From NCBI GenBank assembly GCA_965645245.1, contig OZ287069.1, positions 1,798,001 through 1,862,000 on the forward strand: DNA of 64,000 nucleotides, given 5' to 3'. The notes beneath the pieces are model-generated. The model was not told the DNA's origin and made no database searches. It worked only from the letters and a program-made list of their open reading frames with translations. This document shows, piece by piece, positions 1 through 64,000 of this stretch. The stretch's first letter is position 1. Each line of letters starts with the position of its first letter. The DNA comes from Massalongia carnosa (lineage: Eukaryota). The position numbers and the translations under genes are program-made.

Positions 1-885
1 CAGTAGGGGCACGTTTCTTGTTGGAGAGTTCTAGGTACAGAGTACGTCTACAGAGTACGGCGAGTCGTACCTCTACATATTTGTCCCACAATTCCGGCAT
101 AACTCGTAGAAAAAGAACGAATAATCATTTCCTCTGTTCTATGTTAAACGATGTCAAGCAAGCTACCACGAAGATTTTGTTTTTGGTTGGATGTTTCTCG
201 CTGCTGGGTGGTGATCAGGCTTCATAGGACATGGAACTTTCAAGGGAAAGCAACTCTATGTTCCATGCTATATACTTGGCCAATGCGACTAGCCTCTCCT
301 AGCGTTCGTGGTCGCGTCTCCAACATCGTCCATGTTTCTGTGTTTGCGTGTTTGCTTGCTTGTTGGTGTATGTGTTCGAGCGTTTGCTAGACGCCCCAAA
401 CAAGCGCTATCGTTCCCTTCTTGAACCCTTCTTGAAGGACCACCATTGATTCCTTTCCTCTGCCTCTAGAAGTTTATTGTTATTTGGAGTATGTTCATGT
501 TATAAATCTCATCTTCTCTACTGAAAGTGGTGCTCAACAACTAAAAGTTTCCGATTCTTTGTCGATACTATAAAGATTCAAATTGTGCTCCTATCATAAA
601 TGCCGTCTAACCGTTGGAATGCGACAAATGCTTTCTCGGGATTTCTTCGACGTTACATAGCGATGATTTTTGTCAAAGTAGGTGTTCTGAGTCACATGGT
701 ATGAATCAGGCCTAGTGCCATGAGAAGGGCGTGTGAAATGCCTCTTAAACTTCTCCAAATCTAGGTTTCTTTTCTCTCACAGCTTTAAATATTAATCTAC
801 TCAACCATTTCCAAAAATCTCCAACGCCAAAGCTCATTCCCAAGTGCTCATTCTGCAACGAGCATCCTACCCAATCCTAACCCCC

Positions 886-1545
886 ATGGCATCAAACATG
901 GAGATCATAATCGCCAAGACCAAGAAAATGGTCGAGAAGCAGATGTCCAGCTACGACGCGTCGCATGATTTCAACCACATCGAACGCGTCCTCGCCCTTG
1001 CGCTCAAGATCCAAACCGCTGAACAAACCATCCACCCAGAGCGCACCTTCAACACGCCCCTCGTCACCCTCAGCGCCCTCTTACACGACATCGGCGACCA
1101 CAAATACGTAAAGCCCCAGGAAGACAGCACTCTCCTTGCCGCCTACTTCCTCGAATCGATCGGTGCCGACCATATCCTCGCCACCACCGTCCAACGCATC
1201 GTCAACCATGTCTCCTACTCCCTCGAAACCAGGGACCCCGCGGCCGTGCAGCGGGCGATTGCTGAGATCCCGGAACTCGCCATCGTGCAGGACGCCGACC
1301 GCCTGGACGCGTTGGGAGCCGTCGGCATCGGACGCGCCTTCATCTACGGTGGGGCTCGACCGGCGCCGGACGAGGGGATCGAGAAGGCGGTGCACCATTT
1401 TGGGGAAAAGCTATTGCGCTTGGAGGCACTCATGAAGACGGAGAGCGGGAGGACGATGGCGAGGGTGCGGACGGCGAGGGTGAGGGCGTTTGTGGAGTGG
1501 TGGAAGGACGAGATGGCGGAGGCGGGGTTCTCGGGAGGATCTTAG
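886..1545 (+). CDS. HD-domain metal-dependent phosphohydrolase (YpgQ/YedJ-like family)
   Basis: Motifs SHDFNHIERV, ALLHDIGDHKY and VQDADRLDALGAVGIGRAF give the H...HD...D set. First ATG is at 886 (alternative 898); intronless. Confidence 0.9.
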   Translation: MASNMEIIIAKTKKMVEKQMSSYDASHDFNHIERVLALALKIQTAEQTIHPERTFNTPLVTLSALLHDIGDHKYVKPQEDSTLLAAYFLESIGADHILATTVQRIVNHVSYSLETRDPAAVQRAIAEIPELAIVQDADRLDALGAVGIGRAFIYGGARPAPDEGIEKAVHHFGEKLLRLEALMKTESGRTMARVRTARVRAFVEWWKDEMAEAGFSGGS

Positions 1546-1786
1546 GAGGGGGGGGTAGGAGGGAGGTTTTTTATTTGGGGGGGGGGGCTCTATTCTGAAA
1601 GCCTGTCTCGCTATGTATGATCCGAGCGTAGTTATGTAAGTGAGCGTATAACCCAATGATTTGGGAGAAGAAGGAATAAACATGGCAACAACAACAGCAG
1701 CAGCAGGATTACTGTATAAGCAGTTCCTTGTCCCCTACCTAGTTCACTTATATCAAGTAAACACAACCGTGTTGCTGTAGTAGGAC

Positions 1787-1819
1787 GAGGAGGAGGAGGA
1801 GGAGGAGGAGGAGGAGGAG
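1787..1819. repeat. (GGA)n microsatellite
   Basis: About 11 tandem GGA units are visible. Confidence 0.9.
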
Positions 1820-2250
1820 ATGGCGAAGAGCGCATATAAGAAAGAAAAAGAGAAAAAAGAGGATCCCATGAGTGAGTGAGTAAGTGAGTGAGTGAATGAA
1901 CGGAGGCCGGAAGAAATGAAATATCCGAGGGGAAGATATATATATATTATACCATTGTCATGAGAAACTTAACCATGCAACCAACAAGGAAAATCCGGAA
2001 ATCCCCAACTTTCAATGAACCAGGAGAGATCACAAACGAACGAAGGAAAACAAAGGCCATTACGGGATGTATATCCGTTGAGCAAGAAAGCTCCCTTCCT
2101 ACCCAACCCCCCCTCCCGTGTTTCTCTTTCACCTTTCCTGGTTGGCAACTCTCCTCCCCTTTTCATAAATCCCGCTCCGCTCTCTCTTTCCTAGCTGGCA
2201 ACTCCCCTCTCCTCTTCTCCCCCCCCCCTTTGGATAACGGCAGCTAAAGG

Positions 2251-2335
2251 CATACATACATACATACATACATACATACATACATACATACATACATACA
2301 TACATACATACATACATACATACATACATACATAC
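2251..2335. repeat. (CATA)n tetranucleotide microsatellite
   Basis: About 21 perfect CATA units. They generate the spurious YVCM-repeat ORFs in the ORF track. Confidence 0.97.
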
Positions 2336-2579
2336 GATAGATGGACATGGGGAACGTGGAAGTGGGACTTGGGAATCATCAGCCATTATCCATTATCCGT
2401 AACGTCAACCGTGAGTGTTTGTTTACAGTTCGTGTTCGCTTTCGTACTTAGCATTCGCATTCCGGTTTCCATCGAGTGTTGAAGAAGGAAATGAAAAAAA
2501 CCAAGGACATAACAGGCCAAATGCAAAACCAAGCAAATGAATCGACTAGATTCACCCAACGCAGTCGGAATAACAGCAT

Positions 2580-5524
2580 TCAACCGACAAAATCTCCCGA
2601 AGCCAGCGTTTCCCACGGCCGCCCGGTTTTCCACACCGTTTCCATCAGTCGGCGCGCTTTGTTGACCTAGATAGCAAAACAGCAAAAAAAAGAAGCACCT
2701 CGTCAGCAAAACCTCTCTGTCCCTGTTTATTGTGGGGGGGGGGGAGGGGATTAAAATCGAAAAAGAAACATCAATCTAGATCTTCATGCATACCTGAGTC
2801 ATCCCACTCTCCTCCACGACCCGCAACCGCTCCATGATGCGCTCCCGCTGCGCCGGCTCTTGCGCGTCGCACCCGGCCGTAAACATAGGGAACACCAAAC
2901 ACGCCTCCGCCGTGCCCCCCTTCCGGACTTTGTACAGCGCCCCCACAATCCCGCGGACCGCGAGCTGCACCTCCACGTCTGTCGAGTCTTTGCCCAGGAC
3001 CCGTCGATTAAGATGTATGAGCCCGGCCCAGTGGAACGCGTCGTTGGTGGCCACCATCTCGAGCGAGTCCCAGCCGTCCTCGATCTCGTTCCCGGGCGCG
3101 CGGCGGCGGTGCGGACAACCCGAATATCGATGCGTGCGCGCTTCCTGAAGGTCTTGCGTTAGTTTTTCGGCCGCGGCGACGGTGGGTTCCGAGGGCCGCC
3201 AGTTCTCGCGCAGGTTGCCATCAGAGTCGATGCGTTCGCTGTCGCACAAGCGGGCCAACTCGGCGATCTTGGCTAGGATGCTGACGCAACGGCTGGTGAA
3301 GCCGAGGAGACAATCGATCTGGAAAGCGTGCTCCTCTGCGCCATCTAGGTGGTCGTCGTCGTCGTCGTCGTCGTCGGCCCAGTAGTTGCCGCTGAAAAGA
3401 GGCTTATCGTTTTTGCCACCGCTGAGGCTGCCCAGAACGTCCAGGTAAGCGAACCAGCGGCTGAGGAAGTAGGAGACGCGGTCTTTGCGGTGGACGGAGC
3501 CGGCGCCGCCACGGGCCAGGATCATACGGCGCGCCGTGTTGAGATGGTTCTGCCACGACACAGGCACATCGAAGGTGTTGGGGGAGATGATTTCAAGCGA
3601 GGCTAGCATGATAGCGGTGGCGAGGTTGGCATTGGAGATTTGGCTTGTTGGGTCGTTGAGGGCTCGGCGGAGGCTGGGGAAGACGTTCTCTACATAGTGA
3701 GCGATTCGATTGGATGGTTCGGCATGTTTCAGCAGCCGAGCTCTGTGGCTCGCCGAGTAGGCTAAGAGCAAGTGAAGAAGGTTGATGTCTCCAACCGCCA
3801 CTACAGACAGTTAACCGTGGACTTTTACAAACTATATAGGAACATACTCTGGGGTAGAATGTTTGTAAAGGGGTTTTCTGGGCAGTCGTGGGGGACCAGA
3901 AGTCTCGCTGTGTGGTTCAAGAAATGATGAAAATATAACAAGTTCATTGGGTTCTCTTGTAGCTCTGAAGGTAATGTTCCCAGAGATCTAGGAATCATGA
4001 CTGCAACAGGTTTCGCATAATAGCCTCCCTCGCCTTGAGCCGCATGTAGGCCAAAGCCAAATTCCGGGGGAATGTAAGGGTCATCCGCCGTACTCTCTGT
4101 TTCTGAGTAATAAAGACCAACAGTGGACAAGGACGGAGTAAGACCATTCAACGCAATAGCGTCGTTATTGTTTGGCCAATCAAGATCCGGAAACCCTCGA
4201 TCCAAACCGTAAGGGATAGAAGGAGCCTGTGCTGCGGATTCTATGTATGGCGATGTGGGGGTAATGCTCCCCCCAGAATCTCCTTGGGCTTCGTCTTCGT
4301 CAGGAGGCGAGAGCAGGGAGCTTACCGACAGGCGACGAAGGTCCGGGGATTCCTGTGGGATTTGTGCCGAGGGCTTGTCGGCCGAGAGCGTCTGGATATT
4401 GTCGGATGAAGAGAAGGGACTGAGAGCAACACCGCTATAGCTATTAGACGGACTGTACGAATGGAATGATAATAGTTGCGGGGCGCTATAGGAACTCGCC
4501 GTCTTCGAGGTGCATTCATTGTAATTATTGAACGACATCATTGGATTTCGTGAAGCGCTATCAGAAGTATCCCGTGGTGGACTTAGACGCATTCGTTTAG
4601 TCCTGTGTTCTCCTGCTCTTGGGAATTCTTCCTGACACTGACGAGAAGAGCTCGAATATGATGAAAACGAACGTGAGTTTTGTAGTGGTGGAGGCATCTG
4701 TGAATCCAACAATGAACGGCGAGAGCTTGCGTAGTTGTAATTCATCGCATTTGGGGGAGGGAGTGGAGGGCTATCTACGCTTGAATCTGTAGGGGAAGGA
4801 TAAGATGCACTACTTTGATCTCGAATCCTGGATAGTTGGGCGGCCGAAATCGGATCCATAAATCCGCGTCGCTGCGTACCAGGAAGGCTCAGGTAGCTTA
4901 GATCCGGAATTGAGGTTCTCGTTGATGTGTCCGTATGAGAGACTCCTATGCTAACTTCCCTTTTCAGCGGAACATTAGCACCTGCGGTTCCCTGAGCAGA
5001 TGGAGAGAGAAAGGGAGAGCCCTGGTGCTGCTCCGCAGGCATTTCGCGGTCATCGGGGCCAAATCCTATTTCCTGAGCGTATGCATCCCCTACGCTATCA
5101 CGATCCTGTTTCTGACAAGCGCCAGGTGAATTCAAAGACGAATCGCTTTCCGTTTGGACACTCGCAGCATCAAACAAGGGACGTTGAACGGAGCTCTCCG
5201 ATGATGTCCGCGAGAGGGCTCCCGGGTAACTTCCAGACTTGGGCGTTGTCATGCTGAACAATGGTTCGGGAGTGAAATCGTTGGACTTTCGTTTCGTCCG
5301 GCCTTCCCAATTCAATCGTATGCTGTAATCGCAGGTCTCGCCTTGACGGTCGCAATTCTGGCACTTTGGCTTCTCTTCGCCGCACTTGATCTTTCTTGTT
5401 TTACAAGGCCTAACTCATGTCAGTTCTCATCGGTTTTCTGGTTGTAACTGATCGTGAGTTACCAGCATCCATTGCGACTCCGCTTCTTGGGCTCCGGGCC
5501 CCCTGGCTTTTTGGGTCGGGGCAT
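2580..5524 (-). CDS. Zn(II)2Cys6 transcription factor with C-terminal fungal-specific TF domain (Fungal_trans_2-type), about 905 aa, 4 exons
   Basis: Exons 5524-5463, 5409-3848, 3800-2794 and 2666-2580 join in frame with GT-AG introns. The spliced N-terminus MPRPKKPGGPEPKKRSRNGCWPCKTRKIKCGEEKPKCQNCDRQGETCDY is a complete binuclear cluster. C-terminal motifs include LLYFHHFLNHTARLL, WFAYLDVLGSLS and FPMFTAGC. Confidence 0.92.
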
Positions 5525-5739
5525 TGCTCTTGTGTCAAAATGGACGAAATCTCATCAATGAACTGTTATGCGACGATGAAACCGAGCGGGAGACGAAGAA
5601 ACTGGATGGGGGTTGCGGAGCTAGGCTCTCCCAGCGTTCACTTTACGCACATAACCATCGTTGACGATTAAATACGCCTTGAATGACTCCGTACGGAATA
5701 CACGGTTTAGAAACGGGCAGTCCACTCGAGGGTTGGGCC

Positions 5740-5798
5740 GTCTTCCGTCTTCCGTCTTGCGTTTTGCGTTTTGCGTTTTGTCTTGCGTCTTGCCGTTT
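5740..5798. repeat. Degenerate tandem hexamer run (TCTTCCG/TTTTGCG-like) upstream of the Zn2Cys6 gene
   Basis: Sequence reads gtcttccgtcttccgtcttgcgttttgcgttttgcgttttgtcttgcgtcttgccgttt. Confidence 0.7.
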
Positions 5799-5821
5799 CC
5801 CCAGTGGAAACTAACCTCGTA

Positions 5822-6115
5822 TCACGTGAGATCTTGATAAGGCGACGGGAGAGTTCCGCGATCATTTAATTGCAAGTCAAGTAACACGGACATCTCTGTC
5901 AACACGAGATCACGTGAGTTTGATATTTAGGACTCCAATCCTTTTCTCTTCTTCTCCCCGTACCTACTCTCCTTATGAAGGCAGCAAGGTAATTAGTTAT
6001 CACCAGTAAATTTTCACGAACGGCCAAGTGCCGGTAATAACTAGCTCACTCAGTCATCGGGCTAAGGCTCTGGAGTTGTCGACTGCCCTATCAGGATAGA
6101 TTGAAGCTTCACGTG
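5822..6115. promoter_or_regulatory. Three CACGTG E-boxes and a GATAAG site in the divergent promoter between the Zn2Cys6 gene and the secreted nuclease
   Basis: TCACGTGA at 5822-5829 and 5910-5917, CACGTG at 6110-6115, GATAAG at about 5836. Function is inferred only. Confidence 0.5.
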
Positions 6116-6337
6116 TGGAACACTGACACTATCCACCTTCTGTGGCTCGGCGACATCGAACCACCTGCTGTTCTAGGCTAATGCTTTGCTACCTTCGAAC
6201 ACGTGCTTACATCTTTGCTATCCTTCCAAATCTATAAAGCTCTGCTTATTGTCCACGGAATGCAATATCTCCGTTTTCTCCTTGGTTCGCCACAAAAGAA
6301 AACCCCTTTTGTTTCTACATTTCCTCACTCCTCAAGT

Positions 6338-7140
6338 ATGAACTCTCTTTTCTCTGCCCTTCTCATCGCCCCTCTCCTCACCCACGCTTTCCCCTTCCCA
6401 CTCCCCTTCCCCACGCCCCCCAACATCCCTTCTGCAAGCGCCGCCCAAACCCAACTCGCCTCCCTCCAAGTCGCACCCCAAGGCCCGCAAACAGGCTATA
6501 GCCGCGCCCTCTTCCCTCACTGGATTACCCAGTATGGCACCTGCAACACCCGGGAGGTGGTGCTGAAGCGTGATGGTACGAGCGTGGTACAGGACGCTAG
6601 CTGCGCAGCTGCAAGCGGGCAATGGTACAGCCCGTACGACGGCGCGTCGTGGACTCTGGCTAGCGATCTGGATATCGACCATGTGGTTCCGCTGTCAAAT
6701 GCTTGGAAGGCTCGTACTCGTCTTTCTTCTTTGCGCCAAGTTGCTGCCCAATCCCAATCCTTCCCCTTTTTTCCAAGTTTTAGGGGGAAATCGAGAGCTA
6801 ACCCCCAAACAAAGTCCGGCGCAGCGGCTTGGACGACAGCCAGGCGTCAGGCCTTTGCCAACGATCTTACCAACCCGCAGCTAATAGCCATCACCGACAA
6901 CGTGAACGAGGAGAAAGGCGACAGCGGCCCTGAAGACTGGCAACCTCCCATTAGTAAGCCATTCTTTCCCCCCAGGCAACCCAAGTCGGTATGCGACCTT
7001 TTGGCTGATTTTTGTGCGAATTTGGAGCTTCGTACCACTGTACCTACGCGAAGATGTGGGTTAAGGTTAAGAGCACTTATAGCTTAAGCGTGACTTCGGC
7101 GGAGAAGGCCGCGCTGGTGGGGATGTTGGATAGTTGCTAG
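6338..7140 (+). CDS. Secreted DUF1524 (His-Me finger/HNH) nuclease, about 207 aa, 3 exons
   Basis: Signal peptide MNSLFSALLIAPLLTHA, then GYSRALFPHW, CNTREVVLKRDG, DLDIDHVVPLSNAWK/SGA, FANDL, NEEKGD and CTYAKMWVKVK. Exons 6338-6709, 6815-6953 and 7028-7140 sum to 624 nt. Confidence 0.88.
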
Positions 7141-8731
7141 GGTCTTTAGCGGAAGGATGTGAACCTCACGCTGCACTACGCTAGAGACTATGCAACTAAC
7201 CAAACAGGACATTTCCAGACACTGATAGAGACACTCACCACATGGAATTATATTCCCCACCTATCCTCGATAATTTATTTATCCATCAATATCCCCTTCC
7301 CCCTAAAAAACCCCAGAATGATACAAATAACTAACCCCTCGTACCAAACCCCTTATTTTACTGTTAGCCATGTACCCACTCACATTCTCTCCTCACCCCA
7401 TCTTTAATCTCCATACATTCCCTATTCCGTTCCCACTGTCTCTGCCAAACAACCTTCCTCCCCTAGTAACCCCCAATCCCGGAGAAAACCCACCAGTTCA
7501 ACAACGATGCCTTTCCCAGCCCCGCTCTCCCTTTTTTTTTCTTATTTCTTTTCTGTGTTTGATACACTACATTACATATTATCTCGTCATTCCCCCCCCC
7601 ATACTACCAGAAAAGCTTCCTCCTCCATCCTCCATCCTTCATACCCTCATCCATCCATCCATCCCCCTTCCTTCCTCTCATAAACCCTCATTTCAAGCCA
7701 AGCACCCCCCCCCCCCCAGTAAAGTTACCGTTCAGTGAAGGAAGAGAAGGAGTTGCAGGAGTTTTTTTTCGGGAGGGGGAGAAATATTTGGGAGATATTT
7801 CTCCATTCGTTCATTTACCTACCTCCCTCCCCTTGACCTATCTATCTGTTTCACCTTTCTATACTCTGTACCTATCTCCTTCCTTCCTTCCTTCCCTCCC
7901 TCCTATTGTACAGTACGTTGTATTATACTGTATATAGAAATGTATACTATAGAAACGTATATATAAATATACCAAAAAAACCCCCCACAGGATAACTAAC
8001 CAGAACCGGAAACTCCCTGCTCAGGCTCACACAGCCAGGCCCCAGTCTGTACGTGCGTAGTGCTATACCCTCTAGTTACGTCCCAAGAAAAATAAATTTT
8101 AAAGTGGAATAGCCCAAAGAACATACAGTATAGTACAATACGCAAAAGCCGTGCAGTTCTAACCTAACTACTTAGCTACTGACCTAGCAATCGATATGGC
8201 GCCTAGCGAAAAACCCCCAAACCCTTTCTGTTTCTCTAGCAGCTACATTTTCAGGAGCAGGAGCAAAGAAGCGAGGAAAAGAAATAAAAATAAAAGATCC
8301 CTTGTGTTAGGGGTTTGGGAAAAGGGGAGGGCTTGATGGAGCTTGGGAGAGGAGGTGTAGAGAAAGGGGGTTTTGGGAGAGGAGGGGCGGGTTTCCGGGG
8401 TTAGGAGAAGGTAAGCTGGTCTAAATTTTATAAGTCGCGGATTAAAGGAGAGACTGTTTATTTGACAAGATAAAGAGAGAGAGAAAAGTATAGAGCGTAA
8501 GATCTAGTGCGTTCGTTTTCCTCCTTCCTTTCTTTCTTTCTACTTTTGTGACAACGGGAAGCCCCCGGTAGTGATAAGTAGAGAAATAGAAAAAGGTCCA
8601 TCTAAGCCACCCAGCCCAACATTCAGCTCCCCAGGGTCGATGCTTGTCTCTACCCATAACCGTTGAATCTAAGTAGCTGGTTTGAGAAGAAGTTAATACC
8701 GCGTGACCCTGTCCCAACCCCCCGCTACGAT

Positions 8732-9200
8732 CTAGCACACGATGGAGATGGAGGCACCGCCTTGGGTGAGGTAAAACGCGTTGGTGGTCCCATCGTTGGC
8801 GATGGGGATGCAATTCCCTCCCGCCTGCCCGTGGACGGTGGCGTGGCCTTGGCAGTTCTGCCCCTCCCACACCTTATACTTGCAGAAGCTGCTGTCCTGG
8901 AACTTGGCACCGTAATCGCCGCCGCCGTTAGGAAAGTTGTGGCAGGAGCCGGAGGAGTAGGCGCCGTTGAAGACAGGATTGCTGTCGCAGGCGCCCGAGC
9001 TGTAGATCTGCGCGCCAACGTTGAGGCGCTTTTCGAGCTGCGCGGGGGCAGGCTTGGCTTCAGCTTCGGCGGCGGGGGCGGCCATGGCAAAGGAGAGAAG
9101 GGCGAAAGCCGCAAGGATAGGGGTCATGTTAAATTGCTGTGGGGGGGAAGTGGTGAGTTTATTTTCGGATAGGTAATACACGGGAGACTTTTCTTACCAT
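8732..9200 (-). CDS. Small secreted cysteine-containing protein (pre-pro-protein, Kex2-type KR site, 97-aa mature part with 6 Cys)
   Basis: ATG-only first exon 9200-9198, intron 9197-9137 (GTAAG...CTCAC...CAG), exon 2 9136-8732. Product is MQFNMTPILAAFALLSFAMAAP...LEKR|LNVGAQIY...SISIVC. Confidence 0.85.
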
Positions 9201-10877
9201 TTTTGCTGAAGGACGATTTGGAATAGTGGACTAGGAGTGTCGGTTTGAGTGTTAGGTGATTGGTAGTAGATGTTGATTGCGCTGCTGAGTTTAGTGTGAT
9301 CGGATGAAGAACGAAACTGATGGGAATTTCTCCTCTCTTTATAGATTATTTCCCCTTGGTCTAATGAGCTTAACATATTGACTATCCTAACATACCCATC
9401 GCTAGCATTACCGACGATCTCTATTGTTTAAGGCAGTCGGCCTCTTTGGCCACGCGTATACGCAGCATAAGCGGCTTGGAACTGCTAATAATGCTCGGTG
9501 CCACTTTTCTCACACCGTCTGTTGCAGCCGACAGTCAGGAAGGTTCAAACTGAAGCTTTATTCAATAGCCGCGAATATTGGAGTCAGCCAGCTGGTTAAG
9601 GCACAGTCAGGGTTTAGCGTTAGTACTTCGAGCAGTTATATGTGGAGATTCGATATCTTTCTTCACTACCTGATACATGAAATTTAGCAGCATTCTCTTC
9701 AATGTAGTGCCTAGCAAAGCTTTACGCTGTATTACCCTCATGATAACAGCATTCGCTCAAAGTCGAAATCAAGACATCGGGTATATCCCTGAATCTGAAA
9801 AGCATAAAATAACTGTCGTGGGCGTTAAAGACGGAAATAAGTAACACCCATGCCAGGGTCGCGTAGAAATTCAGACCGAAAACATATGGCTGCCAGAGAG
9901 AAGAGTATTGACCAAGCGCCACGTCTTAGGATTCGACCCGAAACATTCCACCACCAGATTTCTCTATGGATGATTCATAACGAGGGGGGAGAAATATCAA
10001 GACATTGTTCAACAAGCATTCCCGGACTCGATCTCACTGCATATGTTCCACCTCCATAAGCACACTGCAGTATCTCCGTTCTTCGTCCATCGGGTGACGT
10101 TGTCCCGATCATAGCTGAGGCGATCGTTACGGATACCTCCGCTAGCCACAATGGTTGGTAGATTCCATCCGCCACCTGATCTATCATCTGCAACGCCTTC
10201 ATGATGAATACTTTGGTTCGGCGACAGCTGAGGAAACCCGCTGGTGAGATATTTCAGGGCAGCCGAACGCACTATAGAGTAGAATCTTCTGTCATCACCG
10301 CGCATGAACCGATCGGGTTGATCATAAACGTGCGTTTCGTGGACAGTCTGTTTTCTCACATGCTGACTGGACGTCGCCGACAACATGATAGAGTCCTTCG
10401 GGGTCTTCGGACCGAATCTCCTTTTCCATCAATATGTTATTAACTTAGAGGAGCTTAGTGCAAGGCTGATTCATCGGTTCCACTCCCCGAGGCTATCGCA
10501 TGTAACTTAACTATACCCTATAGCGCTAACTACAGAATACAGTACCTGTAGAGTTCTCCATACGTACGGACTAATGTATACTTTGTAATGTTCATCGTAT
10601 GGAGAGTAGTACAGAGTAGAGAGCTAACAATCGACCTCAATCCTCTTTGAACTGTACATCAAGCTTTGGAATTCTATGGCCAGTTGAATTGCTGATCCTT
10701 TCACTTAAAATCGTCTTGTCCTACATTTGTTCATGTTTGGAGAACCTATCCCCCATCCCCGCGAGAGAAAAAGTACGAGTGTGTGTGTGTGAAAGAGAGA
10801 GAAAGAGAGAGAAAAGGAGCGCGCGTGCTACTCTGTATTACTATCATCATCGCCTCCTCTGATCTAACTTGTTCTAA

Positions 10878-11878
10878 ATGTCCCGTCATTCTCTCCAAAG
10901 ACTTTCGTCTCCATCGCATGGCTTCTCCTCCCTTCTTCATGCATGCCAATCCCACTTCCAAAGTAAAGATACGGCCCTATCTGACTTTCATAGTTTGCAG
11001 GTCTCTCCTGCTTTGCCGCGTCGTTTAAATAGTACGTGTGTATAGACTGGAGCTTCTGGGTGTGAAACATGTAGGCTGACTGTCATTGTTATCTAGCCTC
11101 GTTGATTTCCCCACGCCAATGTACTTCAAGCCCGCTCTTTATTTCTCCTGCCGTCGATTCACTAAATCTCCCTTTACCCTAGCAATGTCTCATACGGATG
11201 GCATTTTCAATACCTCACCATTGTTGGACTATCGCTTGGGACGTTGGCTTTTGTCTTCGGCTCGTTGGCTGATCTGACCGATTCAGCCCGGTTGTTCCGG
11301 CTGAAGAATATACTGTCTATGTGTACAACTCCGTTAGAGGTGTTGATCAGCATTCTGTACTGGAGCATCAGAAGTGTAAGTTCAACAACTAAGATATAAT
11401 CTTGACTTACCATTTCCATTTGCTGAAGATTGGCTCTTCGAAAATGCAGATTAATAAGGATCTTGTTATCCCCGAATGGGCCCAACTCGGTCTCATGCCC
11501 GGTACCTCGTCCTTCCAGGTTCCGACTTCATCTTCAGAATGCTAACTCCCTTTTGCCATGAGTTCAGATCTGGGATTTCACATCATTCCCTCTGTTGTCT
11601 TAATCACCGACTTCCTCTTCTTCTCTCCTCCGTGGAACATTAGCTTCACCCAAGCGATGATTGTAAGCTGTGCGATAGCATTCCCATACTGGTTTTGGGT
11701 CGAGCAATGCCACCGTCATAATGGATGGTATCCTTATCCAATTTTCGAGCTCTTGACCCCTGTATGGCGGGTCGGCCTATTCTCTTTCAGCGCATTACTC
11801 ATGGCGGGCAGTACGATGGCGCTAAAGGCATTATACGGGAAAGTAAACGGATATGATAGAAGGGAAGGATTAAGGTGA
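10878..11878 (+). CDS. FAR-17a/AIG1/ADTRP-family integral membrane Thr/His hydrolase (multi-exon)
   Basis: Spliced product MSRHSLQRLSSPSHGFSSLLH...YGWHFQYLTIVGL...PLEVLISILYW...DLGFHIIP...GWYPYPIF. The family's conserved Thr (YLT) and His (GFH) are present. Several short introns. Confidence 0.8.
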
Positions 11879-12576
11879 GGCGTACAAAAAACTCGTCGTA
11901 AAGGGCTTATTACTTTATTGATGGCATTGATGACGAGCAACTATATATTTTCTCGATGCAGCTTGTTTTTTACTTTCCGTTGGGGTTTTTCGGTATTCCT
12001 GTATCGACACAACTTGTTCCTCGCAGCTTGGCATGCAGCTACGGTTCTTATTTTCTATTTAACATATCTAAAGTGTTCTGATACATCTTTATTCAGCTAT
12101 TTATTCAGTTATACTTTAAAGGGCGGGACGTCTTAGTTATTCACTGGATACCTATAAACAAGGCCACAGCTTAAACTCAGCTGGAAATTTCGTTGTTGAA
12201 TAATGTGCTAGAAGTCGTACAGTATTGAGAATTTTTTCCTTGAACAAAGTGTTGATTAGATCTGAGCGATTCGACTTTCCAGAATACAAAGATTTGCACT
12301 TTCGAGAGTCATCCAGAGTAGAACCGCAGCAGATTGTTTGTTTGACTTTCTATTGTTTTGCCTTGCTCTCTTTGTTTTCCTTGTTCCCAGTGTGCTTATT
12401 GTTCTCTTTGTTCTCTCAAGTCTCTTTACTTTCTCTGTTACTGGTCCCCTTTCTTCCTTTGTTTTCTCTCAACTTTTGACGTCAAAACACTTCATGTTTT
12501 AGTCGATGCAACATATGATGCAACATCTAGATCTATACAAACTTCACTCCTCGTTAGCAAATGCAAACTGTACACG

Positions 12577-13563
12577 ATGCGGTTCTCAAAGATGAAGGTA
12601 CGCTGGCTTCCACTCCTCCACTTCTGTTTCCTCCTCTTACTGGTTATGATTCTCGCGATAAATGCACTCCTTCACATGGTCGAAGCAATCTATCCGTTAT
12701 TTCTCCACACTCGAATTCAACCCCAGAGTGGCTGCAACGGCTACCCCGAACTATGTAATCGCAGCTATGCCAACATCACGCAAATAGGTACGCATGGCTC
12801 TCCATTTGTGGGCATTCTCCCCACAATGAACCAGAACGTTCAGGTGACAACCCAGCTAGATTCAGGCATTCGATTTTTGCAGGCCCAGACGCACCTCAGC
12901 GTTTTAAATATATTGAGTCTTTGCCACACGTCCTGCTTCCTAAGCAATGCTGGCCCGGTGCAAAACTACCTCGCTGTGGTCAAAGACTGGCTAGACAAGC
13001 ATCTGCAAGAAGTGGTGACGATACTATTCACTAACGGGGACCACGTCGACATCCGCGAGTTCGATCAAGCCTTCGTTGCCAGCGGCATCAAACCCTACGC
13101 CTACATCCCCACGTACGCAGAGGGACAATCCACGTACGCCTGGCCAACCCTCGGGGAAATGATCACCAACGGCACCCGTCTGGTCGTTTTCCTCGACTCG
13201 GGCGCTTCGCCACGCGTCCCCTACATCCTCGGCGAATTCGCCTATTTCTGGGAAACGCCCTTCGACTCCACCGGCCCCGCCTTCTTCCGGTGCGATGTCG
13301 ATCGCGGCCGGCTGGTCTCCGATGCGAACATGTACATCATGAACCACTTCCTCGACACCAACGTCGCCGGCATGTTGGTCCCGGACCGGCGAGACGCAGC
13401 CCACACGAACGCGGCGCGGGGCAAAGGGAGCATTGGGGCCCAGGCCGGCGTGTGTATCCGGCTGCATGGCAGACCGCCGTCGGTCATTCTGGTGGACTAC
13501 TTTGAGCAGGGGGCGGTGTTTGAAGCGCAGAGCGCGCTGAACGGTTTGCCTCGGGTTGCTTGA
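12577..13563 (+). CDS. PI-PLC-like (TIM-barrel) phosphodiesterase with N-terminal hydrophobic anchor/signal
   Basis: Motifs CNGYPELCNRSYANITQIGTHGSPF, NQNVQVTTQLDSGIRFLQAQTH, LCHTSCFL, WPTLGEMITNGTRLVVF, WETPFD and MNHFLD. Start taken as ATG 12577. Confidence 0.85.
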   Translation: MRFSKMKVRWLPLLHFCFLLLLVMILAINALLHMVEAIYPLFLHTRIQPQSGCNGYPELCNRSYANITQIGTHGSPFVGILPTMNQNVQVTTQLDSGIRFLQAQTHLSVLNILSLCHTSCFLSNAGPVQNYLAVVKDWLDKHLQEVVTILFTNGDHVDIREFDQAFVASGIKPYAYIPTYAEGQSTYAWPTLGEMITNGTRLVVFLDSGASPRVPYILGEFAYFWETPFDSTGPAFFRCDVDRGRLVSDANMYIMNHFLDTNVAGMLVPDRRDAAHTNAARGKGSIGAQAGVCIRLHGRPPSVILVDYFEQGAVFEAQSALNGLPRVA

Positions 13564-14407
13564 ACGGGGCGTTTTTTTTTGGTTTTCTATTTGTGGGGGA
13601 TATAACTACTCGCATCGCAGGGGTTCTGCTATGCTTTGGCAAAGTTTTTTTCTTCATCTTCTCCTCTTTCCTTCTAGCCCCTGTTCTGAACCACATAATA
13701 TAATAAAGTAAGATTCCCCTACCTCGACCATGGTTAACTTAAATACTTACCAAAGTATGTATAAATTCCCACAACAATACTAAAAAGAACAAGAAAAATG
13801 TTTCATAAAACCTCCCGCATCCAAAATTATGAATAAAAACAGCTGGCCCAAATTGAACCCCCCCCTTTTTCGCGTTATTCAACCCCCTAAATTCAGATAC
13901 AGAGTATCCGGTATACTGGGAGGTAATTCACCTCATCATTCTCCATCTCCGAGTTCTCGAATTGTCCATATCAATATCGGGAAAGTTCTAGGGATTTTTT
14001 CCGCGTGCGGTTGTTCGCTTGCTTTGGAGAAGGGAGAAGATGAATATGAAAATAGGAAATCGAGGTTGGGAGGAGAGAAAGAGAATAATTGCGTATATAT
14101 TTTATGATTTTACGTAAACTAAAATAGATAAGCATCTATCTATCCAACCAGAAATGTTTCCCTACTAGTCAAAAAGCCAAAAGCCCCCTCCCCTAAAAAG
14201 TGTCGCAGATAAAACATAGGTACCTAGATCCGATGCTAAATCCAAAAAAAAAACACCCTAAAGAATCTTTCCAGAGAAAAAACCTATCCTCCCTTCTTTA
14301 TAAGACCCTTCCCAACCCAACCACCACCACCGCCATTTTCCAGTCTCCAGCTTTCAAGCCTTGACTCCAATCAACCGATGTTTTAAACCCTCCCAAAATC
14401 CACCTTG

Positions 14408-17400
14408 CTAACACACACCCCCATAAAACCGTTTAAATCGATCCCTTCCCTCCCACTCCACCTCAACAACGACCCGCTGACAGGCCATCAACAGCTCGGG
14501 AAACCTCCTAGTCCAAAACCCCAGATACCCTGCCGGCAGCCCACCCACCTTCTCCTTAATGCTCTCGGGCATATCCTCGTAGTGGTTTTTCTTGTTGCGC
14601 AGCGCCCGCAGCAAATCCAGAACCCGCCCGCCGTTGTACTTGCGTTGCTTGCCTAGCGTGTCGCGAAACTCGCGCGGCAGCACGCGGAGGAAGTCGCCTC
14701 CCGCGTCGGCTAGAATGCGAGGGGCGTACGATTCGAGGCGGGACAGGGCGGGCGAGGGCGGATCGCGAGGTTCAAACTCAAAGCCATCGCTAACATGGCA
14801 GAGGAACTCGAGGCGGTCGTCCGCAGGCCAGAAAAAGGGGTGGTGTAGCACGGCGGCGGCGTCCGGACGGTGGCGGGGGTTATGCGCCAGCATGCTGCCA
14901 ATAAGATCCTTGGCTTCCCATTGATAGTCACCTAGGGCGGCAAGGTCATCAAGGTGGTACTGGCCCTTGACGATATTGGCTTCGCGCATGTACTTGCCGT
15001 CCTTATCGAATGGGTGGTTGCCACTCGTGAGGACGTAGTAGAACACGCATCCAAGGCTGAAGACGTCAATGGCCCGCGTGGCGCGACGATTGGTCTGGGG
15101 GTCAACGACTGCAGGCTCCGAGGTGCTGCCGCAGGCGTGGGCGGAGAAGGTGGGGTCCAGCTGGATGGTCGGGGTGACGAGGTCTTCATCGACGAGCAGT
15201 TCGGGGGCGCGCCAGCCCGAGGTGCCGGCCGCGTGGGCGGTGGTTGCGCGGAAGGAGTTTTGATCTCCTTCGAGTTTCTTGCACAGGCCGAAGTCGGAGA
15301 TGAGGAGACGGGGGGGCAGGGCGGTGGATGATGGGTTGTAGGGGATTGCTTTGGGGGCGGAGACGAGAATGTTTTGTGGTTTGATGTCGCGGTGGACGAT
15401 TTTGAGAGAGTGTAGGTATTGTAGGCCTGCAGTGATTTGTTTGAGAACGTCAGGAAGGTCAAGATTGTTTGGTCCAATCAGGGAAGGATAGTTGGAGGGT
15501 TTTTCGATGACGTCTTGGAGCGAGGCAGGACAAAGCTCTAGGGCAATGTATAGAAATTCTCCCGACGACTCCTTATCAAAGTAACGAATGACATTCGGAT
15601 GATCATCGCTTTCTTGAAGGAGGCCCACTTCGTGCGAAGCAATCTCATAGAACTCCCCAAGCATCCTTTTCACCGCAACATCTCGGCCACCAAATGAGCC
15701 TCGATAAACCATTGTGCCGTGGCTTCCGAATCCCAGTACCGTATCTGTGTATACCTTCAAATGTCCAATCTGTATTACAGATCCCGAAACGTCAGTCATG
15801 CTGGTGGTGACATTTCCGTTGACTTTCGTAACATCGGGTTCAACTGTTGGCTCTTGTGCAATCTGCATGACCTGCTGGACAGTCTGTTCGACAGCATCGT
15901 TTTGCTCATGTTTACTATTGCTCCTCTTTTTCCTATGTTTGACGCCACCTCGCACTCCTCGGCGAGCCTTCTTCTTCCCTGGTTGCGGCGAGTTGGGACC
16001 GTCCTCCTCCTCTGGAGCGGGAGAGCGTTCTTCAAACCGAACGCCATGGTCGATCTCCCTTCGTCCCCGATCCTCCTCCACAGAAATAGTTCTACTGCGA
16101 GACAAAATTTGGGGTGGTTCTAACAAGGTCGAGCGTCTTGATCGAGTCGGTGTGATCTCGCCGCTCAATCTTTCCTGAACTTCTTCCACTTGATCCACCG
16201 AAGCAGGAAGTGCTTCTTTGGACCATGGACCATGGGTTACGATCGGAGATGATGGTACAGAAGTGAGTGGTTGGTCCATGGCAGGGAACACATTTTTTAG
16301 GTCTAGGTTCTTCTTGAGGACCTTGCTAAGGAATCGTCTATTCACTCCGAGGAAGGTGAACATAAGGATTACCATCAACGCAATCACAATATCAGTCGCG
16401 TTTGCGGCCGCACTTCCAATAATTCTGCTTTTACCTATGATCGGTAAGGAAGGCAATGAAGGAGCATCGGCGTAGACGCTGATTGGAGCATCATCAACGG
16501 CTTCAGCCCCCACCGGTGGAGCTGAGATTGTCAAACCACTTCCCCGCCAAGTCTCGAGCTCAGAGATATCATGGACGCCAACAAATGCTTCTTGCCGCTG
16601 GGCAACGCTGAGAGTTTGTGCCCCTGGATTGGACTCGAGCCATCGCTTGTCGTAGCATTGCGCGAGTTGCGCTCGGCCGGTGACAAGCGGATAAGTACTC
16701 TCCGACATTGCAAACCAGCCTCCCCCTTCAGTGTGGTTGACAAATATGCGATTTCGGTCATGGAATGAATTGTAATTATATTCGCTGTCGATGGGCCCGA
16801 CAGGTTGCTGCAACACGATGAGCTGTGGATCTGGTTCCTCCCCGCTCATCGGTCGGGCAACATCAAATACTCTCACAACTGGCGACGAAAGCTTTTGTGT
16901 ATAAGAGTGTTGCCTATCGACCATTTGTGTGTAGTCCAAACCAAATATACTGCCGTCGTGAAGGGCATACACATACTTCTGATCCATTGTTGTAGAATAT
17001 TGGCTGTGAAGGTCTTCATCTCGAGTGTTTGGTCCCCACTCAGAGTATGTCAACGTGCAGATGGGATCGGTAGTATCTCGGTTTTGTATCGTGATAGTAT
17101 ACTCGGTCCGGCCAAGGACGAAAGACGAACCTGGGCGACATTCCTCATCGTCGAGACTTTCCAGCCCGCTCGTTCTGGGACAGCTTTGGTAAGACTTCCC
17201 AAACGAGCCGACGGAACCAAAGACTTTGGTAATGCTTCCGGTCGCTGCGTCCACCGTGTATAGCTTCGTCTTCTTCTCTGCGTTGTAGACCACTGCAGGG
17301 TCTATACTCTCATATGGCGACATGTCTTCTGCCAACTCTTTGACTGTCATATGTAGCCTTTGCAGTCCATTGCCTCGCTGATTGTAAATATAAATGTCTC

Positions 17401-17977
17401 CATCTCGGCTCGGCTCAACTATCCACAGGAAGTCATATTCGAACCTCGGACCCTCGCTGCTGGATTGGTTTTGCGGGTAGTACGTGGTTTCCACCATTGG
17501 CCGATCCACTTCCAACTCCCATCTTGCAGCCCCCGTTTTCCTGTCTCTTGCATGAATCGACCCATCCACGGTCGCTAGGAGGATGAAGTCCTCAACCTCC
17601 CAGTCCTGTAGAGACCGCGCATTTTGCGGCGAGGATATTCCAGCGTGCTTACTGGAGCCTCTGACAGGTCGGGGAGCTCGTACGGCACGGTTGTTGCCTG
17701 CCGGAGCTGCGGTTGTTGCAATAGCGCTCGCTCTTTCGGGATTCAATGATGTATCCTTAAGGTGTCTGTACTCCGTCGTCTCCAATTGCTTCCCATCTCG
17801 GTACTCATCGGATTTTCCAGATCGCGTATGATGCTCCACCCACGAACCATGTTCATGCGGTGACTTGCGATAATGTTGCTGTTCCTGTTGTTGCGATGCC
17901 ACCAAAAAGGGCCAAACCAGCAAAGAAGCCGTCAACGCCGAAATCACAGTCTGTCCGGCACCAGCACGCCGTCGCAT
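14408..17977 (-). CDS. IRE1: IRE1 ER-stress sensor kinase/endoribonuclease
   Basis: Signal peptide, luminal domain (ILLATVDGSIHARDRKTG), TM helix, kinase (GFGSHGT, VAVKRML, HRDIKPQN, DFG, GWRAPE) and KEN RNase (DLLRALRNKKNHY). Single 1189-aa ORF. Confidence 0.97.
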   Translation of the reverse strand: MRRRAGAGQTVISALTASLLVWPFLVASQQQEQQHYRKSPHEHGSWVEHHTRSGKSDEYRDGKQLETTEYRHLKDTSLNPERASAIATTAAPAGNNRAVRAPRPVRGSSKHAGISSPQNARSLQDWEVEDFILLATVDGSIHARDRKTGAARWELEVDRPMVETTYYPQNQSSSEGPRFEYDFLWIVEPSRDGDIYIYNQRGNGLQRLHMTVKELAEDMSPYESIDPAVVYNAEKKTKLYTVDAATGSITKVFGSVGSFGKSYQSCPRTSGLESLDDEECRPGSSFVLGRTEYTITIQNRDTTDPICTLTYSEWGPNTRDEDLHSQYSTTMDQKYVYALHDGSIFGLDYTQMVDRQHSYTQKLSSPVVRVFDVARPMSGEEPDPQLIVLQQPVGPIDSEYNYNSFHDRNRIFVNHTEGGGWFAMSESTYPLVTGRAQLAQCYDKRWLESNPGAQTLSVAQRQEAFVGVHDISELETWRGSGLTISAPPVGAEAVDDAPISVYADAPSLPSLPIIGKSRIIGSAAANATDIVIALMVILMFTFLGVNRRFLSKVLKKNLDLKNVFPAMDQPLTSVPSSPIVTHGPWSKEALPASVDQVEEVQERLSGEITPTRSRRSTLLEPPQILSRSRTISVEEDRGRREIDHGVRFEERSPAPEEEDGPNSPQPGKKKARRGVRGGVKHRKKRSNSKHEQNDAVEQTVQQVMQIAQEPTVEPDVTKVNGNVTTSMTDVSGSVIQIGHLKVYTDTVLGFGSHGTMVYRGSFGGRDVAVKRMLGEFYEIASHEVGLLQESDDHPNVIRYFDKESSGEFLYIALELCPASLQDVIEKPSNYPSLIGPNNLDLPDVLKQITAGLQYLHSLKIVHRDIKPQNILVSAPKAIPYNPSSTALPPRLLISDFGLCKKLEGDQNSFRATTAHAAGTSGWRAPELLVDEDLVTPTIQLDPTFSAHACGSTSEPAVVDPQTNRRATRAIDVFSLGCVFYYVLTSGNHPFDKDGKYMREANIVKGQYHLDDLAALGDYQWEAKDLIGSMLAHNPRHRPDAAAVLHHPFFWPADDRLEFLCHVSDGFEFEPRDPPSPALSRLESYAPRILADAGGDFLRVLPREFRDTLGKQRKYNGGRVLDLLRALRNKKNHYEDMPESIKEKVGGLPAGYLGFWTRRFPELLMACQRVVVEVEWEGRDRFKRFYGGVC

Positions 17978-18875
17978 TTTTATGAGAAATAATCCCTACA
18001 AAGCTGACGCTCAGCCTCGGCGGGCTAGCTTCCAAAGGCGTAGGCTGATACAATTGATTGAAGTCAACTTGCTTTCACTCTTGACAGGGCTGAGCATTCT
18101 TTTCGTCCCTGAAGAAAGATTGAAAGGGGGTAGAAATGGGTAGGTAAGTGGGGTATGAAAAGGGAGAATATATGCAAAGAAGATCGGATTCCGTTAAATA
18201 TAAGAGTTCGGAGGATGGGATGATTGATACGCAGGGCACAAGGGTGAACGACAAATCTTCGTCCGGCTGAGGTTGCGACGTCGTATACACAACTAAACCC
18301 CATTGAGCTAGAAGATCACGGGGTGTACCGCGCCATGTCAATCGTTTTACCCCGCCAATCAAACCGGTCAAATCGGCACACAACTATGGTTCAAGACCGC
18401 AAAAATAGGCACGTAACTCTGTATTACATTACTATGTACGGCGCCGCTACAGAAGGAGAGATAGTCACGGGGTACAAGGGCTGGACTCAAAGTTACAAAT
18501 TCTCACGTGATTCTCTTTAAAGGTACATTGGACCTAGCATGAGTTCTGAACGATTGCTTGGTGGTATAGCTATTGATATTAAATGCACATGATAATTTCG
18601 AACTCGCCGATCGAGGACCCCTTTGTGACTTTGACAGAGGCAGCGAGAGCGTAAAGGAAGAAGTTGATAGGTGAGGGGTTGAGAAACTCTCTAGTCAAAT
18701 CCTGCAGAGATGAGGAGGAGTTGGCGGCGCAAGAGAGAGAGAGAGGGGGGGGGTCCAATAAGAAATGATACCATAGCATAGCAATCCGCCCTAACAGTCG
18801 ATGATCACGTTCAAGGCGCCAGGACCAATTGCATAACATCATTGGCAACGCACTGAGTTTCATATCTACGTGAAT

Positions 18876-20622
18876 TCACATTCTCTCTCGTTTGCGGGGA
18901 GCGGACCTAATGATATTATCGACGCGGAGAAGCAGCTGTAATCCTGTCAGCAACGGACCCACGCCGATGTTCTGGCGATTAAAACTCACTTCGGCAGCTT
19001 CTGATGCAGATGATACCACCGCTCGTTTGAGCTTGTAACTCTCGATTACGCCAAGCTCTCGCATGTCGGCAATGCCCCCTCCCGGTGTTAACAGATCCAG
19101 CCCGGAACTCGTCCTGCCCTTGTAGATCTCCTTCTTTAGTCTCGCAACCAGGTCGCTGGAGTCGAAGCCGGCGTTATCGGCTAAGATGGTAGGTAGTTGG
19201 CGGAGAGCGACTGCGAACGAGTCTACCGCAATAGCTTTCTTGCCGGTGACGTTGGGAGCGGCCTGCTCCACAGCTTTGGCCATGACCATTTCGGCACATC
19301 CGCCACCGAGCGTTGTCTTTGGCTCTCGAACCGTTTGCGAAAGTACCGCGAGAGCATCATGTAATGATCGTTCTGCCTCATCCAAAAGCTGCTCCGTCGC
19401 TCCTCGGAGTACGATTGTACATGCTTGCCCAGCGGCAACTCCAGAGAACTTGATGAGGGTGTCTTCTCCAATAATGACTTCTTCGATCAAATCGCACCTT
19501 CCGAGCTTGACGCTCTCAGGATGATCGAAAGTTGAGGCTATTTCGCCTCCGGTCACCAGAGCCAGTCGTTCGATACCATCGAAATCTGCATGTTCAATGG
19601 ACACGATGCCAGCATCGGAGAACAGCTGTTCAGGCCAATTATATATCAGCTGCCGATTGACAAAGCAATTGATCCCATGCGCCTTAATCTTTTCCACCTT
19701 CGCCTTCATTTTCTCCCTCTCGGCCTTTTCCAGCTCGGCCAATTTTCCCGTCGACTCTACCTTGACCCGTGCACCAAATATCTTGATCTTGTCGGTATCC
19801 ATGGCGGTGTTTGCCACCAAGATTTTTGCGTTCTCTAACCGCTTCGGCTGGTTAACACCTATTCGTTTGTCTAGGATGAATCCCTCGTCCAGATAAGAGT
19901 CATTCAGCTTTCCACCGGCTTTCTTAATGATCTGAATATGGCTCAAATCCGTAGATCCTCGCATCCGTAAAACAGCATCGCATGCAAGCTCCGCAAAGTG
20001 ATTTCGATCTTGGCTGAGGACTTTGGAACTAAGTGTCGTTCTCGCGATCGCCAGCAGATCTTTCCGAAACGCGTCCTTGTCATGGCTATGATCAACGGCA
20101 GTTTTTTCCAGGGCAGCCAAAGCGACGCTACTCGCTATTCGGTAACCCTCAATAATCGTCTGAGGGTGGATTTTCTTCTCCACTAGCTTTTCCGCCTCCC
20201 GTAGAAGTTCCGCTGCCAGAACCGTGACAGACGTTGTGCCATCTCCTACCTCGTCATCTTGAACTTTTGAGATGTTGACAAGCACTTTTGCCGCGGCATT
20301 GTCGAGCGCTATTGATTTGAGGATTGTGGCTCCATCGTTTGTTACTATGATCTCCCCCGTTGAGCTGCTACGAGTGAGCAGGACCCTCGACCCGACATAT
20401 GGAAGATTCCCTACGCTGATTGAAGTATTTTATCCATACCTTTGGGGCCTAAGGTGCTCTTGACCAGATCCCCGACAGCGATGGCGCCAACAAAAGCCGA
20501 AAGTCGAGCATTTTCACCTTTTTCTTCGATAACATCATCGGCAAATATTTGGGTCGGGTTGAAAGTAGCCTAGATATCTTCATTAACAATACTTCTCCCG
20601 AAGTGTGGAGGCAACTGACCAT
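18876..20622 (-). CDS. CCT2: T-complex protein 1 subunit beta (CCT/TRiC chaperonin)
   Basis: ATG-only exon 20622-20620, then [57 protein letters not shown] and [12 protein letters not shown]. Last intron 18989-18936 is 54 nt and in frame. Confidence 0.97.
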
Positions 20623-21052
20623 TTTCGCAAGAACACGAAAGGTTTAGGAAGCACAACGTATGAGGGCGAACCTGTGAACCGATTTCACAAATAAAACGAT
20701 GCGCAGTTGCCGTAAAGTGGTCTAAGCTTCTGTACTAAGCCTATATAATAAATAACTACTGTACTCCGCTCAGTCCAGTGGTATGGTGTATACACTAATC
20801 ACCCGCTAAAGCCGTGCCTTGTTTTAATTACGTAATCGATACTGCAGACGGCATCTTTCCCCTGCCCTAATTTCGTTACGAAACGAGAACCTTGCTGAGG
20901 TCACGTCACTATGCGCTGCGCAATCTTCTGCGCCTTGACAGACTCCTCTGTACTCTGTAGAACACCTTGAGACACTCAACACACCCTTCATCATGTTCTT
21001 TGTGCTTCTGGAATCATCAAGCCATTGAGTTTCGCGTATCTACCCTATCGTC

Positions 21053-23796
21053 ATGGCTACCTTTCGGGTATCGAAGGAAAACCCGTACGACAATCAAACG
21101 AAAAACCAAAGAGACATTATCACCCAGTCAATAATCTCCATTGCTTTTGGGCTTGCTGCCTTCCTTGCGTTTTGTGTAAGTCGAGTTTACAAACGTATGA
21201 CCTGCACCGCAATTTAAGCTTATCATGGAACCTATCAGTTCCTGAGGCCAAGATGGCCGGGCCTCTATGCTGCGCGAAAGCGACAGAAGAATGCTGCCGC
21301 AAGGCTACCGGAGCTGCCAGGAACTTTCTTGGGTTGGATACCTGTACTTTATCGAATAACAGATGAGGAGGTTCTTGCTTCAGCCGGGCTTGATGCCTTT
21401 GTGGTAGGTGATCTACAACGCGTTCCAAGCCTTTGATAACTGATCTAGCCTTCAGTTCCTGTCATTTTTTAAGATGGCCATCAGGTTCCTTGCCGTCACC
21501 TTCTTTTTCTCCCTTGTTGTAATTTTACCTGTTCATATGCATTATGGCATTGGTTACATACCTCAAAATAACTTAGGGGGCAACAGCACGGCCCTACTTT
21601 TCACTTATGCGGAACCATACTTCTCAGGCAACCTACGACGCGAAAACTCAAAGACGCCTACCAAAAATCCGGTGCCGCCACAAACAGGTCTGCCATGGAT
21701 GTATGTTGGGTTTGTGTACTTATTTACTTTTCTTGCACTGTATTTGATAGTCACAGAAACAAAGAGAGTTATTCAAGTACGTCAGGGGTACCTTGGGACC
21801 CAATCTTCTATTACGGACCGTACAATTCGGTTATCTGGGATTCCAAAGGATATGAGATCTGAAACAAAAATAAAGGAAACGATTGAGAAATTGGAGATTG
21901 GGCAAGTAGACAGCGTCACGTTGTGCAGAGACTGGAAGGAGTTGGACGATTTGATTGAGCAAAGAATGAAAATCCTACGAAAATTAGAGGAAGCATGGAC
22001 GGTTCACCTGGGTTACAAGCCAGTGTATAAAAATCTAAGATTCGTGGACAATCATTCGTTTCTCTCGCCTGAACATTCGAATGGCGACGACGAAGAAACA
22101 GGGCTTCTCGACGATGATGCCCATGAGCAAAGCCATGTCACCCCTTATGCTCATGATCGACCGATGATTAGGATATGGTATGGTTTTCTGAGTTTACAAA
22201 GCCGGAAACTTGATGCCATCGACTATTATGAGGAGAAACTCCGAAAATTAGATGAACAGATCAAGTCAGCACGAAAAAGGGAGTATAAGCCAACCCCATT
22301 AGCCTTCGTAACGTTGGATTCGATTGCGGCATGTGTAAGTTTGGTTTAAATCTTTGGAGTGATGCACCTAATTCTTTCCAGCAAATGGCCGTCCAGGCTA
22401 CTATGGATCCAGAGCCGATGAGATTGTTGGCAAAACCAGCGCCTGCTCCTTCTGACGTTATATGGCGCAATACCTATCTCTCTCGATCCCACCGTATGAT
22501 ATGGTCTTGGTCTATTACTGCTATCATTGTCGTTCTTACTGTCTTCTGGTCTGTACTACTGGCGCCTCTAGCTGGACTTTTGAGTATTAGCTCCATTCAT
22601 GAAATTTGGCCTCAACTCGCAGATGCTCTTCAAAGCCACCCTCTCAGCAAAACTCTGATTCAGACCGTTCTTCCTACTCTTATCATATCGCTGTTAAACG
22701 TGGTTGTACCATATCTCTATTGGTGTAAGTATTAGCCTTAGAATGAATAAGGGAATATCTAATGAGAACGCCAGGGTTTGCTAATCTTCAGGGGATGGTT
22801 TCACAAGGCGAAGTCGAGATGTCCCTAATATCGAAGAACTTCTTCTTTACTTTTTTCAACCTTTTCTTAGTTTTTACCGTTTTTGGCACAGCCTTCAAAG
22901 CCATTGATATCGGATCTGGAAAATTGGGGGATGGCTTTAAAGACATAGGCGACTCATTCAAAGACACCACGCGCGTCGCTTATATACTAGCGGATTCTCT
23001 CCAAGGGCTGGCACTCTTTTACATTAATCTCATCATCCTGCAGGGTCTTGGCCTGTTTCCATTTCGTCTACTAGAGTTTGGAAGCGTCGCGATGTATCCC
23101 ATATACCTAATCGGTGCTAAGACACCAAGAGGTATGATCTTCCTCTAATCTAGTTGGTGTTATCTGATAATATGTATAGATTATGCAGAACTGGTTCAGC
23201 CGCCGGTGTTCAGCTACGGGTTCTATCTTCCACAGACGATTCTTATTTTCATCATCTGCACAGTTTACAGCGTCCTGCCCAGCTCTTGGCTGGTTCTATT
23301 CTTCGGCTTGGTATATTTCATAATCGGTAACTTCACCTACAAGTATCAGCTTTTATACGCCATGGATCATCGAGAGCATTCCACAGGGAAGGCATGGTCA
23401 ATTATATGTAATCGGATCATCATCGGAATCATCGTTTTTCAGATTGCCATGGCAGGCGTCTTGGCGCTCAAACACGCATTCTATCGCGCGCTCTTGGTCC
23501 TGCCCCTACTTATCGGCACAATCTGGTTCATGGTTTTCTTCCACCGCTCTTACAAACCTTTGATGGGATTCATTGCTCTACGCAGCCTGCATCGCGACAA
23601 AACCCCTGGATCGGTCCCTCTGGCGGAGTCAAGATACGACAGCGAGACCTCGCGGGGTAGAGATGTCGACGAGGACGAGGAGACTGGGTTGCGGTTCATT
23701 AATCCGAGCCTCGTTGTTCCGCTGGAAGACATGTGGGTTGCCAAGAAACCTGCCAATGGTTCTAGTTCTGGGGAGGAAGGGGCGAATAACGTTTGA
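21053..23796 (+). CDS. CSC1/OSCA/TMEM63 (DUF221/RSN1) calcium-permeable stress-gated channel, multi-exon
   Basis: N-terminal TM ending FLAFC|FLRPRW, then AGLDAFV/FLSFFKMAI, DRTIRLSGIP, DAIDYYEEKL, AFVTLDS, PAPSDVIWRN, KNFFFTFFNLFLV and YKYQLLY. Confidence 0.93.
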
Positions 23797-25331
23797 TCCA
23801 TGACCCGCCCCGGCCAGTTAGCGGGGGTGTGTCTTCGGCAAAATTACATTAAGTGGAAGGATCGGTGGTAAGGAGTATCATCCCTACATTGTGAGGAGTT
23901 GCGTGATAGATACCCTAAACTATATTCATTATTACCGTGCACAGGTTTTCGCATGGCATCTTGGCGAGATTGAATCCAATAGGCCAGCACATGAGATTTT
24001 CATCTGAATAGCACGTTATACTTAATCCCTTTCCCTTCGCGCATGGGACTGTTCCCGCGGCTCATCCGATCTTCATTTTCATCCGTGACGCGCATTTTAT
24101 CGTGGCCATTGCTATTTTTTTAGTGGCATATGGTTTAGCAATGATTTGGCATTCCTGGATTTTCAAGGGGGGTTTTTTTTTCATTCCCTTCTCTTGTAGC
24201 TTCATGTTTTCATGCTTTTATTCTTTCTTTATTTCTTTCTCGTCGTTTTCGTTACAGCACACATCCTCTCATGGACGCGCAACTCCATTGGGTGATCTAG
24301 CTCCTCTTCCTCTCCTTCTTCTTCCTCTTCTTGGCCCTATTATTTTGGTGACAAGGTAGTGCAAGATGGGGTGGATCGCTGAGGATGTAGGATTGGTAGG
24401 AGGGGGCGGGGGGCGAGGGGTGAAGTAGAGCGATGAGTTGGGGGGGGGTTAGGGGAGCATTTTGAGATGATGGATGAGGAATACGTTTCAGGTTTGTGAT
24501 GGGCTTGTTTTATGGGAAGAGAGACGGTAGTTTTCTTGATCGAGGCTCGGTGCAGTGTCTTTTCGGTTTCGGTTTCTTTTCTTTTCGAGGGGAAGAGAAT
24601 GCTTTACGAAGCCTTACTTCTTTCCATAACTACTAACTGATGATTAAACGAACCTCTAGAGCGTACATAATAAGTCGTGAGACCGAATTAGGAAACAAAC
24701 CCGGCTAGTCAGGACGGGTATGATGGATGGCAAGCCATGGACATGTCTGGCCAATCAATATCTAATGGGGTAGATATACTCAGCCTCTAGCTTCTTTTTT
24801 TCTCTTTTCTTTGCCGGAGTGAGTGGTTGGGAACGGGAGACTCCTTGAAAGTGCGAAGACTAGCTAGTCGCCCTCTTGCGGTCTGCATTGGGGACTTTTT
24901 TTTGGAAGGGGGGAAGGGAGGTAGAATAGGAAATTTATGCATCGCTGTAAAAAAGGACATTATGAAAAAGCGAGGATTATGGGAGATCAAGTCGGGATTT
25001 GTGTTGTAGCGTAAGAAGTTGTATGGTGGATGGGGTTTAGAGTGGTGATTGGTTGGCTGGGTCACATTTGAGGGGATTTTTGCGGCGTCGAATAAATTTG
25101 AAATAATTTCCCACTCGGTGTGGTGGTTTTATCTAGCTTTGAAGGCTAGTATGACTCGAGAGAGCCAATGCAAACCACCTATTTACGATAATGGATCGTA
25201 CAAGATAACTTGACCTTCACCAATGGCAAACACGACGAATGATTTTGTCAATCAACAAGGTTTTAGATTTCCCCATATTCCTGGTAGTTGACTGCCCCCG
25301 TCCAAGCAACCTTCTCACCTCCCGAAGCACC

Positions 25332-26174
25332 ATGCCAAGAACAATCTGGGAGCAAAACGACTCTCGCTGGAAAGACGACCCCCGATGGAACAACCCCTCC
25401 TACCTCCGCGGCTGTGCCGAAGAAGCCCACTATGAGTCCCAACGCAAAGCCTTCCACATTCCGCTCTACATCCACCCCGTCTCCACTGAGGGCGAATATC
25501 AGCTCGACTTCCGCGACTCGCAGAACCGGAACGCCTCTCGGCGACTCTCGGCGCTTAAGCCCGACGACTACCGCGCTTTCTGCTGGAAGGACTGCGCCAT
25601 CTACGGCAATGCTGGCTTGACGGGTGCAGATGCCTTTGCGTTGCTGGACGAGGTCTACCGGGAATGGTTCCCGCATCGGGCCGACGACAAGGATGTGTCG
25701 GACGGGAGTTTCTTTGGGAAGTTTATGCAGTTTACGCTGTCCGTGGCGAGGGGGTTGGAGCGGATTCTGCGCTTTCATCGCGTGCTTGGTGAGAAGTTGC
25801 GCGGTTTGGAGGACGTTGGGGATCGGGAGCTTTCGTGGCCGTGTGAAGCTAGGCCCAGGGAGACACGACGCGTGGGAGCGTATAAGCTGAGAGAAACTTT
25901 TTTGATTGTTTTCATTGTGGTTGAGGCGGGGTGGCAAGCGCACGGTGTACTGCTCGTGTGGGAGAACGAGGATGTTGCGAAGAGATTCAATTGTATGGAA
26001 GATGGAGCAATAAAGGGAGAGAACTGCGGCGATGCCGGTGACTTGGGCGAAGCATGTGTCTTCCGTTGCCCACTCAAGCGCGCGATGCAGATTGTTGTCT
26101 CGCAGGACCCGGAGAGGGCACGGAATCGGACAGAATACAACGAGATATTGGAGGAGACTCTCGGTGGGGAATAA
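25332..26174 (+). CDS. Hypothetical (orphan) protein, 280 aa, intronless
   Basis: Uninterrupted ORF from ATG 25332 with gene-like C/G-rich third positions and a plausible globular composition. No family recognised. Confidence 0.6.
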   Translation: MPRTIWEQNDSRWKDDPRWNNPSYLRGCAEEAHYESQRKAFHIPLYIHPVSTEGEYQLDFRDSQNRNASRRLSALKPDDYRAFCWKDCAIYGNAGLTGADAFALLDEVYREWFPHRADDKDVSDGSFFGKFMQFTLSVARGLERILRFHRVLGEKLRGLEDVGDRELSWPCEARPRETRRVGAYKLRETFLIVFIVVEAGWQAHGVLLVWENEDVAKRFNCMEDGAIKGENCGDAGDLGEACVFRCPLKRAMQIVVSQDPERARNRTEYNEILEETLGGE

Positions 26175-26659
26175 AAGAAAATAGCCCCAGCCACGACGCC
26201 GAATAAATTTCAAGTATCTGGCGTAGATTTCGAGGATATTTGTTCATTTACGAAGGACGCTTTGATTTATGTGCTGAAGTGGATTATTTATATATCCTGA
26301 AGACAGTGAAAGAGAAGAAGATTATGACTCTCGCGCATTTGATTGTTTCGCGACTTTTGGGGGGGACGGAACGATCATGCGTCAAAGTGAGGATTGGATT
26401 GATAGTCTATCTAGAATAGGAACATATGAAACTTTCGCATTATGGAGCCTCGTGCTTGATACTGAAAGCTAGAATATGAGTTGCATTTGTACCGGCAAAA
26501 CCCCCTGAGAAGCTTGCGTAGAAGGAGAACAGAAAGAACGGCCGAGAGCATTTATCCAAAAATAGCTTGTGCTCTCTAAGTGAAAATGCTAGCCGACGTG
26601 AAGTGGATAGGATAGAAAGGTAGGTCGCCATTTTGAGACTAGAGGAATGGGCTTCTCGG

Positions 26660-27465
26660 ATACCGTTGTCAACCATGGCGGTTTCACCTCTTCCAGTCGT
26701 CTCTGCCAGCTCAACCAACAATAGCCGGGGCTTGGTGAGCGCTTACGACTTCTCGTACGGGGCAGCGTGTTCAAAGTCAAGGAGCTGAGCAAGTTTCTTC
26801 GACCGATCAACTATGATATTGTGCCGGTTAACATTTCCGTGAATCTTGCCTATGCAATGCAATGTGCGAAGAGCCTTTTTCGCATGTAGGTCATCAGTTG
26901 ACATAAATTCTCCTTCCAATCTCTCTAGTAGCATGCCGATTACTCAACCATTCTCACCCACATGGGCCAAGAAAGTTAGGGCGAGCGCAGAGACCCCGGC
27001 CTCTTGATCCCGACTAATTCTGGAATACGTAAGAGTCTCGCGCTCAATGCGAGAATATCCCACCCGAAACGTATAATTTCGAAGTTGCTAGGCGAACGTT
27101 ATAGAGCACTTCATGGACACCTAATCGGTGACGTTTTGTATTTTCCAGGATAGTAAACCCACAGTATTGTGATGCCACGTCGTCGTCGTCATCGCTGGAA
27201 GAGTCCCACAAGATACTTGATCCCAGCGAACCATCGGCCTTGCGGTAGACTTTCATCTTCATCCGTTCACCTTTAGGGAAAGGGGGTAACTCTAGTAGTA
27301 GAAGATATAGATGACACATTGTATCTTCGGCGAAGACGTGTTGTAACTGTCAAATACTGAACCCTTTGTTGGGTGCGTATATCGTAAGAGCCCGTCTTCT
27401 GATCTATTAATCGCGACAGTACCTCGAGATCCAATTTATTTTTTCGTACTGGAAAAGCCCATCAT
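26660..27465 (-). pseudogene. Decayed fungal protein-kinase-like gene (family often mis-annotated 'alpha-galactosidase A')
   Basis: Fragments in different frames: DLEVLSRLIDQKTGSYDIRTQQRVQYLTV / VFAEDTMCHLYLLLLELPPFP / LAHVGENG*VIGMLLERLEG / LHCIGKIHGNVNRHNIIV...LLDFEHA / ELAETTGRG. Contains stops and frameshifts, and HGD is changed to HGN. Confidence 0.7.
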
Positions 27466-27849
27466 AGCCTACCTATTTTCTTCTCTTACTCGATATCCAG
27501 GATCTAATGGGTAGGGAGAAGAAAGTCAGGGTCGTGAGACGGATTGTTAGAGATCTATCATGGCAGACGATGGCAAGAAACAGGTCCAACATAGCGTTTT
27601 ATGCCACCTTTTTCTCTACGTCTTTTCTGTGAGGGCTGCGTTGGAGCTGTCTGCCGATCCCTCGACTGAGCATGGAAATATCCATTTTTAGATTGGAGGA
27701 GTGCATTGCCCTCATAGCTATGCACATGGATATGGTTCAATGAAAGACGGCATGGACCAAATAGTTAGCATTCTTAATCTACAACCAAAATCAACCTCGC
27801 TGCTTCGCATAATGGTGTGGCAGCCCTTTAGTTATCAATCATTCAGCAA

Positions 27850-28870
27850 GACTAGATAGATACCTCGCTCCCTTGCACTCCATGATATGTTGCAGGAATT
27901 CGGACTTTGATCTCGCTCGACGTTTTCTAGCCACAAGGGCTGTTACCCGGTTGGAGCCTCAGTAAGTAGCTGCGTATCGCTGTCCAATCTTCTAGTCCGG
28001 TATTAATCTCAAAAATAATTCGACATCCAGAACACCAGGGTCCGGTTTCGGGCGCGGCGTTCGGCCGCAGTGGCGGGAAAGTGATAGACGCCATGTCACA
28101 AAAAGCATCGTTTCAGGTGTTGGTGGATGAATAATTGAGACCTGGCTTCTGACGTTGAATCTGGGAGCCATCGGGTGACGAGCATCTGGCGAACTGTAAG
28201 TTTTCCACCGTTCTTTGAGATAAAAACGCTTTTCAGAAATTTTTCGGATCCATGAATAGATATGCCTAGCGCTCTTGCTTACTTCAGGCTGACGAGTTTA
28301 ACTCGCTTCCGACACGTATTGGTATAGCCCACTGAATAGGTCCCTGGAATATTGAACATGGTCGGTATTCGAGTAAGGTCCTTCGGAGAAACACCAAAGC
28401 AAATTCCCGTCATCCGAATTATTAAAACCTGCAGAGACGGATCTCTACGAAGACACTCACAACAGCACCACTCGCAGATCGGGAGAAACTGGAAAGACGC
28501 GTATTCTTTGCAGGATACGCACTTATCGGAGAGCAACGCTGTATGAATCGAGGCAGGAGAGTGTAAAGTAATAATTTCGTCTGGCTTAGCGTAATCAACG
28601 TTGTAGATGCATGTTCTATTAATTCTCGGGATTTCGGCAGCGACTCCACTATCAACTTTCCTCGATGACACGCTTGCTCAAAACGTGACAGACTCTGAAA
28701 GTCCAGTGGGTGAAGAATGAAATGCAGAAGCTTAGCTGGCGAGGTGTCCCGAAGCTAAGTAGAACAAGTTGAGGAATGAGGCTTGGCCATCTAATCAAAG
28801 ATCTCATCGAAAGCAGAAGCTCAGCTTAAGATAAACGTGAAATCAGTCTTCGCAAAGCTATTTCTCCGCT
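27850..28870 (-). pseudogene. Decayed F-box domain gene with Cys-rich region
   Basis: An F-box-like segment PAKLLHFILHPLDFQSLSRF...IVESLPKSRELIEHAS frameshifts into LHSPASIHTALLSDKCVSC...FLPICEWCCCECL...IPTMFNIPGTY, followed by a premature stop. Ends are approximate. Confidence 0.7.
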
Positions 28871-29099
28871 CAACAAAATACTACAGGAGAATTCGCGAAA
28901 AAAAGAGAGGGGGAGGGGGGGAAACCATGTTTAGGGGACTATGGTTTCTGCAAAAAAATTCTTCCTTAGAGATGGATTTGAAGATTTGGAAGAGTTGGTT
29001 ATTTGAGTTATGGTGGTGGGTTTGGGTAAAGAGTAAGAGAGGGGAGGTGGATGAAATTTTAGCTTAGGCTGGAGGTTGGATTTGCAAAGGTGTAAGTCA

Positions 29100-31330
29100 T
29101 GATTGAACCTCGACTATAAAGGAAGATACAGAGAACGGAACGGTGAAAAAGGTTTTTTGAGGGGCATAATCACACAGATGAGAAAAGGAAAGATTGAGGC
29201 TGACGATAAAAATATGAGTTCTTGGGCTGGAGATCCAACACTTAAGTGAGGTTATGACACAAATAGTGAGGAAATCCGTATGATGTAGACTAAGGTTACG
29301 ATACTTCAAATGGCTTAGTAAAATTAATTCTACTCAGTATATTGAAGAGTCGTTCGAGAATATGACAGTAATAGCGGATTTTTCATCACGCACCTAGACA
29401 TGAACACAAGTGCCGATCAGCATATACTATGCCAGCTCTAGATATATCAAATATACATATAAAGGTCTCAGAATAAGAACAAATATTGACATCATGAATC
29501 ATCTGCAAAAGAATGGTCGATGACTTCAGGTGTCATCGCCTACCTTATTGTTGCAGAAGGAGTAGGTCTTTCAGAGGGTTGATGAAGTGTTTGATTCATC
29601 ATTGCAGATGTACGGGAGAGGAAAACTGGCTTGGGCACTTACATTCCGCTTGTGAACAACAAGTAACGAAAGGAATGAGGAAGGGATCTGTAGGCATGCT
29701 GCGGTTGTGCCTTTGCGGAAAGAAGTAGGGCTTCATAAAGAGTATTTGCGGGATAAAGCGGATGAAAAAGCTTCATCTAATAAATGTTATAAAATGCCTC
29801 TTTTGACTGACCAAAGTGTTGCTGCTCTGATAGGCGGTGATTGAGAGGCGAGTATACCAAGATTTGGGTGCTGTTTACTAAAGTGGACCCTTTTGCAAGG
29901 AGATGGAGAATCTCCTAATGAAAGATGATATCAATGCTGTAGCGATTGCTTTGTCATTTCGATGATGAAGAAATTAGTGTGGACATCAACCTATTCCAAT
30001 AATGGCTCATCAGTAAGAACAAAGGCTAAGAAGAGCAGTAACAAGTGTAAATGCAATTATCTCAGATTATGTGGGTGTGAAGATCACGAAGATATATAAA
30101 TGCAAGCTTTCAACAACACAAAAAGACTCATCAAAGACAATTTGGGGAATATAGGGCTAGAAGACGTACTTGAGTCTCCCAAATCTCCCGACCCTGTTGG
30201 TGCATTGAGCAGAGACGTAGAGAAGTTAGTCGTGCTCCGTTGAAGAAGACGAGCTGAATGAGCTAGGAGTGGGGCTTTGGTCTCAGAACATATAGTTTGA
30301 TCCTCAAGAAACATGCGTAAAGGCACAGTCTTCTAGAAATGCGAGTGAAGAACTTTTGGATCATCAAAGATATCCACAATGAACAAGTATTAGTAAACTT
30401 ATCCAAGCCGACCTTATTCAAAACTCAAACCCTAAATCTCTCTTTAGCAGTTAATCAAACAAGGTAGCGGATAACTAGGCATATAAGGAGCAATTAGCTT
30501 AGATTTAGTCATGCATGAATATAATATGACAATCGATAATACTTGTCTCAGGAAAAGTTGACTGAGTTTGATCTCATTAATACAGCTTAGGGCGTTTTCG
30601 AAGATTAAAACATATTTTTTAAACATCATAGACATATGGGGTATAGGGTCATATAAAAGACCTGGACTCACAAGAACATAAGACATCGTTTCGAGATACC
30701 AACTTCATCGAATTGGAAAAACCTCGAGTATTTTCCCATTAGAAATGAGGCTTAAGTCCGAAGGCGCTCGAGCAGGAAATTTTCTGATATAGCGGAGCTG
30801 CATCATAGTAGATACCAAAGAAGTATTGTAACTGAGAGTTCGATGGAAATGTGTGAAATATGAGTATGAGACGGCACAAGTCGAGGAAGGATGCCGGGTT
30901 GTCGAGAACACGTCCAAGCCTAATGATTGGTGCCAGGATACTGTACAATGTAATATTAACGATGCTTGTATGACTCACTCCGTATACAATAATAGGCAAT
31001 CAACAGGGTTCAGAACAGAGATTCTGTGACTTACTTGGACAACTTCTGTAAGCGCTGACTTTTATCATTCTTTTTACGGTGAAAGACAGGGAATACAGGG
31101 TGTATAATTCCTGTAGAGTACTTATTGTTCTAATGACTCATATTTCCAGCTTCATTATGTTCCTAGAGCATGAAGAAGTTAGCCCATAATTGGGAATCAA
31201 AGCAAACAGATAATCATAACATGTAAGGAAAGGGACTGTCAGAGTCTAATTGGTAGAATATCATGACTTGCAGTTGCAGTTTTTCAATGATTTTGATTTT
31301 CTGACATAGTTGTTCATCATGGAATAACCC
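29100..31330. other. AT-richer, ORF-poor degenerate DNA (possible gene or transposon relic)
   Basis: No ORF above 90 aa. One + frame across about 29700-30300 has only sparse stops. No recognisable domain. Confidence 0.3.
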
Positions 31331-31443
31331 TAGTGTCCGTATGAAGTCATGCATTATAGTAAGTTGTGTCTTACCCATAACAGAGAAGCCAGAGTATCGG
31401 GGATGATCGCCCTTTTTGAGTTGCGCAAACCGCCCACGAGGAA

Positions 31444-34400
31444 CTACAGTTGCTCGATACCAGTGATGATCTGGTCCAGCTGATCGTCTCTTGAATCCTC
31501 GATCAAGGATTGAAGCTTCCGAGAGCTAACAAGCATAAATCAGTACACTTCGATTCCTGCGGGTCTGAACATACAGATTCCGAACGCCATTCTGCTTTGC
31601 TTCCTCTTCCAACTCCTTTGACTTCACTGCGGCAAGCTGCAAGACTGAACCGGGTACATTTGCTAATCTTGCAACATTCAATCTACCCACAATCAGTAAA
31701 CTTACGCAAGAGAAGAAGAAGAAGCAGGTTACCCGTAAGATCTGTGAGCCACTCCACCTGCAACTTCGTATAGAAACGTAATATCTTGTTCGTTTTCACC
31801 ATCGGCTTCAAACCTCATGTGGACATTCTTCAGCTCATGATTTTCAAATCCTTTTGCAAGAGAGCTTAGATTTTGGTAGTGCGTAATGAACAGTGTCAAG
31901 CTTTTGATGTCTCGAACAACATGATCCAGTACGGCTTGTGCAATGGCGACTCCATCATGCGTCGAGGTTCCTCTTCCCAGTTCATCCAAGATAATCAATG
32001 ACCTTGAGGTCGCCTGCTTGAGGATATCTGACGTCTCGGAAAGCTCGACCATGAACGTTGACTCACCAGCCATCATATTATCAAAGGCACCCATTCGAGT
32101 AAAGACTCCATCAAGCATACCCAGCTTTGCAGACTTAGCAGGGACATATGATCCAATCTGACCCATGATGGCGATCAAAGCAACCTGTCGCACATAGCTA
32201 GATTTACCACCCATGTTAGGGCCTGTTATGAGCATAGCTCTAGTCTCGTCGGCATCGAGAAATGTATCGTTAGGAACATAAGCATCAAGGAGTAGCTGCT
32301 CGACCATGGGATGCCTTCCTTGTTCAACAGTGATGCACATCGAGTCCGAATACTCAGGCTTGACATAATCCGGTTGATTTGCCACCGTGGCAAGAGAGAG
32401 CAAACAATCCAAAACCGCAAGTGCTTGTACGCAGTCTCGGAATGACTGATATTTAGCTGATATGTCATTCAGCAATGCAGCAAAAGCTACATCGCAAGCA
32501 GCAGCTAGAGACTCCTTGTGCTGGTCGCGTTCGCGAATCAAACGGACGACTTCTGGTGTATGGAAGCGTGATACAGTTTTGGTGCCACTGATCTTCGCCC
32601 AAGAAGCTGGAACATGCTTGAGCTGGTTGTTTGATACTTCGACTAGATACTCAATCCCACTGACCACCACATATTCTACATTTTTCTTATGAATCTTGGC
32701 AGCAGCGGCTGCGCGGTGGACATCAAGGTCATGCTCCACACTTGCAATACCGAGCTTATGCTCAGTAATATCCTCGCTTTCCATTTCGTCTCGAAAGAAA
32801 GAGTACTTGTCATCTTCCTTGGCCGCCTGAAGGTTTATTTTGTCGAGGTAGGCCACCACATCTGCTCCAATTGTAGGTAAAGCAGCAATGGCAGCACTAA
32901 TGATAGTCGATTGGAACCCATAATCTTCAGGTGACTTGACATTGTCAAACTCATTAGTAACTCGCTGCAGTGATTGAAGAACCATTAACAGCTCTGGGCG
33001 CGTGCACTGTCAATAAAGTTAGCCGGTTCTAAACCACATCAGCAACAAAAAAGTACCTTTCCATAGTAGATTCTAATCAAGCTTCTCTCGAGATCAATTT
33101 TGATTTGAGATAGTACATGTTTAGCTTTGTCGACCTTGACGCTTCGTTCGCCATTCTTCAGTTCCTCAACGGCAGCGATCCGGTTCTCCAATTCCTCTTT
33201 TAGTAGCAATGGCCTGCCAACCCATTTGCGCAATAGTCGTTGGCCGAAGCGAGTTTGCGTACGATCCAAAGTCCAGAAAAGGCTGCCTTTCTGGGAGTGA
33301 TCTGTCTGATTCTGGTAGATCTCAAGGCTAGTCAAGCTAGTCCCATTAAGAATCATGTGAGATCTTGCGCTGAAAGATTGAAAGTATTTGGTTAGGTCGA
33401 AAACATGTTCTAATCCGTAATCAGACATATGAGTGATCATTGCTGAAAGACATACGATAACATCTTTGGTCATTTTCAGCACATTTTCCAGGAGCTTGCT
33501 AGCTTTGGCGTCGTCCACCGGATTTGATACCTTCATCTTCCCCGCGTAGAAATTTGAAACATGGCTATATGCCTCAGCCACCATTGTCTTCGGTCTCTCA
33601 ACTCTTTCCAACCTTACTTTGTCTCCAAAAACGTTGGTTTTGCTGCCCGAAAGGTGCTGAACTAGCTTGTCCGTTGCTTTCGACAACTTACCCACTATCA
33701 GAATCTCACAAGGAGCAACGTGAAGCAGCCTGGTCTCTATCTCACTCCTCATGAAACCATCCTCAAAGTCGTCGTAGATAACATCCCCAGTTGAAGGCTG
33801 TACTGCTACCATTCCAACGTTAACCTTCTCATCAGTTCCCCAGCCCTTGGCATTGCTCTCGGTAATACAAAAAAGGTAACCTGTCGCCGGTACACCACTA
33901 GAGGAACCTTCAGTAGGATCAATGCCTTCCACATCATCCACATATGTGCCTTTGGTATAGAGATTGGTGAGCTTTCGAGTGAATGGTGCGTTACGATTAT
34001 CGCCGGCTGCTTTGAGAGCCGCAGTCTCCAGCTGCCGTACGATACCCACTTTATGGCCGGCATTGACAAGTCGCTTTACATGGACCGGCAGTCTGTGAGT
34101 AGGAAAACTTGCTGAAGCAAATGAATCCAGATGAGCCTCCGATACGTGCTCATCGTATCTGAACTTGCCCGGTATACACACAATGCTTAGCTCTTTAGCT
34201 GCGACTCTGGCGTCCTCCCCGAAAAATTTGAATTTGTAGCCGACCTCCACAACCAGTATCGTATCCATGTTGTCCCTTTTAATAGCCAAGAACTGCTTCA
34301 CCATGGGGGTCAGTTTGCTACGGCTTTTCTTAGCAGCAACGCCTTTTGACTTAGTCGGTGCTTTAGCAGTCGACTCCTCTTCAATATCCTTGGCATCTTC

Positions 34401-35042
34401 TTGATCTATTTGTAGGTCAGGAAGCTCCTCAATGTTCTGCCAATTGCGTCTCTTGATCTCGGCAATGCTGTCAGGGCGGCCAAGTTTCTTGACAAACTTT
34501 TCATGTAATACTCGTTTGCGTTTTTGAGTATCTTCATCAAGAAGAGCGTTCTCATCCTCAGGATTTAGAGATCTAGAGAAAGTATACCTTGATGTATGAC
34601 TACCACCTTTATGCGTTTTTAATTCAGTTGATGTAACTGAGCTCAGTTTTTGATTTATGGGTTCACCATTTCCACTGGCAGCAACATCCTCAGTAACCTG
34701 ATCTAAATTCAACGTTCGAAGTCTTTTGCGAGGTGGTACGCATGCATGAGAATTGGCATTATCCTGGCTATCGTCATTCTCTTCATCTTCCAAACCTCGC
34801 TTTGGAGTTATAGATCGCTGCCCGGAGACAGCAATATTCTTTTCATCGTCCGATGTGATGAACAAAGCCTCATCTTTGAATGATTGGCTTCTCTCACTGA
34901 GTATCGATGCATACGAGGAACTTGGCAGTAAGGTAGCAGGCGGCTTTGATGATACAGCGTTTTTGGTAAAGAAGTTTGAGATTGATTGCTGTTTCTTTTT
35001 GGCTGAGGTCCCCACTTGCGAAGATCGTTGGGGTAGCACCAT
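31444..35042 (-). CDS. MSH3: DNA mismatch repair protein MSH3 (MutS-beta), 4 exons
   Basis: PIP-box-like QQSISNFF and domain [15 protein letters not shown], which has the MSH3-type GYK signature. Also [28 protein letters not shown] and SYG/LNVARLA. Exons 35042-33057, 33006-31733, 31682-31575 and a last exon ending at TAG 31444. Confidence 0.96.
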
Positions 35043-35148
35043 GATCTATATACATTGACATTGAAGTTTGTACCGAGACCTGCCAAATGCACGCTGCGTT
35101 GAAGGAACGTGAATTTTAAAGAAGAGGAGTGATTTTTAAAATGCGTGT

Positions 35149-35187
35149 CTCGCGTGGAGAGAGAAAGTAAATTACAGCAAAACGCGT
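35149..35187. promoter_or_regulatory. MCB-like elements upstream of MSH3
   Basis: Perfect ACGCGT at 35182-35187 and TCGCGT at about 35150, 110-145 bp upstream of the MSH3 ATG. Confidence 0.5.
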
Positions 35188-35608
35188 TTGGTTAAAATAC
35201 TTGTAAGGAATTAGGGCAAACCTAGCACTCGTCAGAGTAAGGGCGTTAGCAACCACGGATTAATTTATTTCATCGCTACAAGCAGATAACTGGAGATGAA
35301 GCGCCGGATAGCTAAACTTTGAATCTAAAATCTGGCATCGTCCCCATATTCCCTAGTACAACCATCGAACCGTGATATATAACCAATGCAAACCTAGCTT
35401 AAGGATACAGCACTTGCAAGCGAAACCTAGGATAAGACTACCTGGGTATTAAACTCGAACAATTGACAGCGTCAAGGCCATTCATGGCCACCGCTCTATA
35501 ACGATAGATTGGTGCTACAGAAGTCCGGAGCAGCACAAACCCCACTCTCATTACAGCATGCAATAGGAAGTGCGCTCCTATTTCAACAGCTCTTCAGAGA
35601 CCCGAAAT

Positions 35609-37537
35609 TCAAGAGCTGAACTTTTTCCGTCTGGGCGGCTCGCTGGCACCAGACGCAGTAATAGGAGATTTGTGGTTACCCTGGCGTTGAAGAAGATGGC
35701 TGTGTTGAAATTGGGCGCTGGGATTCAAAGGATTGAGAGAAGATCCGAATAAAGTAGGATCCACTAAACCTCCAAACTCCATCTGCGGGGGTAAAAAATC
35801 AAAGAACTGCGGCGGATGAGCTTCACTGACTGAAAAGTATCGCTGCGTGCTTCGCTCGGGCATAGGTTGTACCGTTTCATCATCTAGTCGGGCTTGATGC
35901 TCGAAGCTTGGATGAAGGTTTTCTTTGTCGAATGTAGAAACCTGGTTCGAGATCCTTGACGGGCGACTTAGCCGGCCACTTGGCTCCCGGGGTGTTGATG
36001 ATGATCTACCATAGCCCACATAGGGCGATGGACAGGGTTGGGAAGTAACAAATGGTAAACCAAGGCTGTAGGAGGGTAGACCATGTGCACTGGCAATACT
36101 CGAGTCGTGATGCAAACTTGGCAGGAACGGGTAATTGGCAGCCTTGCTGTTGCATTTGGGTACATGTGTACTCGGCTTGCGCTGCTGCTCTATCTCATCA
36201 TCGAAGATAACAAAATCACGGCTTCGTTTAAGGCCAAAATCCCCCGTATTCAGCCTCCACTCAAGGTCAGCTTCATCAACAATGCTGAGTCTTGAATTTG
36301 TCTCTCCTAACTCGGAAAACATTTGCAAGCCTTGCATGGCAGCTCCTCGATTGGATAGGTCGCCCATTTCGCCTTCGTTTGACGGCGCGCTTCGAGTAAG
36401 CGGTTTTCGAGCCCTTGGCCGCTTGGCTATTGTCGGCTCGTTAGTACTGAGGCTACTTAACACAGGTCTGTCGGGTACAGGCCGCCGACGCTTGGGTTTT
36501 GGGGTCAACTCCTTAATTGGGCTACTCTCCACCATTCCTGTGATAAGGCGCTCTTTTTTTAATCCTCCCTCAGGCCAATAAATACGCTCCAAAGGCTCCA
36601 CCTCTGTCGAATTGAGTTCTATCTGCGCCATGATCGCGATGTCTTTTTTCTGATTACGCTTTCGCTGCGCTTCTGGGCAGGCTGAATCGAAAATGTCCAT
36701 CCCAGGCCATTGAACACCTTTCAAGACCGGTGATTGGGTTGGGCCTGCTTCATCGAAAATTGGCAAAATTTCATCTAAATCGGCCTTTCCTAATATGACT
36801 GGAGAAGTGTGGCTGATACCAGGATAGGAGTGGCTAGGTGGATTGGTTTGTGCGAGGCTTGAGTGTATACAAGGATCCGGGTAAGCCATGTGGGCCGGTT
36901 TTTGAGACGACGCTTCTTCATACTCACTATCACTTTCCGCGTTTATATCGAGTTTTTCTCTTGAGGAACGGGTTCCGACTTGCAGACTGACATCCGAGGA
37001 AACGGTCAGAGGTGGGCTAGCAGTTTGGTGCCGTCTCATCCTGGGCACGTACGCTCGATGCCTGGAGGCAATTTCAACTGCTTGGGAATCGCAAATCGGT
37101 GATGGCAGCCTCGGGGCGGATGAAGCAATACCAGGTGGTTGGACCTGAGTGAGCCGTGGATCGATGACTTCTTCCGCCTTTACATCCGTTGGAGGATCCT
37201 CTGCAGTAATTCGACCCCTCACAAAGGTCCTTGACGAGTTTTTCGAAGCCGTCGAAGCCGTGGTGATCTTACGGGGCATCCGGGGTTTGATTTGGATATC
37301 TTTAGATTCCTTGAGTACCATTCGTTGAGACAACAGCTTCTCGATCTGATGTTGAGCATACCACCGATCATATATGTCCAGTTGCAGGCGGACTGCAGGC
37401 TCTTGGCGGCTGCGGACTTGAGCTTTGAAGTAATGCGAGAGGTGGCCCTTGGAACCAACGTGTGTCAATAGATGGGATATATCGCTAAATTCTGGACGCT
37501 TAGGGCAGATATTGCAAAAGAGCGGGACAGAAGCCAT
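35609..37537 (-). CDS. Hypothetical protein with N-terminal C2H2-like zinc finger, 642 aa
   Basis: PLFCNICPKRPEFSDISHLLTHVGSKGHLSHYFK (CxxC...H...H) and an internal conserved-looking block LKGVQWPGMDIFDSA...RKRNQKK. The rest is low-complexity. Confidence 0.8.
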   Translation of the reverse strand: MASVPLFCNICPKRPEFSDISHLLTHVGSKGHLSHYFKAQVRSRQEPAVRLQLDIYDRWYAQHQIEKLLSQRMVLKESKDIQIKPRMPRKITTASTASKNSSRTFVRGRITAEDPPTDVKAEEVIDPRLTQVQPPGIASSAPRLPSPICDSQAVEIASRHRAYVPRMRRHQTASPPLTVSSDVSLQVGTRSSREKLDINAESDSEYEEASSQKPAHMAYPDPCIHSSLAQTNPPSHSYPGISHTSPVILGKADLDEILPIFDEAGPTQSPVLKGVQWPGMDIFDSACPEAQRKRNQKKDIAIMAQIELNSTEVEPLERIYWPEGGLKKERLITGMVESSPIKELTPKPKRRRPVPDRPVLSSLSTNEPTIAKRPRARKPLTRSAPSNEGEMGDLSNRGAAMQGLQMFSELGETNSRLSIVDEADLEWRLNTGDFGLKRSRDFVIFDDEIEQQRKPSTHVPKCNSKAANYPFLPSLHHDSSIASAHGLPSYSLGLPFVTSQPCPSPYVGYGRSSSTPREPSGRLSRPSRISNQVSTFDKENLHPSFEHQARLDDETVQPMPERSTQRYFSVSEAHPPQFFDFLPPQMEFGGLVDPTLFGSSLNPLNPSAQFQHSHLLQRQGNHKSPITASGASEPPRRKKFSS

Positions 37538-38406
37538 TGTTGTATGCCCTCTGACGGCAGTGAGTTGGTCCCAAGGAAGTTATGATGAAGGTACTGCCAA
37601 TGCTTCTTGCTCTGGCGTGAACCGAGTGAAGTGCTCTTCCCCGCTCTATAGCTACGAGTTGGAAGTGATAGTCAGAACGAGGAGCGGAATGAAAGCTAAA
37701 AGGTAGCAACTGCAAGATGGTGGTGAAGAAGCCAAGTAAAGCTTTCACCATTGCCTGAGTACAAGTACTAGCCTAGGTACCTTAGCATTAAGATAGTAGG
37801 CAACGGAGGAAGGGACGCTTGCGGATTGAGTATATGGAAAGAGCAATGAGGGTAAATGACGAGCTTCTTGAACCTCCGAATCGACAATACCGATAGTACC
37901 TACAGGATACCTGGATACTTACAATATCTTGCCCTATTACTTAATCTGTCCATCGGCTGAATCAGATATAAAACAGTTGAGATCGATCCTGTTTCTGTGG
38001 GCAGAACAGTCGGACGTACCAATAACCCTAACGCAAATCAAACCCTCTCTCGCCGCTTCATAAATACTCTCCTAAATACACTCATGTTCGTAGACGGAAA
38101 ATACGAGTTATATTTTGACTCTTCCGTTGCCATATAAAAGGACACAGAACCTTCTTAGGTGAGCGAGAAGGGAGATTTTACAATTCGAAATCCATTGCAG
38201 ACTTGTCCATTGCTGCCATAATCATCCGTACTAAGGGAAGCGTGGAAGAAACATAGAGGCGAACAAGCATACAATCTTCTCTTGCCGTGTATCCCAACTT
38301 CAACAGAGGAAATTGTGAAGAGAGTTATTAGATGACAAGAGGCATAGAGCTTAACAGACACAGCCAAGACTAGTGGGGGCTCTCGAGGCTCCTTGGAGAT
38401 TTCGCT

Positions 38407-39648
38407 TTATTTGGGTTTTGCCCCAAGCACCCGTTCGGTTGTCTTAAGCGGCATGCAACTATCATCCAGGTCAGCCTACTCGGACCGATGCCTATATTTT
38501 TGACCGGACATACTATATTGGATCCACAGCCTCGAGGCCAGGAAACTCCAACAGACTCAGTCCAGCTATACCAAAAACAGTGTGAAACACATCGACCATA
38601 TCGCCAGGCCTATCAGCAATACCGCCCGCCACCGGATCCTATTTGGCATCAGCGAAGGATGTGTGGAAAAAGAAAGGGCCTCACCTGGCATCTAAGGATA
38701 AACCGGGTTAGTTTATCCGCATTGATCCAATGAAGTCTTCCAATCATAGCCAAACTACTCAATACCCACCAACTGTAGCAAACATCTTCCAACTTTTCCG
38801 GCCTGCCATTCAGGCCCCCATTATCGAGTTGTCTCTCGCTCAACCATCCTCCTAACCTGTCCCTGTCAACTAGATCTAATCGACCTACAATAGCCAAAGC
38901 ACCGACACAGGTAAAGATCTGCCCGGCATGAGATTCTGCTCCAGGGCTTACCCCATATCCACCATCGAAGTTTGCGCACGCTTGGACGTATGCTATTGCT
39001 TTTGGAATGTCTACGAGTGACGTGAGATGCAAAAGTGACAAAGCGTTCAGAGCACCGTAAAGAAAACGTGTATCAATCTCTCCCCATTCGTCCCCAGCAA
39101 ATGAGCCAGTCTTTCGGTCTTGCAAACTTGCAATGTCTGGAGCGGCTCTGTAAGTCTGCAGTTTCCACCTAAGAAACGAAATATCGAGACCTACACTGGC
39201 CAACTTTTTCCTTTCCGTTTGCCATGTGCTTGTCTAGCTCGTCCACGGCATCTATTGTCACAAGTATCTGGATCGCGCTGACAGTGTAAAGCATGTGTGG
39301 ATCATGGTTGCAAGCCGCGCCAAAGCCCCCGTTTGCATGCTGGCAGGACATGACAAACGTAATTGTGTCTTGTCTTGGCAGTGTTTCTGGATGGCCGAGG
39401 AGGTGCAAGGCCGTTAAGCCCCAATAGACCCCGTTAAGGCGAAGGTGCTCTGTCAGCCAATATTCATACTCGTCTTTTCGCTATCAGTTCATGAGTGCCG
39501 CGCGAAGAGGTGAGAATACGCAAGTAAGGCAACGGACCGAGTCCAAGCTTTTGATGTAATCGACATGTTGGTCGACGACTAGCTTCAGTTCATCAGGCGT
39601 GCCAATGCCCTCCGCCCCGCCTCTGCCAGGACCGGAGATCAGAGACAT
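38407..39648 (-). CDS. BET2: Rab geranylgeranyltransferase (GGTase-II) beta subunit, multi-exon
   Basis: [11 protein letters not shown]...[60 protein letters not shown] and [12 protein letters not shown]. Stop TAA at 38409-38407. Confidence 0.95.
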
Positions 39649-39831
39649 GGCAATTACCTATTGACGACTTATAATACCCTCGGACAGAGTACTCTGCACT
39701 CGGTAGCGATCATCATTGATTAACCTTATGTGGGCTAAAAGGGACAATGGAGAGTTTCAAGCACCGGAGGTTGAAAGGGGTGGGAGGTGAACGAAGCCGA
39801 AACTAACTAAATTTAGTTGTAACAATCAGTA

Positions 39832-39851
39832 GTTACTCCGTACGGAGTAAC
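39832..39851. repeat. Perfect 20-bp palindrome GTTACTCCGTACGGAGTAAC in the BET2/RhoGAP divergent promoter
   Basis: Sequence equals its own reverse complement. Confidence 0.9.
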
Positions 39852-40341
39852 CGCTTCAGAGAAGGTTGCGGGAAATGCTCTGTACTTTGCTCTGTACGTA
39901 CCAAAAATAATACAATACATACTACTCGTACGTAATCGCCTTACCTAGTCCGTACCCAGATATGCAAGTGTCCCGTGCGTGAGAGAGTCCTAGGTACGAG
40001 GTGGTATGTACAGAGTACCACCCTCGTATCTATTTATTCCCAGACACGCAGGAGATCAATGCAGAAGAAGTGCAGATCCTAAGCAAAACGATTGGAAAAC
40101 CACTCCAGATATTGTCACCAATCAACTCGTCATTTACCGTCTATCGTTCACTGTTCACAGTTCACCAAAGTCACCATTCATCATTCATCGTCTTGCCTAT
40201 TAAGCTGCATTTTATTGTCTTACTCGACTGTTCCGCCAGGAGCCACCAGCATGATTCAGCTTTGGCCCAAACCTTGATCACGCCAGCCATTTTTCTAGCA
40301 ACATCCCTTTCCTCGCACCCAGCCCGTCATTCCTTCACCCA

Positions 40342-42488
40342 ATGCCTCGCACTACGTCGCTTTCACTGGCGATGCCCAGTGCTGTCTCACCGGTCAGCAG
40401 TGCAATAACTTCACCCACTGCTTCCGAGCCCACATCAGCCTCACCTTCAAGCCCAAAGGACATGGAGACGAGGTACCATAACAAAGAAACTTACTACAGT
40501 CATACGTTTGGGGTGGGACCTCAAATCGTTGAGCCTCTATCGGCAATAGATGTGCCACCATCACCCAATATCACTTCACTCCCACCGTTTCCGTCTTCAC
40601 CAAAAGTCGCCCAAAAGCATATGCGGGAACAATCAAAATCCTTCTTCTCAAACCTAAAAGCTTCAAAGTCATCGAACCGAGTTCACTACATGGATCCTAC
40701 CATACGAAAGGTGTCGGAAGACACGTCAGGTCCGGAAACGGAACCTAACCGCAATACATTTTACTCGCTACGGAAGAGCCCCGGATCCACACCTGATCTC
40801 AGCACCTCGGCCTTCAGTACAGTTTCGGCAGAGGAGTCCAAGAGTAAGCATGCAACTCCTAGGGCGATCACAGATTTGCTGACTTGGTTGCCATAGCCCC
40901 CTCGGTTCCAACTCATACTATGCAACACAGGCCCGCGGGTTCTACTGTTCTATCAGACAGTGCACTCGTGACCAGCCACACAGAGCCGGTTTCAGGGAAG
41001 AAAGCAAAACCTCGATTCGGTCACCTGTTAAATCGAACACGCTCGATGCGTGTTGATGAAGGAGCTCGAAGATCAAAACCGACAACACCAATCCGCATCA
41101 CAGGCCCCGAGGAGCTGCGTCGGTTGGACGGATCTAACGAGCTGGAAGGTCTCAGAACGGCACCTTTACATCAGGAGAAAGATCGATCATTTCGTGATAT
41201 GATGGGTTCAGCTATTCGCAACAAATCGGCAGACCGTCATCCTTCCTCGAATCATAGTCAGGGGACTATCTCGGTCGGACGGATCGACAAAGACCCAGTG
41301 CACGGGCTTACAATCTCCGCATCGGCAGTTTTTCGAGAGGGCGCAGGCGCTCATCTCATAACCAACTTAAAGAACACATCTACAAAGGCTGCGGATGGTT
41401 TAGGAAAAGCCGGCAAGGGGATATTTGGGAAGATTGCTCGAAGTGGTAGCAGTAACTCAAAGGAAGGGATAGAAGACGAGCATTACGTATGTTCCACGAT
41501 CAACCTACCCTTAGTCGAGCAGACACGCCGAACCCGCATTGCAAAACGACTGGAGGATTCCAAAGACAAAACAGAATTTTGGATGCCCGCTTTACCTTGG
41601 AGGTGTATTGAGTAGGTCCGGTTTTTTATCGTTCTACGTCTAGCTGCTAACTCTACTCTGCAGTTATCTGAATTTTAGAGGATGTGAGGAAGAGGGGCTT
41701 TATAGAATTCCCGGTAGCGGTCCGAGAGTTAGGGAGTGGCAGCAGCGATTTGATCGAGGTCAGTGACTTGATTACTCTCAGTTCAGAACGTTGCTGATAG
41801 CTCCCCAGAGGGAGATATAAACCTTTTCGAGGAGCCTGAGCTGTACGACATCAATATCATCGGCTCGATGTTCAAGGCTTGGCTGCGTGATCTGCCAACT
41901 GAGATACTACCCAAAGCTACCCAAGCCAAAATTGCTCATGAATGTGCTGGTGCAATAGATGTTCCAAAACTGCTAAAGGACGAGCTATCTTCACTACCAC
42001 CTTGGAATTATTATCTGCTGTTCGCCATCACGTGCCATCTCAGTCTCCTCCATGCCTACGTTGATAAGAACAAAATGAATTACAGCAATCTTTGCATCTG
42101 CTTCCAACCCTGTCTCAAAATCGATTCCTTCTGCTTCCAATTCCTCGTCTGTGACTGGCGGAATTGCTGGCAAGGTTGCTGGACGGAGAAGTACTATTTG
42201 GAGGAGGAATACGCAATCCTAGAAGGATCGCATTCCAGCGGTGGTGACAGCTTGGGAGGGTCCACCGTTTTTGGGGATGACCGCTCTCTGGCCTCGTGCG
42301 AGAGTAGCAAGGCAACAATCACCGGACGGACACAAGAACGCGGCCGGCCGCCACAATTGTCTTTGTTGACCGGAAATGATCAACCTCCTGCGTCACATCA
42401 TCGACAACAGAGCGGGCCTCAACTCAGAAATGCGTCGCAGCTCCCTGAGTTAGCCCCCGTCATGCCGTTGTCCCCGATCGGGCTTTGA
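40342..42488 (+). CDS. Rho GTPase-activating protein (RhoGAP), 4 exons
   Basis: FWMPALPWRCI/YLNFRGCEEEGLYRIPGSG contains the arginine finger; also SMFKAWLRDLP and NKMNYSNLCICF. S/P-rich N-terminus. Confidence 0.92.
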
Positions 42489-43970
42489 CTCGCACGGGTA
42501 GCTGAATTTCCCTGGGCAAATATCATGTCTCGGAAATCTTCTGAAACACCTCCATATCCAATACGTTACCAAGTCAATCAAGAGTAGGTTGATCCCGGTC
42601 TGCTACTGTTTCTACGAAACCCTTCATATCCGCCTTGCTTTGCCCTCGCTACATTTCATTTCCATCTCGTCAGTACCCAATCAAGCGGGTTTTTCTATTT
42701 GTCAACATTGATACCGGATTTTAGTTATTTTTTTCGCCCATCTCAGCCGGGAAAATCGCATATACCCCGTTCCACAATCTTTCCTTATTGAAGCCATTTC
42801 TTGCATGAAAAGAATAGAAGGAAATAACCCAGTCTTCTTTTTTTCGAATTTGTGAAGGCTTGATGTCTGCTAAAACTCTAATGGATAATACCCATTTTTA
42901 CCCTTTTCTATTTGGGCGAGGGCGAAATTCATCAACGTGCCCTACGATTCATCCCTTTCTCTCTCCCTCTGATCTCCTTTTTGGACGACGTGTATTTATT
43001 TGGGGAGGAATCTCATCCTCGAGAAAGTGGCAGGGAGACAATGATGAATAGCATTGGGTTTCAGAGAAGGAAGTTGTGTCGCAAAGCCAAAGGGGGGGTG
43101 GTTGGGCTATAATCGTTGTATAAAAGCCAGCGGAGCGTGGAAATCTGCCCGCATGCATGCATCATTTGGTCATTAGTCCAGGAGCCGGGGAGGCGGGGAA
43201 ATCAAAAAGCTATGTACGATACTCTTAGAGATACCATTTCCTTTTTTTGTTCCCCCGGCGCAACCGATGTGCAAGCGAACAGCATTAACTAGGGCATTTT
43301 GGAGAAGAATTCTTTGATCAAAGCTTATGTTCCCGTAAAACTATTGTCGATGAATTGTACAATACTGATCTATTGATTTTTTTTTTTTAAAAAAAAACTA
43401 ACCGAAGAGCACAACGTTCACTCTCGATACTTTTACGTCAAAGCTGGAGTTATGGTTTACATGCTTAATCTCTCTCCCTCATACATATTAGCTTTACCTA
43501 CCTACCTGCCTAGCTAGCTAGCTAATTACCTAGACACACCCCGTTTACGCCGCGTGCTGGGAAAAAGTCCCAAAGGGAAAAGGGGATTGATTGGTACAGT
43601 CCCCTTTTTGAAAAGAAAAAAAATTAACATTTTTAAGAGGGGTTTTTTGGGGTTGGTGAGCGACTGCTGGGTCTAGTGCTCGATTTGAACCCGCTTCTTA
43701 TGGGAGGGGGGATTGGATGGATGGATGGAGAGAAAGAAGCGCAGAAGGGGTGAGAGAGAGAGATGATTTCTCGATTTAGGGGGGGGTTGTCTTTCCCAGG
43801 AGAGGAAATAGGTGGTAGGTCAATTTATTAAGACCTAAATCCAGCGCTTCGGAGATTAACGGGTCATGGCGCTTCTCGCTTCCCGCTTCCACTCGACCGG
43901 CTCTTTTCTGAACCCCTATGTATCTCCCAAATCTCCGTTCTCTCCGTTCTCCTCCCGAACAGGCAAACCG

Positions 43971-45492
43971 CTAAACCCTCATCAAAACGCTCGCGCGCTC
44001 CAACTCTCCCACCACCCCGCCCCCGCTCAACGTCCACTTCTCCCCCACCAACCCGTCACTGACCCGATGCCGCAAAACCCCGCTGCTGGCCCAATACTCC
44101 AGCAAGCCACGCGCGTCGTCCTTGGTCACGCCGCCGAGGCGCTGGACCGCTAGGCCTGCAGGATGGGACTCGAAGACCGCGAGCACACGGGCGTCGTAGT
44201 GGGCGAAGGGGTTGCGGATGGGAGGGTGATAGGGGGTGGGGATTGACGAGGAGGGGGACGAGGGGGGAAGGGAATGGGGGGAGGCGGATCGAGCCTCTAG
44301 TTCCGCGATACCAAGGTCGAGGGCGGGGACGCGAATTTTGTTGGATTCATTGGTGGCAGCTAGGACGAGACCGCCGTTTGAGAGTTCACGGGCGCCTGAG
44401 AGGAAATCCATGAACCAGCGGATGATGGACAGGTCGTGGGCGTGAATGGGTTGGAAGGCTGGGGTCTTATATGCGGAGTCGCACATCGCGTGGGCGAGGC
44501 CGTCGAGGCAGATGCATAGAGGGGGGCGGTTGGGCAGCGAGAGTTCTTGTAGGAGGAGGTTAAAGATTTGGGGGGCGGAGTCAGGGTCTTGAGAGCCGAG
44601 CAAGGCAAGGCGGGCAAGCGAGATGGAGGGAGGGATGGGGATGGGGATTTGCGGCGTAGGGGGGAGGGTGAGCTTAAGGTCTGCGAGAATGGGGTTGGCG
44701 CGGGAGATGGTGGAGAGGATAGCGGCGATGTACGATTTCTGGGCGTACAGGGTGGGGGAGGTTTGCGGGATGGGGCTGTATTCCGTATGGCCGATTATGA
44801 TGTCTTGGGCTGTTGTTGAGAAACAGAGGGGTCAACTGACGCAAACGATGAATTATAGAGAAAATGGAGGAGAACCCACCTTCGGGAAGATTGATCACAA
44901 CCCAGTTTTTGAGAAATGCCATTGTCATGGCTTGAAGCAACATTGTCGTTTTGCCGCTACCCCTTTCCCCAACAATAACTCTCCGAACCGTCCGCTTTGC
45001 CCCATCCCCGCTCATCTCTTCGATAATCTTCCCATACTGGAGGGTTTCCCGCCGCATCAGCATGGCCGGTCGGCGGAAAAGCCCCCAGCTCTGCGTGGGT
45101 TTGAACGCATCCATCACGCGCAGCTGATCGATGATCGGCCCCGAAATTCCGACCACCTTGCTCCGCAGGCGCGAGTCGACGATCGATTCGGCGGTGAGGT
45201 CCTGCAGGTCCTCGACGGCCAGAGCGTTGACGTTGCTCAGCACGATGCGCTTGCGCATGGCTTTGCGTTCGCCCGGCTGCGGTCGTTTGGATCGCAATTC
45301 CGCCGAGCGCGTCTTCTTTTTCATGACGAAATTGGTTTTCACACCACGGCGCGTGGCCGGTGGTGGGAGTGGCTTGCTCTGTTTCGTGGAGGTGGTGCTG
45401 AAGGCGGCCGCTGGACGGAGGAGTTTCGAAAAGGAGGAAATGGTGGGAAGGGAGGGCCGGAGAAGGCATCTCCAGCAGGTTTGGAGAGACAT
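43971..45492 (-). CDS. RSM23: Mitochondrial small-subunit ribosomal protein mS29 (DAP3/Rsm23), 2 exons
   Basis: Arg/Ser-rich presequence, PGERKAMRKRIVLSNVNAL, FKPTQSWGLFRRP, P-loop GERGSGKT and KWTLSGGGVVGELER. One intron from 44879 to about 44810. Confidence 0.92.
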
Positions 45493-45788
45493 CTGAACTG
45501 CCCGCTGGAGATGCAATCCAGTGTCGTGCTGAGGTGAAAGGGTACAACTGTACTCGTACTTGTGGGCTTGATTTGACCCTGTCGACGTTTCGAGCAGACT
45601 TTTAGAGCAAAGAAACATCACTCTGTAAATTACGGGTATCAAAAGAATATCTTACCGCTAACCTAGCAAAACTTGATGGAATTCCAATCGCACAAAAGCT
45701 TCCAAGATCTCCACAACCAGGCATCAAACCCGGTCCTACACTCCGTGCCTATACATTCATCCTGGAATCCTCCATTGTAAAATAAAGT

Positions 45789-46509
45789 ATGGCGAATCCA
45801 TCCACCGCCGACGTCCTCCGCTCCCAAACTCCCTCTACCACAAAACCAGAACGGCTGTGAGTTTTCCCAAACCAACCCCTTCCTTATACCCACCTAATCT
45901 TCAATTAACACCACTCCCCCACCCTTCTCTATCAGCCCCATAACCGTCACCAAACCAATCCCCTACACCTTCGATCTCGGGAACCTCCTCTGCCATGACC
46001 CCAACCCCCTCCCCTCGGCGCCCACCCCCCGGCAAATCGCTGCCGCAGCCCGTGACTGCGCCCAAGCGCTCATTACGCAACTTCTCACCACCTGCCCCAT
46101 CACCATGCACGCCACCGATGGGGTCCTCATGAACCTCCCGCCCCCGACGTTCCCGCTCCCGCGCGAAAAGCCTCTTCCTATGGAGAAGCCCCCTACAAAA
46201 TGGGAGCGGTTCGCAAAGAAGAAAGGCATCAAGGATGCGAAGCGCGGCGGGACGGAGGGGAAGCTGGTGTACGATGAGAACAAGGGCGAGTGGGTGCCCA
46301 AGTGGGGTTATAAGGGGAGGAATAAGGAGGGAGAGGGGGAGTGGTTGGTGGAGGTGGAAGAGAAGAGGGAGAGGGAGAGGGAGGAGGAGGGGAAAGGGAG
46401 GGGGGTTAGAGGGGTGGGAAGGAAGGATAGGGTGGAGAAGGTAAGGCGGAACGAGCGGGCGCAAAGGGCGAATGAGAGGAGGGCAAGGAAAGGGGGGGCA
46501 GGGGGGTGA
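45789..46509 (+). CDS. RRS1: Ribosome biogenesis regulatory protein RRS1, 2 exons
   Basis: ATG 45789 with intron GTGAGT...ATCAG. Motifs KPIPYTFDLGNLLCHDPNP, ARDCAQALI, LPREKPLP...PTKWERFAKKKGI and LVYDENKGEWVPKWGY. Confidence 0.93.
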
Positions 46510-47150
46510 ATGGGGTTGAAAGAGCGGAGTGGGACCTGAGATCACGATGGTTGAAAGGAGCTCTCTGCTTCTCAATTGTCGCAAAGACGAGCTAGCCGCA
46601 AGAGCGCCCCAAGAGACTGCTGCAACCGAGAACTTTGCATTCCGCGTGGCAATATCCCTAATGAAACCGCTTCAGGTGCTTTGAAGCCGGCCATTAGAAA
46701 ACCTTGCAGCACAGCGTTGCAAAAGGCCTGCCATGGAATTCCGATGTAACAGCAAAACAGCTTACCTAGCGCTGAAGAGGGAAGGGATGGGATGTGTACC
46801 CGGAATAACACCCAACGCTGAACCAAAAGAGAGTACGAGATGGGAGGAGCAGCGTACTTCATGGCAAAATCGAGCTCTAGATATTGAGGGTCGTAACGGT
46901 ATTGGGAAAGCCGTTTGCCAACCATAATCAGTCACAACTGAGCACACCCTTTCCCTTTGGATAAAGCTGTAGATGTGCACAAAAGTCTTTCCCTAACCAC
47001 CAAGCAATTCAGCTACTCTCTGATTAGCTCTCCTCTACCGACCTCCTTTGATCTAACGTCTTCGTCTCCACAGGGAAACTAGCAATCCACCAGACCACAA
47101 ACATGCTAAGTTCCCTGTTGCTTATCCGTTTTTACTGACTAGGTTCATGA

Positions 47151-50100
47151 TTACTCCGTACATAATGCTAGCGCCTCACTTAGTATAGCTTTCATCTTCT
47201 CATGATATTTTATCTGTGCAGTTTCTATCACAACGTAAGGCATGAGGTCTCGGTTCTTTAACTCATCTGCCAAACCCTGCTGAGCCTGACTATAAGTGCC
47301 CCTCAGCCTTTGCTTGAGCTGGATAATTCCAGCCTGATACTGGTTGAGATCTTGCTGGCGGGATTTTTCAAACTCCTTGATAAGGCGCTGGCCACTGCGG
47401 CTGTATTCGGATACGAGATTGTGGATGGCGGTCTCCTTGGAGACTAAGTTGCGAATTAGACGCTATGATGATCATTAATTGACGATAAACCTCAAGTTCA
47501 GGAAAAGATTCTACTAACGTGTGATATTTCAAGGAGCACATCCAGCGTCTCCTCCTGGTGAGGTTGGAGCGTAAGTCCCCATTCATCTTGTTCCGCTCCT
47601 CCACTAGCCGAAGACTCTTCTGAACAGGAAGGATCTCCTGTTTGAGAGCTGTCCGAGCTAGAGCTTACTACAGACTTATTATCGCGTTGGGCTCTTTTCG
47701 CTGAACGTGAGCCTATCAATGTCTTGTCGGGATCTTCGACCTGCTTATCAAAGATGTAGCTCGATCTCCGGAGCAGATTAATGAAATTGTTGGAGTGATT
47801 TGGCTTAGTTTCCACAAACGGATCGGCTGGTCTGGTGGCTACGACTACATTGTCTGTGCGAACGTTGACAAATTTGCCACTGGAATGGACCTTGTGAGCT
47901 GTGTATTTCTCAGTGATACCAAAGGATGCATAGGACGAGCCTGGGCGAGATTTGGCATTATTCGATCGCCTAGGCTGAACTTGGGGAGCCAGGGTAAATT
48001 GATGAGATTGTAACAGTGGTACACAGAGATTGGAAACGCTAGACATTTCACCAACTATTAACTGTCCATCCTCGTGGTTACTCATCTGTTTGCTAGCAAT
48101 GATAATCTCGACATCGTCCTCGGCAGAGACGGGATGTTCATGGCCAGAAAGGTCCGTATTTTGAGAGGGAACAAATGGTAAAGGGCTCCCGTTCTCGTCC
48201 ACTCTAGTACTTTGAGAACCAATTTTCTGTGTAGATTTCTGAACCATAGAGATTCTGCGTTTATGAATGCTCTGGGGAGCATCATCCCGTGTTCGGGGTA
48301 CATCTATAGATCCCCGATGGCGCTTGACTGCGGCAACGCCTTTTTCTAAAGTCATAACCGGCTCATCCACATCCGCGATTTTCCTTTTCAGCAATTTATA
48401 CTTTGAGGTTCTGGAAAACCCCTCAGCTTGATCCATCTCTAAAGGTCTTCTTCCACGACCTGGAATGACACCCTGATTTCTTGGTCCTTTACTACTGAAG
48501 CTGATAATATTTGACTTACGACTCTCCGGTACCAAATCTCTACCTGCCACTCCGGGAGACTGCCGGACAGCTTGAGGAGTCTCCATAACAATCCGTCCGC
48601 TGTCTTCAACAGTGATCGCAGGTTCTGATAAGGCAACCAAACCCCCGTCTGACTCCAACGAATCAGGAGAGTACTTCATAGGCCGCGGATTTTTTTGTGG
48701 GCTCCCAATGGCGTTATTCTTTGCTAAGCCGGTCGCTTTTACGTCTCTTGGTCTAGCTACGTCCCTCTCAGCTGGAAATCTTATCTTCGTCTCAGTTCGA
48801 GAGAGAGAGTGGGAAGCAGCAAGTAAAGCTGGTGTAGTGATTCTTGGTTTGCTCGTACCTAGCAAGCTTGCTTTTAGCTTGCTCTTTTGAGCCTGTGGAC
48901 TTCCTATGCTTGATAAAGCGCTCTGTAATTTGGCTGCAACATGAAGGTTAGCCTTCGACGTCATGATGGCGGTAGGTGTTTTTGCTATTCGTCGACTAAT
49001 ATTGCTGTCTGTTGTGTAGCCTAATTCTGGGTTATTGAGAGTGACCTGTTTGGACGCAAGAGTTGACGCTTCAAGAGATCCCCCGGTTTTGGAGTTGCTA
49101 GTAAAATTCGTTGTATCTTGATAAGTGAAGGCAATCGCTTCCTCGAAGAAGTTGTCTTCTGCGCTGTCACCCATGGGGAAGTGGTCGGAATCGAAGGTTT
49201 CGGGTACGAGACTCTCGTTTCTCGGAACTGAGAGAGAGAGAGATAGGGAACGCGGTACTTCGTTCAGGTGGACATATTTCGGCCCTTCTACGATTTCTTG
49301 GCCATTAGAAGCGTTGTCTTCGACCTTATTCAAACAAGTAGAAGAGCTCTCGGGCTGAATATATGGAAAATCGTTGTGAGTTCGATACATCTGATTTTCA
49401 AAACGCGGGGAGGTCGACGTAGTTAGTAGCATACTCTCTTCCTTATTAGGTTCATTATTCGTTGATAATTTAGTTCGTGGTCGTATAGGGTCCTTAGCTA
49501 CAAGGTCGATATCGTCGCTTCCAGATATATTTATTTTATGAACGGACTTGGTTTTGTTGTGAGGGTCCGCAAAATGCCTTTCAGAGTCTTTACCTAAAAG
49601 AAGTGAAGGTCTAGGGTTTCCACTCTTCCCGCCAAATTCTCCTTCGGGTGGAGCTGAAATTTGTCGAGTATCAAGCAACGGTTCGATGTAATCTTCCTCC
49701 TCAATGACTTCTGTTTCTGATTCAACGAGACATTGAATTTTCTTCTTGGCATTGACAGCTGCCACCCGCCTGCTTCTACGCTGAACGATAGGTGTGGCAT
49801 CTTCCACGCTCTTTTTGTCTTGATTGCCTGTCTTGATAAAGCTTCCCTTAATTCTGTCATTATTCTCTTGCTGTGACTGTTGTTTCAAAGGCTGTTCACG
49901 TCGCTGCTGAGGGATACATAGCCCTTCAGCTTCGTCAACACAACCAGTGTTCCAGTATAGTCGCTCCCCGTCATGATGTTCCGTATCTTCCTGTGCTTTC
50001 TTCAATTGGAGGGGTGAAAATTTATCAACGACTGCAGTGGATATTGCATTTTTACGGCTCTGGACTCCAGAGATTATAGAGGAGTCTTGGAATTGTGACT

Positions 50101-52604
50101 TTGAAACAGTGATAGACTTTTTCTTTGGTTTTCTTACAGTTTTGGAAGTCTTCTGGATACTGGTGGCTGCCCTGGAGGTAGATGAACGAACTATTGCAGA
50201 CAAACGTACTTTAGGGGCAGAGCTTGGAAGATCGAACTCGTCTTCATCGTTATCATTTAAGTATTCGGCTCGAAAAACTTCCCCCCGGACCATATTGTTA
50301 TTAGTACGTGAAAGCTCACCCTTTACCGTGTGGTTTTTAGTGGATAAGGGAATTATACGTTTCAATTCCAGCCCCTCATCATCGTCTTTCTTATCATAAG
50401 TTCTAATAGCCTCTTCACACAATGGTTCAGACATCTTTAACAGCCCAACGGGGGGTTCGTCGATATCTCCGTGCGCTTGCTGACTTAGCCTCGTAGGTTG
50501 TTGGTCATTTTGCGTTCCTTTAGCCATGTCATGCTGTTCAAATTGTCCAGGTCTCACACGCATCTTGCCGCTTTTGTCGAAAGGCGGGCTGAGATGATTG
50601 AGCGGTCTTCTATGGAAGATTGCGATATTTGACATTGTATGATGTTTGGTAGCGTCCTCTCCCTCTCGTTCAGCCAAACCATTTTTGAAAGGAGTGTAAT
50701 CTTTTAATGACGCATCGCAGTCTCTTGTCGGAGAGCGTAAAGGATTGTTTGACACTGATTCGCTATCTGGCGGTGACACACCATTAAGCCCGCGTGTAGG
50801 GGTCTCCACTGCATTCTTAGACATGTGCTGGAATATGGGCTCAATATTCATCGAGTCGGCACCAATCGCTTCTGATTGGTCGAGCCTAATAGGACTTGTT
50901 GCCCTCATAACCATAGATATTTGTGGTGCATCCTTCTGATATTTAGCATTTGTCCAAGGGGGATCCCCTAACTGTACATCATTCACTCGTCCATAACCGC
51001 CATTGCCGAAGGAAAGGATCGCCACCGAAGTCATCGACTTCTGATGAAGTTGAGAATCTGCTTGAACCGCCCCGTTCACCATGTTACCAGGAAAAGCTTC
51101 TGCTGGCTGTGCAGCAGGATGCTTGCGTGCATCGCCTTGGGAATGCCGAGAAACATTGTTTAATTGAGACAGGTATCCACGGGGATCCTCAGCAAGCCGA
51201 TGGTTAATCCTTGCAAGGCTCTGCAGGACACGGAAAGCAGATTTTGCTAAAGTAAAAGCCAGTCTGATTGAGTCGGCAGAGCATCCACGAGCATTGAGGT
51301 AGAATGTCTCCTCGGTTGATTTAAATAACCATATTGTAAGGTAGTTCATCGGCGACGAGATGACCTTGGACGGATGATCTTCTACCTCCGTGGTAAACCG
51401 CTCGATTCTATTGGCTGGAATATCGAGGTAAACCGTCGTGGTTGTCATGGACGCTGGAATCACAATATTCAGCTCCTCGGATACTATAACTGGTATCCCG
51501 CTTTGTTCATTGAAAGAATACGTCGTTTCTCCAATGGAGACATCGTAAGCAAATACCACTTTAGAGGTTCTGTTGCATGGTTAAAGGGAACCCAGTTCAC
51601 CGGTTGGCCTACTTACTCTCTAGCGACTGGACTCTGCGGAATCGTCTTCTCTACAAAACCCTCGAAGTCCACAATCCATTGAGATAGCTTGCCATTGGCC
51701 TTGGGAAGCTGTCCGAGTATTTTGAAGTTGGATGGTGAAGGCCAGAGCTCCTTCGTCAGTGTACCGTGAGGCCATATCTCAAAAATAATGAATCCGGCTA
51801 TGGTTTTCAGAGTTGGAAATGATCCGCTAAGAATAAGGCTGCCTAAGCATTGCCTGGGTCAATCTTATCATTAGTGGCCGAAAGACCAAGCCTAAGGGTA
51901 AGCTTGCCATGTGTCTTTCGCCTCCTCGAGCAACAGTTCTCTGTTTTCATCACACCCCCTCACCAGTTCCAATGCAAGGATCCCCATCTAATGGGCAAAG
52001 GATTAGCTCTCGTAGCGCGACTCGTTCCGAAGCCTTACCGCTCTTCTAGTCCACCATGAGACCTCCGATTTTACCAAGGATTGAAACAGGAAACTAAGAG
52101 CTTTGCCCCCAAGTTTGACTTTTTTTTCCGCTTGCATGCTGCTCTCCAAGGGCGAGGCCATAGGGTTTTTATGTAGAGATTGCTATGACGGTCAGCCTGC
52201 AAATTGTAGGTTCTAAGAACCTCTCGTACCGTGAGCAAGTACAAGCCCCTCTGGTATGCTAAGCAGTCCTCAGATAGGCTTATGATCTGATACACCACCA
52301 GGAATGCTGATAGGTCGAGGCGACGACAGATAGTTGTTCCGTCATGATCGCATGCCGCCACAAGGGCTTCCACATAGGTTGTGGGTATATCGTCTCGTTC
52401 CGATAGGTACCGTCTGGTATTCTTTAACGTATTCACTGGCATCCTATTTTTTGTATATTATGACTGGAACACGGCTGTCTGCAGGGACTGATTACTTGAT
52501 ACAGGGACTACTTACTTGATATTCGCCGTACTTTCACGAGACTGGTGTAGAACGCCAATAAAGCCTTGTAGAGATGCAGGCATTCTACGCACCAAACTCG
52601 CCAT
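47151..52604 (-). CDS. Large (about 1708 aa, 7 exons) protein; candidate meiotic chromosome-axis core protein (Red1/Rec10/SYCP2-like)
   Basis: Exons 52604-52516, 52443-52230, 52182-52039, 51987-51908, 51853-51617, 51569-47519 and 47462-47151 sum to 5127 nt in frame. Architecture: helical N-terminus, beta-rich PH-like segment, long disordered middle, C-terminal coiled coil. The gene model is well supported; the function is inferred. Confidence 0.7.
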
Positions 52605-53034
52605 TCTTGTTTGTGGAAACCGAATGGCTGGATATCTTTAGGTATGAAAAGCTAGCCTACAACGTAGCGAAGCTATCGTTGCAAATGGGGGGGGGAGGGG
52701 GAAATTGAGTAAGTACACTTTGCAGCTGCAGCAGCAACGAAGAAGAACAGAAGTTATATCTCGTCTAATGCAGAATAAGATTCCATGCATCAAGAAGGTA
52801 AAGCAAAGGCTCTTTCAAGGCGCAAAAGTACTGAATAGTTATCCAGGTGTGGAGTGTAGGTAGGTTGAGGTCCCGGAAGGTAGGGGGACGAGTTTTGATT
52901 TTTTTATCAAGAACAGTCCGTTAGGGTTAAAGAACCAGGTATGTGCCAGGGTATCTTAGGAGCCTGCCTAGCATGATGCCTAAGTAGATACCTGTGATTT
53001 TATCCAACTACCTGTCTACCTAGAGCCCTTTCTT

Positions 53035-53054
53035 ACGCGTTACGCGTTACGCAT
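53035..53054. promoter_or_regulatory. Tandem MCB boxes (ACGCGT x2 plus ACGCAT)
   Basis: ttACGCGTtACGCGTtACGCATtac, about 430 bp upstream of ATG 52604. Confidence 0.5.
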
Positions 53055-53472
53055 TACACAAAGACCAAGAAAAGGACCGCTAGAGGAAAGACAGCAGTGA
53101 AAGCAAGATGTAAAATATTAGGCTTGGTGAAGCCCTATAGCTGATGGACGATTCGTGATCGAAAGACCCAAGGTACGAATGAACCAGACTAGCCTTTCAT
53201 ATCCCATATAGCTCGCTGGCGATTGATGGGATCCTTTGCTAATCCAGAACAGAAAACCCAGGGCAGAAAAGGCTACAGCACCTAATCATGAGGGAGTTCA
53301 CCCCGCAATGGGATCATGCCTTGATGGCCTATATAGGACACGGGCAAGACATCTTCCTCTGGATGTCCTGTGCCTCGAATCCCGGGCTTCCTCGGTACGA
53401 CAATGGTACCTCAGGGTACAAATATGGACAAGGTAAACATATAGGTCATTTGATGAGTGAAGCTACTGGCTT

Positions 53473-54375
53473 TCAGGACAGGATATCCCGTTGCAGATCT
53501 AAATCTTTGAATGGAGACAGTGACACATTGCGGGTGGAAACAGCCGTGGCAAGCATATAATCCTCATCAAACGCTTGTAACTCCATGGCAACGTCTGTCA
53601 CTCTTGCGCCCTTGAAGAAGATGTCATCGACAAGACACGTCTGACCCCATTTCCCGTCTCGGGTGCTTGGCGGCATCTGACTGACAGGGGATGGAACTTG
53701 AACGTTGCGGAACTCTAGGTCTTTTAGCCAAGGTGCCAGCAGAGCTTCCCCGGTCATCTTAACGTATGCTTCCCGGAGACACCAATGGGCGTAGAAATGA
53801 CGAAGTTTGGCTTTGATCTGGTCGGGTAGGTCGGGCTGGCCGGATGGAGAATATGCAATTATATCCGCCACTTCACGGTCTGAGAAGACCACATCGTAGA
53901 CCCTGACCCAAGCATCAAATCCATCCTTCCGGACTGATGCATAGTCTTTTTCCCAGTTCAACTGCACAATATCTGTCCCCAGCTTTTGCGTCTCACCGAC
54001 ACAGCCTACCAGCGCAACCAACGTTCCATGATGCGATATGTTGAACTCGACTTTTAACGCATCCGGGTCTGTTGGTTGGTAGCACGGCTTGCGATTATGG
54101 TCCTCGCTGATAAGCGCTTGAGACCAAGGGACATGGCACGCATGAGCGATGGCATGATGTTTTAGGAGGTGTGAGGCAAGACTGAGTTTCGCGTCTCGAG
54201 GATGATAGAAGCGCAGTACTTTAGCCCTTTCTTCAACCGGAAGTAGACTTAGAGCGTGCTTTGCATCTTCTCCACGAGCCCAACGTGCGGTGGACGTGGG
54301 CTCTTCATCCGAGGTCAGCCAAAGGTGTTGAACGTCTAGGAGCCAACGGAAAACCTTCGGCTTCATTTCGTCCAT
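53473..54375 (-). CDS. npgA: Sfp-type 4'-phosphopantetheinyl transferase (NpgA/Ppt1/Lys5 family)
   Basis: Motifs DAKLSLASHLLK, RKPCY, FNISHHG, LGTDIV and WCLREAYVKMTGEAL. Start taken as ATG 54375. Confidence 0.93.
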   Translation of the reverse strand: MDEMKPKVFRWLLDVQHLWLTSDEEPTSTARWARGEDAKHALSLLPVEERAKVLRFYHPRDAKLSLASHLLKHHAIAHACHVPWSQALISEDHNRKPCYQPTDPDALKVEFNISHHGTLVALVGCVGETQKLGTDIVQLNWEKDYASVRKDGFDAWVRVYDVVFSDREVADIIAYSPSGQPDLPDQIKAKLRHFYAHWCLREAYVKMTGEALLAPWLKDLEFRNVQVPSPVSQMPPSTRDGKWGQTCLVDDIFFKGARVTDVAMELQAFDEDYMLATAVSTRNVSLSPFKDLDLQRDILS

Positions 54376-54834
54376 CCTCTCTTTACCTCGCTCCAAGAAC
54401 AAGCTGGGAGCAGTACAGCACCTTCGATGAGGAATTTCATCAGCAGATGGACCTCATTCTCTATAATATCACGAATCTCCTCCGTGTTTACATCGTATAA
54501 ACAACCATTTCACACGAGAGCTATTCGATAGTTACCGTAGGTATGAATTTCATTCCTTCATGAGAAAGGCAGGCCAAGTGAAGGCTCGGGCGTTCGGCGG
54601 GTCGGACTTTCCTTGGATGACAAAGAAACGCCGTTAATCTATGTACTTAACTGCACATAAAGTCGCGATAGTGGACATTGACAAGTACACGTAGGCAAAA
54701 GGAACGTCGAGCCAGCGGAGATATTGAGTTATAAGAAAAATTCAAGAAAGGGCAGCATAAGTGAGAGAGTAGTTGACTACGGGAGAACGAAGTACAGAGT
54801 ACCAGGAAGCAACAACCAGCTTACTCCTTTCAAC

Positions 54835-55962
54835 ATGCTTTACCCGCCTGCAGCCGACCACGAGGAGGACAATCACGCCATCGCCGCCATCGAGTTAATC
54901 AAAACCATCGTCGCAACACCCAAGTTTACTTATGCAACGAACGAGGTGACACAATGCCTGCCCAGCCCGTCGTTGCAGCGCAAAACTGCATCCTTAACCG
55001 AAACCCCGTTTGACCTAGAAGCGCCTGCGTCGGAGGATGGAGCTCATCTTCACGAGCTCGGTGGAGGACCAGATCCGGAAACGGTCTTTTACCTGGCCTA
55101 TGGCTCCAACCTTTGCGCCGAAACCTTTCAGGGAAAGAGGGGGATTCGGCCCCTGAGCCAGGCCAATGTCGTCGTGCCGGAGTTGGTCATGACCTTTGAC
55201 TTGCCCGGAATGCCTTACCTGGAACCCTGTTTCGCCAATACCAAATATCGCACCGAGAAGAATCCGTCAGGCTTCGAAGGCGACGAGAAAGAGCCTCTCC
55301 TTACCGATTCGCCGACGTCTCGGCGGTATCACAAAACGCGCTGGGACAAGGGTCTAGTGGGCGTAGTGTACGAGGTGACAACGCGAGACTACGCGCACAT
55401 CATCGCTACGGAAGGCGGAGGCGCGAGCTACCAAGATATTCTCGTCGACTGCTACGATCTGCCCCCCGGCGAATCCGTAGTTCCCACCCAACCCACCTCC
55501 CAACCCTTCAAAGCTCACACCCTCTATTCCCCAATCTACCGCCCAGGCTATGCGCTCCTTCGCAAAGACGGCCGCTTATCTCGTCCGGACCCCGATTACG
55601 CTCAAGCCTCGCAACGCTACCTAAACCTTATCACCACCGGCGCCGATGAGCATGCGTTCCCGCAAGAATATAAAGACTATCTTCATCTCATCCGCCCCTA
55701 CACTCTCACCACCTGGCGGCAAAAGGTTGGCCGAGTCATCTTCATGACGGTCTGGTTCCCGTTCATATTCCCACTCTTCGCGCTGAACCGCGTGCTTGCG
55801 GACAAGCGAGGCCGCACCCCCTCGTGGATGCAGGCGCTGATGCGAGCGCTATTCAACTCCGCGTGGGCGAGTTACGACAACGTGTTCAAGCACGTGTTCG
55901 GCGACGGCGAGAGAACTATGAGTATGGACCAGGATGAGGGACGGAAAACCGATGTGGACTAG
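54835..55962 (+). CDS. Gamma-glutamylcyclotransferase, GliK-like, with C-terminal hydrophobic helix
   Basis: Motifs VFYLAYGSNL, FDLPGMPYLEPCFAN, LVGVVYEVT...IIATEGGG and ASQRYLNLITTGADEH. TM-like segment VIFMTVWFPFIFPLFAL. Confidence 0.88.
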   Translation: MLYPPAADHEEDNHAIAAIELIKTIVATPKFTYATNEVTQCLPSPSLQRKTASLTETPFDLEAPASEDGAHLHELGGGPDPETVFYLAYGSNLCAETFQGKRGIRPLSQANVVVPELVMTFDLPGMPYLEPCFANTKYRTEKNPSGFEGDEKEPLLTDSPTSRRYHKTRWDKGLVGVVYEVTTRDYAHIIATEGGGASYQDILVDCYDLPPGESVVPTQPTSQPFKAHTLYSPIYRPGYALLRKDGRLSRPDPDYAQASQRYLNLITTGADEHAFPQEYKDYLHLIRPYTLTTWRQKVGRVIFMTVWFPFIFPLFALNRVLADKRGRTPSWMQALMRALFNSAWASYDNVFKHVFGDGERTMSMDQDEGRKTDVD

Positions 55963-57372
55963 TTGGGGCAGGATCCTCCTCTCCCGCTGAGATTCTGCCT
56001 TCCGAGAGTGGTTCATCCGCACAAGACCGCCAGAAGCATCTTCATGCCACCGGTCCATCGCTGTCCCGAACCCGGCTTGCCTATGCTGCATGGTTCCAGT
56101 ATTCTTCTTGCCAGCATTCCACACCGCACGCCCAACGTTCCTGTTTCCGAAAATCTCAGCGCCTTCAGAACCTGTCTCTCATCAACCCCCCCCCCCCGGT
56201 GGTTCCTACATCACCGCTACTTGCCTATCTTTAATTTCCCCTATTCCAAAAGCACCAAAGCCTCACCAAATTTCTTCGGCTCATTTTGTTTAAATCTCCA
56301 CTTCCCATCCCCTCATCATACGTCCGTCAACTGAGCAAAAACCCTCCACATCTTGGCGCTTGGCGGCTCCCCCGGATAAACATTCTCGTTTCGTTGTATA
56401 TCGCTCCAATCTATAGCTCTTGTCAGCATTTTATTAACTCGATACTTTTCTTCCTCCTACATCGTGATTTTCTTCTCCCCCCCCTTTCTCCATATCCGCA
56501 ACAAGCAAGCGCATTCCTATTTCCCTTCACTCTTTTCCCATATATCGCATCGCCCCCCGCTCCCGCCCCCCAAAAAGCGGAATGGATGGATGCACATCTA
56601 TATACATAACCTTCTCCCTCTTCTCCATACATAAAGCACAACGCATTTTTATATTCCCCTACTCCCATCCTAACCCCCCCTCCTTACAAACAGAAAACGA
56701 GCCAACAGCCCCCCCTTTTTTCGCCTCAACTGCTTGTCACGCTTTACCCCGTGCAAAGCAGGCACGAATCCTCCTGCGCTGGGGGACCGGGGAGGAGAGA
56801 TGGATTATGGTCGGGTAAACTTGGTTGGTAGTTTGGATGGCAGGTTGTTGGTAGGATATTGGTATGGAGGGGCCGGATCGGATATCCCTTCTCTATAGCC
56901 CCTTTGGAGCGTACGTTAAATTCATACATAATGTATATATTTTATACTTTAATACATTATATACATCCACGACCCTCGTGGTCCTCCTAACCCCCTACAC
57001 CGCATGTACAAGCAATGAGCTTGTCCCCAGCCTGATTTCCATCCATCTATCCATCCTTCCTTCCTTCCTTCCTTCCCCTCCTTCGCATGACGCTGCACGC
57101 CGTACGCTGGTTGGTGATCGTTGGCTGAGATTTCCGGGGTTTTTCTAGGTGGGGAGGGGGGGTAAAGGAGGGGAAGCAGTCAGTGCACTGAAAACCTTGA
57201 CGAATCCCAGATTCGGTCGGGCTTAGGGTTCAGGGATGGTTCGCCCCTCCCCTAAAAAAAAGGTCCTTTGTCGGATGGAGCATAAATACACTACAGGATT
57301 TAAAAGGTGTGGATTTATTGGTATAGATTTCTTAATTGAAATTGCTGTGAGGGGGCCAGAAAGACTGTTCCC

Positions 57373-57409
57373 CGCCCTCACGTCCCCACGCCCTCACGTC
57401 CCCACGCCC
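57373..57409. repeat. 16-bp tandem duplication (CGCCCTCACGTCCCCA x2.3)
   Basis: Units at 57373-57388 and 57389-57404, partial at 57405-57409. Confidence 0.85.
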
Positions 57410-57645
57410 CTGAATCGCATTCTTCGAGCGCTTCAATAGTAAAAGCACTTCGCGTTCATCGAGCCCCTCCAAGCTTTCTTCCCCCTCTTTTAACTACACT
57501 GGAAAAGAGAAGGAGGAGAAGAAATGCAAAACCAACACAGACCCGGAGAAATGCGTTTAACCCCCACCTCCTATCAAAGCCTCCTCTCTAATCCCATGCA
57601 AGAAACGCCCAGCTGGGGATGAGGCACCGCGAAGGGTCCCCTTTT

Positions 57646-59623
57646 TCAACCATGCTTAAAGGTCTGCTTCTCGTCCACAAGCCCTTTGTGATGACGACCG
57701 TGCGTGTTCAGCGCGCTCGCGTCAAGACTCATGCCGCGCGTCACATTTCCCTGACGCGGAAGGCCGATTTCGGGGTCGATGACGGAATGGCCGCGCTGAG
57801 CGGCCTGCACGAGCTCCGGGTTCTGCTCCTTGAGGATAGAGAAGTTGCGCTCGGCGTCCCAGTTCCAGATCGAGTCGGCGGCGAAGAGAAGGTTCATTTC
57901 CTCGAGCGTGCGCTGGTTCGACTCTGGGTAGAGGGCCCACACCATCGGGATGGTGAGGACGTTGCACGCGGCAAAGATGTAGTACGTCTTCTCTTGGAGC
58001 GCCTTAAACATGACAGGGCAGAGCAACGTAAGCCAGCCATTGCCGATGGACCAGCCGACCACACCCCACGCGTTACCTTTGGCGCGCACCTCGAGCGGAA
58101 AGATCTCAGCTGGGTAGAGCCATGGGACGGTAAGCCAGGTGGCCCCAAAGGTTGCGGTGAAGAGAAAGATCATGGCCACGGCACCGGAGCTGTAACCGCG
58201 CGCGGCAGCTGACCCTTGAACTTCGTTCTGGCCCAGGCGCGCAAGGCCGCCAGCGAGGAACATGGCTATGCCTTGAACGACGGAACCCCAGTAAAGGGTC
58301 CAGCGGCGCCCGATACGGTCGAGGGTGAAGACGCAGATGAGAGTAGCGATCTACGAAAGGGCTAGGTCAGTACATCGTGGGGGCTTAGGAAGGGGGGGGT
58401 TGGGTTAGGCTTGGGGAATGTACCATGTAGGTGATGTTGTTGAGACCGGCAATCCACTGAACGTCCTTATCGGCGATACCTGCAGTGCGGAAGATGGTAG
58501 GTGCATAGATGGTAACTCCCGCAATGCCAATCCATTCCTGCATAATCTGTAGCCAGATGACCAATTGGACGCGACGACCCGTGTGCAGCTTGCCCGACCC
58601 AATCCCAAACAGCATGGCATAGTATGATTGCGACTTGGCGGTCTTACGCTCGAGATCTGCAATGTTGCGGATATCTTGGAACTCAACTTCGGCCTGGCCA
58701 ACGTCTTCACCGGTTTCGCCGCGGAGGCGGCCTAAGATGTAGCGAGCTTCCTCCTCGCGCCCGACTTTCATAAGCCAACGGGGAGACTCAGGAAAGAACC
58801 AGACGATGGCCAACAAGAATATGAGCGGGATGATCTGGAAGGCAATGGGGAAGCGCCACACGAAGGAGCCATTGCCACCGGTGTAGAACTTGCATCCACT
58901 TGTAGTTTATCGTTAGCTCATATTTCGAGTCAAGCGGTATTCGGAGCTGGAGACGTACAACTCCAGCCAGTAAGCAACCACGACACCGAAGATGTTGAGG
59001 GTAAATTCAATGGCGACGAACTGTCCACGCGATTTGTGTTCCGCAGTCTCCGTAGCCCACACGGGAACAATGGCGTTCAAAATGCCAGTTCCCCACCCGT
59101 TGATCAAGCGAGCTTGAAAATGTTGGTGGGATCAGCGGGTCAAAGCGTACTCTTATCCAGACTATCCGGGTCGATCAACATACCGAAGATCATCCAAACA
59201 TGATTCTGCGCAGAAGTTTGGAGCGAAGCACCGATGATTGCCCATAGCGCACCAAGAGCGATGGTCTTGATACGGCCATATCGATCGCCGAACGAGCCTC
59301 CCACAAGACACCCTACTAGAGTACCAACATAGTAGATCGACACCTTGATCGATTAGTGCTGTGTTAGGGGTTTCGACAGAGGTTATACATACGATTCCAC
59401 CCTGTAGCAGGGTGTTATCAATGACAGGTGCACCAGTATCTTGGTTTCTATGGCCAAATTTCATGGTTTTATAGTAATAATCGGGAGCGTTGTTTACACC
59501 ACCCATCATGCCCTGATCATAACCGAAGAAGAAGATTGACAAGCCGGCGATGCAGTTGATGGCAATCAACAAACTGCGTTTCTGCTGCTTGTGGACCACG
59601 TTCGACCTCGGGATTAGATCCAT
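57646..59623 (-). CDS. MFS sugar porter (STL1-like sugar/polyol:H+ transporter), multi-exon
   Basis: Motifs FFGYDQGMMGGV, GDRYGRIK, VPVWATETAEHKSRG, WRFPIAFQ, PESPRWL, DRIGRR, WLYPAEIFPLEVRAKG and YPESNQRTLEEM. Confidence 0.93.
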
Positions 59624-62600
59624 GATGACGGCAACTTTCTTGTGACTCCAATGCTCCCGGAGCTAAGGACGAGGTAGAAGTCCGAGGACCTCTTCCTTAC
59701 CTGCAGTTATAGAGATCTGAGGGATCGGGAAGATGAAAGAGTGCAATTATGTGAGGGGGTGCGAGAGGGTGTGAAGAATGGGGAATGTGGAGGTTGTGGG
59801 GTATGGAGAAGATCTTATAAGGCGGCTCTCTCCAAAGACGCCATCCATTGGCAGGATTCACTTCCCTGGCCCTACCATCTGATTTTGAGGCACGCGCAAG
59901 AGAGACAAAACACATCGAATGGGCTCAGACAATGGAACTGGCGAAGGAACCGCAGGAGAGAGGGGGCGAATGACCACTCCTGATAGCTCCAGCAATCGTG
60001 GACAATGTCATGCTGCGCTGCGCTGCGTCTCTTGTGTCGTCTCCAACGGACCTTGACGGCGAGGTCATACATGCAGTGTCCAGAATCGTATTGACAATAC
60101 ACTCAGCGTTATCTGGTATGCGACTTGCGCCGAGCAGCTTCCACCAGTGCGACTCTTTCCTCCCTTGGACCACATTTGGCCCTCCCGGGTCGTGACAGCA
60201 AGCCAGCTAGGATGCCGCATATCGATGCAGCTATATGATCTTCCAGTCAGATGCAACGAAATGATGATCCCCGCCTCGCATCTGATACGCAACGGCTGGC
60301 GGAATGCATGCCCACTATGAGCTGTAAAGGCGACGGCATTTCACACGTAGTGTTTTCTTTTGATTTAAGCGTCCGATAATCTACCCGCGTAGAGCCGCAG
60401 TGACGTCAATGGCTGAGCGTTGTGGCCAGAATGGGTTGTGGGGGACTTTCGTCGTGCAGGATAACTCGTCTGTACGAAGTACTCTGTACGCCACTCGGTA
60501 CATCATCCGGTATTACTAGTAAGTACCTGAGACTAGGTAAAAGAGTTGTATTCCCAATCCTCTAATACTATTTGAGTCGTTTTGCCGTAGTAAATTTTAG
60601 CGTGTTGCAAATGGGGGTGAATACGAGTACTTATACTGTGTATAAACTACTGTGTATGCGTGAAACTTTAGCGACAGCGCCATCCTTCGTCTGATGCTTT
60701 CCGCTAACCGTGAAATTGCCTCACGAATGTTCAGTAGCCAGCATGCATCGAGAAGGCTTCGAGAAGGCCGCTAGAACATGTCAGAATATTGAACATTCAG
60801 CCATCACCACTGAAGCTTCCTGCTGCAAAGGCATCTGCCAAATCCCCCCTTAGCGTCCTTAACCGTTGATAGGTCGCCTGGCAACACCAGAAACCCTAAG
60901 GTAGGTAAGAAACTGGCAATTAAGATGTATTCCTTCGGTTTTGACGTCACAATCTTTGCAGAGTTCTCAAGCTGACATTTGAAGCAAGCCTATTACTCGC
61001 CCGTGTATCGGCAGGAGCCAGTAGTCTCCTTTAAGAGCTGTGAACCCTAGCATGCTCTTGTCTTCCATGTGTTTTGTACGCGGATTCTCTTAATTCCTGC
61101 GTGTATTGACAGCCAGAATCTGACCGTGATGGCCATACTAGCTATCACTGCGTTTCCTTGGTGCTACCTTTATGCAGCGTCCTATGGTACTTTCTCTACC
61201 ACAGAGAAGTGGAAAGAAAATCGTGATGAAGGCTATGCCTACCGCATGTTATTTCGTTGATATTACTTGAAAAGCTTTCAGCGAGTGCAAAAGAGCCAAA
61301 GGTGTAGTATCAAAGGCATCTCAGGCCGCATTTTAGCAAGCTTCTGATTATGTATCTTCAACAGAAGTTCCTTATCTGTGAAATTGCGATGAATGCCCTC
61401 CCCTCGAAGCAATTACAGAAATGAGGAGACAAGGAGCTCGGATCCCACTGCCTTGCACTTGGTAACTTTCTAGATCTCGAGCGACTCGGGGAGATATGTA
61501 GCCGCTTTCTCGACTCTAGTTGAAACTTACTTGCCATTTAGATTCCTAAATTGAAGAGGATTTCGGTACAAGGCAACCATTGTGAATAGAATACCATCAA
61601 CCTCATTCGCATTCTTCTCATTAGAATGAGCCAATCATTCGCTGTTTGACAGCTGCGAATCCAATATGAAAGCGAAACATGACGGGAACAGCCATTGCGG
61701 ATAACCAAAGACAGTGGGGATACAAGAAACCTAGGCTTTCGTACATATTGCAGGGCATTGACCCAATACCATAGGAAGGATCATAGATGCTTAGGATGTC
61801 ACCCAAACGCTTATTGATGCTTTTCTTTGAGGCAAGCCCAACATAATCTCCGATCAAACTGTGTTCACTGTCAAGATGTCTGGAAAGAAAACTGCAGATA
61901 ATTAAGCGAGAGAAAGATAGCAACCGCGTATGATACAACCGTCTTCTATCAATGTCATTAGACCATCTTAACTTGATATTCAAAATTTCTATTCCACAAC
62001 AAGAGATAATCTTGTTGGTGTATCAGATCAGCTCCTGCAGATCTACCCTACATCCAATTTTAAGCATCTCTAGAGATCTTTTAAGGCTGTGAAACAAAAC
62101 TATTCATCAAACCAATCACTTTTACGAGCATAAAAGAAAGGAATGTCAATGAAAGCATTCGCATTGTATGCCGCAGCTGCTTAAACGCAATGGAAAACGC
62201 TCTGAAGCAGGACTGGGTCCTATATTAGCCATATCCATGATCACGAGACATGCTCGTTGAGTTTGGCCGGCAAGCAGCCTTCATATTGTAATTGCACGGA
62301 GTTTCTCCATGCGATTATGAGCATTAAATAATTTTTCCTCAACCACAACTCTTGTAGACCCCACTGTACAAGATAGAAGTGTTCACCGAAGACTTTGCAA
62401 CACATCTGCTTTGAATCATGAACCAACCATGCCGCTTACATACCCAAAGCGAAAAAGGAGAAAGCATGCACTGTATCTGTGCCCCACACACATCGCTGAT
62501 GTCGTAATTTTAAGAATAGGAGCTGAAATTACTCACAGGAGAATGCGAACAATTCTCGAATGCTATCATCAAATTGAATACTAAATCTGATAACTCTTCG

Positions 62601-62799
62601 CTATCAAGGTTATTTGAAATTTGGATGATCATGCTATCGTGATAAGTATCGTTCTGTCTTCACCTTTACACAAGATTTTTCATGCACTGAGAATATGTTG
62701 GCTAATCCTTGCGTTATTTTTATTTTTGAAAAATTACTGGGCACGCTTCTAAAGAGCGTTTTGATCAGTGTTGGAATGGTTTTTTCTCGAGGTTTTCCT

Positions 62800-63600
62800 C
62801 TGAAGTTGGAAGGGTTGAACCTTGTCCATGTCATCTACAACCTTTTTTCCCCACCCGCTAGCCTTCTCTCCAGGGCTCAAATCATGAGTAGCGAGCAGGC
62901 TACCATACGTAGACGCCTTGTAATAATGAATACCGACAAGAAAGATCAAAGCATTACATGGCCATCTGGAGAGGTGGTACAAATTACTCCGGATGAATTC
63001 TCGTCCATCGGCGCGGCTGTCTTACGAGACATTCATAGTAGTGGCCGTCGTCGCCTCGGTTTATCAAGAAGCAAAGCCTTTTTCGAAACACCTAGCGTTG
63101 AAGATATTTTCACCGTGAATGCCTTGGAATATTCTTGAATACACAAATCGCTATGGCGCGGCCTTTCCCCACGTGCATCGAAGTTCGGGAAGCGCGCCTA
63201 CATTCTCACATCGAGTCGTTGATGGAGAGACTGAAGCGGGATGAGGGGATGCGTAAGTAAAGCCAGGGAGTCCGCAATGGTTGCAAACATTGACACTGTC
63301 CAATGGTTCGACTTCGTAGTCTTTGATATCATCGGCGATCTCGCATTTGGTGAGCCCTTTGGCTGCCTACAAGAGATATTCTATCATCCTTTGATCGCTC
63401 TTTTCTGCACTCATGCCAAAGTTCTCAGTAGGCTACCGATCCCCGTTGGATTTCGCCCCCCGAACCGGGTTATCCCGAGATGATGGATGGAAATTGACCC
63501 CGCGTCCCTGTTCGCTCAGGAAAAACGAGACATAATTGATCCATTCAGGGTTGAGCCTGCCACTGCGTGGGGAGGTAAGTGGCGTGGATGCAGATGCGGT
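62800..63600 (+). pseudogene. Cytochrome P450 relic (N-terminal half)
   Basis: YNLF-(frameshift)-HPLAFSPGLKS*VASRLPYV compares with the usual [24 protein letters not shown]. Also GEVVQITPDEFS and WFDFVVFDIIGDLAFGEPFGCL. Stops and frameshifts are present; no heme-Cys motif found. Ends are approximate. Confidence 0.8.
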
Positions 63601-64000
63601 TCAATGGTTGATACTACCCGAAGCAGCGTCCGATCAGCTGAATATCACTGAGCGTGTAGACTAATTGGGTTACTCTACCCACTTCAATTGAGAAAGGGTG
63701 AATAGAAATGCACAGGGAACAGCGCCGTTGCCTTTGCCTTCCCCAGCATCAATGTCGAATTAAATATAAGCCTCGGAACCGTTGTGCCAAGTAGAAATGT
63801 GTATAAGAAATGGTCCGGTTGCAAAGGGATATGCCATGATGCTGCCATAGACTTTGTGATGGCTGGTTCTATCAAAGTCAAGTTTCCTGATGAGAGCCTT
63901 GAAATAATGCAGAGTAGTGACACCCTCGTCGCCTTAAAAACCAGATAGATCATACTCTGACGGCTTTTCATGCCTGCTGCGTATTAGAAGCTGCCTTTTG

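What the first reader, a model, noticed from the sequence alone, without database searches (positions are those of the whole stretch)
47151..52604. Hidden 7-exon gene with the architecture of a Red1/Rec10/SYCP2 meiotic axis core protein
Seen: five small 5' exons and one 3' exon, which the ORF track misses or fragments, splice in frame onto the 1353-aa ORF to give about 1708 aa. The product has four parts. First, a helical N-terminus (...RELLLEEAKDTWQCLGSLILSGSFPTLKTIAGFIIFEIW...QWIVDFEGFVEKTI). Second, a run of short beta strands closed by a helix (KVVFAYDVSIG...VYLDIP...YLTIWL...FYLN...SIRLAFTLAKSAFRVLQSL). Third, about 1200 aa of S/K/T-rich disorder. Fourth, a C-terminal helical/coiled-coil domain (WGLTLQPHQEETLDVLLEISHRLIRNLVSKETAIHNLVSEYSRSGQRLIKEF...). 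Established: axis core proteins (budding-yeast Red1, fission-yeast Rec10, mammalian SYCP2) combine an ARM-like plus PH-like N-terminal domain with a HORMAD-binding closure motif and a disordered linker; Red1 and SYCP2 end in a coiled coil. They diverge so fast that they are often left 'hypothetical'. Inference: this is the species' axis core gene, and its intact frame would argue for retained meiosis.
Basis: partly seen in the sequence, partly recalled or inferred. Interest (0 to 1): 0.75.

Follow-up and report, generated by a model that had tools for sequence, protein, structure and literature searches.

The report
Fungal Red1-type meiotic axis gene
This intron-split fungal gene, probably from a lichen-forming fungus, most likely encodes Red1, the backbone protein on which chromosomes are organised during meiosis; it is an ordinary but usually unlabelled member of a family already described in filamentous fungi.

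Summary
The gene is real. Seven minus-strand exons (52604-47151) give 5127 nt and 1708 aa with no internal stop. The annotated Pseudocyphellaria aurata protein P0012 matches all seven exons at 40-56% identity in the folded parts.

The modelled N-terminus of P0012 is ARM-like plus PH-like. Its best structural match is the SYCP2 N-terminal domain, PDB 5IWZ: Foldseek E 5.5e-7, the only hit under 1e-3; VIA Z 16.0 over 315 residues, next 11.6. The window's own beta segment folds as PH. A shortened candidate closure motif follows it. Then come a ~1200-aa linker with four family-wide patches and a ~125-aa amphipathic helical end.

Relatives span Pezizomycotina (380 hits); none of the 20 looked up is named Red1. 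The same genome holds Hop1, Rec8 and Rad21 genes.

Verdict: the species' Red1/Rec10/SYCP2 axis core (~0.92). Pezizomycotina Red1 with this architecture is already in print, so this is a new member of a known kind. No direct sequence link to yeast Red1 was obtained, and an intact frame is weak evidence of ongoing meiosis.

The parts
52516..52604 (-). exon 1 (ATG at 52604; aa 1-30)
   Evidence: 40% identity to P0012
52230..52443 (-). exon 2 (aa 30-101), ARM-like helices; preceded by 72-nt GT-AG intron 1 without a consensus branch site
   Evidence: 45% identity to P0012 with no gap
52039..52182 (-). exon 3 (aa 102-149), ARM-like helices
   Evidence: 40%
51908..51987 (-). exon 4 (aa 150-176); followed by 54-nt GC-AG intron 4 (51907-51854)
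   Evidence: 56%
51617..51853 (-). exon 5 (aa 176-255), end of the ARM-like region
   Evidence: 41%
47519..51569 (-). exon 6 (aa 255-1605): PH-like domain, candidate closure motif, long linker, first helix of the C-terminal domain
47151..47462 (-). exon 7 (aa 1606-1708 + TAA), C-terminal helical/coiled-coil domain
   Evidence: (41%)
51646..52574 (-). ARM-like helical domain (aa ~11-245, spread over exons 1-5)
   Evidence: helices 11-245 in the model of colinear homologue P0012; aligns to 5IWZ together with the PH part
51185..51562 (-). PH-like domain (aa 258-383): beta sandwich closed by a helix
   Evidence: window's own sequence modelled at pLDDT 87.2, pTM 0.77; PH/PTB/FERM-type matches up to Z 11.7
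51146..51175 (-). candidate Hop1-binding closure motif (aa 387-396, YLSQLNNVSR), two residues shorter than the family motif
   Evidence: profile score 12.0, rank 79 of 150 family windows, 0 of 300 shuffles reach it, next best site in the linker 1.3; function inferred from position
49724..49780 (-). conserved linker patch B (aa 852-870, basic helix-like)
   Evidence: 102 of 147 long proteins (query included)
48470..48526 (-). conserved linker patch E (aa 1270-1288, NIISF...GPRNQG)
   Evidence: 121 of 147
48173..48220 (-). conserved linker patch F (aa 1372-1387, VDENGSP)
   Evidence: 122 of 147
47759..47908 (-). conserved linker patch G (aa 1476-1525; hairpin-like part, DPF, then an amphipathic helix-like part)
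   Evidence: 116 of 147
47154..47587 (-). C-terminal helical domain (aa 1583-1708, across intron 6)
   Evidence: 137 of 152 long proteins match the profile, 69 over most of its length; hydrophobic period 3.65 residues

Best explanation
The gene encodes this fungus's Red1/Rec10/SYCP2-type meiotic chromosome axis core protein. SHOWN: the 7-exon frame; an ARM-like + PH-like N-terminal module most like SYCP2's; a conserved short motif right after the PH helix; a ~1200-aa poorly conserved linker with four family-wide patches; a ~125-aa amphipathic helical C-terminus; Hop1, Rec8 and Rad21 genes in the same genome. INFERRED from yeast, mammalian and Sordaria work: in meiotic prophase the C-terminal coiled coil forms tetramers that join end to end into the axis filament. 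The post-PH motif is captured by the Hop1 HORMA domain and loads Hop1 on the axis. The ARM-PH module and the linker patches dock Rec8-cohesin, Mek1 and break/crossover factors. The protein thereby holds chromatin loops on an axis, promotes Spo11 breaks and inter-homologue repair, and supports synapsis.
For: Fold: the model of P0012 1-404 (pLDDT 66.5, pTM 0.59) has 5IWZ as Foldseek rank 1, E 5.5e-7, the only match under 1e-3 of at least 500 counted. In VIA-align against 48,161 chains it is rank 1: Z 16.0, rmsd 5.6, 315 aligned, model 8-390 on chain 19-394; next Z 11.6 covers only the helical part. Language-model features: four of the nine listed clusters carry SYCP2_SLD, SYCP2_ARLD or Red1 (PF07964) families at scores 0.77-0.87 (under 0.9, so a lead only). 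Tromer et al. give ARM-end + full PH + C-terminal coiled coil as the best criterion for SYCP2-type proteins (10.1101/2021.02.06.430040). Post-PH motif: the strict pattern occurs in 43 of 149 family windows against 1 of 544 downstream control windows. It sits where the yeast closure motif sits (Red1 345-362, directly after PH 232-344). Linker: 1199 aa, family median 1277 in 123 proteins, close to the 1032-aa median and four conserved patches reported for Pezizomycotina Red1. Partners: Hop1 on C17, Rec8-like on C11 and Rad21-like on C18.
Against: No direct sequence link to a characterised Red1, Rec10 or SYCP2. No Red1 or SYCP2 Pfam family was hit on the window ORF, on 6 of 6 homologues or on 34 of 34 more. 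Profile searches of PDB sequences with A1 and A4 did not return SYCP2. The two-domain model is of the homologue P0012, not the window's spliced protein, and is of moderate confidence (residues 213-257 under pLDDT 50; TM-score to 5IWZ 0.44). The PH domain alone is not diagnostic: 5IWZ is Foldseek rank 6 at E 0.053 and is not among the top 50 VIA rows. The window's post-PH motif fails both regular-expression patterns and scores only with a 2-residue deletion; the pattern was chosen after seeing the alignment. I could not check that A. fumigatus B0XRH4, the preprint's example, belongs to my hit set. One Botrytis cluster member carries an automatic 'Rif1 N-terminal domain' label.
Confidence: 0.92

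Rival explanations
1. A SYCP2-family protein that has been repurposed or has lost its meiotic role in this lineage, for example a mitotic or parasexual chromosome protein (as KKT17/18 became kinetochore parts in kinetoplastids), or a slowly decaying relic.
For: Precedent for repurposing in 10.1101/2021.02.06.430040. The candidate closure motif is shorter than in close relatives, scoring 12.0 against 18.5-32.2 in P0002-P0013. My Hop1 model ends without a clear closure motif. Intact meiotic genes persist in the apparently asexual lichen genus Lepraria.
Against: All domains and all four family-wide patches are kept, in order. The motif score is mid-range for the family, rank 79 of 150. Sordaria and Neurospora Hop1 also lack a clear closure motif and Sordaria is sexual (PMC11244814). 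Sordaria Red1 is needed for Hop1 axis loading (PMC12758814).
Confidence: 0.05
2. An unrelated ARM/HEAT + PH scaffold protein (for example Rif1-like) whose likeness to SYCP2 is a chance pairing of two common folds.
For: Both folds are common: 196 chains reach Z 8 or more. Identity to 5IWZ is 8-12%. One relative has an automatic Rif1 label. Some relatives carry only the generic Pfam PH_25 family (3 of 34).
Against: Only 5IWZ aligns across both domains in one piece (315 residues) and it stands 4.4 Z units above the next row. The language-model search also points to SYCP2 and Red1 clusters. P0133, the representative of the Rif1-labelled cluster, has no Rif1 Pfam hit at E up to 1. The whole architecture and linker length fit published Pezizomycotina Red1.
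Confidence: 0.02
3. The gene model is wrong: the 5' exons are a separate gene or not spliced as modelled, and the product is a PH-first 1353-aa protein.
For: Intron 1 lacks a consensus branch site and intron 4 is GC-AG. Many database relatives start at the PH domain. Sordaria Red1 is described with its Hop1-binding motif at residues 1-30 and no ARM or PH mentioned.
Against: Annotated P0012 and P0036 carry all five 5' exon equivalents in one chain, and P0012 aligns without gaps at the junctions. The PH-first entries begin at the position of intron 5, as intron-blind gene calling would give; the window's own P0001 is such a case.
Confidence: 0.01

Closest known systems
Pezizomycotina Red1 as described for Aspergillus fumigatus (B0XRH4) in bioRxiv 10.64898/2026.07.03.736430
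   Same: ARM/PH N-terminus, greatly expanded linker (reported median 1032 aa, n = 36), four conserved linker patches (DCP1-4), C-terminal coiled coil.
   Different: Linker here is 1199 aa. That my patches B, E, F and G equal DCP1-4 is inferred; the figure and supplement were not seen. The main text does not contain the words 'lichen' or 'Lecanoromycetes'; its Dataset S1 might still list such species.
Mouse SYCP2 N-terminal domain (PDB 5IWZ; ARLD + SLD)
   Same: Tandem ARM-like + PH-like fold in the same order, aligned over 315 residues.
   Different: 8-12% identity, rmsd 5.6 in VIA. SYCP2 pairs with SYCP3; no SYCP3-like partner was sought or found here.
Saccharomyces cerevisiae Red1 and Schizosaccharomyces pombe Rec10
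   Same: Order ARM, PH, closure motif, disordered linker, coiled coil. The post-PH motif has a hydrophobic-Ser core followed by hydrophobics, like the yeast KIS-containing peptide printed in PMC5758881.
   Different: About twice as long. The Lys of KIS is replaced and the motif is shorter in this protein. No Pfam Red1 match. A yeast-type cohesin-interacting motif is reported as not detectable in Pezizomycotina.
Sordaria macrospora Red1 (SMAC4_01425; PMC12758814)
   Same: Filamentous-ascomycete axis core with a predicted Hop1-binding motif and C-terminal coiled coil; needed for Hop1 axis loading.
   Different: 839 aa, with the Hop1-binding motif at residues 1-30; the words armadillo, PH domain and pleckstrin do not occur in the main text. 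The window's protein keeps the full ARM-PH module. None of the 17 looked-up hits with an organism name is a Sordariomycete (class assignment from my own knowledge).

Membership tests
SYCP2-type axis core (Red1/Rec10/SYCP2/ASY3) | N-terminal ARM-like repeats directly followed by a PH-like domain | tested here: met
   on homologue P0012 (40-56% identical per exon); PH part also on the window's own sequence
SYCP2-type axis core (Red1/Rec10/SYCP2/ASY3) | C-terminal coiled coil | tested here: met
   ~125-aa conserved region, hydrophobic period 3.65 residues (17.8 times mean power); sequence pattern only, not modelled
SYCP2-type axis core (Red1/Rec10/SYCP2/ASY3) | long, poorly conserved linker between the two | tested here: met
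   1199 aa; 25-37% identity to P0012; Ser 11.7%; no disorder predictor run
SYCP2-type axis core (Red1/Rec10/SYCP2/ASY3) | HORMA-binding closure motif just after the PH domain | tested here: inconclusive
   a family motif sits at that position (43 of 149 windows vs 1 of 544 controls) and the window has a shortened version; binding to Hop1 was not modelled because the HORMA region is split by introns
SYCP2-type axis core (Red1/Rec10/SYCP2/ASY3) | significant profile similarity (ARM end + PH) to established members | tested here: inconclusive
   no Pfam Red1/SYCP2 hit; no PDB sequence hit; language-model scores 0.77-0.87; no HMM-HMM search against those families was available
SYCP2-type axis core (Red1/Rec10/SYCP2/ASY3) | coiled-coil tetramer that assembles into filaments | not tested
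   property of yeast Red1 as cited in 10.64898/2026.07.03.736430; no model or experiment here
Fungal Red1/Rec10 | Rec8-binding cohesin-interacting helix in the linker | tested here: inconclusive
   candidate conserved patches listed; none can be matched to the yeast motif by sequence; see Tried and rejected for the one modelling job
Fungal Red1/Rec10 | single copy, co-occurring with Hop1 and Rec8 | tested here: met
   1 match each for the PH segment and exon 7 in G000 (close copies only); Hop1 and Rec8-like genes present
Fungal Red1/Rec10 | meiosis-specific expression and axis localisation | not testable with these tools
   needs transcript data from ascomata and cytology

The most novel reading that the evidence does not exclude
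One of the four family-wide linker patches, most plausibly patch G (aa 1476-1525, ending in an amphipathic helix-like stretch), is the still-unidentified Pezizomycotina cohesin (Rec8)-binding motif, or a replacement coupling device. The patch coordinates given here would then make the open question raised in bioRxiv 10.64898/2026.07.03.736430 directly testable.
Probability: 0.2. Interest if true: 0.5.

Novelty: new member of a known kind. Interest (0 to 1): 0.2.

Why it matters
Practical rather than conceptual. The gene and its relatives are still filed as hypothetical, uncharacterised or under generic domain names: none of 20 looked-up proteins is named Red1. Intron-blind callers also cut off the ARM domain. 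A correct model adds an axis-core marker to meiosis gene surveys of lichen fungi; the Lepraria survey (PMC11515122) has no occurrence of 'red1'. It also gives coordinates for a candidate closure motif and four conserved linker patches to test for Hop1, Rec8, Mek1 or Rec114 binding. It does not by itself show that the species is sexual.

Tried and rejected
(1) Transcripts: no RNA holder listed. The three runs laid (X1, X3, X4; 3 of 4 listed) were contigs with no joints and one single-letter difference. X1 and X3 may be this DNA's source. None of this bears on expression or splicing.
(2) Complex job, Rec8 C-terminal domain with linker aa 1262-1546 (patches E-H): no answer, ipSAE 0.00 in two runs, controls not folded, alignments not used. 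It is no evidence for or against binding. Patches B-D were not included.
(3) Pfam scans found no Red1/SYCP2 family. Searches of G000 with PF07964 and PF25380 rang nowhere, controls included, so they are uninformative about a second orthologue.
(4) The ESM Atlas with the window's PH piece alone gave only bacterial clusters under 0.9.
(5) PDB sequence searches with profiles A1 and A4 gave one unrelated weak row each.
(6) Folding the PH domain alone gives generic PH/PTB/FERM matches; 5IWZ is absent from the top 50 VIA rows, which does not exclude it.
(7) Alternative intron-1 acceptors at 52479, 52475 and 52464 lead to early stops in the frames read and were rejected.
(8) Earlier scan findings: none returned.
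(9) A Hop1-closure motif model was not attempted, since the HORMA domain is spread over several exons.
(10) dN/dS could not be computed: no DNA of homologues was held.
Full report
OBSERVATION. The region 47151-52604 holds one long minus-strand ORF (47498-51580, 1360 aa stop to stop) and several short flanking frames. Reading donors and acceptors gave seven exons: 52604-52516, 52443-52230, 52182-52039, 51987-51908, 51853-51617, 51569-47519 and 47462-47151. They total 5127 nt and translate to 1708 aa with no internal stop. Introns are 47-72 nt; intron 4 is GC-AG and intron 1 has no consensus branch site. The test is homology. P0012, an NCBI-annotated hypothetical protein of Pseudocyphellaria aurata (1870 aa), was found among 35 hits of 4782 candidates. 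It matches the window exon by exon and aligns to the model without gaps at the five 5' junctions, at 40-56% identity per 5' exon, 50% over the PH segment and 41% over exon 7. P0036 (Lecanora helva) also carries all 5' exon equivalents; the model P0037 (Gallowayella concinna) lacks part of them. These annotations are gene predictions too, and I do not know their transcript support. The window lies at G000:C3:1798001-1862000 in a 52-Mb, 25-contig genome. From the closest named relative it is probably a lichen-forming Lecanoromycete (inference).

FOLD. I modelled P0012 1-404 with a 7-row alignment (pLDDT 66.5, pTM 0.59). It shows helices from 11 to 245, a beta sandwich from 258 to 363 and a closing helix 366-383. 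Foldseek ranks the SYCP2 N-terminal domain 5IWZ first, at E 5.5e-7, the only match under 1e-3 (TM-score 0.44, 12% identity). VIA-align against 48,161 chains also ranks it first: Z 16.0, rmsd 5.6, 315 residues aligned across both domains; the next row has Z 11.6 and covers only helices. The window's own beta segment folds confidently as a PH-like domain (pLDDT 87.2, pTM 0.77). Alone it matches generic PH/PTB/FERM domains, with 5IWZ at Foldseek rank 6 and not in the top 50 VIA rows. So the tandem, not the PH domain, is the diagnostic feature. The ESM Atlas feature search with P0012 1-385 listed nine clusters. The top three are unnamed eukaryotic clusters (0.89-0.96). Four carry SYCP2_SLD, SYCP2_ARLD or Red1 families (0.77-0.87, lead level), and two carry other PH families.

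FAMILY. A profile search of 1.84 billion representatives gave 380 proteins at E up to 0.001, 199 at 1e-10 and 29 at 1e-30; the best 150 were listed. I looked up 20 of them; 17 have an organism name. They include Candelaria, Candelina, Dirinaria, Agyrium, Arachnomyces, Helicocarpus, Emydomyces, Botrytis, Mollisia, Pseudogymnoascus, Lophium, Patellaria, Tothia and Sphaerosporella. By my own knowledge all are Pezizomycotina and none is a Sordariomycete. None is named Red1; one cluster member has an automatic Rif1 label. Pfam finds nothing on the window ORF or on 6 homologues, and PH_25 on 3 of 34 further relatives, 2 above cut-off. No direct sequence link to characterised Red1, Rec10 or SYCP2 was obtained.

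MOTIFS. A short motif (hydrophobic-Ser, 3-5 residues, then [ILV]-D-[IV]-S) follows the PH helix in many relatives. The strict pattern occurs in 43 of 149 post-PH windows, against 1 of 544 downstream windows and 0.9% of shuffles; a looser one in 83 of 149, against 39 of 544 and 19% (patterns chosen after seeing the alignment). The window's protein matches neither pattern. A profile allowing a two-residue deletion scores aa 385-398 at 12.0 (rank 79 of 150; 0 of 300 shuffles reach it; next best site in the linker 1.3). This is the position of the yeast closure motif, so I call it a candidate. Among 147 proteins of 900 aa or more (query and near-duplicates included), four linker patches are family-wide: B 102, E 121, F 122 and G 116. 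Four more are narrower, at 26-46. The C-terminal ~125 aa match 137 of 152 proteins of 700 aa or more, 69 over most of the profile, with a hydrophobic period of 3.65 residues. The linker is 1199 aa here, with a median of 1277 (range 421-1544) in 123 proteins.

GENOME CONTEXT. The PH segment and exon 7 each match once in G000; these searches see only close copies. HORMA matches lie on C17 and C6. The C17 gene can be read as a 599-aa Hop1 with nine introns; its HORMA exon is confirmed by Pfam, while the PHD-like and winged-helix labels, and Mad2 for C6, are my own reading. Two kleisin C-termini are present; I read C11 as Rec8 and C18 as Rad21 from recalled family patterns. Neighbours in the window are housekeeping genes: DAP3, RRS1 and a phosphopantetheinyl transferase.

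MECHANISM. Shown: gene structure, fold, motif positions, co-occurrence with partners. Inferred from established work: the coiled coil forms tetramers and filaments, the closure motif recruits Hop1, and the ARM-PH module and linker motifs bind Mek1 and Rec8-cohesin (10.64898/2026.07.03.736430; 10.64898/2026.01.19.700424; 10.1101/2022.04.06.487319; PMC5758881). In Sordaria, Red1 is needed for Hop1 axis loading and continuous kleisin axes (PMC12758814). Confidence in orthology is about 0.92; rivals are given separately.

COMPARISON AND NOVELTY. The family assignment is in print. Tromer et al. detected SYCP2/3-family orthologues in many fungi, Neurospora and Fusarium included. The July 2026 preprint describes Pezizomycotina Red1, using A. 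fumigatus, as ARM/PH + expanded IDR (median 1032 aa, n = 36) with four conserved patches + coiled coil, and reports no recognisable cohesin-interacting motif. I could not verify that its example protein is in my hit set; the bioRxiv supplements were closed, and its Dataset S1 may already list lichen orthologues. My search for lichen + meiosis genes + Red1 + Lecanoromycetes (3 of 4 terms) listed one paper, with no occurrence of 'red1'; that search covers only the open library. The finding is a new member of a known kind. The step from intact frame to retained meiosis is weak: Lepraria keeps all nine meiosis-specific genes surveyed although sex has not been observed in it.

PAPERS, WHAT I SAW. 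PMC12758814: passages and section 22. 10.64898/2026.07.03.736430: passages, sections 12 and 37. 10.64898/2026.01.19.700424: abstract, sections 5 and 6. 10.1101/2021.02.06.430040: passages. PMC11244814, PMC5758881 and 10.1101/2022.04.06.487319: passages. PMC11515122: abstract and passages. Other papers: search listings only. No figures or supplements were seen.

SCORES. Interest 0.2; novelty: new member of a known kind. Most novel reading: a conserved linker patch is the missing Pezizomycotina cohesin-binding motif (probability 0.2, interest 0.5).

Noticed in passing
L005:253-2548 (G000:C17, about 1062050-1064350, + strand): The Hop1 gene reads as 599 aa with nine introns and ends after a basic patch without a clear closure motif. 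About 130 nt downstream lies a short Ser-Ser-Glu-Pro-hydrophobic stretch resembling the Red1-family post-PH motif; it would be in frame only through a weak 134-nt intron. It may be a real last exon, a remnant or chance; no Hop1 homologues were held for comparison.
   Followed up: partly
window 51907-51854 (- strand): GC-AG intron in a meiotic gene, supported by gap-free alignment to P0012 and P0036.
   Followed up: yes
proteins (e.g. P0120, P0125, P0127, P0129, P0134-P0137, P0145, P0151-P0153): A group of relatives matches the profile only from position ~100, at residue ~43-45, i.e. a shorter or divergent ARM region; many also have a shorter C-terminal helix. The two named ones (Lophium, Tothia) are Dothideomycetes by my knowledge. 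With Sordaria's ARM-PH-less Red1 this hints at stepwise N-terminal reduction.
   Followed up: no
P0016, P0019, P0021, P0025, P0026: Some relatives appear to carry two or more copies of the post-PH motif within ~80 aa, i.e. possibly tandem closure motifs; seen by eye, not counted.
   Followed up: no
window 49121-49153 and 48905-48943 (- strand): Two narrower conserved helix-like linker patches (C, aa 1061-1071; D, aa 1131-1143), found in 26 and 31 of 147 long proteins; further candidates for partner binding.
   Followed up: partly
window 47519-51559 vs P0001: A near-identical catalogued protein differs at 10 positions over 1346 aa, all in the linker and none in the PH domain (the GTG start read as Met not counted).
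   Followed up: no
window 2779-5414, 14411-17995, 18879-20429, 21444-23793, 31732-35045, 41772-42485, 43974-46506, 53476-55959, 57649-58350: Ordinary fungal genes: Zn2Cys6 transcription factor, kinase-RNase (Ire1-type), TCP-1 chaperonin subunit, RSN1/PHM7-type channel, MutS homologue, RhoGAP, DAP3, RRS1, phosphopantetheinyl transferase, AIG2-like protein, sugar transporter.
   Followed up: no
window 35612-37579 (- strand): A 656-aa open frame with no Pfam family at E 0.01; it starts with a Cys/His pattern that looks like a C2H2 zinc finger (my reading).
   Followed up: no
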